Virus record (IMG/VR): IMGVR_UViG_3300045988_159113
Direction: 5' to 3' (one strand)
Source: a virus
DNA: 64,000 bases
How positions within the stretch are numbered: the stretch's first letter is position 1; each line of letters opens with the position of its first letter. This document shows, piece by piece, positions 1 through 64,000 of this stretch. A program made the translations under genes and the position numbers. The notes under the pieces are model-generated. The model saw nothing but the letters and a program-made list of their open reading frames with translations. It had not been told where the DNA came from and made no database searches.

Positions 1-93
1 GGAGCGCGTCGCCGGCGTGGCGGCTCACGCGTTAGCGTGAGTGGGCAGGCTCGGGACGGCGGCACGCGCGGAGTAAATCAAAAACATGATAAA

Positions 94-576
94 ATGAAAA
101 AGATAATAAATACAAAAATTGCCAATGATGTGTTAGAGTTTGAGAGCGGAGTAATCCGTAACTCAACAATAAACTCTAAATCAAGAATCCGTATTGCTGG
201 AACAGAAATAGATAATACACAGCTTGACGGAAAAGTAGTTCTTGAAAATAGTGTTGTAAAGGATTGCAAGATATCCGGACATACTTGTACTATTGATAAA
301 TCAACAATCACAAACTGCAACATTATCGGAGAATGCAGCTTCTTCGGTTGTGTAGTAAAGGACTCAACACTTTATAATGCTGAGATAAGAGTAGACCAAT
401 GCAGGATTTGGGCAGAGAAAAGCAATAAAGTTGTAATACCGACAAGTTTTGATGACGCATCCATTAAGATAACAAATGGATTTGTCGACATGACTTTCTT
501 CCATTATGCCAATAATGTTTGGAGTTTTAAAAAAGTAAAGTTGAGTGATTTTTTAAGAGATTACTATAAGTTGTGA
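94..576 (+). CDS. hypothetical beta-helix-type repeat protein (short PF1-like member)
   Basis: ORF track 37..576. I start it at the first ATG (94, MKKIINTK) because 37-93 lies in the GC-rich, non-gene-like leader. The body is a run of short strand repeats (NSVVKDCKISGHTCTIDKSTITNCNIIGECSFFGCVVKDSTLYNAEI). Confidence 0.55.
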   Translation: MKKIINTKIANDVLEFESGVIRNSTINSKSRIRIAGTEIDNTQLDGKVVLENSVVKDCKISGHTCTIDKSTITNCNIIGECSFFGCVVKDSTLYNAEIRVDQCRIWAEKSNKVVIPTSFDDASIKITNGFVDMTFFHYANNVWSFKKVKLSDFLRDYYKL

Positions 577-578
577 TA

Positions 579-596
579 AAATAGTATAATTGCAAC
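579..596 (+). promoter_or_regulatory. promoter-like 18-mer AAATAGTATAATTGCAAC (copy 1)
   Basis: Perfect TATAAT at 585-590 ends 9 nt before the mature 5' end of tRNA-Lys. TTACTA at 561-566 sits 18 nt upstream. Near-identical copies are at 1219-1236 and 29330-29347. Confidence 0.5.
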
Positions 597-599
597 AAT

Positions 600-673
600 G
601 AACCTGTAGCTTAGTTGGTTAAAGCATTACACTTTTAATGTAAGGAGCCTGGGTTCAAATCCCAGCAGGTTCA
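600..673 (+). tRNA. tRNA-Lys (anticodon TTT)
   Basis: Cloverleaf read by eye: acceptor GAACCTG/CAGGTTC, D arm GCTT-AGTTGGTTA-AAGC, anticodon stem TTACA/TGTAA with loop CTTTTAA, T arm CTGGG-TTCAAAT-CCCAG, discriminator A. No encoded CCA. Confidence 0.9.
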
Positions 674-689
674 CAAATTTCTTTGTTTT

Positions 690-718
690 CCCCTTAGCTC
701 TTAGGAGCGGGGGTTTTT
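690..718 (+). terminator. GC-rich hairpin plus T5 between two tRNAs (terminator-like or processing element)
   Basis: CCCC(690-693) TTA GCTC(697-700) TTAG GAGC(705-708) GGGGG(709-713), followed by TTTTT(714-718). tRNA-Leu starts 2 nt later. Confidence 0.4.
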
Positions 719-719
719 A

Positions 720-801
720 GTCGAGATGGCGTAATCGGTAGCCGCTGAAGTCTTAAACATTTCTGCTGTAAAGCGTGCGGGTTCGAGTCCCGCTCTCGAC
801 A
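720..801 (+). tRNA. tRNA-Leu (anticodon TAA), long-variable-arm type
   Basis: Acceptor GTCGAGA/TCTCGAC, 3-bp D stem GCG/CGC, anticodon stem GAAGT/ATTTC with loop CTTAAAC, variable arm GCT-GTAA-AGC, T arm GCGGG-TTCGAGT-CCCGC, discriminator A. Confidence 0.9.
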
Positions 802-1091
802 CAATTATTGCGGTTAACAACCGAACGTAACTTCCACACAAGCCTCTTGCATTAATAAAAGATGTAAAGCTAAACAGGTGTGCTGAATCCGAAAGAAATC
901 CGACGAAAAATTACGTAATAAGTAATCGGAGAGTAAATAGAGGAGTGAGTCTAATGTTGCGAAACTTAGATTTATCGTATAATGTCAGCATTTTTCGATA
1001 ACTTTATTGGAGAATCTTAAAAGTTATCATTTTTAGATAGGTAACAACGACTTTAAGGTAGATAGCCCTGTCTTGAAATCGTATAAAGGCT

Positions 1092-1163
1092 TGCCCTATG
1101 GTGTAATTGGCAACACGACAGATTTTGGTTCTGTAATTGGAGAATCGTACTCTTCTAGGGCAA
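1092..1163 (+). tRNA. tRNA-Gln (anticodon TTG) with non-canonical T loop
   Basis: Acceptor TGCCCTA/TAGGGCA (7 perfect bp), D arm GTGT-AATTGGCA-ACAC, anticodon stem ACAGA/TCTGT with loop TTTTGGT, 4-nt variable loop, T arm GGAGA-ATCGTAC-TCTTC. The T arm has A54/T58 instead of T54/A58 and A53-T61 instead of G53-C61, so a covariance model may score it low. Confidence 0.55.
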
Positions 1164-1218
1164 CACTATATATAATGTACACGCGTACATTATTATATAT
1201 ACTTGCAATTTATAAAAA

Positions 1219-1236
1219 AAATAGTATAATTGCAAG
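1219..1236 (+). promoter_or_regulatory. promoter-like 18-mer AAATAGTATAATTGCAAG (copy 2) inside a 9-bp inverted repeat
   Basis: 17/18 identical to 579-596. TATAAT is at 1225-1230 and TTGCAA at 1203-1208 (16-nt spacer). CTTGCAATT (1202-1210) and AATTGCAAG (1228-1236) are exact reverse complements. Confidence 0.45.
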
Positions 1237-1388
1237 AACGCGTGGAGAGTCTCTCCACTCTCCACTTCTCACCTCCTTTTTAAGTGTAATAGTCAGCTAT
1301 TACACCTACCTCGGCCCCAAAAATTCGGGGCGAAAATTCCGCAACTTTTTTCGTAAGCAAAAATGCATCTAGTCCTTGTATTTTGTGC

Positions 1389-1427
1389 TAGATATTCTTG
1401 TCATACTTTGTATGACAAGAATATCTA
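1389..1427. repeat. perfect 18-bp inverted repeat with 3-nt loop
   Basis: TAGATATTCTTGTCATAC-TTT-GTATGACAAGAATATCTA. It lies in the non-coding gap before the first PF2 gene. An A-run follows it on the + strand, so it is not a classical terminator. Confidence 0.8.
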
Positions 1428-1483
1428 AAAAAGGCTAATTGTATTATTATCTATACTGTTTGAAGATTTAAAAATTTTAAGAT

Positions 1484-2131
1484 ATGAAAGAAAGAAACAT
1501 AACTGTTTCCCTTTCTCAGGCTAGGGATTGGTTTAATAGTGGGAACGAGCAACTTCAAGAGCTTGCATTGCAAGTTTTTGATAGGAAAGAGTTGACAAGT
1601 GACTTTAGGCATATTGTGACTTTCAAAGATGCTTGTGAAGCTCTTGGTCTTAGGTATAGCTTTAGTCGCACGGATAGTATTATTAGAACTTTCAGTAGAT
1701 CTACTTCTGCTATGTACAAATTGAATATTATAAGGCAAGCTCTCAATTTAGGTTGTGATTTGAGTCTTACAAGAGACCCAAAGAGTTCGTACCTTTATTA
1801 TCCTTACAATCCATTTATGACTAGTAGTTCTACTTACTATGATAGTGAGCTCAACTCTGGTGAAATGGAAGTAATAGGTAAGATTAAGAGTGAAGGAGAG
1901 GAATATAATATTCTCGGAGGAAAGGCTATTAATGGTAGCGACGGTGGTTTGGGTGGTTTCTGTTCTGATGATGGTATTGGTTTTGCTTATACCAATTTTG
2001 GCTTCCTTGGCTGTGCGTCTAAAGAAATTGCCAAGCATTTCGGCAAGTACTTTGGAATGCTTATCACAACTGCGAAGTACGCTGATATTATTAAGGACTT
2101 CGAGGTTATAGAATCTAAATATATTATCTGA
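1484..2131 (+). CDS. hypothetical protein, paralog family PF2 (copy a)
   Basis: ATG ORF, 215 aa. Clearly paralogous to 2348..3004. Shared blocks: QAR.WF.SGNE.L.ELALQ.F, LNIIR.ALNLG, YLYYPYNP, GCA.KEIA.HFGKYFGMLIT.AKY. Confidence 0.8.
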   Translation: MKERNITVSLSQARDWFNSGNEQLQELALQVFDRKELTSDFRHIVTFKDACEALGLRYSFSRTDSIIRTFSRSTSAMYKLNIIRQALNLGCDLSLTRDPKSSYLYYPYNPFMTSSSTYYDSELNSGEMEVIGKIKSEGEEYNILGGKAINGSDGGLGGFCSDDGIGFAYTNFGFLGCASKEIAKHFGKYFGMLITTAKYADIIKDFEVIESKYII

Positions 2132-2132
2132 G

Positions 2133-2246
2133 ATGAGATTTTTAATATCAATTGTCGTAGGTGCTTTTGTTATAGCAGCTTCTGGCAGTCCATTTTGGGG
2201 GTTTGTAGCATTCTTTGTCTTTTGGGTGATATCCGATAATGACTAG
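2133..2246 (+). CDS. candidate mini-membrane peptide (37 aa)
   Basis: Below the ORF-track size cutoff. ATG lies 2 nt after the PF2a stop. MRFLISIVVGAFVIAASGSPFWGFVAFFVFWVISDND: one hydrophobic span plus an acidic tail. Stop is TAG. Confidence 0.35.
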   Translation: MRFLISIVVGAFVIAASGSPFWGFVAFFVFWVISDND

Positions 2247-2347
2247 ATTGTTATTTTTCCTTATAGCTTTTTATTTTAATGTCTACATATTTACTTTTTC
2301 CGTGATATGTTGGCTATTAGTTAAAATAGATTAAAAAAAACAAAGAT

Positions 2348-3004
2348 ATGAAAACAAAAATAACTATCACTTTGGATCAGGCTAGATCTTGGTTTAGGAG
2401 TGGGAATGAGGAGCTCAGGGAACTTGCTCTTCAGGCATTTGGTAAAGATGCATTAGTGGGTAATTTTAGAGACATTACGACTTTCGAAAAGGCTTGTGAA
2501 GTTCTCGGGCTTCATCATATTGCTCCTAATATTGATTTTATTGCCACTATGAGTGTAGCTTATGCTGCTATGTTAAAATTGAACATTATTAGACGTGCTT
2601 TGAATTTGGGCTACGACATGCATTTTGCAAAGAATCCAAGGAATTCCTTTCTTTACTATCCTTATAACCCTTTGGCAACAATACCTGAAGGTTGTAATTA
2701 CTATAAAGAACAGATCAACTCTGGTATTTTTCAAATAATAGGTAAGGTTAAGATTGAAGGCGTTAAATATAACGTACTTGGTGGCGGTATTACCTATGAT
2801 GTCAATAGCGGCTTAGGTGGTTTCAATTATCAGACTGGCATTTGCAGATGTAGGAGTGAAGTCAGCTTGTTTGGTTGTGCAACAAAAGAGATTGCCGAAC
2901 ATTTCGGAAAGTATTTCGGAATGCTTATCACCGAGGCAAAATATGGTGATTTGGACTTCGAGGTTATAGAATTATTTAATTTTAAATTTCACGAAAATGG
3001 GTGA
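2348..3004 (+). CDS. hypothetical protein, paralog family PF2 (copy b)
   Basis: ATG ORF, 218 aa, paralog of 1484..2131. Preceded by the conserved A-rich leader AAATAGATTAAAAAAAACAAAGAT. Confidence 0.8.
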   Translation: MKTKITITLDQARSWFRSGNEELRELALQAFGKDALVGNFRDITTFEKACEVLGLHHIAPNIDFIATMSVAYAAMLKLNIIRRALNLGYDMHFAKNPRNSFLYYPYNPLATIPEGCNYYKEQINSGIFQIIGKVKIEGVKYNVLGGGITYDVNSGLGGFNYQTGICRCRSEVSLFGCATKEIAEHFGKYFGMLITEAKYGDLDFEVIELFNFKFHENG

Positions 3005-3077
3005 TTGTGTTTGGTTTTTTCTTGTAGTAGGCACATTTATAGTTGCATTTATTTTAAGTGCATTTATGGATGATTAG
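2997..3077 (+). CDS. candidate mini-membrane peptide (26 aa)
   Basis: ATG overlaps the end of PF2b. MGDCVWFFLVVGTFIVAFILSAFMDD: hydrophobic span plus acidic tail. Same position relative to PF2b as 2133..2246 has to PF2a. Stop is TAG. Confidence 0.3.
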   Translation: MGDCVWFFLVVGTFIVAFILSAFMDD

Positions 3078-3309
3078 GAAGTTCTACATGTTTGGTTATT
3101 ACTGCATGGAAGATATCACTTTTAAGGTTGTGCGTAGTCCTCACGGTTTAACGTACAACCTTATGTGTTATTATTACGATGATTTTCGTTGGTTCCAGTG
3201 TGGTATATTACTAACCAATTCAGAAGGTGAGAGATATGAGTGTTATGATTACGAAGAGGCCATTGGTGAGGTCAGATATAACAATGATCCGCTAGGTGTC
3301 CATGGTTAA
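3070..3309 (+). CDS. hypothetical protein
   Basis: ORF track 3058..3309 (GTG). I prefer the first ATG at 3070. No recognisable motif. Confidence 0.45.
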   Translation: MIRKFYMFGYYCMEDITFKVVRSPHGLTYNLMCYYYDDFRWFQCGILLTNSEGERYECYDYEEAIGEVRYNNDPLGVHG

Positions 3310-3411
3310 AATGGGAGATGCGTCCTATTCATGGTATGTCTTATAACATGGAATATTTCTTTCCCAGTGTGAGAGATAAATTCAAGATATAAATAGATTA
3401 AAAAAACAAAG

Positions 3412-4191
3412 ATGAAGATTTTAGAAGATTGTGAGATGATTGTGGATGGTCATATTCTCCACAGGATTCAGGCTGACCGTGACATACCGTTTCATGGCGT
3501 CAAGGTTGGTAATATAGGTGGTTGGGTTGAAAAACCCAGCAATCTACAAGACGATGCATGGGTTACTGGCTACCTGTATGGTGATGCTGTAGCCGATGGC
3601 AATGCATTGATTGAGGGCAAGGTATTTGGTAATGCTTACGTTCAGAAGAACGCAAGGATTGGTCAGTATGCCAAAGTTTTCGACAATGCGAATATTGGTG
3701 GTGATGCGCAGATTAGTGGTCATGCTGTAGTGTGTGGTAATGCTAGAGTCAGTGATCACGCTGTCATTATGGATTATGCTGTAATATGCGGCAATGCTAA
3801 GGTATATAGTGGCGCCAAAGTGTACGATTTTGTCACTGTTAGCGGTGATGCTTGTATTTTCGGTGATTCAAGTCTTAGGGATAATGTAATCGTTGAAGGT
3901 AATGTTACAATAGGCAATCACGTCATCATCAAGGATAGAGTTATTGTTAAGGGTTATGGCTACATAACCAATTATACCCATATTGAAGGCAACTTGGTCA
4001 TAAATGGTGAAGATCCTGATTTTCGTCTGTCTTTCCCTTGTACTTTAAAAGGTAAGTGTGAGATTAAGAGCAACGATGACATTATCTTCATTACCAACGG
4101 TGAGATGAGTTACGTGTACATCAAGCCAATGAACAAGGGCTTTGGTAATCCTGCCGTATTACAAAAGGTAAGAGAACTATGTATAGGATAA
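3412..4191 (+). CDS. beta-helix (hexapeptide-like) repeat protein, family PF1
   Basis: 259 aa. N-terminal block HRIQA..F.GVKVGNIGGWVEKPSNLQDDAWV, then about 25 tandem repeats of the form [GD][ND]A.[VI] spaced 5-6 residues apart. Paralogs at 4179 and 7118. Confidence 0.8.
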   Translation: MKILEDCEMIVDGHILHRIQADRDIPFHGVKVGNIGGWVEKPSNLQDDAWVTGYLYGDAVADGNALIEGKVFGNAYVQKNARIGQYAKVFDNANIGGDAQISGHAVVCGNARVSDHAVIMDYAVICGNAKVYSGAKVYDFVTVSGDACIFGDSSLRDNVIVEGNVTIGNHVIIKDRVIVKGYGYITNYTHIEGNLVINGEDPDFRLSFPCTLKGKCEIKSNDDIIFITNGEMSYVYIKPMNKGFGNPAVLQKVRELCIG

Positions 4192-5060
4192 TAGAGAGCG
4201 CCGTGCATAACGGTCACCTACTCCACAGAATAGAAGCCATGAGTACCATGTGTTTTGGTAATTTTATTATCAAACCTGGTACCAAGGGTGGTTGGATTGA
4301 GAGTGAAAGCAACCTGGGCGAAACTGCCTGGGTTGCTGACAATGCCATGGTTTACGATGACGCTGTTGTTAGTGATCATGCTGTGATCTACGGCAATGCT
4401 GTTGTCAAAGACTGCGCAAAGGTGTATGGTTATGCGAAAATAGGCGATAAGGCCATCGTTCGTGATCACGCTAAGGTTTTCGGGAATGCGAGAGTTATAG
4501 GCGAAGCTATCGTTAGTGATGAAGCTGTTATCTCTGACTCTGCCACTATTATGGAATCTGCTATTGTTAGTGATAAGGCAAAAGTGTTGTGCCATGCTGT
4601 CATCACTGATGAAACCACCATTTGTGGTGAGGCTGTTATTGGTGGAAATACCAACATTAGCGATAGTGCTACTGTTTACGGTAAGGTTATGGGTTATGCC
4701 ATGGTATATGGTAATGCTCGTGTTAACAAGAATGCGAGGATTAGTAATCATGCTATAATCTATAACAACGCTTGTATAAATGGTAAAGTAGGCGGCAGTG
4801 CTGTTGTAGCTGGTGTTGTCTACGGATCCGTGAAAGGCAGCTGTACTCTTGGTCCCGATGTCATTATTGGCGAAAACGTGGATTTTGACTGTAGTGTCAG
4901 CATCTCTGAAAAACTAGCACTGGAAAGCAACGATGATTTCGTATATGTTCGTTGTGGTTCTGGCAAGTTCTTGTATGTTAAATCAAAAGACCGGTTTTTC
5001 GGGGAATTCCCAAATAGGGATGAATCTGAGAGAATTAAAAAGATAATAAAAACGATATGA
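4179..5060 (+). CDS. beta-helix (hexapeptide-like) repeat protein, family PF1
   Basis: 293 aa. HRIEA...FIIKPGTKGGWIESESNLGETAWV, then GNA.V/DHA.I repeats. Start overlaps the previous stop by 13 nt. Confidence 0.8.
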   Translation: MYRIIESAVHNGHLLHRIEAMSTMCFGNFIIKPGTKGGWIESESNLGETAWVADNAMVYDDAVVSDHAVIYGNAVVKDCAKVYGYAKIGDKAIVRDHAKVFGNARVIGEAIVSDEAVISDSATIMESAIVSDKAKVLCHAVITDETTICGEAVIGGNTNISDSATVYGKVMGYAMVYGNARVNKNARISNHAIIYNNACINGKVGGSAVVAGVVYGSVKGSCTLGPDVIIGENVDFDCSVSISEKLALESNDDFVYVRCGSGKFLYVKSKDRFFGEFPNRDESERIKKIIKTI

Positions 5061-5368
5061 AGGCTTTAAGAAATTCAGGTTATAGATACCTGAAGTATAG
5101 AGTCTATGGTAAACCGTTGGGTTATGGTATATTGGGCGCTCATGTATCCGATAATACCATAACCCTTTCGCTTATTATAAAGGATAACAACAGGGAAAAT
5201 ATAATCTGGAAGAGTGCAGAACGAGAGTTTCACGATTATCAATCTTGTGTTGATGCCATCAAGGATTGCGAAGCTGAGATTTTTGATAAGTCTCCTATCG
5301 CTTTTCAGATGAACAAAGACGTGAGATATGATTTCGAGGAAAATCCAGATGTTAATTGTGAAATATGA
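5057..5368 (+). CDS. hypothetical protein
   Basis: ATGA-coupled ORF, 103 aa. No recognisable motif. Confidence 0.65.
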   Translation: MKALRNSGYRYLKYRVYGKPLGYGILGAHVSDNTITLSLIIKDNNRENIIWKSAEREFHDYQSCVDAIKDCEAEIFDKSPIAFQMNKDVRYDFEENPDVNCEI

Positions 5369-5937
5369 AAAGATTCATTATAAAAAACGCAGACGGGACT
5401 CAGCAGTATGTGATGCCTGCTGTACATGATACAAGAAAAAAAGCTGAGGAAACTTTGATGGGTTACATCCATAGCCGCAACAAATTTACTGAGGAATATT
5501 TGTCTTTGTTTGACTTCATTATTGAAGTGGAAAAATGTGATGAACCAAGTAAAATCATTCCAGACTTTGAACAAGCAAAACAGGTCATAGGCTCTGCCGA
5601 ATTTGTTCTTGCAAAAGAGTCTTTTTGTTTTCGCGATGTTGAGATTAATTACAAACACCTGACGTCTTTGATTGCCATAAACCAATTATTTAACATTGCT
5701 GAAGCATGGAATAAGTTAGATGAGTTCGTGCCTAATCTCTCGAATAGTTCTCAAAAGAAATGGTTTCCATGGTTCAAATATAGCAAGAATACCGAAAGAT
5801 TTGTGTATGCTGGCGTAAGTTGTTCGCCAGTAAGTATTACTGCAGATTTTGGTGTTCATGTCTGTTTTAAATCACGTGAACGCGCACAACAATTTGGAAT
5901 GCAATTTGTTGATTTATTCGACAAAGCGTTCCAGTAA
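5365..5937 (+). CDS. hypothetical protein, paralog family PF3 (copy a)
   Basis: 190 aa. Shares MK+[FY]IIKN.DG..Q.VMPA.H.TRK.A, IPDFE.AKQ, LF.IAEAWN.LD.FVPN.SN...KWFP and CFK.RERA.QFG.QFVDL with 5950 and 6531. Confidence 0.8.
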   Translation: MKRFIIKNADGTQQYVMPAVHDTRKKAEETLMGYIHSRNKFTEEYLSLFDFIIEVEKCDEPSKIIPDFEQAKQVIGSAEFVLAKESFCFRDVEINYKHLTSLIAINQLFNIAEAWNKLDEFVPNLSNSSQKKWFPWFKYSKNTERFVYAGVSCSPVSITADFGVHVCFKSRERAQQFGMQFVDLFDKAFQ

Positions 5938-5949
5938 CAAGAATAAGTT

Positions 5950-6534
5950 ATGAAAAGATATATTATCAAGAACGAGGATGGTACTACACAAACAGTAATG
6001 CCTGCAATTCATAATACTCGCAAGGAAGCATTGCTGACTATCTTGCAATATGCAACTGAAGTTGTAAAACGTGATAAGGATGATAGTCGCATTGAAATTC
6101 CTGTGGACTATATGGTTGATGAAATTGATGAGGTGGATGCGAATGATTGTATACCAAATTTCAAAGCTGCAAAACAGCTTATAGGATCATCAAAATTTAT
6201 TCTCGCAGAAGATTCATATTGTTTTTCAGGTATTGAATTTAACATTGTACATACTAGAGCACTAGTTGCATTAAATAAGTTGTTTACTATTGCGCAAGCA
6301 TGGAATATGTTAGATAATTTTGTGCCGAATTTTTCAAATTACGAACAATGCAAGTGGTTTCCTTGTTTCGAGTATAATAAGGATACTAAAGAGTTTGTTT
6401 TTGATAAAGCGCGTTATGCACTTTCATATACTAATGCGCCTACTCAACTTCGCCTTTGCTTCAGAACAGAAAAACGTGCGGAGCAGTTCGGAAGACAATT
6501 TGTTGATCTTTACAACCAAGTATTTTTGTTATGA
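5950..6534 (+). CDS. hypothetical protein, paralog family PF3 (copy b)
   Basis: 194 aa, same blocks as 5365..5937. Confidence 0.8.
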   Translation: MKRYIIKNEDGTTQTVMPAIHNTRKEALLTILQYATEVVKRDKDDSRIEIPVDYMVDEIDEVDANDCIPNFKAAKQLIGSSKFILAEDSYCFSGIEFNIVHTRALVALNKLFTIAQAWNMLDNFVPNFSNYEQCKWFPCFEYNKDTKEFVFDKARYALSYTNAPTQLRLCFRTEKRAEQFGRQFVDLYNQVFLL

Positions 6535-7121
6535 AAAAATATATTATCAAAAATAAAGACGGTAGTGAGCAGACAGGAATGCCTGAATTTTATGACACTC
6601 GTAAGAAAGCATGGTTGGCTATCTTGGACTATGTGGAAGACGATAGTCATATTGAAGACTATATAGTCGAAGAGGTAGATATGAAAGATGTGAACGAGTA
6701 CATAACAGATTTTGAAAAAGCAAGACAAGTACTTGAACTTAAACCAAACATTAGTTTTAGTGTTATTAATGATTTAAGAAGAGATAGTGCTGTATTGCAT
6801 GAAAAGATTTCAAGATTTGCAAAAGAGATAAACCCAAAGTATCTTGATGCACTGATTGCTTTGAATAAGCTATTCACTATTGCTGAAGCGTGGAACAAAT
6901 TAGATGGCTTTGTGCCTGATTTCTCTAATTGGTCACAAAACAAATGGACTCCATTGTTTGGACAGACAACTTCAACTAAGAGATTAAAGCTCTCTACAAC
7001 TTGTATGTTTACTGAGGTGAATGAAAGTTTCGGTCCTCGACTTTGCTTCAAAACACGTGAACGTGCATGGCAGTTTGGAACTCAGTTCTTAGATTTATAT
7101 AATCAAGTATTTTTGTCATGA
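6531..7121 (+). CDS. hypothetical protein, paralog family PF3 (copy c)
   Basis: 196 aa, ATGA-coupled, same blocks as 5365..5937. Confidence 0.8.
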   Translation: MKKYIIKNKDGSEQTGMPEFYDTRKKAWLAILDYVEDDSHIEDYIVEEVDMKDVNEYITDFEKARQVLELKPNISFSVINDLRRDSAVLHEKISRFAKEINPKYLDALIALNKLFTIAEAWNKLDGFVPDFSNWSQNKWTPLFGQTTSTKRLKLSTTCMFTEVNESFGPRLCFKTRERAWQFGTQFLDLYNQVFLS

Positions 7122-7975
7122 GATACAAGATAACTGATGAGACCCTCAAGATGGGTGATCTCACATTGCATAGGATCGAAGCCACCGAACGCTTCAGTGT
7201 TGGCGATCATTTCGTCATACCTGGAGACAAAGGTGGCTGGATTGAGAAGGAATCAAACCTTCAAGAGAACGCATGGGTAGATGGTGATGGCCTGGTCTAT
7301 GGCGATGCTGTCGTTACTGGCAATGCTAGGATATTTGACAACGGCACTATTCGTGATAATGCTAAGGTCTATGGCAACGCTATTGTCAGGGGTTGTTCCA
7401 AGGTTATGGATAATGCCTGCATATGCCAAAATGCCCAGGTTTCTGGCTATACTATCATAAGAAATGACGCTATGATATCTGGCAATGCCAAGGTCATAAA
7501 CTGCGCTGAAGTTTCTAACAGTGCGCGTGTGTGTGGTCATGCTCTCGTCAGTTCAAACGCCAAAGTCAGTGATAGTGCCATTGTATGTGGTAATGCCATG
7601 GTTCGTGGTCATGCTAAGGTTAGAGGATATGCTGAAGTAAGTGGTGATGCTCTTGTTCACAGCTATGCAACAATCAGTGATCATGCTATCGTTACTGATT
7701 CTGCTAAGATCGGACAGAATTGCACCATTATGGACTATGCTTTTATTGGCGGCTCTGCCGAGTTGGAAGAAGTAACTGTCAAAGGATTTGTGAGGTTTGA
7801 CCTGCCTGTCACTATTAATAGGCATGTAACCTTGTTTGATTCTATAACCTTGTTTGATTCTAATGATTTCGTAAGTGTAATCTTACAAGGTAAGGCTTAC
7901 GTTTACATTAAATCAATTGACACCTGGTTCTCGACTCCGCCTTTGAATATTAAAGATTCAATCGAAAAATTATGA
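7118..7975 (+). CDS. beta-helix (hexapeptide-like) repeat protein, family PF1
   Basis: 285 aa. HRIEATERF.VGDHFVIPGDKGGWIEKESNLQENAWV, then GNA.V repeats. ATGA-coupled to PF3c. Confidence 0.8.
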   Translation: MRYKITDETLKMGDLTLHRIEATERFSVGDHFVIPGDKGGWIEKESNLQENAWVDGDGLVYGDAVVTGNARIFDNGTIRDNAKVYGNAIVRGCSKVMDNACICQNAQVSGYTIIRNDAMISGNAKVINCAEVSNSARVCGHALVSSNAKVSDSAIVCGNAMVRGHAKVRGYAEVSGDALVHSYATISDHAIVTDSAKIGQNCTIMDYAFIGGSAELEEVTVKGFVRFDLPVTINRHVTLFDSITLFDSNDFVSVILQGKAYVYIKSIDTWFSTPPLNIKDSIEKL

Positions 7976-8019
7976 AGTACAAGTATACGTCTTGATGATC
8001 GGTTTAGGAAATAGAAGAT

Positions 8020-8100
8020 ATGATCGTTTTATTTGTTATAGCAATTATTTTGCTGGAGTTCTACCTATTGATTAATATGGAGGACGAATTGAGGAAATGA
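8020..8100 (+). CDS. candidate mini-membrane peptide (26 aa) coupled to the sigma gene
   Basis: MIVLFVIAIILLEFYLLINMEDELRK. Its TGA (8098-8100) overlaps the sigma ATG (8097-8099). Preceded by AAATAGAAGAT. Below the ORF-track cutoff. Confidence 0.35.
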   Translation: MIVLFVIAIILLEFYLLINMEDELRK

Positions 8101-8774
8101 GAAAGTTAAAGATCGGGAACATGCGTTCCTTTGCTCGTGACGATTGGTGGCTTCATGAGTCTAACAAATACAAACCAGTTTCTGCGGAGGAAGAGGCAAG
8201 CCTCAGTAGGGATAAGTTGATAGAGCACAACCTCCGCTTCGCTATTAGCGTTGCCAAGCAGTATGCCTATACCAACATCCCTATCGAGGACCTCATCCAA
8301 TACGCGAATATTGGTCTTGTCAAGGCTGCTGATCTATGGGATCCCACGCGTGGATTCAAGTTCATCAGCTATGCTGTCTGGTGGATCAGGCAAACTATCA
8401 TGGCGAATGTCAAAAATTCTATCGTTAGTATGCCTATCAACCAGTGGCGAGCTCTTAACACAGAACATAGAGAGCTCGAAAAGAAAAGTCAGGAGGATGA
8501 ATTCCTTTATGACTCTTGTGTCCCAAGAAAGGTTGGCTTTGAGGATTGGATGGTTGGTTCTTATGAAGAAGAAAAAGGGACTATGTACACCTTCGAGCAG
8601 CTGATTTCCAAGCTCACGAAAAGAGAGCAGGATATCATCAGGAAAAGGTATGTAGATAACCGGACCCAATGCGACATTGCCGAGAGTATGGGATGCACAC
8701 GTGAGAATGTGCGAAGTATTGAGTCAAAAGCTTTAAGAAAGCTAAGGCGAATGTTAAAACATCGAGATTTATGA
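8097..8774 (+). CDS. sigma-70 family RNA polymerase sigma factor (copy 1)
   Basis: Region 2 reads LIEHNLRFAISVAKQY...DLIQYANIGLVKAADLWDPTRGFKFISYAVWWIRQTI. Region 4 HTH reads LTKREQDIIRKRYVDNRTQCDIAESMGCTRENVRSIESKALRKLR. Confidence 0.85.
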   Translation: MRKLKIGNMRSFARDDWWLHESNKYKPVSAEEEASLSRDKLIEHNLRFAISVAKQYAYTNIPIEDLIQYANIGLVKAADLWDPTRGFKFISYAVWWIRQTIMANVKNSIVSMPINQWRALNTEHRELEKKSQEDEFLYDSCVPRKVGFEDWMVGSYEEEKGTMYTFEQLISKLTKREQDIIRKRYVDNRTQCDIAESMGCTRENVRSIESKALRKLRRMLKHRDL

Positions 8775-9307
8775 AAGTCAAAGAATTAAGACCTATATTG
8801 GAGCATCTTGATGGCGATATCGAGGTTGAATTCGCAATCGCATACCAACAAGAAGCTCCCAAAAATCAAGAGACTCACAAAAACGAGTTCCGTGATAACT
8901 ACCGAACTTGTGGAAGCTACACTTTTGGTCATGCAAAATTCATAACAGATCCTCAAGGTTTGAGTGTTGAGTGTTGGCCAATCTATAATTCAAAAGGGCT
9001 CCTTGGTTACCTTCGCAAAACAAATATCATATCGATATGTGACCAGAACCAAGCGAGGATAAAAGGTTTTAAATATTGGAAACGAGTTTCTCGTCATGAG
9101 GATCAGCTCCTCCAAGCAATCGTTGATTTTGTTTGTGTAGAATATGACAGCTACAGGAAAGAGTTTCAGACTCTATTCACTTTAGAGGATGACTGGTACT
9201 TTGCTATAGATGACTATCCAGAATTCGATGATGAAGAAGAAGAGGAGGATTATTGGAATACTTATCACGACAAAGGTATTGTTCCCCTTGTTTATTTCGT
9301 AAAGTAA
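8771..9307 (+). CDS. hypothetical protein, paralog family PF4 (copy a)
   Basis: 178 aa. Shares MKV+.L+..L...D..LEV, CWPI.NS.GL.GYLRK, F+YWK.VS.HE..LL..I..F and PLVYF with 9388..9984. Confidence 0.75.
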   Translation: MKVKELRPILEHLDGDIEVEFAIAYQQEAPKNQETHKNEFRDNYRTCGSYTFGHAKFITDPQGLSVECWPIYNSKGLLGYLRKTNIISICDQNQARIKGFKYWKRVSRHEDQLLQAIVDFVCVEYDSYRKEFQTLFTLEDDWYFAIDDYPEFDDEEEEEDYWNTYHDKGIVPLVYFVK

Positions 9308-9311
9308 AAAT

Positions 9312-9328
9312 CGGCAAACTGCCGTTTT
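9312..9328 (+). terminator. rho-independent terminator-like hairpin
   Basis: CGGCA-AAC-TGCCG followed by TTTT, 4 nt after the PF4a stop. Confidence 0.5.
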
Positions 9329-9387
9329 CATATTTTCATTCATTTCATTTCATTCATTTATTCATTAATTTCAAAAACATTACTAAA

Positions 9388-9984
9388 ATGAAAGTAAGAG
9401 ATTTGAAGAGCCTGCTGGCAGGCGTAGACGAGAACCTTGAGGTTGGTATCAGCTACTGGGACTTTACCCTTTTCTTGAAGGGCGCCGGAGTCAAGAATGA
9501 CATGTTCCATCTTGAGTTTGGCGATACAAGACCAGAGGCAGGACCAACTCCTGGACATGAAATTTCGACCGCTACGACCAACATCAACAGCAACGAGACA
9601 GAGGACGATGCGCCCGTTCCAGAGGATGAAGAACAGCCTATTTCTGATTCTGCAGAGTACACTATCGGTGCTTTGACTACTGTATCAGACCCCAATGGCA
9701 ATGAGATCAAGTGCTGGCCAATCAGCAACTCCGCAGGCCTGGTTGGCTACCTTCGCAAGAAGGATCTGCTCCAGGAGCGCACATCTAGTGAGGCAGCATC
9801 TCGCAATACAGCATTCAGATACTGGAAGCTGGTGAGCAACCACGAGATTGCTTTGCTCAGAACTATCAGGAATTTCATCGCTGATGAGCTCAGTATGAGC
9901 GCCCGCCTGTGGACTACTGAAGGTACACTGTACGGTGAGGCCGGAACAAGCGTCGCACCTTTGGTTTATTTTCCTGAGGTATAA
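9388..9984 (+). CDS. hypothetical protein, paralog family PF4 (copy b)
   Basis: ORF track 9253..9984. I start it at ATG 9388 (MKVRDLKSLL), which aligns with the N-terminus of 8771..9307. The upstream 45 codons cross a terminator and a TTCAT repeat tract. Confidence 0.75.
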   Translation: MKVRDLKSLLAGVDENLEVGISYWDFTLFLKGAGVKNDMFHLEFGDTRPEAGPTPGHEISTATTNINSNETEDDAPVPEDEEQPISDSAEYTIGALTTVSDPNGNEIKCWPISNSAGLVGYLRKKDLLQERTSSEAASRNTAFRYWKLVSNHEIALLRTIRNFIADELSMSARLWTTEGTLYGEAGTSVAPLVYFPEV

Positions 9985-9992
9985 CTAAGGAT

Positions 9993-10018
9993 GCCCTCCT
10001 TCGGGAGGGCTCCTTTTT
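9993..10018 (+). terminator. rho-independent terminator
   Basis: GCCCTCC-TTCG-GGAGGGC followed by TCCTTTTT, 9 nt after the stop. Confidence 0.75.
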
Positions 10019-10032
10019 AAAAAAAAAGAAAG

Positions 10033-10290
10033 ATGATTCACACTGCAGAAATAAAACGTGGCGATGATGTTCTTGACACAATCCACGTATTAGATACTCC
10101 TATAGCGGATGTTATAATCTGCCAGGAAGCGAGCCATTTTTTCGCAGGATTTACAGCTCTACCTTGGGAGGAATACATCGAAAAAATCGATGGTATTATC
10201 GTGACAGTAGATGGTGAGTTCTTCGGAGACTCTGGGCCTTTCTTTGTTGCGAAAGAGCAATATGAAGATTTCAAAAAGAAAATAAGATGA
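10033..10290 (+). CDS. hypothetical protein
   Basis: ATG ORF, 85 aa, with an A-rich leader. Confidence 0.6.
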   Translation: MIHTAEIKRGDDVLDTIHVLDTPIADVIICQEASHFFAGFTALPWEEYIEKIDGIIVTVDGEFFGDSGPFFVAKEQYEDFKKKIR

Positions 10291-10499
10291 TCACAGTTTT
10301 AAGTTTCCGAAAAAGTGATGGTCGCACTGAAACCATCAGTATTCAGTCTAACGGGATCAACCTGGCAACTATGATTCAGGATGCCGTGACAAGACTGGTA
10401 GACTTCAAGATGCTAAACAAGAAGTCAGAAGTGAAAGCAGGAGACCATGGGCACTTGACCTATGAGTCTGAGGAGTTTATCGTAAATGCCACGTACTGA
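10287..10499 (+). CDS. hypothetical protein
   Basis: ATGA-coupled ORF, 70 aa. Confidence 0.6.
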   Translation: MITVLSFRKSDGRTETISIQSNGINLATMIQDAVTRLVDFKMLNKKSEVKAGDHGHLTYESEEFIVNATY

Positions 10500-10642
10500 T
10501 GTATTACATACTAGCAACGGGTAATGACAATAAAGTCTACGAGGATCCCCACGCAGTCAATGCTATGTATAATAGAGCAGAATCTGCTACATTGTACAAA
10601 GTAAGCGATCAGGGAGATATGGAAGTTGTAAAAAGTAAATAA
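10499..10642 (+). CDS. hypothetical small protein (47 aa)
   Basis: ATG shares one base with the preceding TGA (TGATG). MYYILATGNDNKVYEDPHAVNAMYNRAESATLYKVSDQGDMEVVKSK. Below the ORF-track cutoff. Confidence 0.4.
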   Translation: MYYILATGNDNKVYEDPHAVNAMYNRAESATLYKVSDQGDMEVVKSK

Positions 10643-10661
10643 CCACAAAAATTAAAAAACG

Positions 10662-11021
10662 ATGTTAAAAGGTTTAGAACGTATGAAGTTGAGGTGCAAC
10701 GGGTTGCGCTTCACCGTAAAGGAAGAGGCCAAGATCGTGGTTTGCTCTGGTGATTTTGTATGCCGGCAGACTGGCAAGAACTACCACGTCCACGCAGTGG
10801 CAAAAACAGATGATGTTGATGCTTTTGACGAGACAGTAGGTAAGCGCCTGGCTCGTGCTCGTTGTGAGCACAAGGCATATATGCGGTTCAGAAATGATAT
10901 CCGCAACATGCAGAGAGAAGCCAAGCGGCATTTGGAGATTATCACAAACACGTTGGACATGGTATGCCTACATCGGCTGCCAGTTCAAAGGGGATATATC
11001 AAGTCTTTGACCAGACGATGA
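10662..11021 (+). CDS. hypothetical protein with AK.D..D.FDE.VGK+.A motif
   Basis: 119 aa. HVHAVAKTDDVDAFDETVGKRLARARCEHKAY resembles VVAGFAVCHEQDEFSPEVGKKIAYNKA in 39180..39659. Confidence 0.65.
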   Translation: MLKGLERMKLRCNGLRFTVKEEAKIVVCSGDFVCRQTGKNYHVHAVAKTDDVDAFDETVGKRLARARCEHKAYMRFRNDIRNMQREAKRHLEIITNTLDMVCLHRLPVQRGYIKSLTRR

Positions 11022-11088
11022 TCTATTTTTTCGGCTTAGCGCTATTATTCTTAATGATGGCGATGGATTCAAATGATGACGACTGGGT

Positions 11089-11544
11089 ATGAATAAAGGC
11101 GAGATTTATCAGAATGGCTTCTACCTGATGGTGGGGGCCATTCTCGGTATTATTGGGACCTGTACTTTCAACTCTGTGGCTACACAGCAAGAGGTCCTGA
11201 TAAAAACCGAGGTGAAAAGGGACACGATCGTTGCCATGAGGCCAGAGCTTAATGAGCAGAACCTGAAAGAGAAGCTCGCAAGATTGCCGCACCATGACGT
11301 GGTGTTTAAACAGGCAAAGCTTGAGTCGAGACTTGGCAAGTCAAAAGTATATAAGAGAACAAACAACCTATTTGGCTTGAGAAAAAACGGAGCCTATCGA
11401 TCTTATGATCACTGGACGGAGTGCGTGGATGATTACGAACGCCTTATCTCGTCCAGATATAAAGGCGGGTGTTATTACACCTTTCTCGAGAGAATAGGCT
11501 ATGCAGAAGATCCAAATTACATTTCTAAATTAAAAATGATATGA
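11089..11544 (+). CDS. membrane-anchored glucosaminidase/FlgJ-like peptidoglycan hydrolase
   Basis: N-terminal hydrophobic span FYLMVGAILGIIGTCTF. The core QAKLESRLGKSKVYKRTNNLFGLRK...YRSYDHWTECVDDYERLI matches the Glucosaminidase-domain signature (Q..lES..G.S.....NNlFG...y.sw..s..dy..ll). Confidence 0.65.
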   Translation: MNKGEIYQNGFYLMVGAILGIIGTCTFNSVATQQEVLIKTEVKRDTIVAMRPELNEQNLKEKLARLPHHDVVFKQAKLESRLGKSKVYKRTNNLFGLRKNGAYRSYDHWTECVDDYERLISSRYKGGCYYTFLERIGYAEDPNYISKLKMI

Positions 11545-11648
11545 GTAAGTATAAGAAATGTTTAGCAAAACGCTGGTGGGACAAATTGCCCGAATCAGAA
11601 AAGGCTGCTCTCACTCGTCTGGGATCAGTCAAGCAGCGGACAATATGA
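11541..11648 (+). CDS. hypothetical small protein (35 aa)
   Basis: ATGA overlap at both ends (11541-44 and 11645-48). MSKYKKCLAKRWWDKLPESEKAALTRLGSVKQRTI. Below the ORF-track cutoff. Confidence 0.4.
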   Translation: MSKYKKCLAKRWWDKLPESEKAALTRLGSVKQRTI

Positions 11649-12373
11649 TAACGTACCTGTTATTATCTAAGGATAGCAAGAGTTGCTACGCTTTAGATAT
11701 AACATGGGAAAATGGGAAGACTTGTTGCCGGATGAATGTCGACACCATCGCAACAGATATGACAATAAATGAGGTAAGAGCTATCAACTCAATGATACGA
11801 GAGTGCGTTGAGGGTATGCTTTGTCCTGTTTCTGTTATAGAAACCACAATATATTTTGGAGGTCATGCTTATTTCATTCAGGACGGCATCATCTATCAGG
11901 ATGATAAACAGTTTGTAGGTCCTTGGTTCAAGTTAGGTGATATGCTGAATGATTGGATGGAAAAGCGACCGTTCACTATTACTCCAAACGGCAACATGTT
12001 TCAACTTGTAGTTGGTGACACTTCGGAAGTCAAGGCGGCGAATAAGGTATGCATAAACGGATCGTTTTATAAAACCATCAACTTTGACCTTGCCAAGTCT
12101 CTCCCATGTTATACTAAGTTTATGACATTCCAGATTCCGGAAAATGACGGTCGGTTTATTCCATATTGCCACAATAAGGTTGAACTCTTGCGTGTATTGC
12201 ACAACATCAATAACTACGAAGACGTAGATATGCGAGATTACAAATTCGAGAATGGCAAATGGGAGATAACAGAACGCGTGCTTTCGCGACTGTATGAAAG
12301 AGTCATCGGTTCTTCGGAAGTGTCAAATGTTGAAGACATCAAAAAAGTCATAAGATTTTTAGATAATGTTTAA
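11645..12373 (+). CDS. PF6 family protein (divergent member A)
   Basis: ORF track 11558..12373. ATG 11645 (MITYLLLSKD) aligns with the N-terminus of member B and is ATGA-coupled to the small ORF. C-terminus: FENGKWEITE...IGSSEVSNVEDIKKVIRFL. Confidence 0.7.
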   Translation: MITYLLLSKDSKSCYALDITWENGKTCCRMNVDTIATDMTINEVRAINSMIRECVEGMLCPVSVIETTIYFGGHAYFIQDGIIYQDDKQFVGPWFKLGDMLNDWMEKRPFTITPNGNMFQLVVGDTSEVKAANKVCINGSFYKTINFDLAKSLPCYTKFMTFQIPENDGRFIPYCHNKVELLRVLHNINNYEDVDMRDYKFENGKWEITERVLSRLYERVIGSSEVSNVEDIKKVIRFLDNV

Positions 12374-13193
12374 GCTGTATCTATTATCTCAGGATAATAC
12401 CGAGATGTACAATGCATACGTAACCTTCAACAATGACAGAACTGACGTTAGAATTTATAGGTGTCAGAATGTGTTAAGCTTCGCCGAAGTTTTACAACAC
12501 AATATAGAAGTCAAATGTCTTGAAAGGATACTGTGCCCTATTTACTTCTATGCCAATCATTGGATTTTTGGGGGCTATAATTATGAAATTTTACATGGTA
12601 ATACTTATAAAGATAGAATCACTGGACCTCCCTGTTGGATGGCTGCACAGAACATAGCGACAGAAGCTTCTAAGTTTCTCGCCTCTCTCCCGATTCGCAT
12701 AACAGCACAGAAGGTAGACTGGCCAGATGAACGCACTTTCTACTGCTTGAATATGATAGGGGCAGACGGGCGTGCAATAACTAGGACGTCATTTCCTGTT
12801 AAGTTAGCGAATGGTTATCTCACTCTGGATTTTAAAATCCCAGGAGGATACGATGACCTTATCGAACTCTTCGATCTTAAACCTATGGATGACGGGATTA
12901 TTCCAGCGTGCAAAGGAAAGGATAAGCTCCACGCTCTGCTCAAAATATTAAACTCAAGAACTGAGCAAGATATTAAATGTTACCGTAAAGTGCTGACTAA
13001 ACAGTTGAAGAATGGCAAGTGGATCATTACCTCGCCAAATCCGCGTGATCTGATCGCTAGCGATATCTATAAACTGTATAGTGAGATTGTCGGCTATCCT
13101 GTGAAGAGGGGAATATCTCCTGAAGTAAACACCAAAGAAGATTTAGATAAAATTATCACATATTTAAAAGATGCCAAAATATTATCCCGGTAA
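12366..13193 (+). CDS. PF6 family protein (member B)
   Basis: 275 aa. C-terminal module LKNGKWIITS...VGYPVKRGISPEVNTKEDLDKIITYL. Confidence 0.75.
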   Translation: MFKLYLLSQDNTEMYNAYVTFNNDRTDVRIYRCQNVLSFAEVLQHNIEVKCLERILCPIYFYANHWIFGGYNYEILHGNTYKDRITGPPCWMAAQNIATEASKFLASLPIRITAQKVDWPDERTFYCLNMIGADGRAITRTSFPVKLANGYLTLDFKIPGGYDDLIELFDLKPMDDGIIPACKGKDKLHALLKILNSRTEQDIKCYRKVLTKQLKNGKWIITSPNPRDLIASDIYKLYSEIVGYPVKRGISPEVNTKEDLDKIITYLKDAKILSR

Positions 13194-13560
13194 GTATTCG
13201 ACCGACTTATCTAACCATATCATAGACTACCTAGGGTATCAGGCGGATAAGGAACTCGAATACGCCAAACCTGAACAGTTGGAGGTTGTCAAAAAGGCAG
13301 CCGACATACTTAAAGAGATCGCACTCCAGTGTCGAGACATCAATCCTATCGTCTTCGCTATAGCGAGGATGAAAAGGAAGGATAAAATCCTAAGGATTGA
13401 CAAGGAGACAGGAGAGAAAAAATACATCAAAGTTTGGAAGAAGGAGATTTTCCCACCCGGAAACTCCGGACGCCTTACTCTTCTTGATAAGGGCAGGATT
13501 GCCTGGACCAAAGATGAAATCATCCAGGAGAACAATCATGAGTATTTTTATAAGCCATAA
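13171..13560 (+). CDS. hypothetical protein, paralog family PF5 (copy a)
   Basis: 129 aa. Near full-length identity blocks with 13573..13962 (CYPGKYS, AKPEQ, DP.IFAIARMKRK.KILRI.K.TGE..YIK, EIFPPG.SGR.TL.DKG.IAWTKDEIIQENNHEY.YKP). Confidence 0.8.
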   Translation: MPKYYPGKYSTDLSNHIIDYLGYQADKELEYAKPEQLEVVKKAADILKEIALQCRDINPIVFAIARMKRKDKILRIDKETGEKKYIKVWKKEIFPPGNSGRLTLLDKGRIAWTKDEIIQENNHEYFYKP

Positions 13561-13572
13561 AGTCAGATAATT

Positions 13573-13962
13573 ATGTCGAAATGTTATCCAGGTAAATATT
13601 CAAGAATTTTGGCTGACCGTATCATGGGTTATCTAAGGTTTCAGTCAGACCAAGAACTTGAATGTGCCAAACCAGAGCAAATCGAACTTATCAAATGCGT
13701 CATGAGTACTCTCAGGCAAATTGCTGATCAGTGTCGATATATTGATCCTGTTATCTTTGCTATTGCGAGGATGAAAAGGAAAGGAAAAATTCTCAGGATT
13801 AACAAAGCTACTGGAGAAAGAAGGTATATCAAAATTTTGGAAAAAGAAATCTTCCCTCCTGGTGATTCTGGGAGAATCACTCTTTCTGATAAAGGTAAAA
13901 TTGCCTGGACAAAAGATGAGATTATCCAAGAAAATAATCATGAATACCTTTACAAGCCGTGA
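13573..13962 (+). CDS. hypothetical protein, paralog family PF5 (copy b)
   Basis: 129 aa. Tandem duplicate of 13171..13560. Confidence 0.8.
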   Translation: MSKCYPGKYSRILADRIMGYLRFQSDQELECAKPEQIELIKCVMSTLRQIADQCRYIDPVIFAIARMKRKGKILRINKATGERRYIKILEKEIFPPGDSGRITLSDKGKIAWTKDEIIQENNHEYLYKP

Positions 13963-14174
13963 AGTATTACGCAGGAGATAGAGTCTCGCAAACTTGGTTT
14001 GAGTGGTGTGTCCGCAGTTTGAGATTTGGGTCTTGTAAACCTGAGTCTTGCCCAAACTGCAAGACATACCATGCAGCCAATGAGAAAGTCAAAAAATTGT
14101 TAAAAAGTTATATCAAAAGACAGTATGCAGGAAATGATTGTTTTGAACGGGAAGATGTTGAAAGAGGAAGCTGA
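13959..14174 (+). CDS. hypothetical Cys-rich small protein
   Basis: GTG start overlapping the preceding TGA (GTGA). 71 aa with C..........C....C..C spacing. Confidence 0.4.
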   Translation: MKYYAGDRVSQTWFEWCVRSLRFGSCKPESCPNCKTYHAANEKVKKLLKSYIKRQYAGNDCFEREDVERGS

Positions 14175-14305
14175 AGAGCTTAACAGATACACTTCTCGTT
14201 TTGGCGCGTTCTGAGCGCGTTAAATTCTTCTGGTGAACAATTACACCAGAAAGACGAGATCTTCGCTCTACGAGCCAGCAAATGGCAAAAATCAGGTATT
14301 GAGAG

Positions 14306-14545
14306 ATGAAAAACGTATACGAGATTAAAGGTAAGGGGTTCATCGTTGGTGATTACCCTGCCTGTAACAGTGACAAATGGCTGATGATTGACGCCACAGC
14401 TTTCAATGATACCAACATTAGGAAAACGTTGGTATACGGAGAGGTTGCCGTGTATCTTGGCAGTGTTAAAGAGGTAATCGGAAGACACAAACGGCAGATG
14501 CACGAGATAAGGCGATACACAAAGGCCATATTGAGAAGATCATAG
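14306..14545 (+). CDS. hypothetical protein
   Basis: ATG ORF, 79 aa. Terminates at TAG, with a TAA 7 codons further on. Confidence 0.45.
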   Translation: MKNVYEIKGKGFIVGDYPACNSDKWLMIDATAFNDTNIRKTLVYGEVAVYLGSVKEVIGRHKRQMHEIRRYTKAILRRS

Positions 14546-14586
14546 ACTAACGAGATCATATTTTGTTAATATGAAATTCTTAGGAT

Positions 14587-14880
14587 ATGACGGACAATTA
14601 CCCTATGGGTACTGCAGACGATCCCAAGGCTCCATGGAACCAGAAAGAGGAACCTTTTAAAAGTGTAGATGTGGCAGTGGTTGCTGTAATGACTAAATAC
14701 TGCACACTATGGAACAGAGGCGAGAGTCTGGAAGAAAGCTATTCAAATTCCGAGTATTCGATACAGGATATGTTGGATATGCTCAAGGTCTACGTTGAAA
14801 AAGACGTGGATAATAAAAACAGAAGTGCTATCCTTTCATCTATCGATGGATGGTACACGGAAACAATAACGATAGAATAA
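14587..14880 (+). CDS. hypothetical protein
   Basis: ATG ORF, 97 aa. Confidence 0.6.
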   Translation: MTDNYPMGTADDPKAPWNQKEEPFKSVDVAVVAVMTKYCTLWNRGESLEESYSNSEYSIQDMLDMLKVYVEKDVDNKNRSAILSSIDGWYTETITIE

Positions 14881-14892
14881 AAAAAACAAGAA

Positions 14893-15207
14893 ATGGAAAG
14901 ATTCAATGGAAAGCTTGTGAGACTTTATGAAGTCCACGGAGAATTCGCAGAGCTTCTGTGTTATATGCGCGTAAAGCGTGCGTTTAATAAAGAAGACAAG
15001 TCCGATGATGTCGTCCTCGATGGAATCATTGTCTCATTCGAGCTTAACAAAAACACCGGGCGATTGGTTCTCGATACAAAGAAAGCGTCGACATGTAAAA
15101 CCTTCGCTGAGTACGAAGAGCTGCAAGTGATCAGTGAGTCAGAACTTGCTGGTATAGCTCAGGCTTGCTTTGATGTTGCACTGTATAAAGCTGGTGTCAT
15201 ATCATGA
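14893..15207 (+). CDS. hypothetical protein
   Basis: ATG ORF, 104 aa, with an A-rich leader. Confidence 0.6.
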   Translation: MERFNGKLVRLYEVHGEFAELLCYMRVKRAFNKEDKSDDVVLDGIIVSFELNKNTGRLVLDTKKASTCKTFAEYEELQVISESELAGIAQACFDVALYKAGVIS

Positions 15208-15584
15208 GCAGCTATTTTACGATCTCTCTCAGGCCAAAAAGGTCTGAGGGGGACCTGTCGCTTGTTTCTTATTCAAGAGTGTCGGAAGTCTATGATGAAC
15301 TTTACGAGGGAACCACAGACAGTCAGGGCGAATTGACTAAGGAAAAGATCGATGGGATTGTGGGCAATCTGGAGGCCAAAATATCCAGAGATAAAGACCA
15401 ACTGCATAAGTATCACGAACTGGCAAAAATCAACACAGAATATGTCGAGGATTATATTTCTTTTGGCGAGTATGTCGATAATGAAATCGAGACACTCAAC
15501 AAAATCAAGACAATCCAGGACATAGTGCATGATACCTATGACGGTTATAATAGTTTCGAATCTGTTAATTGGAAAATAGAATGA
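15204..15584 (+). CDS. hypothetical protein
   Basis: ATGA-coupled ORF, 126 aa. Confidence 0.6.
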   Translation: MSSYFTISLRPKRSEGDLSLVSYSRVSEVYDELYEGTTDSQGELTKEKIDGIVGNLEAKISRDKDQLHKYHELAKINTEYVEDYISFGEYVDNEIETLNKIKTIQDIVHDTYDGYNSFESVNWKIE

Positions 15585-15940
15585 AAGCAAAATATAAATA
15601 TGGAGACATTGTTTCCTTTGAACTTAATGGTGAAAAGATGCAGGGCATCGTGTACATAGTGGACCACAATGGCACGTTTGAACAAAGCACCTATCCATCT
15701 TATGACATTATGGTGAACCACATGCTGTACAAGCACATCACGGAACCGTGTGTGTCTCTTGTTCTTGCTTCACCATTTCATAATGCCAGGTATGTGTTTG
15801 ATGAGGATTTCGCTAATCGTCTCCTCTGTCTGGCTGAGAATGCTAAGGATAACTCAGTCTCAGGATTTGCTGACGAGATGATAGAAAAGGCAAAAGTCTT
15901 GATCGAGTACCAAAAACTCGCAAAGTATGGTGACCTGTAA
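15581..15940 (+). CDS. hypothetical protein
   Basis: ORF track 15569..15940. ATG 15581 forms an ATGA overlap with the previous stop. Confidence 0.6.
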   Translation: MKAKYKYGDIVSFELNGEKMQGIVYIVDHNGTFEQSTYPSYDIMVNHMLYKHITEPCVSLVLASPFHNARYVFDEDFANRLLCLAENAKDNSVSGFADEMIEKAKVLIEYQKLAKYGDL

Positions 15941-16787
15941 TTTTTATATCCCACTATCTGATACAAATAAATACCTCAGAATTGACTATCTCAATGCTCG
16001 TTATAGCGTAGTAGCCGGCACTATTAATTTTGATCTTTTTAGTGCTATAAACAGGATAAATTTTACAAGTTATCAACATGACTATGGCATAGCTCCTATT
16101 ATCTCCATAAACAAAAACGGAGACGTTAAGATAGGCAACGAGATATTCAACAGTATCTGGCACAATGTGCCTGGCTCTGCCCGTCAGCTTTTTGGTTGGG
16201 AGTGGACAGATGAAAGGTTCGGTGAGTATATAGTGGAGAGAATACGTCAGCTAATTTTTATACCGGCTGGTTCTCGTGATGATTTCAGACTTTGGATTGG
16301 TGATAACAGTGGACGCGTGCGCATTACTCATTTCATGGATAAGGTGACATTGATATCTATGGATGATGTTTATCTTTCTTGCATATGGAATCATTATCAT
16401 ATAGCACGGAAGGAGATATCGCGGATTATTGGCCATACATTTTCAGGCTATGTGTTTCCATTTTGTCCTTATGAAGAGACAGTCTACAAAATCATCAACT
16501 ACATAAACGAGAACTATAAGTCAGGGACTACAATCTCTGCCTCTATTGATACAGTCACGATTGGCTGCAAACAGTACGAGATAAAGCAGACAAAGAAAGG
16601 TATGTATTACCTGGCGGATTTCCCTGCTGCCGAGCATCGCGTTCTTCTCAAGTCCTATATCATCGCCCTTTTTCCTGGAAAAAGATTCGTGGGAGTATTC
16701 CCAGAATTTGAGACAAAAACAGAATTGTTAAAATTTATTAGCAGAATAAAAGATGATAGAAGATTTTCTGAAAAAAAAGATAGGTGA
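15927..16787 (+). CDS. PF6 family protein (member D)
   Basis: 286 aa. TVYKIINYIN, IKQTKKGMYYL, and C-terminus GVFPEFETKTELLKFISRIKDD. Confidence 0.8.
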   Translation: MVTCNFYIPLSDTNKYLRIDYLNARYSVVAGTINFDLFSAINRINFTSYQHDYGIAPIISINKNGDVKIGNEIFNSIWHNVPGSARQLFGWEWTDERFGEYIVERIRQLIFIPAGSRDDFRLWIGDNSGRVRITHFMDKVTLISMDDVYLSCIWNHYHIARKEISRIIGHTFSGYVFPFCPYEETVYKIINYINENYKSGTTISASIDTVTIGCKQYEIKQTKKGMYYLADFPAAEHRVLLKSYIIALFPGKRFVGVFPEFETKTELLKFISRIKDDRRFSEKKDR

Positions 16788-17640
16788 CATAACCGGCTTC
16801 GAGATATTCTTCAGATTTGGAGCCAGACTTTGGTTTCGATTTAATCTTATAACTGGGGAACATGAACTAGTCAATCGCGCTGATCATTGGGAAGATGCAA
16901 ATGATTTTGCTATGCGATATTACAAATATCGGTTCCTAGTAGATCCACCTATCCGCATCATTGGTGACAACAAGATACTGATGCCAAATTTCGAATACGA
17001 CACAGAAAGGAAAAAGTACAAGATAACACTGTACGATTGTGAAGAGCGAAGTTTTACAATCTATGGATTACTTGAACATCTACGTCGTCGTGTAAAGCGT
17101 CTTGTCTTTGTTCCTGTTCAATATTGCCAGTTTATCATGAACTTTGGAAATCTTCATGTGATGGCTGAGATCACGGAAACTCCACGATGGTTTCAAATAG
17201 TGTGTGATAACGACATGATACCTAAGATGTTGGAATATTACAGGATAAGAGAAACACCGCCTAATGTTCAAATCGTGGATGGATCAATGATCATAGGCGA
17301 GACTCTAGAGGATATCCTGGAATTTATTAATCAGGTAAACGCTAAGTGTTATAACATCGTAGATGTTGACATTCCAAATAAGGGCTTAACTTTCTCAATT
17401 GAAGACGATAACATTATCATCAACGGAGAGAAGTTTGAGATCAGAAAAAGCAGGATGTCAAAGTTCTATGTGCGTGGATTTGATGAAAACACCAGTCATA
17501 AGATTGCGGAGTTTTTCAAGCAACAATATCCAGACAAACGCACAACGGGAGTATTCCCGGAGTTTAAAACAAAAGAGGATTTAATAGATTTTATTTTGAA
17601 ATTAAAAGATGACTCAAATATATTTGAAAACATATCGTAG
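16753..17640 (+). CDS. PF6 family protein (member E)
   Basis: 295 aa. C-terminus TGVFPEFKTKEDLIDFILKLKDD. Stop is TAG, with a TGA 4 codons further on. Confidence 0.8.
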   Translation: MIEDFLKKKIGDITGFEIFFRFGARLWFRFNLITGEHELVNRADHWEDANDFAMRYYKYRFLVDPPIRIIGDNKILMPNFEYDTERKKYKITLYDCEERSFTIYGLLEHLRRRVKRLVFVPVQYCQFIMNFGNLHVMAEITETPRWFQIVCDNDMIPKMLEYYRIRETPPNVQIVDGSMIIGETLEDILEFINQVNAKCYNIVDVDIPNKGLTFSIEDDNIIINGEKFEIRKSRMSKFYVRGFDENTSHKIAEFFKQQYPDKRTTGVFPEFKTKEDLIDFILKLKDDSNIFENIS

Positions 17641-18394
17641 ATTACATGTCTATGATATAGAAACTGAAAAAGTCGAAATCTTCACTGGAAGGTTATCAGA
17701 CGAGGTAACAATCCGAGAGGACGAAAACAGACTTGCACCAATCAGTCCCTATATTGAGAATGTTATATCTATCTTTGGTGTAAAGTGCGCCCTTGCTGTG
17801 AGTTATAGAACAAAGGACGGAATGCGGATCAATGTACCTAGATCAAGTGCTCCGATCCGGTATCTATTCAATAAAACAGACGGCGATCCGTACATTAACA
17901 CTATCGACTTTATCCGTAAGCTTCAGAGTATTTTAAAGTATTCGTCGAAGTATTACAAATTCATTGGCTCAACTTCCATGGTAGGAAATGGCCAGCAATT
18001 CTTCAATTTGGCTAACAAAGAAGATATCAGATCAGCCAACATTAGGTACAACTATGACCAAATAAAAAATCCGTTCTGCAATTATATGCGGAAGAATTTG
18101 GTGAATGTATGGCTCGAGAGTATATCGGGTGCAATAGACAATCTTCATTTTAGGAATTTCATGACATGGTATATTCTGGAAGGAAATGTTCCTGAAGATC
18201 TGGAAATTGTCAAAACATGCCTCGGTATGTATTACATAAAATCACAGCGAGGAGTTGACCCATTCCAAGGCATACAAAACAAGTATGATTTTGTATCTGC
18301 AATTGTAGGATACAAAGTAAGAAAAGGCATCTCTCCAGAAGTGAGAACTGAAGAAGATGCCAAAGCAGTCATCGAACGTTTAAATTGTAGATAA
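17609..18394 (+). CDS. PF6 family protein (member F)
   Basis: 261 aa. C-terminus IVGYKVRKGISPEVRTEEDAKAVIERL, the same subtype as member B. Confidence 0.75.
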   Translation: MTQIYLKTYRRLHVYDIETEKVEIFTGRLSDEVTIREDENRLAPISPYIENVISIFGVKCALAVSYRTKDGMRINVPRSSAPIRYLFNKTDGDPYINTIDFIRKLQSILKYSSKYYKFIGSTSMVGNGQQFFNLANKEDIRSANIRYNYDQIKNPFCNYMRKNLVNVWLESISGAIDNLHFRNFMTWYILEGNVPEDLEIVKTCLGMYYIKSQRGVDPFQGIQNKYDFVSAIVGYKVRKGISPEVRTEEDAKAVIERLNCR

Positions 18395-19326
18395 TGGGAT
18401 TTTTTATAGCTTATAATAAAATTTACCTCGCAGAGAGTAACGGAAGGATTACCTCCCTCTTGAATATCGACGAGATAGATTTTCCGTGTACGTTCATAAA
18501 TAACGAAGTGAATTCCTATGATGAACTCAAACAGGTATTGATAGATGAGAACACAAGCCGGTTCTTTCAATATCAGCGAACGATGGGACATAAGCCAGTT
18601 TTGGAAATTGCGACCACCAAAAAGCGTAGTAGGTTTACGATTTCGTTTTATGATCAAGTGATCTATGAGGAGTTTGAAGATGGAACTATTGCGGTTGCAA
18701 ATAATCTAAGCAAGGCCGTTAGGGAAGTTTTGAATTCTTCAGATTCTATTTTCACAAAGTATCAAATACTCCTTGAGTTGTTGCCTATCAAAACGATAGG
18801 GAAATATATGTTCAGGATTGGGCGAAATGAAAATCTTAATCGTTCTATGAATGGTATGATTTACAGATACGGTGAAGCATTCTATCTTGTAGGCAGCAGG
18901 CTGACAGATTTTTTTGATGAGGCCGTTATCGCTCAGCTGCTTCTCAGAAATCAGCTCAACTATATTGACGACGGTATCTTTAAGTCCAAAATAGCCAGCG
19001 TCTACACCACAATATCTTTTATGGATTTTATCCGGGAACTCAATTCATCTATCTATCTTACCAATAGAGAAAAGATTGAATTGAACGGAGATCAAATCAT
19101 ATATGGAGACAATAAGCTTTCAATTAAGCAATCCCCGACAAACAACAAGTGGTTCATCGCTGGTCCTTTTGATCTTATCCTTAACATGTTCGGAGCAGAA
19201 ACTCGAGCTGAACTCGATGAATATATCTCAAAACAGATAGGAAAGAAAAGAAGGAATGGTGTATTTCCAAATTGTGACTCAAGGGATGAAATAATAAAAC
19301 TTGTAGAGTCATTACAAAATGAGTAA
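18394..19326 (+). CDS. PF6 family protein (member G)
   Basis: 310 aa, TAATG-coupled. NNKWFIAGPFDLILNMFG...IGKKRRNGVFPNCDSRDEIIKLV. Confidence 0.8.
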   Translation: MGFFIAYNKIYLAESNGRITSLLNIDEIDFPCTFINNEVNSYDELKQVLIDENTSRFFQYQRTMGHKPVLEIATTKKRSRFTISFYDQVIYEEFEDGTIAVANNLSKAVREVLNSSDSIFTKYQILLELLPIKTIGKYMFRIGRNENLNRSMNGMIYRYGEAFYLVGSRLTDFFDEAVIAQLLLRNQLNYIDDGIFKSKIASVYTTISFMDFIRELNSSIYLTNREKIELNGDQIIYGDNKLSIKQSPTNNKWFIAGPFDLILNMFGAETRAELDEYISKQIGKKRRNGVFPNCDSRDEIIKLVESLQNE

Positions 19327-20332
19327 ATACAAATATTACATTTACGAAAATCTTTCAAGTAGACTTGTATGTCTTGATCTTATCATAGGAGCTTTCGTGT
19401 CTGATTTCGTTAATGTGTATAGCATGCAAACTTGTCAGTACGAATTCAAAGATAAGAAATTTGAGACAGCTTATGAATTCCTATCTTATTTAAGACTTTT
19501 GAATTCTTCGACTGCTATGAATTATGAGAATGATTTTGGAATCAGACCTCCGTATAAAGTAGATCAAAAAATCATCGGACCAAGACTTTATACATATTTT
19601 GAATTCAAAAGTTCGGCTGTAAGTTTTACACCATCTATAGTTCCAAATTTGCATCTAAATAAACCGATTGACAAATTCTTTGCAAATACAAAAGGCCAGC
19701 GTTTTGACATAGAGTATATGATAAAGTTGCATAACTTTCTCATTAACTCGATGGTTATAAGTCCATTGCTCAAAAGTGGCACCAACCAAGTTGGCACCTA
19801 TCAATTTCTGATTAGGTATGCTGATGGAAAAACTACGACTGCTATAATTAATCGCGGCGCATGCGAAAATCGTTGTTATCTTTACGCACATTGTATGGCT
19901 AATGAAGAGATTTTCAACTCTTACAATATTCCAAAAAGAGAGATCTTAAAGATCTTAGAAGATGCCGGGTTTGAATGGCACGGAAGATGGCCTGAAACGA
20001 ATATGCAAACCGTCTATAAGATCATCGACTACATCAATCAGCACTACTATGCTTTTTGTTCATCTGTAGACGACGATTTTGTAGTTTCTGATTCTGGCAT
20101 TTCATATTGCGGAATTATCTTCAAAATCAAGCAACATAGAAATGGTAAGTGGTATATCGACGGAGATATCACGAAAATCATTTCTATGTTTAAGATGCCA
20201 GACATAACAGAATTTAGGAATTTTATTAACAAAGTTCTTGGAAGAAAATTCAGAAAAGGAGTTTTTCCTGAATGCGACTCAAAGGAAGAAATTATAAAAC
20301 TTTTAAATGAAATAACAAAATGTCCAACTTAA
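19319..20332 (+). CDS. PF6 family protein (member H)
   Basis: 337 aa. FGIRPPYKV, WPETNMQTVYKIIDYIN, NGKWYIDGDI, GVFPECDSKEEIIKLL. Confidence 0.85.
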   Translation: MSKYKYYIYENLSSRLVCLDLIIGAFVSDFVNVYSMQTCQYEFKDKKFETAYEFLSYLRLLNSSTAMNYENDFGIRPPYKVDQKIIGPRLYTYFEFKSSAVSFTPSIVPNLHLNKPIDKFFANTKGQRFDIEYMIKLHNFLINSMVISPLLKSGTNQVGTYQFLIRYADGKTTTAIINRGACENRCYLYAHCMANEEIFNSYNIPKREILKILEDAGFEWHGRWPETNMQTVYKIIDYINQHYYAFCSSVDDDFVVSDSGISYCGIIFKIKQHRNGKWYIDGDITKIISMFKMPDITEFRNFINKVLGRKFRKGVFPECDSKEEIIKLLNEITKCPT

Positions 20333-21333
20333 TACCCGACTTAAAATACTGGTATTATTCCAAGAAATCTAAGCATCTCATCAAACTTGGGTTCTCGTCT
20401 ACCGATGATTGGGCTATTACTCTTGTAAGTTTTCCGTTTACTTATTCAACACCTTGTGAGTTTTATAAGTTCGAAAATGAACGAGACCTTGTCTTCTTCT
20501 GCAACGGACACAACCGCGAAGTGGAGAAAAAGTACAATGAAATCTACAAGATCAAACCGCCATATAATCTTCGGACATTCCTGGATTATACGGGAGAGAA
20601 TGTGGCATGCTTGTTCATTTATAAAGGGCGCGCGCTCGCGTTCAAGGATATGCAGTCTATACCAGATTTGAATAGGGCGTTTTGGAATCCAAAAGATGAT
20701 GCACTTGTTTATGACTTCTTTAAAGAATGCGACGGCGAATTGTTTGATGTCGCTTTTCTCTTGAAGCTCCACAAATTCGCTTTGGAAAATATGATCTTTA
20801 CACCCGAGATAACACTCAATGGCAAAGTAGATTTCAATGTCAAGGTTAAAAACCAAGTGTACCACGCAAGAGTTCAAGGTGGTTATTATCCAGGAAAGTC
20901 ATATTTTCTTCACTTTTATAAGATAAGTAATGATGTAGTCTTTAAGTATTATAAAATACCAGAAAAGACTATTTCAGACTTATTTTCTGTTAGAGAAGGA
21001 TTATGGCCATACTCCGACGAGAAGACGCTTTACGCTATTATTGATTTCGTAAATGAATCAAGATACGCGAACTTTTTATCTCAGAAAATAAGCATCAAGG
21101 ATAACGTCATCACTTGCCAGTTTGGAATGTTTACCATAGAACAGAACAAAAAGGGGAAGTGGTATCTCAAAGGAGACATCGATGGTATACTCCACATGTT
21201 CAATCTCGGCACTGCTGCTGAGTTAAAAGTATATGTGAACAATATTCTTGGTGTAAAAAGAAGAGCTGGCGTCTTCCCTGAGTGTGAGACGAAGGAGGAA
21301 GTTATAAAGCTTTTAAACAAGGTAACAGAATGA
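20320..21333 (+). CDS. PF6 family protein (member I)
   Basis: 337 aa. YKIKPPYNL, LWPYSDEKTLYAIIDFVN, KGKWYLKGDI, GVFPECETKEEVIKLL. Confidence 0.85.
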   Translation: MSNLIPDLKYWYYSKKSKHLIKLGFSSTDDWAITLVSFPFTYSTPCEFYKFENERDLVFFCNGHNREVEKKYNEIYKIKPPYNLRTFLDYTGENVACLFIYKGRALAFKDMQSIPDLNRAFWNPKDDALVYDFFKECDGELFDVAFLLKLHKFALENMIFTPEITLNGKVDFNVKVKNQVYHARVQGGYYPGKSYFLHFYKISNDVVFKYYKIPEKTISDLFSVREGLWPYSDEKTLYAIIDFVNESRYANFLSQKISIKDNVITCQFGMFTIEQNKKGKWYLKGDIDGILHMFNLGTAAELKVYVNNILGVKRRAGVFPECETKEEVIKLLNKVTE

Positions 21334-22340
21334 ATACATTAAAATACTGGTATTATTCCAAGAAGCAAAAGACATTTGCTTTTCTTGGATTCCCGTCTAT
21401 TGATGATTCACATATCTCACGTGTACAATTTCCAATTACTATTTCTGATTCTTCTGGGCCTCACAGGTTCACTAACGAGAATGCACTTGTTTCTTATTGT
21501 GCTGAGCACAACCGACAAGTAGAGAAAGAGTACGAGGAAACATTCAAAATAGAACCTCCATATCTCTTACAGCCATATATTGATTACGATGGCAGTATGA
21601 CGTATTATGTTTATTACAGAGATCGTGAGCTTGTATTTGAAGATATGCATGTCATTCCTAAGCTTAACAAAGACATTTGGAATACTGTGGAAGATGCTCC
21701 TATTTACGAATTTCTTAGAAGGCATCGCGGTCAACTGTTTGATTCTGCGATGATGACACAGTTTCACAAGTTCGCGCTGGCGAATGAAGTGTTCTCTCCA
21801 TGTCATGCGACCTTTGGACGTGTTAGGTTTGCAGTGAAGCTAGGGGATCGCATAAGTATTGCAGAAGTTTGTGGACGTCTTAGCAGAGAAGACCCTTGCT
21901 TCTTGAACTTTGACAGCAAAGCAGAGTCAAACAAAGAGGTTTTCGAGTATTACAACATATCACGAGAATATCTTTCCAATCTCTTCCACATCGATACAAC
22001 AGGAGATTGGCCGTACTCTGCAAAACAAACAGTGTATGACATCATCAATTACATAAACAGTACAAAATACGCGAACTGTTCGATACCTCAGGGAATAATT
22101 ATTCAAGGCAATGTTGTCAAGTATCAATCTGCAACATTTACCATAGAGCAAACTAAAAACTCAAAGTGGTATTTGTGCGGTGATATTAATAGCATCCTTG
22201 AAATGTTCGGGCTCGATAGCAAAGATAAGCTAAGAACATATGTGAATAGTATTCTCGGAGAGAAGAAAAGATCCGGAATCTTTCCTGAATGTGAAACAAG
22301 AGAGGAAATCAAGAAACTCATAACATCAATAACAACATGA
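21330..22340 (+). CDS. PF6 family protein (member J)
   Basis: 336 aa, ATGA-coupled. FKIEPPYLL, DWPYSAKQTVYDIINYIN, NSKWYLCGDI, GIFPECETREEIKKLI. Confidence 0.85.
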   Translation: MNTLKYWYYSKKQKTFAFLGFPSIDDSHISRVQFPITISDSSGPHRFTNENALVSYCAEHNRQVEKEYEETFKIEPPYLLQPYIDYDGSMTYYVYYRDRELVFEDMHVIPKLNKDIWNTVEDAPIYEFLRRHRGQLFDSAMMTQFHKFALANEVFSPCHATFGRVRFAVKLGDRISIAEVCGRLSREDPCFLNFDSKAESNKEVFEYYNISREYLSNLFHIDTTGDWPYSAKQTVYDIINYINSTKYANCSIPQGIIIQGNVVKYQSATFTIEQTKNSKWYLCGDINSILEMFGLDSKDKLRTYVNSILGEKKRSGIFPECETREEIKKLITSITT

Positions 22341-23347
22341 ACAATTTTGCATATTATGTATATAACGACATCAATAATTGTGTTTATAGTCTTGATCTTT
22401 TAAGTGAGACAGTAACCAAGTCGCTTGATTTTTGGATTAATACTCATACTGGATATCATTTTTTCCATGAAATATTTAATTCAAAACCCGAGCTTTTGAG
22501 ATGTCTGAATGATATGAATCAGGCAACGGCTAATTCATACACTAGGACATTTTTGATAGATCCGCCGTATTACGTAAAGCAGTCATGGCAGCCAGTAACG
22601 AACATATTGTCAACTCGTATAACAGCCTATAATATGACCTGTACATTCATTGCAGAAGGAGGAGGTCCTACTGGTTGTGAAAATGGCACGGAGTTCGAGA
22701 AGTTTCTTTTTATGAATAGAGAAAAGCGTTTCGATATTTATTATCTTGCACGCATTCATAAGTTTCTTATCAAATCTAAAATTGTTAGACCAGTTGTGAA
22801 TGATGGGAGAGCCTTGCCTAGGTTAATTGACGATATACTGTTCAATGTTGCCCTTGGTACTGGTGATACAACAACAGCAAAGATTGATAAATTCAGTGGG
22901 TTTTTCCTCAACCTCAAAGGTTGTACTAATGACCAGATCTTCAAGACTTACGGAATAGAAAAAGCAAGTCTTCAAAGATTCCTGACTAAGCCAATGGTCG
23001 CTACTCAGTATTGGCCAGAGGACACGCTGGATTCATTGGCTAAGATTATCAACTATATCAACAACAACTTCTACGCTTTTTGCGGTCCGAAAACAACATT
23101 GTCAATTTCTGGTAATGAAATTATGTTTTTCGGAACTTCTCTTTTCGTTTCACAATTGAAGAATGGGAAGTGGTACATCAAAGGTGATATGGAAAAGATA
23201 TGTCAGCTGTTTGGTGTATCCACTTGTGTAGAGCTTAGGCGTTTTGTTGATAGAACACTTGGGGAGAAAATACGCCATGGTATATTTCCCGAGTGTGATT
23301 CGAGAGATGAGATTTTTAAATTACTAGATAAAGTGAAAAATGTCTGA
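22337..23347 (+). CDS. PF6 family protein (member K)
   Basis: 336 aa, ATGA-coupled. FLIDPPYYV, YWPEDTLDSLAKIINYIN, NGKWYIKGDM, GIFPECDSRDEIFKLL. Confidence 0.85.
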   Translation: MNNFAYYVYNDINNCVYSLDLLSETVTKSLDFWINTHTGYHFFHEIFNSKPELLRCLNDMNQATANSYTRTFLIDPPYYVKQSWQPVTNILSTRITAYNMTCTFIAEGGGPTGCENGTEFEKFLFMNREKRFDIYYLARIHKFLIKSKIVRPVVNDGRALPRLIDDILFNVALGTGDTTTAKIDKFSGFFLNLKGCTNDQIFKTYGIEKASLQRFLTKPMVATQYWPEDTLDSLAKIINYINNNFYAFCGPKTTLSISGNEIMFFGTSLFVSQLKNGKWYIKGDMEKICQLFGVSTCVELRRFVDRTLGEKIRHGIFPECDSRDEIFKLLDKVKNV

Positions 23348-24323
23348 TTTAAAATATCTATATTATTCAATTAAACAAGGGAAGCTTCTAGCTCTTTATC
23401 TTGAAGATGGAAAGTTTGACCTTTACCCTGTAAGATTTCCGTTTGAATTTGAATCGAAAACTTTTTCTGGTCCAACTGGACTTGTTCTTTTTTGTGAAAG
23501 TTATAACAAAACAACAGCGAAGAAGTACAGGAAGCTTTACGGAATCAAACCACCATATGTTCTTCATACTTATATTGGTATCGGAGGAGAAGTTGTGTGT
23601 TTATTTACTTTTCACGGGAACAAATTGTCTGTTACTGATGGATTGGACTTTCCAAAATTAAACACTACAATTTGGAATCAGGAAATTGATGCGCCACTTG
23701 ATAACTTCTGCAAACAACACCAAGACAAAATGTTCAACTTGTCGGCAGTGATTGCATTTCACAGGTTCTTCATTGATAGCATGGTTATCGCACCGATAGG
23801 TCCCGGCTATTTTAATGCAAAACTTGACGGGATTATTTATCATACTGAGATAAGAGCAGATTCAGATTTTTGGTATCTGTATTTTTCAAATTCTCTATCA
23901 AACGATCATATCTTTGAGTATTATAATATACCAAAAGATGAAGTTTTGGAAGTGATAAACCAAAAGCATTGGGCTGGGGCTTGGCCAGAGTCAAGTAAAG
24001 AAAACCTGTTCAAACTTATTGATTATATCAACAGAAGGTACTATGCAAATTTTGTATACGAGAGTTTTAAGATCACGGAAAATTCTATCGTGTCCAATTT
24101 TGGATGTTTGGATTTCAAGCAGAACAAGAAGAGTGGCGGCTGGTTCCTATCCGGGAATATGAATGTCATTCTCGCTTTGTTCAAACTTGAATCTATAGGA
24201 GATTTGAAAGCTCGTGCGAATGAAATTCTCGGAAAACAAAAACGAAGTGGTATTTTCCCAGAATGTGATTCGAAAACAGAACTCATTGCACTCATAAAAA
24301 CAATTAAAGATGAACGCAGATAA
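23340..24323 (+). CDS. PF6 family protein (member L)
   Basis: 327 aa. YGIKPPYVL, AWPESSKENLFKLIDYIN, SGGWFLSGNM, GIFPECDSKTELIALI. Confidence 0.85.
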   Translation: MSDLKYLYYSIKQGKLLALYLEDGKFDLYPVRFPFEFESKTFSGPTGLVLFCESYNKTTAKKYRKLYGIKPPYVLHTYIGIGGEVVCLFTFHGNKLSVTDGLDFPKLNTTIWNQEIDAPLDNFCKQHQDKMFNLSAVIAFHRFFIDSMVIAPIGPGYFNAKLDGIIYHTEIRADSDFWYLYFSNSLSNDHIFEYYNIPKDEVLEVINQKHWAGAWPESSKENLFKLIDYINRRYYANFVYESFKITENSIVSNFGCLDFKQNKKSGGWFLSGNMNVILALFKLESIGDLKARANEILGKQKRSGIFPECDSKTELIALIKTIKDERR

Positions 24324-25287
24324 TGTATATTATCTTTTCTATGATCAGGTAAATCAAGAATTGATAAAGCTGGATCTGTTGGAACTTTCTGACTTACCAA
24401 ACAAAACATGTTTCGTAACTTTCCCGTTTGTGCTCAATGGTAAATATGCGCACAATGGTCATGACTTGGTTAACTTAATTAACGAGTATAACGGAAGAGT
24501 CTATAACAGGTATCAGGATGAGTACAAGATCAAACCGCCGTATTTCATAAAATGTGCATATAATCAAATCGGACGTGTTGATGTTTCCATATTCTACAAG
24601 AAAAAACATTTCTTGTTTTATGATAATAAGATAAGCAATCCTGACGATTATCCTATTATTGATTCTTTCGTTTCCAAGCATAAGTCTCTACCATTCTGCG
24701 GTGTCTATATGAAGAAACTTCATGAGTTCATTATGGATAACCAAATCGTGCGCCCAAATCCAAAACCAGGAGGCATTTATTTCAATGTTGTGATAAAGGG
24801 CAAGATTTACAAGGCTTATATTTGTAAAGAAAGTACCGATCATTGTTTTCTCTCTTTCCCATTAACAGGAAACAGATATGCCTTTGATTGTTATAATATA
24901 AGCGAGGAAGAAGTGTTGAATGTTCTTGGTATCAATGAGTGGCAAGGTGATTGGCCTGAAACACCAGAAAGAAAAGTGTATGTTCTGCTTGATTATATCA
25001 ACGAGAACCGTATGGCTGGACCTGTTATCGACAGGTTAAAGATAGACGGCAATAAGATCATCACATCTTTTGCTGAGTTCGAGATAAAGCAAACGAAGAC
25101 TGGCAAGTGGTATATTCGGGGAAATATTGAGCAGATATGCTTGTTGTTTAAAGTTCCTAATATTACGGAACTCAAACATCTTGTCAACAAGATAATTGGC
25201 AACAAGATACGGCACGGTGTCTTTCCGGAATGTGATTCGAGAGAAGAGGTCACGAAACTTTTAAAATCAATTAGAGATGACAGATAA
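24310..25287 (+). CDS. PF6 family protein (member M)
   Basis: 325 aa. YKIKPPYFI, DWPETPERKVYVLLDYIN, TGKWYIRGNI, GVFPECDSREEVTKLL. Confidence 0.85.
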   Translation: MNADNVYYLFYDQVNQELIKLDLLELSDLPNKTCFVTFPFVLNGKYAHNGHDLVNLINEYNGRVYNRYQDEYKIKPPYFIKCAYNQIGRVDVSIFYKKKHFLFYDNKISNPDDYPIIDSFVSKHKSLPFCGVYMKKLHEFIMDNQIVRPNPKPGGIYFNVVIKGKIYKAYICKESTDHCFLSFPLTGNRYAFDCYNISEEEVLNVLGINEWQGDWPETPERKVYVLLDYINENRMAGPVIDRLKIDGNKIITSFAEFEIKQTKTGKWYIRGNIEQICLLFKVPNITELKHLVNKIIGNKIRHGVFPECDSREEVTKLLKSIRDDR

Positions 25288-26236
25288 GTTTTATTATCTT
25301 TTTTATGACCGTATAAACGGAAAGATAATCAGATTAGATTTGTTTAACGCTAACCTATCAATAGGCGAAGCCGTTTCTGTGATGTTTCCATGGGCAATTG
25401 ATGGGAGGCTTACACATAATGATGGCGAAGTAGTGATGGCGATCAACAAACACAACCAAAGAACATATAAACGATATATTGAGAAGTTTAAAATCAGACC
25501 TCCGTACTATATCGAAAATGTGCTCGGCGTTCGTGGTATGATCAATGCTATTGTTACTTACAAAAGTAGGTCACTTTTGCTTAAAGAGTACATGCTTGTC
25601 GACAAGTATAATGATGTCGCTCCATTCTTTGCTAAATATGACTATGCGAAGTTTAACATCTGTTATATGATAGGGCTTCACAAGTATATCTTGGACAATC
25701 AGATCATACGTCCTAGCAAACATAATAGCGGAATGTTTAGCGTCATGATACTTGGTAAAAGCTATATCGCGAATGTTGTAGTTTCACTAGATCATTGCTT
25801 CCTTAACATAGAAGGTATATCAAACGGAGCAGTCTTCAATCATTATAAAATAGGTAAATCAAAAGTCCTTGAAGTACTCAGGATAGACAAATGGTACGGA
25901 GACTGGCCAGAGACTACCGAAGACAAGGTGTACGAGTTAATCAACTATATCAACGAGTGCAGAAGCTCAAGCACTAATCCTGATAAAGTTGAGATAAGCG
26001 GAAATGAAATCATCACAGATTTTGCTAGACTTGAAATAAAGCAAAGCAAAAATGGTAAATGGTATATCAGTGGCTCGCTCGAGAATATATTGAAATTGTT
26101 TCATATTGACGACCAAGTCGAGTTGAAGCAAATGGTCAATAACCTTTTCGGATCTAAGCGACGCGCTGGTGTATTCCCTGAACTTGATTCTCGTGATGAT
26201 GTTATTAAACTAATCAAAGTAACGCAACATGAATAG
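25277..26236 (+). CDS. PF6 family protein (member N)
   Basis: 319 aa. FKIRPPYYI, DWPETTEDKVYELINYIN, NGKWYISGSL, GVFPELDSRDDVIKLI. Stop is TAG, with a TGA 2 codons further on. Confidence 0.85.
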   Translation: MTDKFYYLFYDRINGKIIRLDLFNANLSIGEAVSVMFPWAIDGRLTHNDGEVVMAINKHNQRTYKRYIEKFKIRPPYYIENVLGVRGMINAIVTYKSRSLLLKEYMLVDKYNDVAPFFAKYDYAKFNICYMIGLHKYILDNQIIRPSKHNSGMFSVMILGKSYIANVVVSLDHCFLNIEGISNGAVFNHYKIGKSKVLEVLRIDKWYGDWPETTEDKVYELINYINECRSSSTNPDKVEISGNEIITDFARLEIKQSKNGKWYISGSLENILKLFHIDDQVELKQMVNNLFGSKRRAGVFPELDSRDDVIKLIKVTQHE

Positions 26237-27281
26237 AGAAACTGATTTCTTTTATCTATTTTACAATAGAACCAACAAATACTTGGTACAGTTGGATCTG
26301 TTGAGTAATTACTCGGAGAATATATCTTGTCGAACAGTAGATGGCGATAAGTACAAGCTGTATGGCAAGTATTTCAAAGCAGAGGATGAGTTTATCCAAG
26401 CTGTTAATGATTTCAATGTGTCGATGGCTCAAAAGTATTTTAGCAAGTTCAAGATTCTTGCACCGTATAGATTAGAGTGTCAGCTCTTATTCTATATAGA
26501 CGGAGGGGCAGACTACAACATATACATCTCAACACATGACAGATGCTATCGTTTCATTTATGGCAAGGAAACGCCTGCAAACTTTATAGAATTTGCACGT
26601 ATCCGCAATATAGAGCCGGGGACTTTCAATCTTCGCTATATGCTGAACCTACATACTGCACTTTTGAACTCTGCAGTGTTCAGGGCTGGATATGACAGGG
26701 GCAAGTTCTGTTATACTGTAAACTGTGGAGAAAATTCTTTCTGTGCTCATATCGCGAAGTCAAGAGTAAGAGCTGGCTGTTATTTCCTAGCCTTTAGTCC
26801 TAATATTCCGAATGACTACGTCTTCGCGTATTACAACGTCAATAGGCAAAACATCAAGGATCTCTTGACTGTAGACTCCTGGACCGGAAAGTGGCCCGAG
26901 GATGTCGAGTCGACAATCTACGCGATCATGCAGTATATGAACAGAACATATATCGCAAATGCCAATTTTAGTTTTGTAATAGATGATGATGCTGTCATGT
27001 TCAACGGTACCAGATACCCATTCAAACAAGCAAAGAAGGGAGGCTGGTTCTTGTCTGGCAATATTGAGAAGATACTTCAGATGTTCGGTCTTGATAGTGT
27101 CGACTCATTACGTAAGACAGCGAACCTATATCTTGGAGCAAAGAACAGACCGGGAGTTTTCCCAGAATGCGACACAAAAGAAGAGTTGATAAACTTGATT
27201 AAAATGTTCAAAGATGGAGAGCGAAAAATCAAAATTTCCGGTTCTTCTGTACTTCGATCCATGCAGCCGGATGATCTATAA
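26229..27281 (+). CDS. PF6 family protein (member O)
   Basis: 350 aa. FKILAPYRL, KWPEDVESTIYAIMQYMN, KGGWFLSGNI, GVFPECDTKEELINLI. An unusually long tail overlaps the next member by 68 nt. Confidence 0.8.
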   Translation: MNRETDFFYLFYNRTNKYLVQLDLLSNYSENISCRTVDGDKYKLYGKYFKAEDEFIQAVNDFNVSMAQKYFSKFKILAPYRLECQLLFYIDGGADYNIYISTHDRCYRFIYGKETPANFIEFARIRNIEPGTFNLRYMLNLHTALLNSAVFRAGYDRGKFCYTVNCGENSFCAHIAKSRVRAGCYFLAFSPNIPNDYVFAYYNVNRQNIKDLLTVDSWTGKWPEDVESTIYAIMQYMNRTYIANANFSFVIDDDAVMFNGTRYPFKQAKKGGWFLSGNIEKILQMFGLDSVDSLRKTANLYLGAKNRPGVFPECDTKEELINLIKMFKDGERKIKISGSSVLRSMQPDDL

Positions 27282-28233
27282 GTTCCCGCTTATCTGGACA
27301 ACGGACATAGAACACTTGAAGTTCGAGATACTTATTGAAGAACTCGGATCAAGTACTGTATGGTTTCGTGGTATGAAATATGAGAACACGGAGGAACTCC
27401 TGCGTTTTATATCCAAAGAGAACGAGAAGACGCGTAAAAAGTATAAAGAGAAATATGGCATTTTTCCGCCATATGTTATTACTCAATGTACTTTTAACAC
27501 GACTTATTCAATTTGTATTAGAACGCACAATTGCGAAAACTATGCTGTGTTTTTATTTGAAGATGGGGAAAAGCTTCCTGAGTGTATTGCAAATGGAGAA
27601 GTTCCTGTTTTTCGCAATGCAGAAATTAAAGCTAGCGATAGGTTTAATATTAAAACACTCATCAAGTTGCATAACTCCATCGTCTCAAATTATGTAGTAC
27701 GTCCTGCGATTTATTTGGATTGTTGTGATAGGTATGTTGCAAAAATAAACGGCACGCTTTATGATGCTAGGATTGTTAGAGTTGCTGATAATACTTTCTA
27801 TTTACAGTTTTTCACGATTCCCAGCATAAAACTTTTTAAGTATTATGACATAAAGTTTACAGAATACGAGCCTATCATATCTCATGACTTCCGTTTGATG
27901 GATGGCTATATCCCTGTGGATAATAAAGAGCACATCCTAAAAATTCTTGACTTCATCAATAGTAAGCGCTGTGCTATGGAGTATGCATCGTTTACTATCA
28001 AAAGCGATACTATCCTAAGTAATGGATGTATGTTCAAGATAGTCCAAACGCCAACTGGCAAGTGGTACATAAAGGGTAAGAGTGACGACTTCCCTAAGGT
28101 GTTCAAGTGCTCAAGTATGGAGGAGATCAGAGAGTTTGCGATCAAGCTATTCGGGCGAAGGATTACTGGAGTATTCCCAGAGTGCAACACCAGGGAAGAG
28201 TTGTTAACTTTAATCGAGAAGATGAAGAAATGA
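27214..28233 (+). CDS. PF6 family protein (member P)
   Basis: 339 aa. YGIFPPYVI, ILKILDFIN, TGKWYIKGKS, GVFPECNTREELLTLI. Confidence 0.8.
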   Translation: MESEKSKFPVLLYFDPCSRMIYKFPLIWTTDIEHLKFEILIEELGSSTVWFRGMKYENTEELLRFISKENEKTRKKYKEKYGIFPPYVITQCTFNTTYSICIRTHNCENYAVFLFEDGEKLPECIANGEVPVFRNAEIKASDRFNIKTLIKLHNSIVSNYVVRPAIYLDCCDRYVAKINGTLYDARIVRVADNTFYLQFFTIPSIKLFKYYDIKFTEYEPIISHDFRLMDGYIPVDNKEHILKILDFINSKRCAMEYASFTIKSDTILSNGCMFKIVQTPTGKWYIKGKSDDFPKVFKCSSMEEIREFAIKLFGRRITGVFPECNTREELLTLIEKMKK

Positions 28234-29255
28234 TAATCCAACTTTTAGAAGAACCGACTTATCTATACTTTGACCAGATGGTGATGAAAGTCTACCAGCT
28301 GCCAATAATGCATACGATACAGTTGTCGGCTGTTGAAGTTTACAACGTACGACATCCTCAAGGCATCATGTCAATGCGCGAACGAGAAGTTGACCTATGG
28401 TTTCGAGATGCGCATTACAACACGATCGGTGATCTCTTGAAGTATATAAACAAGAGAAACGAGAGAATGTTCAAATATTACGTTGAGAAATTCGGAATTT
28501 CTCCTGCTTACTTTTTGGACCAAGAAGCTGATGCGGATAATGTAGTCATTACCACTATTGTAACACATCTCGATTCTTACCGTTTTGAATGTGATGGTCG
28601 GATAGATTATGAAATAATAGAGAAGACTATTCCCGTTTTCAGTTATGCAGACATCAAAGAAGATGACCGTTTTGGCGCAGAAGTTCTGGTGAAGATGCAC
28701 AACTCCATCATCAAAAACCAGGTGATAAAACCCACCATATACAAGAACGTTTACACCGTAAGAATGGGCGATTTGTTTGCAAAAGCAAAAATCGATACGA
28801 TGGATATAGGTAGGGTGCCTGGCTATCATTTGCATTTTCTATCTTATCATGATAGGATTGTTTTTGATTATTACCACATACGATATTCTGACTTTGCTTA
28901 TGTGATCCCTGATACCGAATTGAGTAACGGGATACCTGTTGGCCCAGAAGAAGATATCAGAAAGCTCATCAACTATATCAATATGACATATTGCGTTTGT
29001 GAGGGCTCAAAGTTTAGTGTGAATGATAATATTATCATCTGCAATAAGCACAAGCTTGAAATTACACAAACGCGAAACGGCAAATGGTATATCAAGGGTG
29101 ATGTTTTACTCGCTTTTGGGTTGGATAGTATGGAGGCAATCAGAAAGGCTGCGTCTGATCTCTTCGGTAAAAAGAGGATGAACGGAGTATTCCCGGAATG
29201 CGATTCCAAGGAAGACCTCCTGCGACTCGTTGAAGTTCTTAGAAAATACAGGTGA
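28230..29255 (+). CDS. PF6 family protein (member Q)
   Basis: ORF track 28107..29255. ATG 28230 (MIIQLLEEPTYLYFDQ) is ATGA-coupled and aligns with family N-termini. FGISPAYFL, IRKLINYIN, NGKWYIKGDV, GVFPECDSKEDLLRLV. Confidence 0.8.
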   Translation: MIIQLLEEPTYLYFDQMVMKVYQLPIMHTIQLSAVEVYNVRHPQGIMSMREREVDLWFRDAHYNTIGDLLKYINKRNERMFKYYVEKFGISPAYFLDQEADADNVVITTIVTHLDSYRFECDGRIDYEIIEKTIPVFSYADIKEDDRFGAEVLVKMHNSIIKNQVIKPTIYKNVYTVRMGDLFAKAKIDTMDIGRVPGYHLHFLSYHDRIVFDYYHIRYSDFAYVIPDTELSNGIPVGPEEDIRKLINYINMTYCVCEGSKFSVNDNIIICNKHKLEITQTRNGKWYIKGDVLLAFGLDSMEAIRKAASDLFGKKRMNGVFPECDSKEDLLRLVEVLRKYR

Positions 29256-29259
29256 GATT

Positions 29260-29290
29260 TCGGGTTTTAACAAACCGATTTATTGATTTA
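29260..29290 (+). terminator. terminator-like hairpin closing the PF6 array
   Basis: TCGG(G)TTT-TAAC-AAACCGA (7 bp, one bulged G) starts 5 nt after the stop and is followed by TTTATTGATTTA. Confidence 0.5.
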
Positions 29291-29329
29291 TGTCAAGAAA
29301 TTTTCAAGCGATTTGCTTTTTAGGATTTT

Positions 29330-29347
29330 AAATAGTATTATTGAAAC
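29330..29347 (+). promoter_or_regulatory. promoter-like 18-mer AAATAGTATTATTGAAAC (copy 3)
   Basis: 16/18 identical to 579-596. TATTAT is at 29336-41 and TTGCTT at 29313-18 (17-nt spacer). It lies between the array terminator and the next gene block. Confidence 0.45.
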
Positions 29348-29427
29348 GCTAACAAAAAAGTAATGCTATGAGAAAAATTAAAAATGCTATCAAATGGGTT
29401 TCTAGGCGTATGTCTACGAATTCCTAC

Positions 29428-29462
29428 TGGCTTCCAACGGGAACCTTCCCGTGCTGAAGCCA
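29428..29462 (+). other. nested GC-rich hairpin in a 5' leader
   Basis: Outer stem TGGCTTC(29428-34)/GAAGCCA(29456-62). Inner stem CGGGAA(29438-43)/TTCCCG(29446-51). It sits about 90 nt downstream of promoter-like copy 3 and 20 nt upstream of ATG 29483. Confidence 0.5.
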
Positions 29463-29482
29463 GCAGCAAAGATTAATTTTTA

Positions 29483-30160
29483 ATGGTACGAGACATTTTT
29501 ATCAAAACATGTGAGGATGGTATCGATGATTTGATATCAATCCCCGATACAGCGGAAATATATGAACAGTTCCAATATGCCGATGGATCCTTTGAGTATA
29601 TAATCGTTGACGATTACAACAGCGAGAATATATCCCAAATGATGAAATACCGCAACGATTATGATGTTATATCTTACAATAACACATACGTCATGATCAT
29701 TGTTAACGCCATCGATATCACAGGGTGCGATATAAAGAAGGAACAGTTCAAATTTCCAACTGCCTATGTTCGGTTTTATAAAGAGAATCCGCACATATGG
29801 GAACTAGCAAAAGGGCGGTTTGGTGTTGACCTGTCAGGGATGGATGAGTACACGGACGATCAGCTGGAGTTTCTAAAAGACAACGTTACATTTAATATTG
29901 CCTTTATGAAAATCAGGAAATCTTCCGATGTGCATTTCCTCGTTGATAAGGTACACATAAAAACAAAAAGCGGATCTCCAAAGTTCGCTGTAGAGTATAA
30001 GAAGATTGGGTTTTGTTCCGCTTTCGATACTCAGTACGATCTGACCGGGGTTTCAAATAAGGCTGACACTGTCTATTCTGAATTTTGCACAAAAGAAGAA
30101 TATGATGATGCGCTATGCCGAGTGTTAACAGTCTTGGGAGTTAAGAAGTTTGAGGTATGA
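29483..30160 (+). CDS. hypothetical protein (C-terminus resembles the PF6 module)
   Basis: 225 aa. C-terminus YSEFCTKEEYDDALCRVLTVLG resembles PF6 FPEFKTKEDLIDFI. Confidence 0.7.
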   Translation: MVRDIFIKTCEDGIDDLISIPDTAEIYEQFQYADGSFEYIIVDDYNSENISQMMKYRNDYDVISYNNTYVMIIVNAIDITGCDIKKEQFKFPTAYVRFYKENPHIWELAKGRFGVDLSGMDEYTDDQLEFLKDNVTFNIAFMKIRKSSDVHFLVDKVHIKTKSGSPKFAVEYKKIGFCSAFDTQYDLTGVSNKADTVYSEFCTKEEYDDALCRVLTVLGVKKFEV

Positions 30161-30525
30161 TGAAATTGATATGCCATGGTTATTCACGTAACGCGTTGGT
30201 TATCTCTTTCTACCTAGACGGAAAACGAATTATGGACGGAATCTATATCTTCGAAATGGAAGCTTTCAAGGTTCTCCGGATGTCAGACGTATGCGTTGAG
30301 GTGTATAAAGAGATCATGGATGCTTTAGTGAAAGATGGCTTTTTCGAAAATAGGTTCCGGATATTGTGCAAAGATAGAACTTTAAAACAAAAAATCAGGG
30401 AGTATGAGCGAGAAAAATCTGATAGAGCAAAGGCAAGAGGCAAACTTGCGCTTGCTGGAGATTATTCAGGATTATTTGGAGAAGTACCCAAGCTTACGCT
30501 TCGGCCAGGCATTGATCAACCTTAA
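30157..30525 (+). CDS. hypothetical protein
   Basis: ATGA-coupled ORF, 122 aa. The last 122 nt overlap the next ORF, so the true 3' end is uncertain. Confidence 0.55.
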   Translation: MMKLICHGYSRNALVISFYLDGKRIMDGIYIFEMEAFKVLRMSDVCVEVYKEIMDALVKDGFFENRFRILCKDRTLKQKIREYEREKSDRAKARGKLALAGDYSGLFGEVPKLTLRPGIDQP

Positions 30526-30616
30526 CATACTTGAACCAACAGACAACACGGCCGTTGTAAAAGATCCATATTACGACGAACCGATGGCAATGTTGGATAG
30601 AATAAAACAAGAATGA
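30404..30616 (+). CDS. hypothetical protein
   Basis: 70 aa. MSEKNLIEQRQEANLRLLEIIQDYLEKYPSLRFGQALINL reads as a compact helical protein. Confidence 0.55.
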   Translation: MSEKNLIEQRQEANLRLLEIIQDYLEKYPSLRFGQALINLNILEPTDNTAVVKDPYYDEPMAMLDRIKQE

Positions 30617-31227
30617 AAGTATATCGAATACAACAGAAGAATTTTAATTCCATAACGCAGTCAACACTTAGTGTAGAAGATGGGACGAAGTTTCAATTTA
30701 TACCAACAGGAAAAGAGGACATGTACAATGTCGCCTATATCACTGATGGCAGTAAAGAGAACGTCATAAGGTGTAAAAGATTAGTGAACTCTTTTCAGTT
30801 TCTACTTCCTTATGATAAGCTCCTTATCATTCTCAAGGACTTCATGGGCAAGCCGTTCGAGGAATCGACGGAGATAAAGATCAATGATTTCTATCTCTCT
30901 TGTTTCCCAAAGGGGCATCCAGAAAGACCGCTTGAGTTCTATCATGTGCTTGACTTTACAGGAACCGCGTTCAAGGTAATACGTGTAAGGATAACGGATC
31001 CATTAAACAAGATATATAATCCTCGGATTGAGTACACAACAATCGCACCGCTTACTTTGTTCAGAAGCCAGACGGGAATAGCTAGAGGTCCAGAGACTGC
31101 GCTGTTTACTGACTTCATGAAAAAAGAAGATTTCGAGCGTTATATGGATATCATAACTCTTACACTGAAAGGAGACACCAATCGTTTAATGACAAATGAA
31201 ATACTTTACAATTCAGGAGCTGACTAA
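30613..31227 (+). CDS. hypothetical protein
   Basis: ATGA-coupled ORF, 204 aa. C-terminal FTDFMKKEDFERYMDIITL weakly resembles the PF6 module. Confidence 0.7.
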   Translation: MKVYRIQQKNFNSITQSTLSVEDGTKFQFIPTGKEDMYNVAYITDGSKENVIRCKRLVNSFQFLLPYDKLLIILKDFMGKPFEESTEIKINDFYLSCFPKGHPERPLEFYHVLDFTGTAFKVIRVRITDPLNKIYNPRIEYTTIAPLTLFRSQTGIARGPETALFTDFMKKEDFERYMDIITLTLKGDTNRLMTNEILYNSGAD

Positions 31228-31651
31228 TTCATAGACAGCTAAAGCAAAGGGTCTTGATAATACTCCGGACCCACAACAGGAGCACAATCTCCGCAGGCTT
31301 ATCGAGGAGCTGCTCGATCCATTACGTGAAGCTTGGGGTAAACCGATAAAGGTAACCTCCGGGTTCCGTGGTTTCGCACTTAATAAATGCGTTAAAGGAT
31401 CAAAAAGTTCGGCTCATTGTATAGGAGCAGCTGCGGATCTTGTACCTGTAGATGGGAAGATGCCACAATTCAAAAGATTCGTGAGAGACTGGTTGACTGA
31501 AAACAATATCAAGTTTGACCAGTATATAGATGAGAGAAGTGGAAACAGTGAGTGGGTACATCTGGGACTTATCAACCAGTCAGGAAGACAGAGGAGACAA
31601 TTTCTGATGTATCGCAACAAGACGTATGTATCATTGAAGGATATATGTTAA
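31196..31651 (+). CDS. Peptidase_M15_3-type (VanY-like zinc D,D-/L,D-peptidase) endolysin with an in-frame TAG at codon 13
   Basis: The ORF track only reports 31460..31651. Reading from ATG 31196 in the same frame gives MKYFTIQELTNS[TAG 31232-34]TAKAKGLDNTP...LLDPLREAWGKPIKVTSGFRGFALN...SSAHCIGAAADL...EWVHLG. This is the full-length family signature (F...E...S.TA...g.DN.P, SG[FY]R, H..G.A.D, W.H) running across the TAG. Confidence 0.75.
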
Positions 31652-32214
31652 AAATCGGAACGCATGATTCAGCGACAGGCGAGAAAGCCATGTCGTGGTG
31701 GATGAAGCTCTTGACTCCTTTTTGGAAGACACAGAGCAAGACAATCAAAGAGCAGTATGAGGCAGGCTGCCGTATGTTTGACATTAGAGTCAAGAAGGTA
31801 GGCCGCGAGTATTACTGCGCTCATGGTTTGTTTGTAACAGAGAAGACAGCGCACGAGATCTTCACAGAGCTTGACAATCTCGGGGGATGCTATGTTGCTG
31901 TCACTTGGGAAGGAAAAATGACAACGGACGAGGAGAAGGCTTGTTTCAAAAGTTGGTATCAGAGAGTAAGGAAGAAATACAAAAACACATTCTGGGGGCC
32001 TCTCGCTACTAAGTACGGGAAGAAAGGGCTAAAGGTTAGCTGGATCAATCTCTACGTAGGCGATAAGTTCGAAGAGAATGTGCAAGGATTCTATCCTCTT
32101 GATGGTCGTAATATTTGGACATATATTTTCCCCGTTCCTTATGTAATTAATAAAATATACAAGAGCCCGTTCAAGTTCAACGAAGACTATTTCGTACTTG
32201 TCGATTTCTTGTAA
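31645..32214 (+). CDS. PI-PLC X-domain-like phosphodiesterase
   Basis: ORF track 31552..32214. ATG 31645 overlaps the lysin stop. MLKIGTHDSATGE...TQSKTIKEQYEAGCRMFDIRV...CAHG parallels the bacterial PI-PLC catalytic blocks (GTHDS ... G.R.FDIR ... HG). Confidence 0.6.
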   Translation: MLKIGTHDSATGEKAMSWWMKLLTPFWKTQSKTIKEQYEAGCRMFDIRVKKVGREYYCAHGLFVTEKTAHEIFTELDNLGGCYVAVTWEGKMTTDEEKACFKSWYQRVRKKYKNTFWGPLATKYGKKGLKVSWINLYVGDKFEENVQGFYPLDGRNIWTYIFPVPYVINKIYKSPFKFNEDYFVLVDFL

Positions 32215-32241
32215 TTGTATAAACTAAAAATTTAAAAACTT

Positions 32242-32403
32242 ATGAAAAAGTTATTTCTTGCTTTCGCAGTGATGGCTGTTCTCGCCGCATGCGGTGGCCA
32301 TAAGGCCAAAAGCGCAAGTAGTGTTAACGATTCGACAGCTGACAGCGTGACAGTTGTTGACTCTCTGGTAATTGACACAACCCTTATTGACAGCGTAAAC
32401 TAA
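32242..32403 (+). CDS. small lipoprotein (53 aa)
   Basis: MKKLFLAFAVMAVLAAC|GGHK: signal peptide with lipobox LAAC. Below the ORF-track cutoff. Followed directly by a terminator. Confidence 0.65.
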   Translation: MKKLFLAFAVMAVLAACGGHKAKSASSVNDSTADSVTVVDSLVIDTTLIDSVN

Positions 32404-32410
32404 AAAGTAA

Positions 32411-32438
32411 AGCCCGGGTATAACTCGGGCTATTTTTG
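32411..32438 (+). terminator. rho-independent terminator
   Basis: AGCCCGG-GTATAAC-TCGGGCT (with a G-T pair), followed by ATTTTTGT. Confidence 0.7.
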
Positions 32439-32533
32439 TATTATGGCAAAAACAGAAAAAGAACCCGTCAAAGAGTACGGAAAGAAAGAGCAACAGTCAG
32501 CAGTGGCTCAGTACAACAATCAGGATTGGCTAT

Positions 32534-32743
32534 TTGATGAGTAGAAAGAGAAGAAACAATTTCACAAGTCTCGAACTTGATAAACGCAAGTATGTCGTAG
32601 TGGATGAAGAAGACGGGAGCATATCCATCTATAACATCACACCGCGATATCATATCTGCATTGTCAATTATAAGTCGAAAGACCAGGAGTACGCGCGAAA
32701 TTGTATCATGGAAACTTTAGACTATTTGAAAAGAGACATATGA
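32534..32743 (+). CDS. hypothetical protein
   Basis: ATG ORF, 69 aa. Confidence 0.55.
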   Translation: MMSRKRRNNFTSLELDKRKYVVVDEEDGSISIYNITPRYHICIVNYKSKDQEYARNCIMETLDYLKRDI

Positions 32744-33516
32744 GAAGAGTGAGACATTTAACCGTTAGAAGCCGCAATGTATCATGTCGGCCTCTACGAG
32801 AGTTAGAGGTTCCCGTTCGTACTCTGTACAGAATGGGAAGTGCCACACCGATTGAACGAATCTTTCGTTCTCCTTTACGTTATCTTGAGATAAACACAGC
32901 CCATGGCTGTCTTATCTCTGGTGATAAGATAAAGATGAAAAGAGCTTTCAATGAGTGTGGCGTACATACTGCGGAGTGGTTCATCGCTCATAACAGAGTC
33001 GATGCCAGAGGTAAAATTCAGCGTTGGCTTCCAACCTGGGGTGTCATCATTGCAAAGAGGTTGAACTCATCGGGTGGCCGTGGTATCTATCTTATACGAA
33101 ATGTTGGAGACTTGGACCAGATCCACGACGACATCACGAAGTATATTTTCGAGAGATATTACAACTACACGAAAGAGTACCGCGTACATGTCAGCAAATT
33201 CGGATGTTTCTATACATCAAGAAAGATGTTGAGAAATACCGCAACTGTGAGATGGCACAGACATTCTGAAAACTCCGTTTTCATAAATGAAGAAAACCCG
33301 ATGTTTGACAAGCCGACTAACTGGGACGAGATAGTCGCCGATTGTATCAAAGCCCTCAAGCATATGCAGCTTGACATCGCAGCGTTCGATGTCAAGTGTA
33401 CAAGAGACGGGCGCTTTATACTCTTGGAGAGTAATTCCGCACCAGCACTTGGTGAGCAAGGCATCGAGAAATACAAAAACGAATTAAAGAAAATCATAAA
33501 CGATAAATTAAGATGA
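32740..33516 (+). CDS. ATP-grasp ligase (RimK-like)
   Basis: ORF track 32701..33516. ATG 32740 is ATGA-coupled. GVIIAKRLNSSGGRGIYLI, KEYRVHV, and DIAAFDVKCTRDGRFILLESNSAPAL are typical ATP-grasp blocks. Confidence 0.7.
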   Translation: MRRVRHLTVRSRNVSCRPLRELEVPVRTLYRMGSATPIERIFRSPLRYLEINTAHGCLISGDKIKMKRAFNECGVHTAEWFIAHNRVDARGKIQRWLPTWGVIIAKRLNSSGGRGIYLIRNVGDLDQIHDDITKYIFERYYNYTKEYRVHVSKFGCFYTSRKMLRNTATVRWHRHSENSVFINEENPMFDKPTNWDEIVADCIKALKHMQLDIAAFDVKCTRDGRFILLESNSAPALGEQGIEKYKNELKKIINDKLR

Positions 33517-34361
33517 GTGAGTTCGGTTATACAAACTATCACACAATTTACAAGAGTGTTGGAGATGTTGATCATGCGATGGGTGAGGATTCTTGTTTTC
33601 ATACCATCACCAAGGATTCCGGTTTGAAGATGATGAACAATGTGATCACTGTGCGGTTCTATGCTACCATTGACTACATACGGGATAATCAGAACAATAA
33701 CTATTGCCCGTTTAGCGAGGACGAGATCCGCCAGTATCTGCACATTATCCAGACTTACAGACCCTTTGAGTTCAAGCTTGACACATGTTTCGGAACCGCA
33801 AACGATATAGAAGATAGCGACGACGACTACGACGATGATGTTGAGTACAAGTACTATGAGCTTGAGTTGAAGATCAACGACTCGGTACTCTGGAACAAGT
33901 TCATCTTGAAAATGGTTCGCCCGTTATATGAATATCCGTTCAACTTCGCACTTCGCGATACCTTCAAAATGATGACTATCCCGAAGTTCAGAGAGTATGG
34001 GTTGTTCAATATCTATATGATGGTCGGCTATATCTTCAAGACTACTAGCTACATCTCAGTTTGTGATGATCAGTTTGTTTGTTCTTGTTATCGGAACATT
34101 CCGCAGTTCATGAAGAAGGCAGACCTCATCAAGCGTATTGAGAGTATGAGCCAGGCACATTTGGCAGGAGAGACAAGAACTCCTGAATTCAATAATGTTG
34201 TCTCATATTCTGAGAGTGATTGCGGTGACTTCGGCGACTGGCTCGACAATCGATACTTCAACACAACAAACGTGAGAGAGGTGGAGTACTGGTTCGACGA
34301 GGAGATGTTCGAGGAGAGAGTAGAAATTTATTCTGAACTTATAGAAAGATTTGTGAAGTAA
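33513..34361 (+). CDS. hypothetical protein with an acidic insert
   Basis: ATGA-coupled ORF, 282 aa. Contains DIEDSDDDYDDDVEY. No recognisable domain. Confidence 0.7.
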   Translation: MSEFGYTNYHTIYKSVGDVDHAMGEDSCFHTITKDSGLKMMNNVITVRFYATIDYIRDNQNNNYCPFSEDEIRQYLHIIQTYRPFEFKLDTCFGTANDIEDSDDDYDDDVEYKYYELELKINDSVLWNKFILKMVRPLYEYPFNFALRDTFKMMTIPKFREYGLFNIYMMVGYIFKTTSYISVCDDQFVCSCYRNIPQFMKKADLIKRIESMSQAHLAGETRTPEFNNVVSYSESDCGDFGDWLDNRYFNTTNVREVEYWFDEEMFEERVEIYSELIERFVK

Positions 34362-35008
34362 TGAGAAAATTGTATTGTGTAGGATGGGGTAGAAGCTATG
34401 CCAACTGGTTCCGTGATGTTGAATTGACCGGAGATTTTGAGACTCCCAAGTTTCAGATCGAAGATGCGGATATTGTCCTCTTTACTGGTGGTGAGGATGT
34501 GAGCCCTTATCTTTATGGTAAGGCTCCACACCCTACGAGTTATTGGACAACATCAAGAGACGAGATGGAAGTTGAAGCCTTCAAGCGTATACGTCCCGAT
34601 GCTCTGGCATACGGTACATGTCGTGGCCTGCAACTGCTTAACGTTATGAACGGCGGCATTCTCTGTCAGGATGCTACTGATCACTGGTGTTCAGGTACGC
34701 ATGAGATACACAACGACACTGAGTCGTACCGTATCACATCGCTGCATCATCAGATGGTGTATCCTTTCGATCTCAATCCTGACTATTATGACATTCTGTT
34801 TTGGAGTACTCCACGCAGTAAGCATTACGAAGGGGATGGGATCGATCCGACACTCTACCACAAGTTTGGCGAGCCTGAGATTGTGCTTTATCACAAGCCA
34901 GGATTACCCAAGTGTCTTGGAGTGCAAGGACACCCTGAGATGATGTCTCCCAATAGCCCGGTTGTGAACATGTTGAATAACTTAATAGATGACATTCTTA
35001 AAAAATAA
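34361..35008 (+). CDS. class I glutamine amidotransferase-like / peptidase C26 (gamma-glutamyl hydrolase-like)
   Basis: TAATG-coupled. Nucleophile elbow GTCRGLQLLNV and catalytic GVQGHPE. Confidence 0.7.
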   Translation: MRKLYCVGWGRSYANWFRDVELTGDFETPKFQIEDADIVLFTGGEDVSPYLYGKAPHPTSYWTTSRDEMEVEAFKRIRPDALAYGTCRGLQLLNVMNGGILCQDATDHWCSGTHEIHNDTESYRITSLHHQMVYPFDLNPDYYDILFWSTPRSKHYEGDGIDPTLYHKFGEPEIVLYHKPGLPKCLGVQGHPEMMSPNSPVVNMLNNLIDDILKK

Positions 35009-35012
35009 AAAG

Positions 35013-35924
35013 ATGGATTTAAACTTTTCTGAAAAACTTTATGAGCTTCTCGGCTCTGGTGTTAGTTCACGTTACAATTTTAACAACTTCCTTGATGACG
35101 ATGAACCCGATGATAATTTCGGTGAATTCCTGGAGAAGGTGAAGATCGGATCCGATCCTGAGCTGTTTATCATAAACACAAAGACAGGATCTGTTGTGTC
35201 TTCTATCGGATTGATACCTGGAGTGAAGGGTGCGCCTTGGGTGGACAAGTCGTGGGTCAAAGGTTATGGCTTGGAGACTGACAACATCCTTGCGGAGTTT
35301 AATATTCCACCCGCTACATCTTGTGAAGCTTTTGTCGACAGTATGGAGTTCATGAAGGATTACATAGACAAGTTTGTCAAGTCTAAGAATCCAGACCTTG
35401 GCATCGCGCACAAGGCAAGTGCAATGGTGCCAGACGATCAACTTCAGAGCGAAGAGGCGAAGCTTTTCGGGTGCAGTGTCGACTACAACGCATACACAGA
35501 AAACGCAAACCCAAAACCTTGCGGAGAAGCTACGAACCTAAGATCGATAGGTTGTCACATTCATGTTTCATATCCACGCAAATCTCAAGTAAAGAGTATA
35601 AGCTTGGTTAAGTATATGGACGTATTCGTAGGTATACCTTCTGTGATTCTTGATGCAGGAGAGGATGCAGTAAAACGTCGTGAACTGTACGGAAAGGCTG
35701 GATGTTTCAGGCTTACCAGGTATGGGATGGAATACCGACCTTTATCTGGCCGGTTCCTGGCAAACACAGATCTTGAAGAGTTCATGTACAAGGCAACACT
35801 TCACGCCCTCGGCGCTTGGTTCTATGATTATAGACTCCCAAGTGCTGATGATGTTCAGCGTTGCATCAATACAGGAGACATTAATCTCGCAATCCAACTC
35901 ATCAATGATTACAAACTTGTTTAA
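35013..35924 (+). CDS. phage-type COOH-NH2 ligase (amidoligase)
   Basis: ORF track 34989..35924; ATG 35013 lies just after the upstream stop. IGSDPELFI, YGLETDNILAEFNIPPA, LRSIGCHIHVS, and CFRLTRYGMEYRPLS resemble the phiEco32-like COOH-NH2 ligase family. Confidence 0.6.
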   Translation: MDLNFSEKLYELLGSGVSSRYNFNNFLDDDEPDDNFGEFLEKVKIGSDPELFIINTKTGSVVSSIGLIPGVKGAPWVDKSWVKGYGLETDNILAEFNIPPATSCEAFVDSMEFMKDYIDKFVKSKNPDLGIAHKASAMVPDDQLQSEEAKLFGCSVDYNAYTENANPKPCGEATNLRSIGCHIHVSYPRKSQVKSISLVKYMDVFVGIPSVILDAGEDAVKRRELYGKAGCFRLTRYGMEYRPLSGRFLANTDLEEFMYKATLHALGAWFYDYRLPSADDVQRCINTGDINLAIQLINDYKLV

Positions 35925-35951
35925 CTTTTAGAAAAGAAAGAGAGGTCTATT

Positions 35952-37316
35952 ATTTGTGGCATTTTTGGATACATAAAGTCTAAACCAGAACCGTTTGACT
36001 TTATGGAGTTCTGCACTTTAGGAGTGCATAACGATACAAGAGGAAAAGATTCTGTCGGTATTTATATCGATGGACAAACTGAGTATTATTGTAAGGGCAA
36101 GAACAATAGCCTGTTCTCGGAGTTTATCTCCAAGAGCAGGCTATTGCAGTCTGTAGAGGTTGCACAAGTTGCATATGGTCATGACCGTGCAGCTTCCATT
36201 GGCACCGTATCTATTGAGACTGCACAGCCCGTAGTGTTAAAAGAAGATGACAAGATCACATATGTGCTTATGCACAATGGCACCATCTATAATTATGAGG
36301 ATCTAGCCAAAAAGTATATTCCAGATGTGGATATCAAGGGGATGACTGATTCCCAGGTTATGGCGCGCATATTCTACAAAGCAGGATATGATGCACTCAA
36401 TGAATATATCGGTGGTGCCGTGTTTGCCATTATCGATTACCGCGGAGAAAAACCAAAGTATCTATTCTGGCAAGGGCACAGTAAGAACACGCAGTATTCA
36501 CAAACCAGCCAGCAGGAAGAACGCCCGCTGTTCTTCTTGAAGAGTAAAGGCGAGATGATGTTTTCATCTCTTGATACATATCTTGACGCATTCAGGAGAC
36601 AATCAACAAAGTTGGTGCCGACTCCAAACTTGCTGATAGAGTATGATCCAGAGACTGAGGAGTTTATCTCACTTGAAGAGTATGACAGGAAGAATTGCTT
36701 TCAGACTAAGCCATACGTCGCAACCACTACCACATATTACGGAAACAACAACTATGGAAGTAGTACGTGTAATTATAGCCATAGCACTAATCGCGGCACT
36801 TCTTGCTATTCAAGCGGTTATGTAAACACAGACACGCACACCGGACAATGTCGCAGAGGCGCAAGTCTTTTGCATGGCAGCTATAGCATCAGCACCTATG
36901 GCAACATATCGGAAAGCGCCAACCAGAACGGATCGAATTATATGACCATGTGGTTCTTCAATGGTATACTCATGAAGAACGAGCAAGCATTCATATATCT
37001 CACAAAGTTCTGTAAGGAGTGCGGCATTAGTATTGATGAGTGTTTCAAATGGTATGATGACTTGGTTTATTATCTCTCGCCTTACCCTTATCGCGAGAAG
37101 AAGATCGGAGGAATTCCCTTCATGTTCAAAACCAATGATCCCGCAGGCGGTGAAGAGTACACAGGAGATGTACTTTATCCGTTTTCTACATACTCCAAGC
37201 GATATGTTAATGGTTCCTATGTATCAACAAGGACATCAACATTTATCGAATCGCTTGAAGCGTATAACAAAACAAAAGACGATAAGTTAGATATAGACGT
37301 TTTAATGAAAGTATAA
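35952..37316 (+). CDS. class II (Ntn) glutamine amidotransferase with C-terminal extension; non-ATG (ATT) start
   Basis: The ORF track starts at internal ATG 36003. The frame is open from 35925 and reads I-CGIFGYIKSK...RGKDSVGIY...HNGTIYNY, the canonical MCGIxG N-terminus. The only initiator-like codons before Cys are ATT 35949/35952. AAAGAGAGG lies at 35937-45. Confidence 0.7.
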   Translation: MCGIFGYIKSKPEPFDFMEFCTLGVHNDTRGKDSVGIYIDGQTEYYCKGKNNSLFSEFISKSRLLQSVEVAQVAYGHDRAASIGTVSIETAQPVVLKEDDKITYVLMHNGTIYNYEDLAKKYIPDVDIKGMTDSQVMARIFYKAGYDALNEYIGGAVFAIIDYRGEKPKYLFWQGHSKNTQYSQTSQQEERPLFFLKSKGEMMFSSLDTYLDAFRRQSTKLVPTPNLLIEYDPETEEFISLEEYDRKNCFQTKPYVATTTTYYGNNNYGSSTCNYSHSTNRGTSCYSSGYVNTDTHTGQCRRGASLLHGSYSISTYGNISESANQNGSNYMTMWFFNGILMKNEQAFIYLTKFCKECGISIDECFKWYDDLVYYLSPYPYREKKIGGIPFMFKTNDPAGGEEYTGDVLYPFSTYSKRYVNGSYVSTRTSTFIESLEAYNKTKDDKLDIDVLMKV

Positions 37317-38534
37317 ATGGCAGAAATTATTTCAGATTTTAAGAATGGCGCTCCTGTTATTGCAAGGGGAACAGAGTTTGTAGACAACAAAGTTGCACTT
37401 TTACACGACAAGAAGAGGTCAACAAAAATGTTGGTAGAGGTCTCAGAAAAGACTCTCCCGTATATAGCATTTGCTAATACGATGGGTGCATATGTGATCA
37501 AGTCGCAGTATACCGAGGATGAGCTTTTCTATCTTATGAACACTATGGGAACCGGCAGTTTCCCGTATACATTCGAGAGGCGATACGAAGCAATGGACAG
37601 CTTCAACCTCTTCAATGGTCATGAGGTGATAGAGAAGGATATCGAATTTGAACTGGCTAAGTTCATGCCTTACACTTTTGGTATTGAGTACGAAACGTCT
37701 ATGGGATATATTCCTCAGGATGTTTGTTTCAGAAATGGTCTCATCCCTTTGAGGGATGGGTCCATCTCTGGCTTGGAGTATTCAACAACCGTGATGCAGG
37801 GAAACGATGGACTCAATCTTGTCTATCAGCAGCTTGAGGCTCTGCGTAAGTTTACCTATTTCAACAAGGAGTGTTCCCTTCATGTTCATATGGGAGGCTA
37901 TCCTATTGATCCTATGGCGATCTATGCCTTATATAGAGTTTGCTATTTCTTGCAGGAAGAGATGGCAGAGTTCTTGCCCGACTGGACTTTCGAGACTTCC
38001 AAGTATAAGAAGAGCGGGAAGGACTATTGCCATAAGCTCGCAAACTACAAGACATTTGGCGAGCTCTATGAGAATATCGCACAGCAGAAGTTCATGGGAA
38101 GCCTGGAGCAGCCGCATCCAAGAGATGAGGAGAGAAGCCATAAGTGGGATTGCACAAGCAGATACACATGCGTCAACTTGTTGAACCTCATGTGTTATGA
38201 CAAGTGCAAGACTGCGGAGTTCCGATTCCTGCGTCCTACCTATAACTTCAAGAAGATCTATTACTGGCTCGCAATCTTCAATGCCATACTCAAGTATAGC
38301 GAAGACCTCTTCGCTAAGAGTGACAAGACAGAGAAGGGTATCGAGCAGTTGATCTATGACGACAACACCTCCATCTATCTAATTGCCAGCTCGGTTTATC
38401 CCAAACCTCTGGCAGATAAGATCGAGGATTTCGTCAACAAGCTGTATGTAGCAGTAGGTAATCAGAGAACAAACGGTGATCTCTATGGCAAAGATACGGC
38501 TATTGAGGATGCCATTATCGGGACCAGGTTATGA
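37317..38534 (+). CDS. amidoligase (Amidoligase_2-like, GCS2/glutamine-synthetase fold)
   Basis: 405 aa. FGIEYETS, IPLRDGSISGLEYST, CSLHVHMGGY, and TAEFRFLRPT blocks. Confidence 0.6.
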   Translation: MAEIISDFKNGAPVIARGTEFVDNKVALLHDKKRSTKMLVEVSEKTLPYIAFANTMGAYVIKSQYTEDELFYLMNTMGTGSFPYTFERRYEAMDSFNLFNGHEVIEKDIEFELAKFMPYTFGIEYETSMGYIPQDVCFRNGLIPLRDGSISGLEYSTTVMQGNDGLNLVYQQLEALRKFTYFNKECSLHVHMGGYPIDPMAIYALYRVCYFLQEEMAEFLPDWTFETSKYKKSGKDYCHKLANYKTFGELYENIAQQKFMGSLEQPHPRDEERSHKWDCTSRYTCVNLLNLMCYDKCKTAEFRFLRPTYNFKKIYYWLAIFNAILKYSEDLFAKSDKTEKGIEQLIYDDNTSIYLIASSVYPKPLADKIEDFVNKLYVAVGNQRTNGDLYGKDTAIEDAIIGTRL

Positions 38535-38800
38535 ACGAGTCAGATTTTATTGAGAGAGAATTAAACCTTTTAATGGACGAAATGTCCAACTTACATATTA
38601 ACGAATTTAATTTTGACGATTATGCCGAGGAAGAAGAAGAATCAGCAACCAGTGAGTCAGCCAGTACAGATGGCGAATGTGTATGTGGAGAGAGTGGAGA
38701 GTTATGTCTCGAGGGATCCGAGTGTTTGGACGAAGACCTTGAAGGAGAAGAAGATTTTGAAGACACAGAGGAGGATCCACAAGCATTCCTTGAAGAGTAA
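38531..38800 (+). CDS. highly acidic small protein (89 aa)
   Basis: ATGA-coupled to the amidoligase. AEEEEESATSESASTDGECVCGESGELCLEGSECLDEDLEGEEDFEDTEEDPQAFLEE. Ends in -EE. Confidence 0.6.
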   Translation: MNESDFIERELNLLMDEMSNLHINEFNFDDYAEEEEESATSESASTDGECVCGESGELCLEGSECLDEDLEGEEDFEDTEEDPQAFLEE

Positions 38801-39017
38801 GACCTCAGCTCCATGGAGAGAGATTCCAGTATACGGAAAGGTTATTCTGTACTTGAAGCCTGGACCTCTTGACAAGGAGAATTTCAAATCTACCGTTTCA
38901 TTCAAGTGTGGACAGGCTGACATTCCGGAGATCGTGAACAAGAGAAAAAATCAACTCATCAAGTACTTCTGGAATGGCCGCACTTACTTTCCGGGCGAGT
39001 TTCCATTTTGGCATTGA
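38622..39017 (+). CDS. hypothetical protein; 5' part overlaps the acidic ORF in another frame
   Basis: ORF track 38613..39017 (TTG); the first ATG is at 38622. Only 38801-39017 is unique (WREIPVYGKVILYLKPGPLDKENF...FWNGRTYFPGEFPFWH). The start or mode of expression is unresolved. Confidence 0.4.
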   Translation: MPRKKKNQQPVSQPVQMANVYVERVESYVSRDPSVWTKTLKEKKILKTQRRIHKHSLKSKTSAPWREIPVYGKVILYLKPGPLDKENFKSTVSFKCGQADIPEIVNKRKNQLIKYFWNGRTYFPGEFPFWH

Positions 39018-39019
39018 TT

Positions 39020-39187
39020 ATGTACAAATACAAGATCACTATAAGTATGGAAAACTACGGGTCAATCTATACCATGAGTGAAATCATCGTCAGATCAAAC
39101 ATCAAATACGAAGATGAACTCGAGGAAATAGAAGATGACCAGAGTATCGTGAAGTATATAAAAACAAGAGAAAGAATTTATGAATAA
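39020..39187 (+). CDS. hypothetical small protein (55 aa)
   Basis: ATG 3 nt after the previous stop; its end overlaps ATG 39180. Below the ORF-track cutoff. Confidence 0.4.
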   Translation: MYKYKITISMENYGSIYTMSEIIVRSNIKYEDELEEIEDDQSIVKYIKTRERIYE

Positions 39188-39659
39188 AGAAATCGTTCAG
39201 TATTATACTGATAAGTTCAAGGATTTCAAGGGGAATGAGCGATCGTTTTGTATCGCTCTTGTATCAAGACCTGTGAAGTTAGCGAAAGAGTTTCGTGATG
39301 TTGTCGCTGGTTTTGCTGTTTGCCATGAACAGGATGAGTTCTCGCCTGAGGTTGGGAAGAAAATCGCATACAACAAAGCTACCAGCGGTGACCAGAAACT
39401 CACCATGGTTTGCCATGGGTCAATGATGACATGCGAGATAGGCGAGTTGATACTCAAAACACTTGCCAAGTATTTCATCAGCAACCCAGAGTTTCAAATC
39501 AGCGGATACCTCGATATGCAAAAAGCATATGAGAAAGCCAAAGAGACCGAGAGTCAGGAAAAGGAACTCACCAGTGTAGAACTTGATACTCTTCATTACC
39601 TTAGATCATTGGACGAAGATAAGCTGAAGCTAATGATCAAGTTGGTAAATGAAAAATAA
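39180..39659 (+). CDS. hypothetical protein with A.C...DEF...VGK+IA motif
   Basis: 159 aa. Motif shared with 10662..11021. Confidence 0.7.
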   Translation: MNKEIVQYYTDKFKDFKGNERSFCIALVSRPVKLAKEFRDVVAGFAVCHEQDEFSPEVGKKIAYNKATSGDQKLTMVCHGSMMTCEIGELILKTLAKYFISNPEFQISGYLDMQKAYEKAKETESQEKELTSVELDTLHYLRSLDEDKLKLMIKLVNEK

Positions 39660-39960
39660 ATCGCTCAAAATCGCCGTGGTGGTGTTGGTTCTTATCAACA
39701 TCGCCATGGCGTTCACCTTGCATCTTGCATATACCAAGCGGAAGGTTGAACCAAGAACAGATACATTGTATATCACACGTGATATACTGATAGAAAAGAT
39801 CGACACGATTCGGGATTCAATAATTAGGATAGATGAAAAATTTCGGGCTGATTATGATGTTATTATTAGCCAGCCTGTCGATTCCGACTACCTGTTTTTC
39901 ACAAGATATTTGCAAGGACAGTTTGGTGGTGATAACGGCGAAGCAACTAAAGCAAACTAA
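39649..39960 (+). CDS. type II membrane protein (N-terminal TM)
   Basis: MKNKSLKIAVVVLVLINIAMAFTLHLAY, then a soluble region. The last 128 nt overlap the next ORF. Confidence 0.55.
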   Translation: MKNKSLKIAVVVLVLINIAMAFTLHLAYTKRKVEPRTDTLYITRDILIEKIDTIRDSIIRIDEKFRADYDVIISQPVDSDYLFFTRYLQGQFGGDNGEATKAN

Positions 39961-40237
39961 CATTATATTCCTCGAACACAGAAGGCTCAAAGAACGAGAC
40001 TCTGCCATGATCAAACAAATTGACGAGATGGATAGATTGCTTGCTGTTTACAACAACATCGATTCCATAAACAAGCAGCAGTTGTCAAGTTTCAAAAAGC
40101 AAATAGAAGATCAGAACAAGACCATAGATGATATGAGTTCTAAACTGATCAAGAGCAAGAAGAAAAACAGACGAAAGAATTTCGTTCTTGGAGTTCTGAG
40201 CGTTGCTCTTGTTTCTATTTTTGCGTTCGTTCGATGA
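39833..40237 (+). CDS. signal/lipobox-like N-terminus + coiled coil + C-terminal TM protein (u-spanin-like topology)
   Basis: MKNFGLIMMLLLASLSIPTTC|FSQD, a heptad-rich middle, and C-terminal NFVLGVLSVALVSIFAFV. Confidence 0.6.
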   Translation: MKNFGLIMMLLLASLSIPTTCFSQDICKDSLVVITAKQLKQTNIIFLEHRRLKERDSAMIKQIDEMDRLLAVYNNIDSINKQQLSSFKKQIEDQNKTIDDMSSKLIKSKKKNRRKNFVLGVLSVALVSIFAFVR

Positions 40238-40545
40238 TATGTTATGCGCAGTTAGTGGCTAAAGAGACAGACTATGCGGATTATACCACATATGTCTTTC
40301 GAGTTTTAGATGAAGTTATAATAAATGAGATTAAATCTCTTTATGTTATGTGTGTCCAATGGCCGAACTGGCAACAGGACAAGATAGAACTTGGCGACAA
40401 GGGATATCTAAAATATAAAGAGGTGAGAGCAGGAGTAGATGAGTGGTATGATGGGACTGCGCACAATTTCTATAAATACAGCAACGTGGTCTTTGAAAAA
40501 TTTGTGAAGTGCGAAGCCCTGAATACCAAAGAGGTTTTATTATAA
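40234..40545 (+). CDS. hypothetical protein
   Basis: ATGA-coupled ORF, 103 aa. Confidence 0.65.
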   Translation: MICYAQLVAKETDYADYTTYVFRVLDEVIINEIKSLYVMCVQWPNWQQDKIELGDKGYLKYKEVRAGVDEWYDGTAHNFYKYSNVVFEKFVKCEALNTKEVLL

Positions 40546-41471
40546 TGAACAAAACAGTTATGACAATTATGGAAAACAAGCTGAACAGCGCGAAAGAGTC
40601 TCGTAATGATGTAGTGAATACAGAAGCACAGGATATTACAAAATTCGTGTGGAAGGGACAGAAGGAAGATATCGAAGGTGTACGATATCAGGGAGAGATT
40701 AGAATGGTTGACGCGTCTGATGAACAGCTATCCATATTTTACAAGCATTGCCAGTCGATGCTGTACAATACAGATTCTAACAATCCGGGAAGGACAGTTC
40801 TGATTAAGATGATCCAGGAGGATCGCGAGAAGTGTAACGCTGAGCTGTATATGCGTTACCTTGATGGGACCTATCTTCCAGATGAGAAGAGAGCAAGATA
40901 TCCTCGGTTTATGTATCTTTCTGATCTCAATAAATACCTCAGCCGCAACACCGACAAGTACGCGCCTGGTAGTTATGACAAGATTGAGATTTCAGAATTT
41001 ACCGAAGGGATACCTGTCGAATTCTCTAACTTAAAAATATCAATGGTTAAGGATGCCTGTGAAGGTGTGCTTGGTAAGATCCACAAAAAGCCTATCACTC
41101 TGACGTTCTTGACGCGAATGGGAATTTGGCTTTCTCCTGATGAGATGCGAGATCTCACAGAGAAAGACCCGAAGACTGGAAAGGTTCGTGATCGCATGGA
41201 AGTCATCCGTGAGAGGTTGGGATTGAAGCAGACAATCCGTCTGCATGTAAATGAGACAGGACTCACATATAAGGAGTTTATGTCTATGGTGACGTTAAAG
41301 GAACAGACATTCAACAACCTCACAACTAACCAGCTTATCATTCTAAGGGAGAAGATCCTTTTCCGTGTGGAGAATATGATCAGCTATCAGATTGATTTCT
41401 GGATGAATAAGATGAGAGAGTTGGAGCTTGTCGCAAATTCTCATGGTTGGAGCTTTGAAAAGGAAGATTAA
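40545..41471 (+). CDS. hypothetical protein
   Basis: ORF track 40509..41471. ATG 40545 shares one base with the preceding TAA. Confidence 0.7.
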   Translation: MNKTVMTIMENKLNSAKESRNDVVNTEAQDITKFVWKGQKEDIEGVRYQGEIRMVDASDEQLSIFYKHCQSMLYNTDSNNPGRTVLIKMIQEDREKCNAELYMRYLDGTYLPDEKRARYPRFMYLSDLNKYLSRNTDKYAPGSYDKIEISEFTEGIPVEFSNLKISMVKDACEGVLGKIHKKPITLTFLTRMGIWLSPDEMRDLTEKDPKTGKVRDRMEVIRERLGLKQTIRLHVNETGLTYKEFMSMVTLKEQTFNNLTTNQLIILREKILFRVENMISYQIDFWMNKMRELELVANSHGWSFEKED

Positions 41472-41560
41472 TGACAAGAAGTGAGAGACAGGAGTTGTGC
41501 GTTGACAATTGGATACGCGCAGGAGGACGGGCCGCCATCGTGGGCAGCACTGGGTTCGGT
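41471..41560 (+). CDS. SF2 (DEAD/DEAH, ResIII/UvsW-like) helicase, exon 1
   Basis: ATG shares one base with the preceding TAA. MTRSERQELCVDNWIRAGGRAAIVGSTGFG ends in the first half of a Walker A loop. In frame, a TAA follows 6 codons later. Confidence 0.75.
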
Positions 41561-41765
41561 GACTTGTTGCCGTTCCGATAAAGAAATTTTCGGAATTATC
41601 ATTGGGTGAAATCGGCGAATCACAGGAACGCCGAGATTTAAATATTGTACAGCGTAAAGATTGAAATAACATCTTCAAGAGCATCCAACACCGTATAGGT
41701 GAAAACGTACGCGGAAGAACCCCAGAAGTGGGTGATTGGATAAAAAGCCAATCTGAAAATCTTTG
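41561..41765 (+). ncRNA. candidate ORF-less group I intron (205 nt) inside the helicase P-loop
   Basis: Removing 41561-41765 joins ...STGFG to KTRVAILAIK... and gives a perfect TGFGKT. The 5' exon ends in T, which can pair as U-G with G41569 (CGGT/GCCG). The insert ends in G. Its length is not a multiple of 3. Strong hairpins at 41574-95, 41613-33, 41657-75 and 41734-53. Confidence 0.6.
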
Positions 41766-42923
41766 AAAACCCGAGTCGCTATCCTGGCAATTAAGCGCGT
41801 CCTTACAAAATATCCTGACTTCAAAACTCTTGTGGTTGTCCCTTCTACAAACCTAAAAGACCAATGGGAAGAAAACCTGAGACAATGGAATCTCGAAAAG
41901 TCATGTGTCGTTCGTGTGATTAATACGGTCATCATGCATAGGTGGAAATGTGATATTCTTATCATAGATGAGTTACATCTTATACCTAGCGAGAACCGCA
42001 TCAGTGTATTCAACAAGGTCGAGTATAAACTCGTGCTCGGCCTTACCGCAACCTATGAAAGGCTAGATGGCAGGGAGTCATTACTGGATAGATACTGTCC
42101 AGTATGTGATGAAATAACAATGTCTGATGTTATAGCTAACCACTGGGTGGCAGACTATGTTGAATATGAGGTTCTCATAGATGTGGATAATCTCAGCGAG
42201 TACGAGGAGATACAAAGAAAATGGACTCAACACTTCGAGTTCTTCTCGTTTGATTTCCAGCTTATGATGAAAATGAATGGGCCAGAAGGTTTTAAGTGCA
42301 GGCAAGAGTTCGCAAAAGCTCTATGTACTAAACCCGCACAGTATAAAGAGATGCTGAAAACTGTAACGCTCCATGCTATAGGAGCAATGCAAGCAATGCA
42401 ACAGAAAAAAGCATTTCTGAATAACCATTCAAAAAAGATCGAGCTCACACGGAAGATAATCGAAGCACGACCTAATGCGAAGATCATAACCTTCTCAAAC
42501 AATATAAAGATGGCGGAAGCTATCGGTATTGGTGGAGTGGTTAGTGGTAAAGAATCGAAGAAGAAGAACCGGACAACACTTGAAAAATTCGCCAAAGCAG
42601 ATAGTGGAGTTGTGAATAGCAGCAAACTGTTGGTAGCTGGTGCGGATATTCCAGGTGTTAATTGTCTTATCATCCTCGGGCACGATTCAAGCACTACAAG
42701 AGCAACGCAAGCAAGAGGTCGAGGCATACGTGTTGAAGGTGATAAGTTCACGGAAATTTTTAATCTTGTTATCAATGATACGCAAGAAACGAAATGGTGT
42801 GAATCAGCCCACAAGAATTCTGAAATGGTCAGGATTGATGAGGCTAATCTTGAAAAGGTTTTGAAGCATGAGCCTTTCGAAACCTATAAGAGACCACTCG
42901 AAAAGTTTAACTATAGATTTTGA
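41766..42923 (+). CDS. SF2 (DEAD/DEAH, ResIII/UvsW-like) helicase, exon 2
   Basis: The ORF track 41763 start is a TTG artefact. KTRVAILAIK (rest of Walker A), LVVVPSTNLKDQW, ILIIDELH (DExH), GLTAT, and QARGRGIR (motif VI). Confidence 0.8.
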   Translation, partial: KTRVAILAIKRVLTKYPDFKTLVVVPSTNLKDQWEENLRQWNLEKSCVVRVINTVIMHRWKCDILIIDELHLIPSENRISVFNKVEYKLVLGLTATYERLDGRESLLDRYCPVCDEITMSDVIANHWVADYVEYEVLIDVDNLSEYEEIQRKWTQHFEFFSFDFQLMMKMNGPEGFKCRQEFAKALCTKPAQYKEMLKTVTLHAIGAMQAMQQKKAFLNNHSKKIELTRKIIEARPNAKIITFSNNIKMAEAIGIGGVVSGKESKKKNRTTLEKFAKADSGVVNSSKLLVAGADIPGVNCLIILGHDSSTTRATQARGRGIRVEGDKFTEIFNLVINDTQETKWCESAHKNSEMVRIDEANLEKVLKHEPFETYKRPLEKFNYRF

Positions 42924-42927
42924 CAAG

Positions 42928-43068
42928 ATGATAACAGAAAGAATGCTTGAGCTTTTGATATTACAGAGCATACTTCAAAAAGGAGTAGGCCGTGAATATA
43001 AAGAGAGCAGAATGTGGGATAGGTACCACAAATTAAAAGCAGAATTCCTAAAACCATACCGCATTTAA
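42928..43068 (+). CDS. hypothetical small protein (46 aa)
   Basis: ORF track 42868..43068. ATG 42928 lies just after the helicase stop. Confidence 0.4.
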   Translation: MITERMLELLILQSILQKGVGREYKESRMWDRYHKLKAEFLKPYRI

Positions 43069-43128
43069 ACCATAGACTCCAAAATGCGGGGACTAGATCA
43101 GCACATCAAACTTTAAACAAACTAACCA

Positions 43129-43746
43129 GTGCTGACTTATACTTTAACATTCGAAAATGAGCTCGCAGCGATGCGACGCTATGGAATAACACCAGACGAG
43201 TTATATATTGCGCGTTTGATCCTGATGTGTAAAGATTCAAGTATAGGTGTCAACTATATGAATCAATACCTCGAGACGTCAGAAGACGCAAGAAAAATAG
43301 TTCGTCCAGTGTTGAAGAACTTACAAGAAAAGGGAATCATTCTCAAATCTTTCGATCCAGAACAGGAGAAGATTGTTCCAGCAGATATACCGTTCAATAA
43401 AAACGCGACTAAGTTTTTCTATCGTGCAGCGTTTGATATGGGAAAAGAACTTTTCGATGTCTATCCCAAGTATGCAATGATAGATGGAAACTGCGTTTCT
43501 ATTTCCGGTGTCAGCAAACGGTTCAACTCTCAAGAAGACGCATTCAATTTCTACGGTCGAGAGATTAGATGGAACCCAGAAACTCACAACCATATTGTAG
43601 AGATTACAAAATGGGCAGCTGAGAATACAAGAATGATAAATTGCGTGTTTAGTAGTTATATCATCGACCATAGATGGGAATTCATCGAGTCGATGAGAAA
43701 CGGCGAACAGGGCAACGTTAATTTTGACACAATTCGTATGCTCTGA
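43129..43746 (+). CDS. hypothetical protein (position suggests a replication initiator or helicase loader)
   Basis: GTG start; the in-frame TAA 2 codons upstream leaves no ATG option. 205 aa. Lies immediately upstream of, and coupled to, the DnaB-like helicase. The function is a guess from position only. Confidence 0.55.
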   Translation: MLTYTLTFENELAAMRRYGITPDELYIARLILMCKDSSIGVNYMNQYLETSEDARKIVRPVLKNLQEKGIILKSFDPEQEKIVPADIPFNKNATKFFYRAAFDMGKELFDVYPKYAMIDGNCVSISGVSKRFNSQEDAFNFYGREIRWNPETHNHIVEITKWAAENTRMINCVFSSYIIDHRWEFIESMRNGEQGNVNFDTIRML

Positions 43747-44834
43747 TGGTCGTTGATTCACTACTTGCACAAATAGAAAATGGACGAGCTGGTCATAGTC
43801 AAGGGATAAGTATGGGCCTGCCTAAATTGGAGGGCATCATTGACGGAGTAACCAGACAAACATATAGCATTGTTTTCGGCCAAAGTTCGACAGGTAAGAC
43901 GAGTTTGGCTATTTATGCTTATGTTTATCGTCCATGCATGGAACATTTAGAAGACGAAGATTTCCACGTGATCTATTACTCGTTAGAGATCAGCGCCGAA
44001 TTACTAATGGCGAAATTATTATCCATTTATATCTTCGAGAAGTATCACGTGGAACTCTCAACAAAAGATATCCTATCACGCACAAAAGGCGGACTTTTGT
44101 CTGATGAATATTTTCATATCGTCGAAGAATGTATCCCATGGCTGCGAAGAATAGAAAGTATGATTACGATTTTCGATGGCTCTTTGAATGCTCAGACTTT
44201 ATATTCAACGCTCGTAAATGAGCTAGCAAAAGCCGGGCAGTTCGTGGAGGAAGAGGGAAGGAAAAAATACATCCCTAATAATCCCAAACAAATTGTCGTC
44301 GTGGTTATTGATCATATGAATCTATTGACACATACAATGGGGCGAACAATCAAACAAGAGATTGACCTAGCAAGTCAACAGCTTGTTGGCCTCAGGAATA
44401 TGTGCGGAATCTCCCCTGTTGCTATCATGCAGGCAAACAGGGACTCTATGTCTATGTCTCGCCGTGATATGTTAGGCTCTGGCGACTGTCGGATTTCAGA
44501 TATCCGAGACAGTGCTGGCCCCTCACAAGACGCGGAAATAGTTATCGGTATATATAACCCGTTTAGGGATAAGATCGCTAATTATAGAGGCTATGACATC
44601 AAACAATTGCAGGATGTATTCAGAAGTATCACCGTATTGAAAAATCGATATGGTGAATCAGAAGTTGCTGATTGCATTTGTTTCTACGGTAAGATCGGGA
44701 TGTTTGTTGAACCGCCAACACCCGACAAGATTTATGATTACAGTAAGTTCCAAAGTCCGCTATGGACATTGGAACCAAAACAAGATGAAGAAAATGAAGA
44801 TGATAAACCTAAAACTTTAAACTTTACGTTATGA
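43746..44834 (+). CDS. DnaB-family replicative helicase (RecA-fold C-terminal domain type)
   Basis: Walker A FGQSSTGKTSLA, Walker B VVVVIDHMNLL, QANRD, IRDSAGPSQDAEIVIGIYNP, LKNRYGES. Confidence 0.8.
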   Translation: MVVDSLLAQIENGRAGHSQGISMGLPKLEGIIDGVTRQTYSIVFGQSSTGKTSLAIYAYVYRPCMEHLEDEDFHVIYYSLEISAELLMAKLLSIYIFEKYHVELSTKDILSRTKGGLLSDEYFHIVEECIPWLRRIESMITIFDGSLNAQTLYSTLVNELAKAGQFVEEEGRKKYIPNNPKQIVVVVIDHMNLLTHTMGRTIKQEIDLASQQLVGLRNMCGISPVAIMQANRDSMSMSRRDMLGSGDCRISDIRDSAGPSQDAEIVIGIYNPFRDKIANYRGYDIKQLQDVFRSITVLKNRYGESEVADCICFYGKIGMFVEPPTPDKIYDYSKFQSPLWTLEPKQDEENEDDKPKTLNFTL

Positions 44835-45580
44835 GCGTAGTATTGCCAACAAAGAAAGTAACAGCTGAAACACAGGATCCAAAGAACCTTATCATTTACG
44901 GAGCGCCTAAGGTCGGGAAAACGACTCTGTTAGCAGAACTACCCGAGTCTCTATTAATAGATACAGAGGGCGGTTCTTCTTATGTATCAGCAGTAAAAGT
45001 AAAAGCAACAACGATTCCGGAATTAACGGAAGTATGCAAGGCTATCTTGGATGCTGGCAAACCATATAAATTTCTTATTCTCGATACCATCACAGCACTC
45101 GAAGAGATGTGTAAGCCATTGGCCGCTAAGTTGTATATGTCAACACCAATGGGTAAGAATTACACAGGAGGAGCTGAGGGAATTCTTAATCTGCCGCAAG
45201 GCGCGGGTTGGGGGTATCTCAGGCAGGCTATCGAGAAAGTTATTGATATGGTTTCAAAGTGTTCCGAGAACTTGGTGATCGTAGGACATGTAAAGGATAA
45301 GGCTATCGTAGATGCCGAAGGAAAGGAAGCTGGCAGCATTAAAGATTTCGACCTAAGTGGTAAAACTGGTCGAATACTTGCAGCCAAGTCAGACGGGATC
45401 GGATTTTGCCATAGAGACAAAGATTCTAACCTTTGCATTAACTTTGAAAACGGCGGTCTGGTTACTGCTGGTGCTCGTCCTAAGCACTTAGCCAATAAGG
45501 ATATCATAGTTGCAGAAAACAATGGTGATGGAACGTTCACCTCTCATTGGGAAAGAATATTCCCTTCTTTGAAAGCATGA
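44831..45580 (+). CDS. AAA_24 / Sak4-like RecA-fold ATPase
   Basis: Walker A IYGAPKVGKTTL, Walker B FLILDTIT, later VGHVKDK. ATGA-coupled. Confidence 0.7.
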   Translation: MSVVLPTKKVTAETQDPKNLIIYGAPKVGKTTLLAELPESLLIDTEGGSSYVSAVKVKATTIPELTEVCKAILDAGKPYKFLILDTITALEEMCKPLAAKLYMSTPMGKNYTGGAEGILNLPQGAGWGYLRQAIEKVIDMVSKCSENLVIVGHVKDKAIVDAEGKEAGSIKDFDLSGKTGRILAAKSDGIGFCHRDKDSNLCINFENGGLVTAGARPKHLANKDIIVAENNGDGTFTSHWERIFPSLKA

Positions 45581-46110
45581 TTTTGAATTACATTTTCTCT
45601 ATCGATACTGACACGATGGAGTTTACAATTAGAGATGCTGAAGCTCCAAAGAATGCAGTAAGCGTAAAGCTTTCTGTTTCTGAAGAGCCGAAGCTTGTGT
45701 TGAGCGATAACAAGTTCACATTGAACGATGAGGCTATACGTTTCTTACGTGTCAGTGTGGGCGATAAGATCGCTATAGTGTTTGATTCAATCGGTAGACC
45801 CATGATCGGGTCTGCCGATTCCTTGCACATAGACGGAGGGAACAAGTTGACTAAGTCAAAGACTGTATCTTTCCGTGGAAAGATGAATGGGCAGCTTGCC
45901 AAGTTTGGTAATGAGTTCATTATTAAGGAAGATGGCGAAGGTATAGGAGTCCTTACTTCCAACGGTGAGCCTATCGAAGTTGTCGAGGAAGCGGTACCTG
46001 ATGAAGAGCCGCCAGAGAAAACCGACAACTCTATAGCTACCGATCTTTTTGATCTTGTAGGAAGTGATGACGATTTCACTATGAGTTCGTTTGATTTTTC
46101 TTTTAAATGA
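45577..46110 (+). CDS. hypothetical protein with acidic C-terminus
   Basis: ORF track 45547..46110. ATG 45577 is ATGA-coupled. Confidence 0.65.
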   Translation: MILNYIFSIDTDTMEFTIRDAEAPKNAVSVKLSVSEEPKLVLSDNKFTLNDEAIRFLRVSVGDKIAIVFDSIGRPMIGSADSLHIDGGNKLTKSKTVSFRGKMNGQLAKFGNEFIIKEDGEGIGVLTSNGEPIEVVEEAVPDEEPPEKTDNSIATDLFDLVGSDDDFTMSSFDFSFK

Positions 46111-46172
46111 CTAAACCTTTTATGTTTAGGTTAGTCTTATCATTGAGTATAAACAAAAAAACAGTTTAAATT

Positions 46173-46883
46173 ATGTTGGATTTTTCAATTAACAGTAGTG
46201 TTTCAGCAGTATCAAACAGTATTAAGCAGCTCGCACCTTTTGCAATCTATGACGTAAAATATGAGAAAAGTGAAATCGTAGAGTTTGACGGAAAGAAAGA
46301 CCCAAGCCAGCACTATAAGACGCTTCGTGTTCGGTTTAGTAATGCTGACGGATATTACGAGGAAACAATTTTCTTTCCTACTCCTGCTGATGCTGAGAGA
46401 AGGAAGTTTGAAAACTCCGATGGAACAACTCGCGAGATGCCAAGCAACTGGGAGAGAACCAAGTTCTTCATGGCTCAGGTTATGGAAGTTTTGAATCCCG
46501 ATGGATATAAGAAGTTCTGTGAGGCAAGTTCCAAGTTTAAGGATTTCGAGATGATGGCCAACGCATTCATCAAGGTCCTCGAGCCCGCAGTTGGTAAGGA
46601 GACAAAACTGAAGCTCATGGGTCGTACTGATGCCAACGGCAACGTACATGCTGTACTTCCAAATTTCTTGAACATCAGCAAGGAAGGCCAGCTTTATGTA
46701 TCTACAAACTTCATTGGTGACCGTGTGTTCTTCTCTACTTATGAGGAGGGCCAGGTTCAAAAGTTCAAGAACGCCAAGCCTACAACTATGCCTGACCTTG
46801 CAGCTGATCCGCTCGCAATCACACCGAAGGCTGAGGAAACTAAGAAGGACGACGTGATCGATCTTGACAGTTTGCTTTCATAA
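46173..46883 (+). CDS. hypothetical protein, possible ssDNA-binding protein
   Basis: 236 aa. Lies between the recombination ATPase and the primase and ends in an acidic tip DDVIDLDSLLS, as SSB C-termini do. The function is inferred only from position and tail. Confidence 0.6.
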   Translation: MLDFSINSSVSAVSNSIKQLAPFAIYDVKYEKSEIVEFDGKKDPSQHYKTLRVRFSNADGYYEETIFFPTPADAERRKFENSDGTTREMPSNWERTKFFMAQVMEVLNPDGYKKFCEASSKFKDFEMMANAFIKVLEPAVGKETKLKLMGRTDANGNVHAVLPNFLNISKEGQLYVSTNFIGDRVFFSTYEEGQVQKFKNAKPTTMPDLAADPLAITPKAEETKKDDVIDLDSLLS

Positions 46884-46901
46884 TATTATGGTTTTATTTT
46901 A

Positions 46902-46926
46902 GGGAGGGGTTCGCCCCTCCCTTTTT
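46902..46926 (+). terminator. rho-independent terminator
   Basis: GGGAGGGG-TTCG-CCCCTCCC followed by TTTTT. Confidence 0.8.
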
Positions 46927-46955
46927 AATATTATCATTGTCAAAACTATGATATT

Positions 46956-47969
46956 ATGCCACTTGACTTTGAAATAGAACCAATCCTGAACAAGGACTTC
47001 TTGCTTGGACATTATACCGAGGAAACGTATATGTCCCACTATACGGGCCTACCTATAAAGAAGGGCCTGTTCCTTTCTCCGCTTCGTGAGGATAGGAAAC
47101 CGTCAGTCGCTTTTTACAGAACGAGTAATGGGCAACTTATCTATAAGGATTTCGGAGACAATACACACGTTAGCTTTATTGGGCTTGTGATGAAGATGTA
47201 TTCGCTGAGTTATTACCAGGCGATACGAAAGATTGCCGAAGACTTCGGACTTGTAAAAAGAAAGAGTCAGGAAGCAATAGCAACAAAACCGATTAAGGTA
47301 ATCAATACAAGATTTGAAGAATCGAAGCCTTCAATTATAAATGTTGAAGTGCAGGATTTCACAGATCGGGATATCGCGTGGTGGAGACAATACAACATAA
47401 GTGTTGAACTGCTGCAAAAGTTCCATGTCTATTCTTGCAAGTATGTCTTCCTAAACTCTAGAATCTTCGCTGAATGTACGGATAAAAACCCGATCTATGG
47501 GTATTATTTCGGAAAGAAAAACGGAGAGGAGAAATGGAAGATATACATGCCAAAGAGAACGGAATGGAAATGGATTTGCAACACAGGAAACGAAACGATA
47601 CAAGGATATCGTGAGCTTCCACCTCGCGGAAATGTTTGTGTCATTACGAAATCTTTAAAAGATGTATTGTGTCTTAGGTCGTTCGGCATCTATGCAGTCG
47701 CCCCTAACAGTGAACACTTATTCGTATCTGATGAGATACTGGAGAATCTAAAGCGTAGATTCAAGACTATCGTAGTCTTATATGATAATGACCACACCGG
47801 CATGAGGCGAACCGTAGAGATACGGCAACAACATCCCGAGCTGTTTTACGCGCTGATTCCTAAATGTTCAGGCTGTAAAGATCTATCTGATTATGTGAAA
47901 ACAAACGGAGTAGAAAAAGCTAAAAGTTTAATCAATGAGTACGTCAAATACATCAGGAGTTCCAAATAG
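46956..47969 (+). CDS. DnaG-like TOPRIM DNA primase
   Basis: SPLREDRKPSVAFY (zinc-ribbon-region remnant), then TOPRIM VCVITKSLKDVLCL...APNSE...VVLYDNDHTGMR. Stop is TAG, with a TGA 13 codons further on. Confidence 0.75.
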   Translation: MPLDFEIEPILNKDFLLGHYTEETYMSHYTGLPIKKGLFLSPLREDRKPSVAFYRTSNGQLIYKDFGDNTHVSFIGLVMKMYSLSYYQAIRKIAEDFGLVKRKSQEAIATKPIKVINTRFEESKPSIINVEVQDFTDRDIAWWRQYNISVELLQKFHVYSCKYVFLNSRIFAECTDKNPIYGYYFGKKNGEEKWKIYMPKRTEWKWICNTGNETIQGYRELPPRGNVCVITKSLKDVLCLRSFGIYAVAPNSEHLFVSDEILENLKRRFKTIVVLYDNDHTGMRRTVEIRQQHPELFYALIPKCSGCKDLSDYVKTNGVEKAKSLINEYVKYIRSSK

Positions 47970-48225
47970 TTTCTTTGGTCATACAATCAGAGCGACGCAA
48001 AAACAGCTTGAGCTATTGCTTGGATTTGATCATAATGCAAGCAAAGACGGGAAAAGTCGGTGCATCTGGCATAAGACAATCGACGATATGCCTTTTTGTG
48101 TGTATGATTGGAAGATGGAAGCAGAGCCAGACGAAACTATAGACTGGCACATTGGAGCGAGAAACGAAGAAGAAAGTAAAAAGATACAACGAATTTTGAA
48201 TAATGTAAAAACTAATGAATTATGA
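47935..48225 (+). CDS. hypothetical protein
   Basis: ATG ORF, 96 aa, overlapping the primase end by 35 nt. Confidence 0.5.
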   Translation: MSTSNTSGVPNSFFGHTIRATQKQLELLLGFDHNASKDGKSRCIWHKTIDDMPFCVYDWKMEAEPDETIDWHIGARNEEESKKIQRILNNVKTNEL

Positions 48226-48812
48226 GACCACCTTTTTTTAAACCATCATGTAAAGACACATCGTGCAAGGTAACATTCCCCGATGGCCACACATAGGAAT
48301 TTGAGACAATCGAACAGGCAGCAGAAGCAACTGGTGTATCACTCGCAGCATTGAAGAAGCGCTGCAAGTATCCAGGGAAGGAAACGAAAGACGGGATACT
48401 CTGCGAGTATCTCAACCCTGCTATGCTCCGCAAGGTTCGTAATAAAGCGAACAGAAGCAAAGGCTGCTCTTTCGAGCGCGATATTATCAATAGGCTCAAA
48501 GAGGAAGGATTTGAGGAATGTGTATCCTCTCGTCAGTACTCTCGAGCTATGGATAAGGCAAAGATTGATGTATGCGATCCAAGCGGTAAACTTCCGGTAT
48601 ATATTCAAGCGAAGTATACGACAAGCACGCCACAGTATACAAAGATCAAGAATGCCTGCCCGTTTGATGATAAGCCTTTCGTGACTATCTGGAAGCAGGC
48701 AACTAGAGATGGGAGTAACAGTCCCGGAACGATTGTGATGTTAGACTACGAGTTTTTTATTCAACTTTTAAAAAGTTTTGTCAAGGATGATTGCAATAAT
48801 AGCAGTATATGA
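48222..48812 (+). CDS. HTH + Hjc/RecU-like PD-(D/E)XK Holliday-junction resolvase with an in-frame TAG at codon 25
   Basis: The ORF track gives 48351..48812 with a TTG start. The same frame opens at ATG 48222 (ATGA overlap with the upstream stop): MRPPFFKPSCKDTSCKVTFPDGHT[TAG 48294-96]EFETIEQAAEATGVSLAALKKRC..., then KGCSFERDIINRLKEEGFE...KIDVCD...VYIQAKY (E...D...QxK nuclease core). Confidence 0.65.
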
Positions 48813-49026
48813 TAACACTAACGGTCACATATACGTACAAAAGTTAGGACAGTTTGACCACGTAGACAATGAGAAAGCACAGGAAGCCGTGCGAGATTTC
48901 CTTGTTGATAACTACTGGGCACGAGAGTTTGCACAAAAGGCAAAAATGCATAGCTACGACTATGATGAACTAATTGAAGACGCAGCATGCGATGGAGTTA
49001 TAATTGGTGGAATACAATACCTTTAA
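48787..49026 (+). CDS. hypothetical protein
   Basis: ORF track 48778 (TTG). I prefer the first ATG at 48787. Confidence 0.55.
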   Translation: MIAIIAVYDNTNGHIYVQKLGQFDHVDNEKAQEAVRDFLVDNYWAREFAQKAKMHSYDYDELIEDAACDGVIIGGIQYL

Positions 49027-49027
49027 T

Positions 49028-49417
49028 ATGAGAATAACGGCTATGATACTTGTCATTTTTACTGTTATTGGTGTGTTGATTTTTGCTTTGTTAAATTTCA
49101 GAACTTCCGAGTTTGAAACATTCGTCCCGTACGAATACAGGCTTTGTGCTGATGAGGCATATAACATAGACAAGATCGATGTCGCTAATGATTACATGCA
49201 ATCAACGGTCAAGATTTTCAAAGATAATATAACTATTACGGATTACTACAGCAATAAATCCGAGTATGGTGCCATTATCAGAAACGGGAAAATCAAAGAA
49301 GACCGAGCAGTATTTGAAGATTGCGATTTCCCCGATCTTCTTATGATTAAAAATGGCAACGGGGACATTGAGTGTTTAGTAAATGATAAACCATTCATGT
49401 ACTTTTATTGTAAATGA
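49028..49417 (+). CDS. membrane protein (one N-terminal TM)
   Basis: ORF track 49004..49417. ATG 49028 lies just after the previous stop. MRITAMILVIFTVIGVLIFALLNF. Confidence 0.6.
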   Translation: MRITAMILVIFTVIGVLIFALLNFRTSEFETFVPYEYRLCADEAYNIDKIDVANDYMQSTVKIFKDNITITDYYSNKSEYGAIIRNGKIKEDRAVFEDCDFPDLLMIKNGNGDIECLVNDKPFMYFYCK

Positions 49418-49902
49418 TAAAGATAGGGCTAGATTTAGATGATACCATAAACTATTGGTACGACGTGTATGTCAAGAGGTTTGGCATACCAAAATCTGAT
49501 AGTGAGATTACGCATAATGTCTGGAATGTGCTAAGGCATGACCAGGAATTTTGGGAGACCCTGCCAGTCAAGAACAGGCCGGTAGGGTTTGTTCCGGAAT
49601 TGTATTGTACATCTCGAGTAAACAACAAGAGATGGACGAGAAACTGGTTGAAGAAAAACGATTTTCCGAATAAGCCGATATATCAGCGTTTTGGTTTTGG
49701 GTTATCCAAAGCGCCATTGATAAAGGGAAGGGTTGACGTCTTTATTGACGACAGCCCTTTTAATGTTTTTGACCTAAACAAAAAAGGAATCCCTTGTTTG
49801 ATGTTGACAACCCCAGCGAATGCTCACATACGTTTTGATTATAGAATAGAAAGTTTAAACTATGAAGAAATCAAAATCCAATATGAAAAAATTATTCAAT
49901 AA
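49414..49902 (+). CDS. HAD-superfamily 5'(3')-deoxyribonucleotidase (NT5C-like)
   Basis: N-terminal DxDxT motif IGLDLDDTINYW; later FIDDSP. ATGA-coupled. Confidence 0.6.
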   Translation: MIKIGLDLDDTINYWYDVYVKRFGIPKSDSEITHNVWNVLRHDQEFWETLPVKNRPVGFVPELYCTSRVNNKRWTRNWLKKNDFPNKPIYQRFGFGLSKAPLIKGRVDVFIDDSPFNVFDLNKKGIPCLMLTTPANAHIRFDYRIESLNYEEIKIQYEKIIQ

Positions 49903-50038
49903 ATTGAAAAAGGGTTTCTCTTTCAATTTGTTTTTTCTCATTACTTGGACCATACTGATTTGTGTAGTTGTGCCGCTCTGTGGTAGATGTGAGAACACAC
50001 AAGAAGACTATGGCGAAGATTTAACGATTGACTTTTAA
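49883..50038 (+). CDS. candidate small membrane protein (51 aa)
   Basis: MKKLFNKLKKGFSFNLFFLITWTILICVVVPLCGRCENTQEDYGEDLTIDF: a TM span plus an acidic tail. Below the ORF-track cutoff. Confidence 0.35.
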   Translation: MKKLFNKLKKGFSFNLFFLITWTILICVVVPLCGRCENTQEDYGEDLTIDF

Positions 50039-50118
50039 ACTTTTCATTCTTTCTTTAGTCTAATTTTAAGATAACAAATTAAAAAGATAATCATTATGAA
50101 ACAAAAAGTATATATGAA

Positions 50119-52551
50119 ATGCCTAGGCAGGAAGGAAAAACAGACATTTTTGTCAACGACTTATTGCGTAAGTCAGGGATCAGTCTCTCATCACAAGATG
50201 CAGATATAAATATTGACCTAAGGGATGCGTTGCAAACTGCATCCAAGAATGGGACAGGCAATATAGGCTATCCTGATTATTGTGGAATTGTCAACGGGTA
50301 TGTCTTCGTTATAGAAGATAAGGCGAGCGTTTACGATCACGCCAAGTATCTTGACGATAAAGAGACAGAACTTGATATGTCCCAGCAAGCCATCAAGAAG
50401 TACGCACTCAATGGTGCTGTTCATTATGCCATTAAGATAATGGCAAGTGCACCGTATGAGCAACTGTTCGGTTTTGGAGTTTCCGGAAATGAAGATGGGT
50501 ATCGTATCACTCCGTTCTTTCTAAGATCGAGAGAAACGAAACCTATGATTCTTGAACCAGTCAATGATTTCAACTCATTCTCTCATAGCAATATCGGAAC
50601 GTATTATTGTATGAATGTTTTGAAAGAGGAGATTGATGTGAATAAAACAGAAGAAGAAATACAGAGAGATGCAGCAGAACTTCATGAGTTCTTGCGAAGT
50701 TATGGATCTCTTACAACAGAACAGAAGCCAATAATTGTTTCTGGAATTTTGATTGCTTTATCTGAAATTGATTACAAGAATTTTGACATTAATACTTTGA
50801 TTTGTGATAAAACATCAAGTGATGGAGAAAAGATTTTTGTAGCAATTAAAAAGGCACTCAAAAGAATTTCTGTTGAAAATAGTTTAATACTTCGACAGTT
50901 CTCGCTCATCGCTTCTAACATTCAAATCAACACAACAAATTCAAAACTTGGCAAGACTCCGCTAAGATTTTTCACTGAGTTTTTATACAATCGTATTTTC
51001 AAAAACATAAAATACGTTGCATCTCCTACAGATTTCATTGGTAGATTTTATAATGAATTCATATCATATTCTGGTGGAGACGGTCAGACTTTGGGTATCA
51101 TTTTGACGCCTACACATATCACACAACTCTTTTGTGATCTTGTTAACCTTACAGATAAGGATAAAGTATTCGATCCATGTTGCGGAACTGGTGGGTTCTT
51201 GATTGCTGCTTTACATAACATGATAGAGAAAAGCGGAAAGACAGACGAGGAAGTACGAAGGATTAAAAACAACCAGCTGTTCGGCATTGAAATGCAAGAC
51301 TATATGTACACAGTTGGTTTTACTAATCTATTGTTGCGTAGTTGTAACACAAACAATTTGATTTGTGATAGTTTTTTCAACATCAATACTAATCATTTAT
51401 CAGGAAATGGATTCACTGTTGGAATGATTAATCCTCCTTATTCTCAAGGCTCATCTAAAGATAAAACGCTATATGAAATTAATTTCATATTTCGTATGCT
51501 TGGATGTTTAGCACCAGGAGCTAGGGGAATTGCAATTGTTCCACAATCTACAATGGTTGGAAATTCAAAAGCTGAACTTGAAATCAAAAGAGAAATTCTT
51601 GAACGCCATACTTTAGAGGGAGTGATTACTTTAAATCCTCAGACATTCTTCGGTGTGGGAGTTAATCCTTGTATCTGTATATTTACAGCAGGAACTCCAC
51701 ACAGAAAGGACAAGTTTGTCAAGTTTATTGATTTTACTGACGATGGATATGTTGCAGAACCAAAACGTGGATTGGTTAAAACTGAAAGTGCAGATGCTAA
51801 AAAAGCACATATGTTACAAGTGTGGAATGACGAAATTGTTGATGATGATATATGTGTGAAACATAAAATAAATTTTAATGATGATTGGATTTACAATGCT
51901 CAAAAAAACAATGAACTAAATTTAATAAATGAATTATTTGTTCCATATAAAGAAAAAGAAGAATTAACAAAAATAATATCAAAGTTAGACACCTTAATTT
52001 TATCAAAGCCAAATATTCCGAGGCCAACAATAGTAGGAAAAGCTACTGCCGATTTTCATATTGATCAAATATTTGATGTGAAAATGTCGAAGTCTATAAA
52101 TAATAACAAATTAAACAGTACACCTGGAAATATTCCATATATTACAAGGACAGGATTAAATAACGGCATCCTGAAATTTGTATGTGAACAGGGAATCGAA
52201 AAACTTAATCCTGGCAATGTCATAACAATTGGGGTAGATACACAAACTGTATTCTATCAAAAACAAGCTTTCTATTGTGGAAACAATGTTCTTTCTTTAT
52301 CATCCGAAAACGTTGATCAATACATCGGCGTTTTCATAGTTGGGATATTAGACCAGATTGTAAAAAAGAAATACAACTATGGATATGGCGCAACATTAAC
52401 AAGGATTAAAAATCTCGAAATCCCTCTTCCCATCACTTCCGACGGAAAGCCAGACTGGGAATTTATGTCTGACTATATAAAAACACAATTTCAAATTGTA
52501 TTTGAGGAAGAACTGAAACGACTAAAATCTAAACTCGATGAGTGGTATTGA
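50119..52551 (+). CDS. fused nuclease-methyltransferase-specificity enzyme (type IIG-like R-M-S)
   Basis: The N-terminus GYPDYCGIVNGYVFVIEDK is a PD...(E/D)xK, HSDR_N-like. Gamma-class N6-adenine MTase motifs FDPCCGTGGFLI (I) and MINPPYSQG (IV). The C-terminal 220 aa resemble one HsdS target-recognition domain. Confidence 0.75.
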   Translation: MPRQEGKTDIFVNDLLRKSGISLSSQDADINIDLRDALQTASKNGTGNIGYPDYCGIVNGYVFVIEDKASVYDHAKYLDDKETELDMSQQAIKKYALNGAVHYAIKIMASAPYEQLFGFGVSGNEDGYRITPFFLRSRETKPMILEPVNDFNSFSHSNIGTYYCMNVLKEEIDVNKTEEEIQRDAAELHEFLRSYGSLTTEQKPIIVSGILIALSEIDYKNFDINTLICDKTSSDGEKIFVAIKKALKRISVENSLILRQFSLIASNIQINTTNSKLGKTPLRFFTEFLYNRIFKNIKYVASPTDFIGRFYNEFISYSGGDGQTLGIILTPTHITQLFCDLVNLTDKDKVFDPCCGTGGFLIAALHNMIEKSGKTDEEVRRIKNNQLFGIEMQDYMYTVGFTNLLLRSCNTNNLICDSFFNINTNHLSGNGFTVGMINPPYSQGSSKDKTLYEINFIFRMLGCLAPGARGIAIVPQSTMVGNSKAELEIKREILERHTLEGVITLNPQTFFGVGVNPCICIFTAGTPHRKDKFVKFIDFTDDGYVAEPKRGLVKTESADAKKAHMLQVWNDEIVDDDICVKHKINFNDDWIYNAQKNNELNLINELFVPYKEKEELTKIISKLDTLILSKPNIPRPTIVGKATADFHIDQIFDVKMSKSINNNKLNSTPGNIPYITRTGLNNGILKFVCEQGIEKLNPGNVITIGVDTQTVFYQKQAFYCGNNVLSLSSENVDQYIGVFIVGILDQIVKKKYNYGYGATLTRIKNLEIPLPITSDGKPDWEFMSDYIKTQFQIVFEEELKRLKSKLDEWY

Positions 52552-53563
52552 TTTTTCTAAGATTAGAGTGAGTCCTATAATGGACTCACTCGTGATTGAT
52601 AAGATAACGGATGAGGTATACTTCAGCGAGAAATACGCTGATTATATCAGCAATAGCAGGCTCAAGCTTATCAATCCAGATCAGGGTGGAAGTCCTGAAC
52701 AATATTTTGAAGGATTCTCCGGAATCTATTCAGACGCTTTGATTCAAGGTTCGGCTGTCCACGAGTTAGTACTCCAGCCAGAATATTTTGAACTGGTCGA
52801 AACAATAAACCGGCCAACAGGAAAACTCGGGTTCATTTCAGATATTGTTTACAAGAAAACCGTTCTGCCAACAGACGAAGAGCTTATAGCAGCTGCCAAA
52901 GAGGTTGATTACTATGGCGGAAATCTTAACACTATACAGATGAAAGAGTTGAAAGCCAAAGTATTGCCATACTGTGAACAGAGAATGAACTATGAAGCAA
53001 GATACACAGGAGATAAAGAGCTTATCTTTCTCGGTGAAGCGATGAGAGAAAAGGTCAAGGCTTGTGTCTCTAACCTCTTAGGAAATGCCGAGATCTATTC
53101 ACTCCTTCATCCTACCGGGTTATTGACAAATCCCATATCAGAGAATGAGCAAGCTATCCTTGTTGATCTAGATGTTGATGTAGAAGGCCATGAGCCGATA
53201 GTGTTAAAGCTGAAGGCAAAGCTGGATAACTTCACGATAGATAAAGAGAATAACAAACTTATTATCAACGATATCAAAACACACGGTCGAAAAATCGGAG
53301 AGTTTGGTGATGCTGTCAATAACTGGCGGTATATGAGAGAGATGGCAGTGTATGCCACGCTGCTAAATCTTGTGGCTCAAAAGTTCTATGGTATGGATAG
53401 AACAGACATAGAGGCTAACTTCTTAGTTGTCTCTACTATTCCGCCGTATTACACAAAAGTCCACAGGTTGCGCAGGGAAGATTTCCTGATTGGTGTTGAA
53501 GAATTTCAAAGATTATTAAAAATGGTTGCATATTATACATGCTATGGACCAGATGATGAATAA
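52538..53563 (+). CDS. PD-(D/E)XK (RecB/Cas4/YqaJ-like) exonuclease
   Basis: GSAVHELV, VDLDVDVEG, and LIINDIKTHG (D...D.K core), then RYMREMAVYATLL. Confidence 0.55.
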   Translation: MSGIDFSKIRVSPIMDSLVIDKITDEVYFSEKYADYISNSRLKLINPDQGGSPEQYFEGFSGIYSDALIQGSAVHELVLQPEYFELVETINRPTGKLGFISDIVYKKTVLPTDEELIAAAKEVDYYGGNLNTIQMKELKAKVLPYCEQRMNYEARYTGDKELIFLGEAMREKVKACVSNLLGNAEIYSLLHPTGLLTNPISENEQAILVDLDVDVEGHEPIVLKLKAKLDNFTIDKENNKLIINDIKTHGRKIGEFGDAVNNWRYMREMAVYATLLNLVAQKFYGMDRTDIEANFLVVSTIPPYYTKVHRLRREDFLIGVEEFQRLLKMVAYYTCYGPDDE

Positions 53564-54038
53564 ATTAAAAGTTTTTATATTGTTATTTTTCTTGTGCAAT
53601 TTTTGCTATGCACAAAAAATATATGTTCAAAAATACATTGAACACAGAGACACGACATGTAGATTTTTCTATAATAACGGAAATTATTCTGTACGTGAGC
53701 ATCATTCAATAGTAAATGACAGATGTAAAGAGTGCAATTCAAGAAAACTAAGAAGACCAAATCAACTAAATCAAGATGAAAACTTCCTGATTAAGTCTGG
53801 AAAATATCAGCGAAAATCAGCTGTGTTTGCTTCCTGCGCTTTAGGCTCTGCCTTAATTGGCGGCGGTCTTGTTGCGATTGAATTAAAAGAAAATCCAAAT
53901 CAGCCAGTTATCGCCGCAAGCCTTGGAGGAATTTTTGGTTCAGCGTGTCTTGCTTTTACTTGCGTAGCTATTCATTACCAATATAAAGCGGGGCGGGAAT
54001 TAGAAATAAATGGTACAAGTTTAAAATATAGATTCTGA
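53553..54038 (+). CDS. secreted/membrane protein
   Basis: ORF track 53526. MMNKLKVFILLFFLCNFCYAQ is a signal peptide starting at 53553. Two C-terminal hydrophobic spans. Confidence 0.6.
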   Translation: MMNKLKVFILLFFLCNFCYAQKIYVQKYIEHRDTTCRFFYNNGNYSVREHHSIVNDRCKECNSRKLRRPNQLNQDENFLIKSGKYQRKSAVFASCALGSALIGGGLVAIELKENPNQPVIAASLGGIFGSACLAFTCVAIHYQYKAGRELEINGTSLKYRF

Positions 54039-54040
54039 CA

Positions 54041-54367
54041 ATGGAATATGAAGATAAAAAACTTGAGTATATCGAACGTTTCGGTTTAGGATATATTGGT
54101 CCTGATATAGAGAAACGTTTTGTATTAATAGGTCTTGTGTGTTATCTCACACATAAAGCAAGGGAGAAGAACCCATCGACTACGTGTTTGGAAATCGTCC
54201 AGGCTTTAAACAAAAAGTTCTGGATTGAGAAAAGTTTACAGGAGAGGATCGCAATTATCTCAGAAGACTTTATGTACGGATGCACGAAATTTTCCACATT
54301 CGGTGTTAAACCTTCCGAGATAATTAACACTCTAAAAGATATAATCGATGAGATGTTGCCATTTTAA
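54041..54367 (+). CDS. hypothetical protein
   Basis: ATG ORF, 108 aa. Confidence 0.65.
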   Translation: MEYEDKKLEYIERFGLGYIGPDIEKRFVLIGLVCYLTHKAREKNPSTTCLEIVQALNKKFWIEKSLQERIAIISEDFMYGCTKFSTFGVKPSEIINTLKDIIDEMLPF

Positions 54368-54398
54368 GATCAAAAAGTAAAATGAAAATACGCGATGA

Positions 54399-54992
54399 AT
54401 GTTGTACACAGTCGGAGAGTTCACTAGAAAAACGGTGAGCGGATACAATGAAGGCGAGGCATTCTCGAAGCTGCCGTTTATGGTAGTCGGGAGTGCCACG
54501 CAAGCATTCAACAAATGGAAAGAGAACTATAAGCACCCTATGAATGAGATGGCCGAAAACCAGTTTATGCTTGACTATCTGGCTAAGATGTCAAAGAATG
54601 CGCCAGGTATCGGCTACTCAATCCTTATAGACAAACCACACCAAGACACGCGAGTCAGACCCTGGAAGTTTACAAGTATCCCAGGGTATAAGAGACTAAC
54701 ACGTAGAAAGTTAGAGGATGTGATCCAAGTCATAGGATACGATAATGAAGGGCACACCTTCCTTTTGGGAGAGCTTAAAGGACACTATAAAGACGCCATG
54801 AAGGTAGCACGTCAAGCATTCGCTGACGGCTTTAAAGGACATATCGAAGGGCGCCATATCTACCGAGTACCTCAGGATTGCGTCGAGCTTTGCTTTGCTG
54901 CTGATTATGCACCTAGCAAGTTTGCCAATGAGGGAATCTGGATTTGTTTTGGCATTGTTAATAAACCAATAGTGGAGAAAGAAGAAGAATGA
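54399..54992 (+). CDS. hypothetical protein
   Basis: ATG ORF, 197 aa. Confidence 0.65.
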   Translation: MLYTVGEFTRKTVSGYNEGEAFSKLPFMVVGSATQAFNKWKENYKHPMNEMAENQFMLDYLAKMSKNAPGIGYSILIDKPHQDTRVRPWKFTSIPGYKRLTRRKLEDVIQVIGYDNEGHTFLLGELKGHYKDAMKVARQAFADGFKGHIEGRHIYRVPQDCVELCFAADYAPSKFANEGIWICFGIVNKPIVEKEEE

Positions 54993-55342
54993 ATAGACCG
55001 GAGGTTTACGTTGTGCTTGTTGGAGACGGAGAAGACAAGCACGTGCATTGTGTGGCAAAAGGCCCGCAGATAGCCAAGAGAATCCAAGCAGAGCTACAAG
55101 AATCCCAAAACTTCGATGGATTGCCATATAGTAAATGGTACGCTCTACAGTATAGATTAAACTCTTTCTATTCGGAGAATAATTTGACAGATGAAGATTT
55201 GGACAGTACAGAGGGTGAGCTTATCCATAAGTATATCGACAAGACAATTGACATAGACCTTTGGAATAAAGCCACCGAATACTACCAAGACACAGACCCA
55301 GATGTTGTTGAAATTGTAAAAACTGAAATGTATAATCGCTGA
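54989..55342 (+). CDS. hypothetical protein
   Basis: ATGA-coupled ORF, 117 aa. Confidence 0.65.
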   Translation: MNRPEVYVVLVGDGEDKHVHCVAKGPQIAKRIQAELQESQNFDGLPYSKWYALQYRLNSFYSENNLTDEDLDSTEGELIHKYIDKTIDIDLWNKATEYYQDTDPDVVEIVKTEMYNR

Positions 55343-56100
55343 TGGAAATCGAAATGAAGGACCTGCTCGAAGGGCAGTCAACAATTATTAGGGGAAAAGA
55401 GTTTAACGAGACAAAGGCATATGTTCAGCCTTTTATTGATAGATTCAAAAGTGAGACAGATGATTTCCGAATACGTGTCATTTCACCTTCGCAACTTTCA
55501 GTATCTGCTGATGGGACAGTAAATCAGGTATATAACCGTGTACTCATTGAGGCGATTATTCCTACTGCTTTTGATATTGCTGATGTTGTAGGTATGACCT
55601 ATGCGCTGGATGTTAGGTATCCTGTCGTCAAGTTCTTCAAGGGAGTCAAGGATAACCTGGAAGGTGGGCAGTTGTACATAGACAACACAAACAATATAGT
55701 CTATGGAGACATTACACCAGATACTCCTATTGATTACTCTATCCTTGATAGGCTCATTGCAAAAGAGGTGAAGACTAACGAGTGGATGGAGAGTTTGAAG
55801 ACTAAGGACTTCGATGCATCCAATGATAATGTCAACTATACACTCGGGCAATGGGTGCGCTTTGCATTGAATATAGAGAGAAGCACAGACTACGGAACAA
55901 TAAAAATAGGATATGCTGATATCGTTTCCGGATACAAATATCTTTTCGAGACACGAGACAGCAATTACTACAAAGGGCTTGGAGTTCATACCGATTATCT
56001 CAACATCTTCTCAGCTATGAGTGATGTTATCTATAACGGCAAAGATATTGTAAATATTCCAGAAAAAACCGTATTATTGAAACAGATATTGTCTATTTGA
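55342..56100 (+). CDS. hypothetical protein
   Basis: ATG shares one base with the preceding TGA. 252 aa. Confidence 0.7.
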   Translation: MEIEMKDLLEGQSTIIRGKEFNETKAYVQPFIDRFKSETDDFRIRVISPSQLSVSADGTVNQVYNRVLIEAIIPTAFDIADVVGMTYALDVRYPVVKFFKGVKDNLEGGQLYIDNTNNIVYGDITPDTPIDYSILDRLIAKEVKTNEWMESLKTKDFDASNDNVNYTLGQWVRFALNIERSTDYGTIKIGYADIVSGYKYLFETRDSNYYKGLGVHTDYLNIFSAMSDVIYNGKDIVNIPEKTVLLKQILSI

Positions 56101-56103
56101 ACT

Positions 56104-56126
56104 AGCGGGGACTTCCCCGCTTTTTT
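56104..56126 (+). terminator. rho-independent terminator
   Basis: AGCGGGG-ACTT-CCCCGCT followed by TTTTT. Confidence 0.8.
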
Positions 56127-56161
56127 GGTCTATATATGTTTAATTTTAAATAATACGAGTT

Positions 56162-58267
56162 ATGAAAGTAAAAAAGAGGAATGGAGAATTGCAGGATTTT
56201 GACTTCAACAAAATTCGGTGTGCCGTTATGAAAGCCTTTGAGGAGTGCGGTGTTCAGCTGTCGAAATATGAAGAAAAAGACCTATTCGAGTCTATAGAAG
56301 ACAAGATCCCTAACTTAGAGAAAAACGGAGTAGTTGATCTTGAGGATATACAAAACTTGAATGAAAGCCAGCTGATGTTTTGGGGATACTATGACGTAGC
56401 TAAGGCGTATATCATATACAGGTATAATAGGGCGCTATTGAGAAAAGAAAACAGTACTGACCAATCAGTCGCTCAACTGATCGATGGAACCAATGAATAC
56501 TGGAATAAGGAAAACGCAAACAAGAGAGCAGAGCGTACAAGTACACAGCGCGACTATGTGGCAGGCATTACATCAACAGATGTAGCACGTCGTTTGATAT
56601 TGCCAGAGGATGTAATAAAGGCGCACGATGAGGGCATTATCCATTTTCATGATATTGATTATCTTATCCATAAAGGGGAGACAAATTGCAGTCTTATCAA
56701 TTTGCAGGACATGCTTGATAATGGCACAGTTATCAATGACATCAAGATCGAAAGCCCGCATCGTTTCCTTACAGCATGCACTATAGCAACCCAGATAATC
56801 ATGGGAGTAGCATCCAATCAATACGGAGGTTGTACTATAAGCATTGCACACCTTGCACCTTATCTTAGGAAGTCAAAAAAGTACTATCAGAAAAAGTATC
56901 CAGAACAAGCGAATCTGTTATACAAAAAAGAGCTTGAAGATGGAGTCCAGACTTTCAACTATCAGGTAAACAGCATGTCAGCATCAACTGGCCAGTCGCC
57001 GTTCTTAACTGTACATATCGATCTTGAGGAAATCCCGGAATACACGCAAGAGATCTATGAGATTGCAATGGAATTTTTAAGTCAGAGAATTTTGGGATTT
57101 AAAAATAAACTCGGTGTTTATATAACACCGACATTTCCAAAAATCATCGTTGTCCTCAGAGATAAGTATTTCGAAAAAGACATTGACGAGAAGACTAAGG
57201 CTTTTATTCATAAGTGCGCAGAATGTACGGCGTTACGTATGGTTCCTGATTATATGTCCGAGAAGCTTATGATGAAGTACAAGGGCGCAGTTGTTCCAGC
57301 GATGGGTTGTCGCTCGCTACTGAAGCCTATGTGGATAGATGGGAAACTCAAACTTTGGGGCAGGTTTAACCTTGGAGTTTGTACTCTTAACCTTCCACAT
57401 GTTGCCTATTCGTCAGGTGGAGATTTTGATAAGTTCTGGGAATTGATGGATGAGCGCACAGAGCTCATACGTAAGGCTCAGCTTGTACGTGTCAATAGAA
57501 TTGCAAACTCTACAACTGATGTTGCACCTCTTCTTTGGCAGCATGGAGCATTTGCTAGATTACCTGAACATACAAAGCTTAGCCAAATAATCTATGGCGG
57601 TTATGCATCCATTAGTCTTGGATATGCTGGACTTTATGAATGTGTAAAGATCATGACAGGAGAAAGCCAGAGTGGGAACGAAGGCTATAAGTTCGCCGAG
57701 CAAGTCATGGCTTATCTTGATAATAAGACCAAGAAGTGGACAGAACTTGATAATCTCGGCTGGAGCGTTTACGGAACTCCTATCGAGTCGACTACCTGGA
57801 AGTTTGCAAAGTCTTTGAAGAAGTTCGGATATGATCGTGAATACATCACGAATAGTATCCATATTCCAGTCTTTGAAAACATTGATCCATTTAAGAAATT
57901 AGAGATTGAAGGAAAGCTTCAGGTATACAGTACAGGCGGTAATGTGAATTACATAGAGAGCGCCAACATGCGAAAGAATCCTGACGCTATTATCGATGTT
58001 ATGAAGGCTATAAATGACCACTGCCTCTATGCTGAGATAAACGGAAAAAATGATTTCTGTGAAGCTTGTGGATCTACAGAAGAGCAGCAGCTCGACGATG
58101 ACGGAAATTGGTTCTGTCCTGTGTGTGGATGTACCGACTCATCCAAGCTATACCATCCTCGCCGAATTTGTGGATATATCCAAGTCGGCGATGTAAATAA
58201 AGGCAGAGCTGGAGATATCAAAAACCGTTTTGTACATTTAGACAATAGAACATATGAACAGGTATAA
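56162..58267 (+). CDS. nrdD: anaerobic ribonucleoside-triphosphate reductase (class III)
   Basis: N-terminal ATP-cone (KVKKRNGELQDFDFNKI), C-terminal Zn ribbon CEACG...CPVCG, and glycyl-radical loop RRICGYI. 701 aa, uninterrupted. Confidence 0.85.
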   Translation: MKVKKRNGELQDFDFNKIRCAVMKAFEECGVQLSKYEEKDLFESIEDKIPNLEKNGVVDLEDIQNLNESQLMFWGYYDVAKAYIIYRYNRALLRKENSTDQSVAQLIDGTNEYWNKENANKRAERTSTQRDYVAGITSTDVARRLILPEDVIKAHDEGIIHFHDIDYLIHKGETNCSLINLQDMLDNGTVINDIKIESPHRFLTACTIATQIIMGVASNQYGGCTISIAHLAPYLRKSKKYYQKKYPEQANLLYKKELEDGVQTFNYQVNSMSASTGQSPFLTVHIDLEEIPEYTQEIYEIAMEFLSQRILGFKNKLGVYITPTFPKIIVVLRDKYFEKDIDEKTKAFIHKCAECTALRMVPDYMSEKLMMKYKGAVVPAMGCRSLLKPMWIDGKLKLWGRFNLGVCTLNLPHVAYSSGGDFDKFWELMDERTELIRKAQLVRVNRIANSTTDVAPLLWQHGAFARLPEHTKLSQIIYGGYASISLGYAGLYECVKIMTGESQSGNEGYKFAEQVMAYLDNKTKKWTELDNLGWSVYGTPIESTTWKFAKSLKKFGYDREYITNSIHIPVFENIDPFKKLEIEGKLQVYSTGGNVNYIESANMRKNPDAIIDVMKAINDHCLYAEINGKNDFCEACGSTEEQQLDDDGNWFCPVCGCTDSSKLYHPRRICGYIQVGDVNKGRAGDIKNRFVHLDNRTYEQV

Positions 58268-58760
58268 CCAAATCAGAGATCTTGACATTTCAAACGGTCC
58301 AGGTTGTCGTGTTTCCATCTTTCTCCAAGGTTGTCCTATTCATTGCTCCGGGTGTTTCAACTCTGAGCTTTGGGATTTTAACGGAGGCCGGGAAGTGAAC
58401 GATGAAACACTTGACACTATCCGCTCTTTGGTAAACAGGCCGTATATCAAAGGCTTGTCTATTCTTGGAGGGGAGCCGTTGTGTGAAGAGAACCTGCAAA
58501 CTGTCGCTGCACTATGTGATATAGTCAAGGCGATCCCGGACAAGACAGTCTGGGTTTATACAGGCTATAGCTACGAAGGCTTTAACGAAGGCCAGAAACA
58601 AGCGATAGATAAAGCAGACGTAGTAGTAGATGGAAAATTTGAAAAAGGTTTGTATAATCATGACCTTATTTTTAAAGGTAGTAAGAACCAGCGAATCATC
58701 GACTGGCAGAAAACGAAAAATGAAAATCGAATCATTCTCGTGAGTGATTACGCGGAGTGA
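58254..58760 (+). CDS. nrdG: class III RNR activating protein (radical SAM)
   Basis: Cys cluster FLQGCPIHCSGCFN. Size and position directly after nrdD fit. Confidence 0.8.
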   Translation: MNRYNQIRDLDISNGPGCRVSIFLQGCPIHCSGCFNSELWDFNGGREVNDETLDTIRSLVNRPYIKGLSILGGEPLCEENLQTVAALCDIVKAIPDKTVWVYTGYSYEGFNEGQKQAIDKADVVVDGKFEKGLYNHDLIFKGSKNQRIIDWQKTKNENRIILVSDYAE

Positions 58761-58772
58761 TAACTAACAGCG

Positions 58773-58804
58773 GGCGCCTATAATAGGTGCCCGTTTCTAT
58801 TTTA
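58773..58804 (+). terminator. rho-independent terminator
   Basis: GGGCGCC-TATAATA-GGTGCCC followed by GTTTCTATTTT. Confidence 0.65.
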
Positions 58805-58859
58805 AAGATTAACCATTTAAAAGATCAGAAGATTATGAGAACATACAGAAACAAACAAT

Positions 58860-59567
58860 ATGACATTCCAGGAGTATATAGAAAACCGTTTAGAAAGTCG
58901 CGCGTTAATGAACTATGAAGATCTGGTGTTAGGATTAGATAATGCACGCGTTAAAAGATTAGCATCTAGCAGATATGAGCGTGATAGTTTACTTTTAAAC
59001 AGCAAGACAAAGGAAGAATATATAGCCGAAGTTTTGACTCGTATATCACAAAAGGACGCCTTCACTTGTACGTCATATGTCAAACGTCCACTTCAGCAGA
59101 ACGAGGCAGAGCTTGCTCAGTTTGATTTTATCCGTGAAAACCTGGATGATTTTGATATGGAATTCACAAGGCTAAATACTACCGGCTACTCGGTAGATGA
59201 TGATGGCGGTATTGTGAGTGGATCACATCCGAGTACACACACAATAGACTTCCAGTTTTCCGGATCCTATCTGTATTATGTATATGCAAAATATACCAGC
59301 TGCTATAATGAGGCGCAGATGGACGATTTGCTACATTTTGCAGAACGAGCAAAGCATAACAGAGAGAGAAACGTAAAGTTTATATTCCTCCTTGACGGTT
59401 CTTTTTATAGCAAGAAAACAAAAACACATAGCAGATATTACGGAGAAACAAGACTCGAGTATTTCAAGCATCAATACAGAAGTCGTAAATTCATAATAGG
59501 GACATCTGATGATGTAGTTAAAAAGATCGCGAGATTAGAAACTAGAAAATGTAATTTTCAATTTTAA
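58860..59567 (+). CDS. hypothetical protein
   Basis: ATG ORF, 235 aa. Confidence 0.7.
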   Translation: MTFQEYIENRLESRALMNYEDLVLGLDNARVKRLASSRYERDSLLLNSKTKEEYIAEVLTRISQKDAFTCTSYVKRPLQQNEAELAQFDFIRENLDDFDMEFTRLNTTGYSVDDDGGIVSGSHPSTHTIDFQFSGSYLYYVYAKYTSCYNEAQMDDLLHFAERAKHNRERNVKFIFLLDGSFYSKKTKTHSRYYGETRLEYFKHQYRSRKFIIGTSDDVVKKIARLETRKCNFQF

Positions 59568-59631
59568 ACCTTTAATGATTTAAACAGTCAAAACAAAAGA
59601 TGACATAATTATAAACTAGAAATTCTTTTTC

Positions 59632-60978
59632 ATGGAAAAAGTAAAACTAGGAGAACAGCAATCGCAAGCATTGGAAGAAATCCGCGAGTTTCTACTCGGT
59701 GATGATTTTGCTTTTTGTTTGTATGGCAGCGCAGGAACTGGCAAATCCTTTATGGTCAAGCAGATTATAAAACTTGTGAGAAGTATGAAGAAGCAGTATT
59801 GCCTGGTTGCCCCTACACACAAAGCTGCGCTCGTGATGCGAGCATACACCGGAGAACGTGCTGATACTCTACACTACTTGTTGGCTTTATCTCCAAACCT
59901 TGAGATTTTGAAGCTCGATCTTAACCAGTTAGAGTTTCAGAGTAAAAGCTCAGAATTCATACCGATCAATGGTGTTGTTATCTGTGATGAAGCATCTATG
60001 ATAAATGACGACCTGTACGATATCCTTATTGAGAAATGCTCGGAACTTAACACAAAGGTAATATTCTGCGGAGATATCAAACAGTTGCAGCCTGTAGAAG
60101 GTCGTAACTATTCAAAAGTCTTTCAACTGAAAAACAGATTCGAGCTTACTAAAATCTACAGACAAAAAGACGGGTCGGCCATAGCACCTCTGCTTCTTGA
60201 ATTGAGAAATGACGTGATAGGCGACATTGAGACGAAGGAATCAGAGCATGGCAGCTTGTATGTATACGACGATATCAAAGAATACGCCGACCAGATGGTG
60301 CGGTGTTTTAAGGAAGGAATAGAACGACAAGATGTGTTGTATGCAAAAGCGTTGGCTTATACCAACAACAGAGTTGCAGAGTATAATCGCGTGATGCATC
60401 AGCTCGTCTTTGGAAAAGCTCCATATTACAAAGGTGAAATATTGACAGCTTACAGCAATTTCAGCGGAAAGAGAACTAAGTTTTTCAACAGCATGGATTA
60501 TATCATCGCTGAGGAACCTATAACAACTGAGGCATATGTTAAGGATCTTAGAGAAACATTCCTCGTTCACATGTTGACATTAAAGGATCCACTATCCGGA
60601 TTTTCTGATGTTGTGTACATGATGGATAAAAACAACGACGAGGAAAAGTTCGATATGTTAGCAGCAGAAGTTGAAGGAATCCGTGTGAAAGCTTTAAACT
60701 CTACGGGAAAAAGGAAGTCTATGTTTTGGAGTATGTATTTTAGACTTACTGAAACATTTGTTTTGCCACTCGATCTTTATTACGAAGGTCGTATGGTTAT
60801 GAAAAAAGGGCTCGATTATGGCTATGCTATAACAGTCCACAAATCGCAGGGGTCGTCTATCTCCAAAACCTTTGTAGATCTGAGAGATATAAGAAAGCAG
60901 AAGATAAGAGACGAGTTGAGACAGCTGGAGTATGTGGCATTGTCTCGTGCGTCTGGTGATGTTTTTATTTATGAATAA
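59632..60978 (+). CDS. SF1 helicase (RecD/Dda-like)
   Basis: Walker A YGSAGTGKSF, Walker B VICDEASMI, FCGDIKQLQPV, AITVHKSQGSS, YVALSRA. Confidence 0.8.
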   Translation: MEKVKLGEQQSQALEEIREFLLGDDFAFCLYGSAGTGKSFMVKQIIKLVRSMKKQYCLVAPTHKAALVMRAYTGERADTLHYLLALSPNLEILKLDLNQLEFQSKSSEFIPINGVVICDEASMINDDLYDILIEKCSELNTKVIFCGDIKQLQPVEGRNYSKVFQLKNRFELTKIYRQKDGSAIAPLLLELRNDVIGDIETKESEHGSLYVYDDIKEYADQMVRCFKEGIERQDVLYAKALAYTNNRVAEYNRVMHQLVFGKAPYYKGEILTAYSNFSGKRTKFFNSMDYIIAEEPITTEAYVKDLRETFLVHMLTLKDPLSGFSDVVYMMDKNNDEEKFDMLAAEVEGIRVKALNSTGKRKSMFWSMYFRLTETFVLPLDLYYEGRMVMKKGLDYGYAITVHKSQGSSISKTFVDLRDIRKQKIRDELRQLEYVALSRASGDVFIYE

Positions 60979-60981
60979 CCT

Positions 60982-61773
60982 ATGGTAAAAATCGATGTCG
61001 TGTTTGCTGATCCGAAAGAGATCACTGATGACGAGATGTCTCGTCTTGTTGATGATGAAGTCGTACACTATGAAATAATAGACGGCGGAAGTCTTCGAGG
61101 TATTCCCAAGATGGCAAAGTTGAAGAGCCTGACAGCTGCGAAGAAAACACCATTTGCAGTTGTATACAATCCAGATAAAAGCATCAAGAGGGTCTACTAT
61201 AAGGAAGAACACCAGAAGCCCATATCTAAGATGCTTAGAAATATCGAGTTCGAGAAATACAGAAGGACGGGATTTTATGAAGGAATACCCAGAAATTACA
61301 ATGATGAATTTTTTAAACAGCGGATCATGGAGTTAGAGGTAAACATCAAGAAGTTAGACGAACGTGCAGTATTGCCAAAGTATGAAACAGAAGGAGCTGC
61401 ATGTATGGACTTGGTACCTGTGAGTGTAGAATATAAAGAAGACATCGACTGCTGGGTTTATCATTCCGGTTTAAGCTTCGAGATTCCGGTGGGTTTTTTC
61501 ATGTCGATACAACCACGAAGTAGTAGCAGGAAGAGCGACGCATATATGCCAAACACACCCGGCATAGTGGATGCAGATTTTAGGGGGGAGGTTGTCGCCT
61601 GTTATAAAAACAGAGACCCAAATAACAAAAAGCCACCTTTTGAACTTAATGGTAAGGGTGTGGCTCAAATCATGATCTTACCATATCCTCGTATTATATG
61701 GCGTGAGGTTGATAAACTCACAGATACAGAACGAGGCGTTGGAGGTTTCGGATCAACGGACAATAAATCATGA
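60982..61773 (+). CDS. dut: dUTPase with a ~120-aa N-terminal extension
   Basis: The C-terminal half carries dUTPase motifs: AACMDL, IQPRSSS, GIVDADFRGEV, GFGSTD. I do not recognise the N-terminal 120 aa. Confidence 0.75.
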   Translation: MVKIDVVFADPKEITDDEMSRLVDDEVVHYEIIDGGSLRGIPKMAKLKSLTAAKKTPFAVVYNPDKSIKRVYYKEEHQKPISKMLRNIEFEKYRRTGFYEGIPRNYNDEFFKQRIMELEVNIKKLDERAVLPKYETEGAACMDLVPVSVEYKEDIDCWVYHSGLSFEIPVGFFMSIQPRSSSRKSDAYMPNTPGIVDADFRGEVVACYKNRDPNNKKPPFELNGKGVAQIMILPYPRIIWREVDKLTDTERGVGGFGSTDNKS

Positions 61774-61919
61774 ATATCATAGATCGTTTAGCAGCCGCTA
61801 CTCTCTGCTCTAAGACTAGGGCAGAGAGTGCTTTGAAATCAAGCACAAGCTACGAGGATGCAGTCAAACTTGTCAGATTATTACAAAAACAAGATGCGAT
61901 GAATTTAGACTGTGAATGA
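61770..61919 (+). CDS. hypothetical small protein (49 aa), UBA/TS-N-like helix pattern
   Basis: ATGA-coupled. MNIIDRLAAATLCSKTRAESALKSSTSYEDAVKLVRLL. Below the ORF-track cutoff. Confidence 0.35.
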   Translation: MNIIDRLAAATLCSKTRAESALKSSTSYEDAVKLVRLLQKQDAMNLDCE

Positions 61920-61926
61920 ATAATAT

Positions 61927-62766
61927 GTGAGAAAAATTGTAATTAAGCAGCTGTACACAAATGTTGATGATCAGCTGAGAAGGTATTTTCTGGATATACG
62001 CAGGATACCAGTAATGACTCCGGAAGAGGAGAATGAGCTAATCGCTCGATTGCCTGATCCAGAAGCAAGAGAGAGGTTGATAAATGCGAATCTGAGATTT
62101 GTTGTTAGTATAGCCAAGATTTATCAAGGAAACGGTTTGGAACTCATGGACCTTATCTCCCTAGGAAATCTTGGTCTTTGTAAATCCGTAGAGTATTACA
62201 ACAAAGACTACAACGTTAAATTTCTAAGCTACGCGGGATGGTGGATCAAGCAGGCTATCATTAACGGTTTAAGTGAAGACGTTAAGCCTGTTATAGCTCC
62301 GAATGTTGTAAGGCATGCGTTCAGCAAAATCAAGCGTGTCGTGAACGAGTACTTCGCACAACACGGCACAGAACCGGACCAGGAGTACGTAATGGAACAC
62401 GCAAAGATTACACCCTCTGAATACAACCGGGCTATGATGTGTTTTGTGTCTTTCGCTTCTCTGAGTGATACAGCAGGAAGTGATGAGCATGATAAAAGAG
62501 AGATAGGCGAGACACTGGTTGCGGATGATGCGACTTTTGAAGACGATATGGATAACCAGGGAACAAGTGAAGCAATACGCGACATGATGGCTGATTTACC
62601 TTGGCGTGAAAGGATGATCATCAAATATTCGTTCGGCTTTGATTGTCAGGCATTATCTGTTTCTAAAATCGCTAAGCTCATAAGTATAACACCTGAGAGA
62701 GTGAGACAAATAAAAGCAAAAGTATTGGCAGAATTCAAAGAAAAAATAAGACGCGATGGATTATGA
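61927..62766 (+). CDS. sigma-70 family RNA polymerase sigma factor (copy 2)
   Basis: GTG start. Region 2 reads LINANLRFVVSIAKIY...DLISLGNLGLCKSVEYYN...FLSYAGWWIKQAI. Region 4 reads LPWRERMIIKYSFG...SVSKIAKLISITPERVRQIKAKVL. Confidence 0.8.
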   Translation: MRKIVIKQLYTNVDDQLRRYFLDIRRIPVMTPEEENELIARLPDPEARERLINANLRFVVSIAKIYQGNGLELMDLISLGNLGLCKSVEYYNKDYNVKFLSYAGWWIKQAIINGLSEDVKPVIAPNVVRHAFSKIKRVVNEYFAQHGTEPDQEYVMEHAKITPSEYNRAMMCFVSFASLSDTAGSDEHDKREIGETLVADDATFEDDMDNQGTSEAIRDMMADLPWRERMIIKYSFGFDCQALSVSKIAKLISITPERVRQIKAKVLAEFKEKIRRDGL

Positions 62767-64000
62767 CGTTGGAAATTTATGACCTTCAAGCTTATCCAAA
62801 CTACATTGTTTTTACTGGATATAGGCCAAAGACTGACGAGTGGTTTATCTATAGGATAGGCGAAGGGATTAACGAATACGAGGCTCTCATGGAGCATTTG
62901 GAGAGCGGGCTTTTGATGGTTGGGTTTGATAACATTTACCACGATTGGCAGATTCTACAAAATATGCTCGACTGTCGGAAGATGTTTCAAGGAAGCAATG
63001 GAACCAGTATCTGCGGGCAGATGATGCTAAGGATCGCAGGAATGAAAGACGGGACTATTGAGACAATCCCAGAGTTCAGGTTTACAGTTAGACAGATCGA
63101 CCTATTCCGTATGTGGCACTTGTACAACAAGAACAGGCGTGCAACACTGAATGATATAAAGTTCAGCTGCAGAATGTCGAAGATCTACACGCTGCCGTAT
63201 AGCTACGACTCTTTTATAGCGGATAAGGAACCAGTGGATGCATACAGCAAAAATAACGTCGAAGCTATCCATCGGTTCTTTCTTACTACTATCGGACGAG
63301 ATGATTATCCTATATACAAGGGAATCAACAAAATCGCGTTCCGTGAAGAGTTGAGAAAAGAGTATGGTGTGCAGTGCCTGAATACTGCCGATGCTGTACT
63401 TGGGAAAAAGATGATCCTTGTTTTGTATTCAAAAGCGGTAGGTTTACCTATTTCTGAGATACGAGAAATGAAAACAGCAAGGGATACAATAAACCTTGGG
63501 TCCTGTATTCCTTGGTTCTGTAATGTAAAAACACCAGAGTTTACCAATGTATTGGATACGTGGAAAAAGACAGTGATAAAATCAGACACAGAGAACGATA
63601 TAAAGATTCCCGCAGTTTTTCATGATACTCAGTTTGTTTTTACACTAGGAGGTTTGCACTCAGTAGCCAAACCTGGAATCTATGAATCAGATAATGATTT
63701 CGTGATTATGGACTATGACGTGCAATCCCTGTATCCTTCGCTTGGCAGACTTCTTGAACTCTACCCAGAACATCTTGGCCCAGTCTTTACTAAACTCTAC
63801 TCTAAGTTTCTAGATCTGAAACTTGAAGAAGCAAAGAAAGAGAACCCGGACAAAGCAAAGATCGGACTTCTCAAACTCGTTTTGAATGCTATATATGGAA
63901 ACAGTAATGAGCCAAAATCATTTCTGTATGATCCATTGTACACATACAAAACAACAATATCGGGGCAAATATTCACTGCTATGTGGTGTGAGATGCTGGT
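62763..64000 (+). CDS. family B DNA polymerase (5' part; continues beyond the window)
   Basis: Not in the ORF track because there is no stop in the window. ATG 62763 is ATGA-coupled to the sigma gene, and the frame is open to 64000. Motif A DYDVQSLYPS, motif B KLVLNAIYGNSN. Exo motifs have phi29-like spacing (see findings). Confidence 0.8.
   Translation, partial: MTLEIYDLQAYPNYIVFTGYRPKTDEWFIYRIGEGINEYEALMEHLESGLLMVGFDNIYHDWQILQNMLDCRKMFQGSNGTSICGQMMLRIAGMKDGTIETIPEFRFTVRQIDLFRMWHLYNKNRRATLNDIKFSCRMSKIYTLPYSYDSFIADKEPVDAYSKNNVEAIHRFFLTTIGRDDYPIYKGINKIAFREELRKEYGVQCLNTADAVLGKKMILVLYSKAVGLPISEIREMKTARDTINLGSCIPWFCNVKTPEFTNVLDTWKKTVIKSDTENDIKIPAVFHDTQFVFTLGGLHSVAKPGIYESDNDFVIMDYDVQSLYPSLGRLLELYPEHLGPVFTKLYSKFLDLKLEEAKKENPDKAKIGLLKLVLNAIYGNSNEPKSFLYDPLYTYKTTISGQIFTAMWCEML

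What the first reader, a model, noticed from the sequence alone, without database searches (positions are those of the whole stretch)
41557..41768. 205-nt ORF-less insert splitting the helicase Walker A loop (GFG|KT): candidate minimal group I intron
Seen in the sequence:
- Exon 1 (41471-41560) ends ...AAIVGSTGFG and then hits a stop after 6 codons.
- Exon 2 starts at 41766 with KTRVAILAIKRVL...
- Joining them restores TGFGKT exactly, followed by the DExH, GLTAT and QxxGRxxR motifs.
- The insert is 205 nt. That is not a multiple of 3, so it is not an intein.

Group I features:
- The last exon base is T41560. It can form the U-G pair of a P1 helix (exon CGGT 41557-60 with GCCG 41569-72).
- The last insert base is G41765, the position of the omega-G.
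- Four clean hairpins are present: 41574-79/41590-95, 41613-17/41629-33, 41657-61/41671-75 and 41734-39/41748-53.
- A long-range GGTG/CACC pair (41605-08/41689-92) allows threading by eye in the P1-P9 order. My P7 and P8 assignments are weak.
- The size equals the smallest known group I introns.

Alternatives are another ribozyme class, a miniature insertion that killed the gene, or a different boundary shifted by 1 nt (GG|G also gives Gly).
Basis: partly seen in the sequence, partly recalled or inferred. Interest (0 to 1): 0.8.

Follow-up and report, generated by a model that had tools for sequence, protein, structure and literature searches.

The report
Compact group I intron in phage helicase
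The 205-base insert that splits the ATP-binding loop of this gut-phage helicase is a real but stripped-down self-splicing (group I) intron; it belongs to a mobile intron family common in gut phages, so it is a sound but ordinary finding.

Summary
An SF2 helicase gene is cut between Gly30 and Lys31 of its Walker A loop (TGFG|KT) by 205 nt (41561-41765), with U41560 before the insert and G41765 at its end.

The group I intron reading is supported.
- **Empty alleles:** near-identical sibling phages carry the same helicase uninterrupted.
- **Homing endonucleases:** another sibling has the same core plus a GIY-YIG gene in the P1 loop. More distant helicases have a homologous core with LAGLIDADG genes at the same site.
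- **Family membership:** a profile built from 14 relatives finds the window once, at 41569-41756 (E = 1e-17).
- **Structure:** a 16-sequence alignment supports P2, P3, P4, P6, P7, P7.1, P8, P9 and P9.1, including the P3/P7 pseudoknot. 96% of cells are paired, against 35-44% in slid controls, and 44 of 63 pairs show double changes.
- **Rfam:** RF00028 aligns full-length to one ORF-less relative (40.4 bits, E = 3.7e-9). It misses the window copy, whose P5, P6 and P9 are reduced.

Splicing itself is inferred, not shown.

Group I introns of about this size are already reported in gut phages, so this is a new member of a known kind.

The parts
41471..41560 (+). Helicase exon 1: 30 codons ending in GGU (Gly30 of the Walker A loop).
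   Evidence: Intron-less alleles continue directly into exon 2.
41561..41765 (+). ORF-less group I intron, 205 nt.
   Evidence: nhmmer profile of 14 relatives, built without the window: one hit at 41569-41756, E = 1e-17. Covariation-supported fold.
41557..41572 (+). P1 hairpin: CGGU|GA (41557-62) pairs with UUGCCG (41567-72), loop CUUG. The 5' splice site lies after U41560, which pairs with G41569. The internal guide is GCC (41569-71).
   Evidence: Read from the sequence. Thirteen relatives pair a GGU exon end with a GCC guide, and two (L018, L025) pair GCU with GGC, a compensatory change.
41573..41595 (+). P2: UUCCGA (41573-78) with UCGGAA (41590-95).
   Evidence: The stem covaries in relatives, for example UUCUG/CAGAA in L029.
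41602..41608 (+). P3, 5' strand: UUGGGUG. Pairs with 41682-88.
   Evidence: Seven pairs, 100% of cells paired, six pairs with double changes. In L007 U41684 is C, turning G-U into G-C.
41612..41634 (+). P4: UCGGCG (41612-17) with CGCCGA (41629-34). It closes an 11-nt remnant of P5 (AAUCACAGGAA, at most 2 bp).
   Evidence: Relatives have a 4-5 bp P5, often capped by GUGA, at this place.
41635..41646 (+). P6 reduced to 3 bp: GAU (41635-37) with AUU (41644-46). The 8-bp P6a of relatives is absent.
41650..41656 (+). P7, 5' strand: C41650, bulged A41651, then GCGUA (41652-56). Pairs with UACGCG (41708-13). G41652-C41712 is the predicted guanosine-binding pair.
   Evidence: Six pairs, 100% of cells paired. 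The pair across the bulge is CG, AU or GC in different members; the G-C after the bulge is invariant.
41657..41675 (+). P7.1 hairpin (AAGAU/AUCUU), lying between P7 and P3'.
   Evidence: Five pairs, all with double changes. Rfam's alignment of L027 treats this stretch as an insertion between P7 and P3'.
41682..41688 (+). P3, 3' strand: CAUCCAA.
41689..41701 (+). P8: CACC (41689-92) with GGUG (41698-701).
   Evidence: Five pairs in the family, all with double changes; four form in the window.
41702..41713 (+). J8/7 (AAAACG, 41702-07) followed by the P7 3' strand (UACGCG, 41708-13).
   Evidence: This segment aligns to the S element of RF00028 in L027.
41721..41753 (+). P9 (CCCA 41721-24 with UGGG 41729-32) and P9.1 (GAUUGG 41734-39 with CCAAUC 41748-53, loop AUAAAAAG).
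   Evidence: All six P9.1 pairs covary in the family.
41765..41765 (+). Terminal G (omega-G) at the 3' splice site.
   Evidence: All 16 aligned cores end in G immediately before the restored codon.
41766..42923 (+). Helicase exon 2 (KTRVAIL... to the stop codon), carrying DELH, GLTAT and QARGRGIR.

Best explanation
[quoted passage not shown] It is transcribed as part of the helicase pre-mRNA.

**Proposed fold.**
- The 3' end of exon 1 (CGGU) pairs with the internal guide GCCG to form P1, with U41560 opposite G41569.
- The rest folds into P2, a P3-P8 domain and a strongly reduced P4-P6 domain.
- These are tied together by the P3/P7 pseudoknot, with an extra P7.1 hairpin.

**Proposed splicing.**
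1. A free guanosine docks at the G41652-C41712 pair of P7 and attacks the bond after U41560.
2. G41765 then takes the guanosine site.
3. The freed 3'-OH of U41560 attacks the bond after G41765.

The ligated mRNA reads GGU-AAA, which restores TGFGKT and a 415-aa helicase.

**Mobility.** The copy encodes no endonuclease, so it can spread only by recombination or with an endonuclease supplied in trans. The GIY-YIG enzyme of the sibling intron in L007 is one candidate.

**Shown:** the precise interruption, homology to the family, the covarying fold, the splice-site nucleotides, the presence/absence polymorphism, and purifying selection on the exons.

**Inferred:** the chemistry, and that this reduced copy still splices.
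For: 1. **Precise interruption.** The boundaries restore the Walker A loop.
2. **Empty alleles.** Intron-less alleles occur in sibling phages (L003, L004, L005, L008, L065, L071, L091), all reading GGA|AAR at the site.
3. **Same core with an endonuclease.** L007 has a 1096-nt intron with the same core and a 306-aa GIY-YIG/NUMOD1 ORF starting in the P1 loop.
4. **Same site in distant helicases.** L002, L010 and L019 (about 45-46% identical helicases) have a homologous core with a LAGLIDADG ORF; L029 has an ORF-less 314-nt form.
5. **Family in other genes.** Members sit in DnaB-like helicases, a terminase-like gene, a dUTPase and other P-loop genes. They follow GGU, or GCU where the guide changes to GGC.
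6. **Profile match.** A profile built without the window hits only 41569-41756 in 64 kb, E = 1e-17.
7. **Covariation on a plain MAFFT alignment.** 96.1% of cells are paired against 35-44% when partners are slid. 44 of 63 pairs carry double changes, and 0 of 500 shuffles reach the observed values. P3 and P7 are both 100% paired.
8. **Window helices.** P3, P4, P6, P7, P7.1, P8 and P9.1 are all standard pairs in the window copy, apart from one terminal position each in P8 and P9.1.
9. **Rfam on a relative.** RF00028 aligns to the ORF-less relative L027 over model positions 1-253, at 40.4 bits and E = 3.7e-9, with the same helix assignments.
10. **Exon selection.** The spliced gene differs from the intron-less alleles at 28-33 synonymous but only 2-3 non-synonymous codons. 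The changes are crowded at codons 27-36 around the junction.
11. **Literature.** Group I introns are dense in large crAss-like gut phages (PMC7886860). In Bacteroides jumbo phages they average about 206 nt, and 37 of 76 were confirmed as spliced by metatranscriptomes (PMC12880540).
Against: - No RNA evidence was available for this locus.
- Rfam's group I model gives no hit on the window copy even at E <= 10, nor on the L029 relative at E <= 1. The one positive relative is below the gathering score (40.4 against 50 bits).
- P5 is reduced to at most 2 bp and P6 to 3 bp, so autonomous folding is not assured.
- The fold energy is only mildly better than shuffles (z = -1.79).
- The ORF-less 205-nt form was found only in the window. 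The same reduced core was otherwise seen in one other genome: L007, L031 and L077 are all the same 197,477-bp contig, held in both collections.
- blastn finds no relative of the window copy in GenBank phages.
Confidence: 0.85

Rival explanations
1. It is a group I intron, but the reduced core cannot splice alone. It needs a protein helper, such as a phage or host RNA chaperone or maturase-like factor, to fold and splice in vivo.
For: P5 is cut to an 11-nt loop and P6 to 3 bp, while all more distant relatives keep a 4-5 bp P5 and an 8-bp P6a. Rfam's model does not score the window copy. The fold z-score is only -1.79.
Against: P3, P4, P7 and P8, J8/7 and J3/4 are intact. The same reduced core is kept in L007 together with an intact endonuclease gene. 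No candidate helper was identified. Small natural group I ribozymes that self-splice are known (Azoarcus, 205 nt; from my own knowledge).
Confidence: 0.1
2. It is a decayed intron remnant that no longer splices, so this phage's SF2 helicase is a pseudogene or dispensable.
For: It has no endonuclease and reduced peripheral helices. It is rare among sampled genomes: seven close intron-less alleles against one other genome with this core. There is no direct covariance-model hit.
Against: The exons show 28-33 synonymous against 2-3 non-synonymous codon differences from intact alleles, with no frameshift or stop. All core pairs and both splice-site nucleotides are preserved. One of the three differences from the L007 core improves a pair, G-U to G-C in P3.
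Confidence: 0.04
3. It is not an intron. It is a miniature insertion, another ribozyme class, or a gene naturally split into two translated parts: a 36-aa peptide plus a 386-aa protein starting at TTG 41763.
For: A TTG start codon exists at 41763.
Against: A Walker A loop split between GxG and KT cannot form from two chains. The insert is homologous to a family with the group I topology and with homing endonucleases. It has no terminal repeats and no transposase. At 205 nt with in-frame stops it cannot be an intein.
Confidence: 0.01

Closest known systems
Group I introns of large gut phages: Zeta and Delta crAss-like phages (Yutin et al. 2021, PMC7886860) and Bacteroides 'Jug' jumbo phages (PMC12880540)
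   Same: - They sit in gut-phage genomes of 117-197 kb, split core replication and structural genes, and are mixed with GIY-YIG, LAGLIDADG and HNH endonuclease genes.
- The Jug paper reports a mean intron length of about 206 nt and confirms splicing for 37 of 76 introns.
- Relatives of this family lie in crAss-like records cr131_1, cr128_1, cr7_1 and cr6_1.
   Different: - Those surveys found introns through endonuclease domains or subtype covariance models. This copy has no ORF and is missed by Rfam's model.
- I could not check whether this locus or family is listed in their tables.
Classical phage group I introns of subgroup IA (T4 td, nrdB and sunY; Twort orf142; SPO1 DNA polymerase). Recalled from the literature and the review PMC3984707.
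   Same: - P1-P9 core with a P3/P7 pseudoknot, U-G at the 5' splice site and a terminal G.
- An extra hairpin between P7 and P3' (P7.1).
- Insertion in a conserved motif of a DNA-metabolism gene.
- Both ORF-less and endonuclease-bearing forms, with a presence/absence polymorphism.
   Different: - Much smaller: P5 and P6 are nearly deleted and only one hairpin, not P7.1 plus P7.2, lies between P7 and P3'.
- In endonuclease-bearing relatives the ORF starts in the P1 loop and reads through the core, rather than sitting wholly in a peripheral loop.
Azoarcus tRNA-Ile group I intron (205 nt; from my own knowledge)
   Same: Same total length. Both are compact natural group I introns without an ORF.
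   Different: - Azoarcus is in a tRNA gene, is GC-rich, and keeps full P4-P5-P6 helices.
- This intron spends its length on P2, P7.1, P9 and P9.1 instead, and has a minimal P4-P6 domain.
Inteins in P-loops of replicative helicases (for example DnaB and MCM inteins; PMC4760082, PMC10643990)
   Same: Selfish elements that target the most conserved ATP-binding motif of helicases.
   Different: Inteins act at the protein level and must be in frame. This insert is 205 nt, not a multiple of 3, carries stop codons and encodes no Hint domain.

Membership tests
Group I intron | 5' splice site after a U that pairs with G in P1, formed between the exon end and an internal guide sequence. | tested here: met
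   U41560 pairs with G41569 within CGGU/GCCG. Thirteen relatives pair GGU with GCC, and L018 and L025 pair GCU with GGC, a compensatory change.
Group I intron | Terminal G (omega-G) at the 3' splice site. | tested here: met
   G41765. All 16 aligned cores end in G before the restored codon.
Group I intron | Core helices in the order P3, P4, (P5), P6, P7, P3', P8, P7', with a P3/P7 pseudoknot. | tested here: met
   96.1% of cells paired against 35-44% in slid controls. P3 has 7 pairs, 6 with double changes. P7 has 6 pairs, 2 with double changes. Both are 100% paired. The window row is canonical in P3, P4, P6, P7 and P8.
Group I intron | P7 with a bulged nucleotide next to a conserved G-C pair (the guanosine-binding site). 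| tested here: met
   C41650-G41713, bulged A41651, then G41652-C41712. The G-C is invariant in 16 of 16 sequences, and the pair across the bulge is CG, AU or GC. Its function as a G site is inferred.
Group I intron | Match to the curated covariance model (Rfam RF00028). This is a detection criterion, not a biological one. | tested here: inconclusive
   Window copy: no hit at the gathering score or at E <= 10. Relative L027: full-length match, 40.4 bits (gathering score 50), E = 3.7e-9. Relative L029: no hit at E <= 1.
Group I intron | Guanosine-initiated self-splicing that yields ligated exons. | not testable with these tools
   No RNA data or experiment was available. Indirect support comes from purifying selection on the exons.
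Gut-phage intron family defined here (guide GCC, J2/3 UUAUYAY, P7 GCRUA/UAYGC, P9.1 loop AUAAAAAG) | Sequence homology to a family profile built without the window. | tested here: met
   nhmmer: single hit at 41569-41756, E = 1e-17, 59.2 bits.
Mobile (homing) group I intron | Encodes its own homing endonuclease. | tested here: not met
   No ORF lies in the 205 nt. Sibling and relative copies carry GIY-YIG or LAGLIDADG ORFs. The window copy is an ORF-less member.
Mobile (homing) group I intron | Presence/absence polymorphism at an identical site among close alleles. | tested here: met
   Seven intron-less alleles with at least 94% exon-1 identity, against intron-bearing alleles in the window and L007. 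Synonymous changes cluster around the site.
Subgroup IA of group I introns | Extra helices P7.1 and P7.2 between P7 and P3'. | tested here: inconclusive
   One covarying hairpin (P7.1, 41657-75) lies there. No second hairpin was found, and no subtype-specific models were available.
Intein | In-frame insertion encoding a Hint splicing domain. | tested here: not met
   205 nt is not a multiple of 3, and a stop codon follows six codons into the insert.

The most novel reading that the evidence does not exclude
This could be one of the most reduced natural group I ribozymes that still splices: 205 nt with P5 cut to 2 bp or less and P6 to 3 bp.

The family may also spread between unrelated genes through its fixed 3-nt guide, GCC. 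It sits after GGU glycine codons, mostly in Walker A loops, in SF2 and DnaB-like helicases, a terminase-like gene and other ATPases, and once in a dUTPase motif. That pattern would fit reverse splicing or repeated endonuclease retargeting, not homing to a single site alone.
Probability: 0.25. Interest if true: 0.5.

Novelty: new member of a known kind. Interest (0 to 1): 0.3.

Why it matters
- **Annotation.** Without the intron this phage's helicase is called as a 36-aa stub plus an N-terminally truncated protein that lacks half of its ATP-binding loop. The same will hold for many genes in gut-phage genomes, because the standard Rfam model misses this family. GenBank relatives in staphylococcal and crAss-like phages are likewise not annotated as introns under the matches examined.
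- **Detection.** The family alignment made here could seed a covariance model that finds these introns.
- **Ribozyme research.** If the reduced copy self-splices, it is a compact natural scaffold for ribozyme work.
- **Biology.** This is the expected behaviour of a selfish intron that targets a conserved motif. It does not open a new question.

Tried and rejected
- **Rfam on the window.** Gathering and E-value scans of the whole window, of 41400-41900 and of 41548-41772 gave no group I hit.
- **Rfam on relatives.** A gathering scan of 12 related loci gave only tRNAs. An E-value scan of the L029 copy gave nothing.
- **BLAST against GenBank phages.** megablast of the locus and blastn of the intron found no match.
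- **Exact-protein look-ups.** Two look-ups of the exon-2 product found nothing on record.
GGTG 41605-08 with CACC 41689-92 was rejected. Covariation places P3' at 41682-88 and makes that CACC part of P8.
- **My own first reading.** I first took window CCCCAGAAGUGGG and the similar-looking L002 CCCCAACUGAAAUAAGUGGG as homologous. The alignment rejects this: the L002 hairpin is P8, the window one is P9.
- **Boundary shifted by 1 nt.** Rejected because of the conserved exon-terminal U and intron-terminal G.
- **Intein, split gene, transposon.** Rejected, as set out under the rival explanations.
- **Not done.** I did not build a covariance model, because the nhmmer profile and the pair counts already answered the membership question.
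Full report
**1. The observation**

- An ORF starts at ATG 41471 and encodes MTRSERQELCVDNWIRAGGRAAIVGSTGFG. It then reads DLLPFR and stops at TAA 41579-81.
- From 41766 the frame KTRVAILAIKRVL... runs to 42923.
- The gap is 41561-41765 = 205 nt. Base 41560 is T and base 41765 is G.
- The joined 415-aa protein matches ResIII (E = 9e-18), Helicase_C (E = 5.7e-11) and DEAD (E = 5.7e-10). It contains TGFGKT, DELH, GLTAT and QARGRGIR.

**2. The interruption is real and polymorphic**

A tblastn search of GenBank phages found two informative relatives.
- L001 is a 49%-identical homologue encoded without interruption, with TGFGKT intact.
- L002 is a 45%-identical homologue that matches only from residue 31. 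It is cut at exactly the same place, STGFG|KS. Its insert is 1212 nt and carries a LAGLIDADG ORF.

In IMG/VR the helicase recurs in sibling phages, in contigs of 117-197 kb from one gut sample.
- L003, L004, L005 and L008 have it uninterrupted.
- L007 has it interrupted.
- The contig behind L006 begins exactly at the first base of exon 2.

A degenerate scan for the exon-1 end in viral and metagenome contigs gave seven close intron-less alleles, all reading GGA|AAR. It gave one intron-bearing genome, the L007 contig.

Spliced in silico, the window gene differs from the intron-less alleles at 30-36 nucleotides. These fall in 28-33 synonymous and only 2-3 non-synonymous codons. Four or five of the changed codons lie at positions 27-36, next to the junction. 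This is the pattern of a gene still under selection, with sequence divergence or co-conversion around a homing site.

**3. Homologues of the insert**

L007 carries the same core with three nucleotide differences. One of them, U41684C, turns a G-U pair of P3 into G-C. Between the first bases of the intron and the guide sequence L007 has a further 892 nt, which include the start of a 306-aa GIY-YIG/NUMOD1 ORF.

A pattern taken from the conserved J2/3-P3-J3/4-P4 stretch found 21 IMG/VR loci. Reading them shows one intron family in several genes:
- SF2 helicases at the same G|K site (L029, L028, L010, L019, L021);
- DnaB-like helicases (L023, L032);
- a GKPKAGKS ATPase (L027);
- a terminase-like gene (L018, L025);
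- a dUTPase motif (L014, L015);
- other P-loop genes (L020, L026).

Every 5' exon that could be read ends in GGU and faces the guide GCC. The exceptions are L018 and L025, where GCU faces GGC. Every intron ends in G.

ORF-less members measure 205 nt (window), 264 nt (L027), 269 nt (L018, L025) and 314 nt (L029). The others carry GIY-YIG, LAGLIDADG or other ORFs that begin in the P1 loop.

A profile HMM built from the 14 relatives, leaving out the window and L007, hits the 64-kb window once, at 41569-41756, with E = 1e-17.

**4. Structure**

The 16 cores were aligned with MAFFT, with no structural fitting.
- RNAalifold on this alignment predicts P2, P3, P4, P6/P6a, P7.1, P8, P9 and P9.1. 42 of its 57 pairs carry compensatory changes.
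- I added P7 by hand as a pseudoknot.
- The pair count then gives 96.1% of cells paired, against 35-44% when the 3' partners are slid by 1-3 columns.
- 44 of 63 pairs have changes on both sides.
- No shuffle out of 500 reaches the observed pairing or covariation score.
- P3 (7 bp) and P7 (6 bp, with a bulged base) are both 100% paired. Their strands interleave, which is the P3/P7 pseudoknot that defines the group I core.

The map in window coordinates:

| Element | Window coordinates |
|---|---|
| P1 | 41557-62 / 41567-72 (U41560-G41569) |
| P2 | 41573-78 / 41590-95 |
| P3 | 41602-08 / 41682-88 |
| J3/4 | AAA |
| P4 | 41612-17 / 41629-34 |
| P5 | 11-nt remnant |
| P6 | 41635-37 / 41644-46 |
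| P7 | C41650, bulged A41651, 41652-56 / 41708-13 |
| P7.1 | 41657-61 / 41671-75 |
| P8 | 41689-92 / 41698-701 |
| J8/7 | AAAACG |
| P9 | 41721-24 / 41729-32 |
| P9.1 | 41734-39 / 41748-53 |
| omega-G | 41765 |

Its proposed P3 partner is wrong.

**5. Comparison with the curated model**

- Rfam finds nothing at the window copy, at the gathering score or at E <= 10.
- It finds nothing at the gathering score in 12 related loci.
- On the ORF-less relative L027, RF00028 aligns over its whole length (positions 1-253) at 40.4 bits, E = 3.7e-9. This is below the curated 50 bits. Its P1, P2, P3, P4, P5, P6, R and S elements, P8 and P9 fall on the same segments as my map, and P7.1 is treated as an insertion between P7 and P3'.
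- The L029 copy is not detected.

So the family is group I by topology and by a significant, sub-threshold model match to one member. The window copy escapes detection because its P5, P6a and most of its P9 are gone.

**6. Wider distribution and literature**

blastn with the L027 intron finds relatives in 94 GenBank phage records: crAss-like, Staphylococcus 6ec-like, Clostridium perfringens and others. In the records I opened they lie in gaps of split terminase or tape-measure genes, next to endonuclease genes, and are not annotated as introns. The window copy itself finds nothing by blastn.
- Yutin et al. report a high density of group I introns in large (145-192 kb) crAss-like gut phages (PMC7886860).
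- The Jug-phage study reports 2513 group I introns averaging about 206 nt, with splicing confirmed for 37 of 76 by metatranscriptomes (PMC12880540).
- The review PMC3984707 states that phage group I introns sit in conserved protein-coding genes and that homing endonucleases target codons of critical residues.

The window is the replication module of such a phage: DnaB-like helicase, primase, methyltransferase, NrdD and Dda-like helicase.

**7. Mechanism and verdict**

The most likely mechanism is ordinary group I splicing that restores GGU-AAA and the Walker A loop. The copy has no endonuclease, so it is mobile only with help in trans. What is shown and what is inferred is set out under the best explanation.

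The main uncertainty is whether the reduced P4-P6 domain still allows autonomous splicing. The intact exons, the intact core pairs, and retention of the same core next to an intact GIY-YIG gene in L007 argue that it splices in vivo.

The finding is correct and well observed. It is a new member of a known kind, of moderate interest mainly for annotation and as a compact ribozyme.

**8. The same family at a second site**

A family profile run over all fetched loci shows a sister intron in the Walker A loop (SSTG|KT) of the neighbouring DnaB-like helicase.
- L006, L007 and L008 carry a 241-nt ORF-less copy.
- L005, L039, L065 and L071 carry a longer copy.
- The window's gene is uninterrupted at 43895|43896, and the five codons after the site differ synonymously.

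The two sites are filled in different combinations in sibling phages, as expected for independently mobile elements.

Noticed in passing
window 43895|43896, in the DnaB-like helicase 43746-44834: This is an empty site for a sister intron of the same family, in the Walker A loop (SSTG|KT, GGT|AAG). L006, L007 and L008 carry a 241-nt ORF-less copy there. L005, L039, L065 and L071 carry a longer copy with a large P1 loop. The five codons after the junction differ synonymously. The two helicase sites are filled in different combinations among sibling phages.
   Followed up: yes
L007:1980-2900; L002:893-1852; L010:1944-2879; L021, L019, L023: In endonuclease-bearing members the ORF starts in the P1 loop. 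It reads through P2-P7 in one frame (peptide ELLSGKIGE, encoded by J2/3-P3-J3/4-P4) to a stop in the P7.1 loop. This holds for both GIY-YIG and LAGLIDADG enzymes, so the ribozyme core doubles as coding sequence.
   Followed up: partly
family-wide (L014, L015, L018, L020, L023, L026, L027, L029 and others): The family sits after GGU glycine codons with a fixed GCC guide (GCU with GGC in L018 and L025). It occurs in at least five different kinds of gene, mostly inside Walker A loops.
   Followed up: partly
L027, about 513-790: A second, unrelated and more classical group I intron (CAGAGACUA ... UAGUC elements) splits the Walker A loop (ANQKV|GKT) of a DnaB-like gene in the same contig.
   Followed up: no
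window 15927-29255: Fourteen consecutive + strand ORFs of about 260-380 aa are paralogues of one another (25-46% identity). The one I scanned had no PHROG match.
   Followed up: partly
window 600-1164: A cluster of three tRNA genes: Lys(ttt), Leu(taa) and Gln(ttg). None is a suppressor.
   Followed up: yes
window 41596-41600 with 41755-41759: RNAalifold pairs J2/3 (UUAUY) with the 3' tail (GAUAA) in all members. The window keeps 4 of the 5 pairs. The columns are almost invariant, so covariation neither supports nor refutes the pairing.
   Followed up: partly
L003:7081-7212 (also L004, L036, L037): A shorter, divergent copy of the family (profile positions 63-234, E = 2.7e-8) lies about 4 kb downstream of the helicase in sibling phages. 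It sits in a stretch with no counterpart in the window.
   Followed up: partly
L006, position 1: The IMG/VR contig behind L006 (143,495 bp) begins exactly at the first base of helicase exon 2. This is probably an assembly break caused by intron variants in the sample.
   Followed up: no
L033 (Staphylococcus phage 6ec), L035 (phage SA2), L034 (cr131_1): Relatives of the intron core lie between the halves of split tape-measure and terminase genes, or after TerL. They sit next to HNH or hypothetical ORFs and are not annotated as introns.
   Followed up: partly
window 41546-41556 with 41768-41781: The minimum-energy fold pairs the end of exon 1 with the start of exon 2 (GGGUU/AACCC and neighbours), which would bring the splice sites together. 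The pairing is not conserved in relatives.
   Followed up: no

What the first reader, a model, noticed from the sequence alone, without database searches (positions are those of the whole stretch)
48222..48812. Second in-frame TAG, in an HTH-resolvase gene whose ATG is coupled to the upstream stop
- The ORF track starts this gene at a TTG (48351). The same frame is open from ATG 48222, which forms an ATGA overlap with the stop of 47935..48225. That overlap is the standard coupling used throughout this window.
- The only interruption is TAG 48294-96.
- The sequence across it, FPDGHT-TAG-EFETIEQAAEATGVSLAALKKRC, reads as one continuous small HTH (G..x.F.s.eeAa..tGvs...i). A start downstream of the TAG would cut that HTH in half.
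- The rest is an Hjc/RecU-like PD-(D/E)XK core (SFERDIINRLKEEGFE...IDV...IQAKY).
- Two independent genes with late-type roles (lysis; junction resolution for packaging) each carry one TAG. This argues for recoding or regulated readthrough rather than random decay.
Basis: partly seen in the sequence, partly recalled or inferred. Interest (0 to 1): 0.8.

Follow-up and report, generated by a model that had tools for sequence, protein, structure and literature searches.

The report
Amber codon translated in phage nuclease gene
The in-frame TAG is real and is almost certainly read as glutamine, because this ~194-kb gut phage carries its own amber-suppressor tRNA and uses TAG as a sense codon throughout its late genes; the unusual part is that this nuclease family keeps exactly one TAG, always at the very start of the gene, which looks like a translational timing gate.

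Summary
ATG 48222 overlaps the upstream TGA, and one TAG (48294-96, codon 25) interrupts an otherwise open 196-codon frame. Outside the window, the same phage lineage has late genes full of in-frame TAG (44 in 3460 codons) and a tRNA with anticodon CUA. TAG swaps mainly with CAG/CAA between near-identical genomes, so TAG means Gln (genetic code 15), a known trait of gut phages. The gene encodes a NUMOD-like HTH fused to an Hjc-like PD-(D/E)xK nuclease. It lies in the replication module after the primase, not in a late module. What is new: among 48 distinct homologues, 45 carry exactly one TAG, always 5'-proximal (codons 4-6, or 25/28 in the window's clade). The remaining ~160 codons never have one, and neighbouring genes are mostly TAG-free. 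TAG even terminates the primase. The window's lysin has the same layout (a single TAG at codon 13). The best reading is an amber gate that delays translation until the suppressor tRNA is available. That recoding occurs is well supported; the gating role is inferred. This is a new member of a known kind, with an interesting position-conserved twist.

The parts
48222..48812 (+). Full gene for a 196-aa NUMOD-like HTH / Hjc-like nuclease, read through one TAG (ATG 48222, stop TGA 48810-12 followed directly by TAA)
   Evidence: database protein P0001 (196 aa, 97% id) was called across the TAG; homologous loci
48294..48296 (+). In-frame TAG, codon 25, decoded as Gln (inferred); proposed amber gate
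   Evidence: Same position in L003-L008, L097, L098 and the 70%-id L096; TAG<->CAG/CAA accounts for 13 of 17 substitutions in late genes; tRNA-CUA present in the lineage
48222..48225 (+). ATGA start/stop overlap with upstream ORF 47935..48225 (translational coupling)
   Evidence: 23 such junctions in the window
48261..48371 (+). NUMOD-like beta-strands plus helix-turn-helix DNA-binding module (about residues 14-50); the TAG lies within it
   Evidence: PF22083 I-HmuI_NUMOD-like in 13/17 family members, best E 9e-5; AF2 model shows strands 7-27 then helices 30-47, low confidence
48447..48776 (+). Hjc-like PD-(D/E)xK nuclease core (about residues 76-185), with invariant E85 (48474-76), D116 (48567-69), Q129 (48606-08) and K131 (48612-14)
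   Evidence: Alignment A2; profile vs PDB hits Hjc 1hh1/4tkd/4tkk/2eo0 at E~1e-3 with E/D/E-x-K aligned; phrog_244 at 5e-5; PDDEXK_15 in 9/17 members
48351..48353 (+). TTG, the first canonical start after the TAG (the standard-code ORF call); starting here would cut the HTH
47935..48225 (+). Upstream 96-aa ORF whose stop overlaps the ATG; conserved in L096
46956..47969 (+). DNA primase ending in TAG (47967-69), with a back-up TGA 13 codons later; shows TAG acts as a stop in early genes
46901..46922 (+). Intrinsic terminator upstream of the primase; no comparably strong terminator between primase and nuclease gene, so they are probably one transcript
31196..31651 (+). Second TAG-bearing gene of the window: a Peptidase_M15_3 lysin with a single TAG at 31232-34 (codon 13)
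   Evidence: the 78%-id homologue has TAG at the same codon and the standard-code 64%-id homologue has CAG
600..1164 (+). Phage tRNA cluster Lys(UUU), Leu(UAA), Gln(UUG); there is no suppressor inside the window (tRNA-CUA lies ~17 kb upstream of the window's start in sister contig 155098, L121:1647-1723)

Best explanation
The window is the early/middle, standard-code-compatible part of a ~194-kb human-gut phage that reassigns TAG to glutamine (genetic code 15) by means of its own tRNA(CUA). Gene 48222-48812 encodes a 196-aa protein. Its N-terminus is a NUMOD-like beta-strand/HTH DNA-binding module and its C-terminus is an Hjc-like PD-(D/E)xK nuclease, probably a branched-DNA or junction-processing enzyme. 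Translation starts at ATG 48222, coupled to the upstream ORF's stop. At codon 25 the ribosome meets TAG. While only host decoding is available it terminates, releasing a harmless 24-aa peptide. Once the phage suppressor tRNA is present, Gln is inserted and the full nuclease is made. The gene sits in what appears to be the primase transcript, so the single 5'-proximal TAG would act as a translational gate, delaying a potentially dangerous nuclease independently of transcription. Shown here: the TAG is real and conserved; the sequence upstream of it is coding; the lineage decodes TAG as a sense codon and has a tRNA-CUA; the TAG in this family is restricted to the 5' end. Inferred: Gln identity at this particular site, the timing of suppressor expression, the gating function, and junction-resolvase activity.
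For: Recoding in this lineage: in sister contig 155098, minus-strand late ORFs are broken into TAG-terminated fragments under code 11. With TAG read through they fuse into ORFs of 1503 aa (16 TAG), 360 aa (4 TAG) and 1597 aa. That is 44 TAG in 3460 late codons, against 0 in 17,102 codons of 60 window ORFs.
Suppressor: a tRNA with anticodon CUA at L121:1647-1723 (ARAGORN; Rfam tRNA 47 bits against a threshold of 29, loop CUCUAAC). Exact copies are present in three contigs of the lineage.
Meaning of TAG: 13 of 17 TAG<->sense substitutions between near-identical genomes are CAG/CAA. At the lysin's TAG codon, a standard-code homologue has CAG.
Relative MT835492: coding density 0.45 under code 11 and 0.87 with TAG read through.
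The gene itself: the TAG is at the same codon in 9 independent assemblies and in a 70%-id lineage, and the upstream peptide is conserved through synonymous and conservative changes.
Family pattern: 45 of 48 distinct homologues have exactly one TAG, at codons 4-6 (25/28 in the window's clade) and never in the remaining ~160 codons. At 90% clustering, 16 of 19 clusters carry it, with CAA/CAG counts of 11 (5') against 72 (rest).
Start codon: TAG-less lineages start with the same M-A/K-K motif in the same place, and L036 has Q where L041 has TAG. In 23 of 37 distinct sequences the first canonical start after the TAG falls inside or beyond the HTH.
Context: neighbouring genes are mostly unaffected by TAG read-through. 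The primase ends in TAG. A terminator lies before the primase, with no comparably strong one before the nuclease gene.
Literature: Borges et al. propose that recoded stops delay late and lysis genes until the code switch (bioRxiv 10.1101/2021.08.26.457843).
Against: No expression, proteomic or ribosome-profiling data exist, so the timing of tRNA-CUA expression is unknown. The suppressor was found in sister contigs (87-99% identical), not in the window itself. At the window's TAG column homologues are not uniformly Gln (Q4, E5, K4, H1, N1), so the residue at this site is inferred from genome-wide behaviour. In 9 of 37 distinct sequences a GTG or TTG lies within 0-4 codons after the TAG, so in those lineages a downstream start cannot be excluded. 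Three lineages do without the TAG, so the gate is dispensable. The many TAG-bearing sequences share ancestry, so there are few independent events: one origin at codons 4-6, one at codon 25/28, plus the lysin. Nuclease family assignment rests on sub-threshold profile matches (E~1e-3), and the AF2 model was poor (pLDDT 46.6). The 121-kb recoded relative MT835492 shows no CTA tRNA.
Confidence: 0.72

Rival explanations
1. TAG is simply a neutral synonymous Gln codon in a code-15 phage. The gene is translated only when suppression is active, or suppression is constitutive, and the 5' position of the TAG has no regulatory meaning. It would be an ancestral codon that happens to persist.
For: The lineage demonstrably uses TAG as a sense codon and has tRNA-CUA. 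Most TAG-bearing homologues share ancestry, so the codon-4-6 TAG may be a single inherited event. Three lineages lost it without obvious consequence.
Against: The TAG persists across lineages only 38-48% identical, where flanking N-terminal residues and spacing have changed repeatedly (MKK#T, MAKK#L, MGKT#V, MSKSN#N, MAKRI#KE…). None of the 72 other Gln codons in 19 clusters is TAG. The window's clade lacks the codon-4-6 site but has a TAG at another 5' site. The lysin shows the same single 5' TAG, conserved at 78% identity. The surrounding module avoids TAG and uses it as the primase stop.
Confidence: 0.17
2. The TAG is a genuine stop and the upstream ATG is a mis-assigned start or a tiny leader ORF. 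The nuclease would be translated from a downstream start (TTG 48351 or ATG 48426 here; GTG/TTG just after the TAG in other lineages), giving a protein without a complete HTH in the window's phage.
For: Borges et al. attributed single in-frame stops in some genes to wrong N-terminal extensions. The raw pattern (in-frame ATG upstream of a 5' bounding stop) is common by chance in this window. 9 of 37 distinct sequences have a GTG or TTG within 0-4 codons after the TAG. ATG 48426 would still leave the whole nuclease core intact.
Against: The 24 codons upstream of the TAG are conserved as protein between the window and the 70%-id lineage, and only synonymous changes occur among the close relatives. 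The TAG interrupts a domain that homologues encode without a break. In 23 of 37 sequences no canonical start preserves the domain, and in 8 the first start lies beyond the whole HTH. TAG-less lineages use the same ATG. The phage has the machinery to read TAG.
Confidence: 0.07
3. The gene is a decaying pseudogene, or the TAG is an assembly or sequencing error.
For: A single stop in an otherwise open frame is what a recent nonsense mutation looks like.
Against: The same TAG occurs in 9 independent assemblies from different samples and in a 70%-id lineage, with purifying selection on both sides of it. 45 of 48 homologues carry one TAG and no other lesions.
Confidence: 0.01
4. Dual-product switch. 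Early in infection an N-terminally truncated nuclease (from TTG 48351 or ATG 48426, lacking the intact HTH) is made. Later, suppression adds the full DNA-binding module, changing the enzyme's targeting.
For: In the window's clade, in-frame starts exist downstream of the TAG and upstream of the nuclease core.
Against: In most other lineages there is no start between the TAG and the nuclease core, and in several the first start lies inside the core. No ribosome-binding signal is evident at 48351 or 48426.
Confidence: 0.03

Closest known systems
Stop-codon (TAG->Gln, genetic code 15) recoding in human- and animal-gut phages: crAss-like, Lak, Jade, Sapphire, Agate and similar clades (Borges et al., bioRxiv 10.1101/2021.08.26.457843; Peters et al., PMC9523058; Yutin et al., PMC7886860)
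   Same: Late genes are dense in in-frame TAG. The replication block is in standard code. The phage encodes a tRNA-CUA. TAG exchanges with CAG/CAA. A lysis gene carries a recoded stop. The genome size (~194 kb) is in the range of the large recoded clades.
   Different: Here the focus is one replication-module nuclease family that keeps exactly one TAG, pinned to the first few codons across lineages as divergent as ~40% identity. The papers I read describe gene-level enrichment of recoded stops, not a position-conserved single codon, and one of them dismisses single N-terminal stops as start-codon errors. Which named clade this phage belongs to was not determined.
Archaeal Holliday-junction resolvase Hjc (PF01870; PDB 1hh1, 4tkd, 2eo0) and phage PDDEXK_15 endonucleases
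   Same: The profile match covers the catalytic core with E…D…(E/Q)-x-K aligned. The core is of similar size (~110 aa).
   Different: Matches are below Pfam gathering scores. The third acidic residue is Gln (invariant Q129). There is an added N-terminal NUMOD-like HTH that Hjc lacks. No structural or biochemical evidence for junction specificity.
NUMOD / I-HmuI- and I-TevI-type DNA-binding modules of homing endonucleases
   Same: A short beta-strand followed by an HTH with the G-x-x-F-x-S-I-x-E-A-A-x-x-T-G pattern; weak Pfam hits to PF22083 and PF07453.
   Different: The gene is a syntenic core gene next to the primase in all relatives, not a sporadically inserted mobile element. Its nuclease domain is PD-(D/E)xK, not GIY-YIG or HNH.
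phAss-1 / 'Phassvirus' TAG-recoded gut phages (PMC10607447)
   Same: TAG->Gln with tRNA-Sup-CTA genes; TAG in virion genes and in some DNA-processing genes.
   Different: Different group (~136 kb, predicted Clostridia hosts, three suppressor tRNAs, 36 tRNAs). No DNA similarity to the window in the phage collection.

Membership tests
TAG-recoded (code 15) phage | In-frame TAG inside conserved protein-coding genes | tested here: met
   Nuclease gene codon 25 and lysin codon 13 in the window; late ORFs with 4-16 TAG in sister contigs
TAG-recoded (code 15) phage | Coding density or ORF length rises sharply when TAG, but not other stops, is read through | tested here: met
   Met in the late block of the lineage (fragments fuse to 1503/360/1597 aa) and in relative MT835492 (0.45 to 0.87; TGA read-through gives 0.47). 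Not met inside the window itself (0.89 to 0.94, no better than TGA or TAA), which is the standard-code block.
TAG-recoded (code 15) phage | Phage-encoded suppressor tRNA with anticodon CUA | tested here: met
   L121:1647-1723, ARAGORN and Rfam; exact copies in 3 contigs of the lineage. Absent from the window and not detected in MT835492.
TAG-recoded (code 15) phage | TAG corresponds to Gln (aligns or exchanges with CAA/CAG) | tested here: met
   13 of 17 TAG<->sense substitutions are CAG/CAA; lysin TAG = CAG in a standard-code homologue; Q in 4 of 15 homologues at the nuclease TAG column
TAG-recoded (code 15) phage | Peptide evidence for Gln at TAG | not testable with these tools
   Needs proteomics
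Recoding as temporal gate (Borges model) | Recoded stops confined to genes needed late; early genes standard-code; suppressor made after infection starts | tested here: inconclusive
   The distribution fits: no TAG in 60 window ORFs, TAG as the primase stop, and a TAG in the lysin. Expression timing cannot be tested, and the nuclease gene lies in the replication module.
Hjc-type Holliday junction resolvase (PF01870) | Significant match to the family model | tested here: inconclusive
   Window protein E 0.14, 12.5 bits against a cut-off of 21.1; 5 of 17 members match at E<=1, best 1.1e-3; family profile vs PDB Hjc E 9e-4
Hjc-type Holliday junction resolvase (PF01870) | Catalytic E…D…E-x-K constellation | tested here: inconclusive
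   E85, D116 and K131 are invariant and aligned to Hjc, but the third acidic position is an invariant Gln (Q129)
Hjc-type Holliday junction resolvase (PF01870) | Dimeric fold and four-way-junction-specific cleavage | not testable with these tools
   The AF2 model was too poor (pLDDT 46.6); biochemistry is required
NUMOD-like DNA-binding module (PF22083 / PF07453) | Match to the family model over the N-terminal ~45 residues | tested here: inconclusive
   13 of 17 members hit PF22083 (best E 9e-5); the window protein gives E 0.054, 13.5 bits against a cut-off of 27

The most novel reading that the evidence does not exclude
A single, position-conserved amber codon placed within the first few codons is a dedicated 'gate codon'. 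It lets a code-switching phage impose late timing on individual genes (a DNA-branch nuclease, a lysin) that are embedded in early or middle, standard-code transcripts. Selection would hold it at the 5' end so that premature translation aborts after a 3-24-aa peptide. It has arisen at least twice in this nuclease family (codons 4-6, and codon 25/28) and again in the lysin.
Probability: 0.5. Interest if true: 0.65.

Novelty: new member of a known kind. Interest (0 to 1): 0.45.

Why it matters
The practical point is annotation. Standard-code gene callers truncate this gene (153 aa from TTG 48351) and destroy the lysin, whose first canonical start is 75 codons in. Windows from the standard-code half of a recoded phage give no coding-density signal to warn the annotator. 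The biological point is that the family-wide, 5'-pinned single TAG is one of the cleaner comparative arguments that recoded stops are used as regulatory switches on individual genes and are not merely tolerated. It also offers a simple experimental handle (TAG-to-CAG swaps, or suppressor tRNA deletion) for testing the code-switch timing hypothesis, which is still unproven.

Tried and rejected
- blastn of the region against GenBank phages found no match.
- Window-wide TAG read-through and coding-density tests gave no signal. This was misleading, because the window is the standard-code block.
- A suppressor tRNA was sought in the window, in MT835492, and in L086-L120, and was not found. It turned up only after walking about 17 kb upstream of the window's start.
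- Inferring the amino acid by aligning late proteins to MT835492 failed: they are too divergent at 22-24% identity.
- Inferring it from 120 lysin homologues also failed, because the column is variable (D71/A13/E10/Q5) and the Q in close database entries merely reflects code-15 gene calling.
- The structure prediction was poor.
- Other possible 5'-TAG genes in L102 were unconvincing and were not generalised.
- There is no conserved read-through context around the TAG: the 3' base is a, g, c or t.
- Frameshifting, hopping and reinitiation were considered and rejected, because the ATG is always in frame with the body of the gene and no landing or restart codon is conserved.
- The promoter-like repeat AATAGTATAATTGCAA is not significantly enriched and is absent near the gene.

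Full report
**1. Observation**

- ATG 48222-24 shares its last two bases with the TGA stop (48223-25) of the 96-aa ORF 47935..48225.
- The frame is open to TGA 48810-12 except for TAG 48294-96 (codon 25).
- A standard-code ORF finder starts the gene at TTG 48351.
- ATGA junctions are common in the window (23 of them).

Taken alone, an in-frame ATG upstream of the stop that bounds an ORF is not unusual here. It occurs at 3 of 18 TAG-bounded frames, 14 of 51 TAA-bounded frames and 7 of 28 TGA-bounded frames. The case therefore has to rest on comparative evidence.

**2. What the protein is**

The product has two domains.
- Residues ~76-185 are a PD-(D/E)xK nuclease core. The evidence is phrog_244 'RusA-like HJ resolvase' at 5e-5, and a family profile against the PDB that hits the archaeal Hjc structures 1hh1, 4tkd, 4tkk and 2eo0 at E~1e-3. 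The invariant E85, D116, Q129 and K131 align to Hjc's E…D…E-x-K. Pfam PDDEXK_15 matches 9 of 17 members and Hjc matches 5 of 17.
- Residues ~14-50 resemble the NUMOD-like strand-plus-HTH module of I-HmuI. 13 of 17 family members match, best E 9e-5.

All these matches are below the curated thresholds, and the AF2 model was poor (pLDDT 46.6). The fold assignment is therefore probable, not proven, and junction specificity is untested.

The gene is not in a late module. It follows an SSB-like gene and the primase (46956-47969) and precedes an NT5C-like gene and a methyltransferase. A strong terminator lies before the primase (46901-22), with no comparably strong one between the primase and this gene.

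**3. Homologues**

tblastn against GenBank phages found two unannotated human-gut contigs, about 42% identical and syntenic. In both, the match runs straight across the TAG position. An IMG/VR scan added 80 loci, and Logan assemblies added three more.

Reading every 5' end in frame gave an unexpected result. Of 48 distinct proteins, 45 contain exactly one TAG, and it is always 5'-proximal.
- In the divergent lineages it lies at codons 4-6 (MKK#TNT…, MAKK#LNT…, MGKT#VNT…, MSKSN#NLNT…, MAKRI#KELNT…).
- In the window's clade it lies at codon 25, and at codon 28 in L096.
- No TAG occurs anywhere in the remaining ~160 codons.

At 90% clustering, 16 of 19 clusters carry the TAG. The same genes contain 11 CAA/CAG codons in the first 25 codons and 72 beyond. 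At 70% clustering, 7 of 8 clusters carry it.

The three TAG-less lineages begin with the same M-A/K-K motif at the same place, and L036 has Q where L041 has TAG.

In 23 of 37 distinct sequences the first ATG/GTG/TTG after the TAG falls inside or beyond the HTH. In 8 it falls beyond the whole domain. In 9 a GTG or TTG lies within four codons of the TAG.

In the window's clade the 24 codons before the TAG are conserved as protein against the 70%-identity lineage L096 (MPRKRPPFMHPPLTDTSCRITYPDGHT#EFE…). Among the 96-99% relatives they differ only by synonymous changes.

These results exclude a sequencing error or a pseudogene. They argue strongly against a mis-called start, which is the explanation Borges et al. 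gave for some single N-terminal stops.

**4. Is TAG translated in this phage?**

Inside the window there is no genome-wide signal. TAG read-through joins almost nothing, 60 long ORFs contain no TAG in 17,102 codons, and no suppressor tRNA is present. That is because the window is the early/middle block.

I walked outward along a sister contig. IMGVR_UViG_3300045988_155098 is 197 kb and 87-100% identical to the window over the genes compared, and the genome is about 194 kb. About 15-20 kb past the window's right end, the minus-strand genes are shattered into TAG-terminated fragments under code 11. With TAG read through they fuse into ORFs of 1503 aa (16 TAG), 360 aa (4 TAG) and 1597 aa, with 44 TAG in 3460 codons.

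About 17 kb to the left of the window's start lies a tRNA with anticodon CUA, at L121:1647-1723. ARAGORN detects it and Rfam scores it at 47 bits against a threshold of 29, with the anticodon loop CUCUAAC. It is surrounded by more TAG-rich genes, and exact copies occur in the three contigs of the lineage that reach that region.

Several results point to Gln.
- Between near-identical contigs, 13 of 17 TAG<->sense substitutions are to CAG or CAA.
- The window's second TAG gene is the Peptidase_M15_3 lysin (31196-31651, TAG at codon 13, first canonical start 75 codons downstream). It has TAG at the same codon in a 78%-identity homologue and CAG there in a standard-code 64%-identity homologue.
- The 121-kb relative MT835492 goes from 0.45 to 0.87 coding density when TAG is read through.
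- A public pipeline has already called this very gene across the TAG as Q: protein P0001 does not translate from its DNA under code 11.

The phage is thus a TAG->Gln recoded phage of the kind described by Borges et al., Yutin et al. and Peters et al..

**5. Mechanism**

Shown here:
- the TAG is real and conserved;
- the sequence on both sides of it is under protein-level selection;
- the lineage decodes TAG as a sense codon and encodes tRNA-CUA;
- TAG also serves as a true stop in the early block (the primase in the window and in L096);
- within this nuclease family the TAG is confined to the first codons.

Inferred: translation initiates at ATG 48222, coupled to the upstream ORF. Under host decoding it aborts at codon 25. 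When the phage tRNA-CUA is available, Gln is inserted and the full HTH-nuclease is produced. The gene appears to share a transcript with the primase, so a 5' amber codon would give temporal control that transcription cannot. Its position at the very start would minimise wasted synthesis and avoid producing a free DNA-binding fragment.

Two further points argue for selection on the presence of a 5' TAG as opposed to neutral drift. The window's clade lacks the codon-4-6 site yet has a TAG at a different 5' site, and the lysin shows the same one-TAG-near-the-start layout.

The caveats are these:
- the many TAG-bearing sequences represent only a few independent events;
- three lineages do without the TAG;
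- the timing of suppressor expression is unknown;
- MT835492 shows no CTA tRNA in 121 kb.

**6. Comparison and novelty**

The system is a member of a known kind: code-15 recoding with a phage suppressor tRNA, late genes recoded and replication genes standard.

In the papers I could read, I did not find a single recoded stop that is conserved in position at the extreme 5' end of a specific replication-module nuclease across lineages as divergent as ~40% identity. If the gate reading is right, it refines the Borges timing model from the level of modules to the level of individual genes.

I rate recoding and full-length translation at about 0.9, and the gating function at about 0.5-0.6. Overall interest is moderate.

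Noticed in passing
window 31196-31651: Peptidase_M15_3 lysin with a single in-frame TAG at codon 13 (31232-34) between an invariant S and T-A. The first canonical start is 75 codons downstream. A 78%-id homologue (L125) has TAG at the same codon, and a standard-code 64%-id homologue (L126) has CAG there.
   Followed up: yes
window 46956-47969 (stop 47967-69): The primase terminates at TAG, with a back-up TGA 13 codons later. The 70%-id lineage L096 also ends its primase in TAG. Under suppression the primase would gain a short C-terminal extension.
   Followed up: partly
window 1-70: The first ~70 nt are extremely GC-rich (ggagcgcgtcgccggcgtggcgg…) in a 39% GC genome. Sister contig 152645 ends within ~355 bp of this point. 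This may be a genome terminus, a packaging end or an assembly edge.
   Followed up: no
window 600-1164; L102 9365-9643; L086 906-2172: The tRNA cluster Lys(UUU)-Leu(UAA)-Gln(UUG) is structurally variable between near-identical genomes. The window has a 290-nt spacer between Leu and Gln, contig 155098 has 4 nt, and contig 152645 lacks Leu and has 1.1 kb between Lys and Gln.
   Followed up: no
window 15927-29255: Fourteen tandem plus-strand ORFs of ~260-380 aa. Thirteen are mutual paralogues at 24-46% identity, with no PHROG match. Two of them end in TAG.
   Followed up: partly
window 3412-7975: A second paralogous gene family (phrog_7964 / phrog_5070, function unknown), with at least three copies.
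   Followed up: no
window 32701-38534: A cluster of amidoligase / COOH-NH2 ligase / glutamine amidotransferase-like / RimK-like genes, possibly a peptide- or nucleotide-modification pathway.
   Followed up: no
window 580-595 and 1220-1235: An exact 16-nt repeat AATAGTATAATTGCAA flanks the tRNA cluster, with a 2-mismatch copy at 29331. It looks promoter-like but is not enriched beyond chance.
   Followed up: partly
window 50119-52551: An 810-aa N6-adenine methyltransferase/specificity fusion sits in the lowest-GC stretch of the window (0.34), possibly a recent acquisition.
   Followed up: no
L083 12157-12221 (MT835492.1): A 65-nt tRNA-Thr(UGU) detected by Rfam but missed by ARAGORN. This heavily TAG-recoded 121-kb contig shows no CTA-anticodon tRNA at all.
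   Followed up: partly
L121 1647-1723 (contig IMGVR_UViG_3300045988_155098, ~164.7 kb): The amber-suppressor tRNA has A1-U72 and A73 and is not a close copy of the phage's own tRNA-Gln(UUG). Which synthetase charges it is unclear.
   Followed up: no
L099 1277-4465 and L101 991-3763: More distant relatives carry arrays of 17-18 tRNA genes on the opposite strand, but no CTA anticodon within the stretches held.
   Followed up: no
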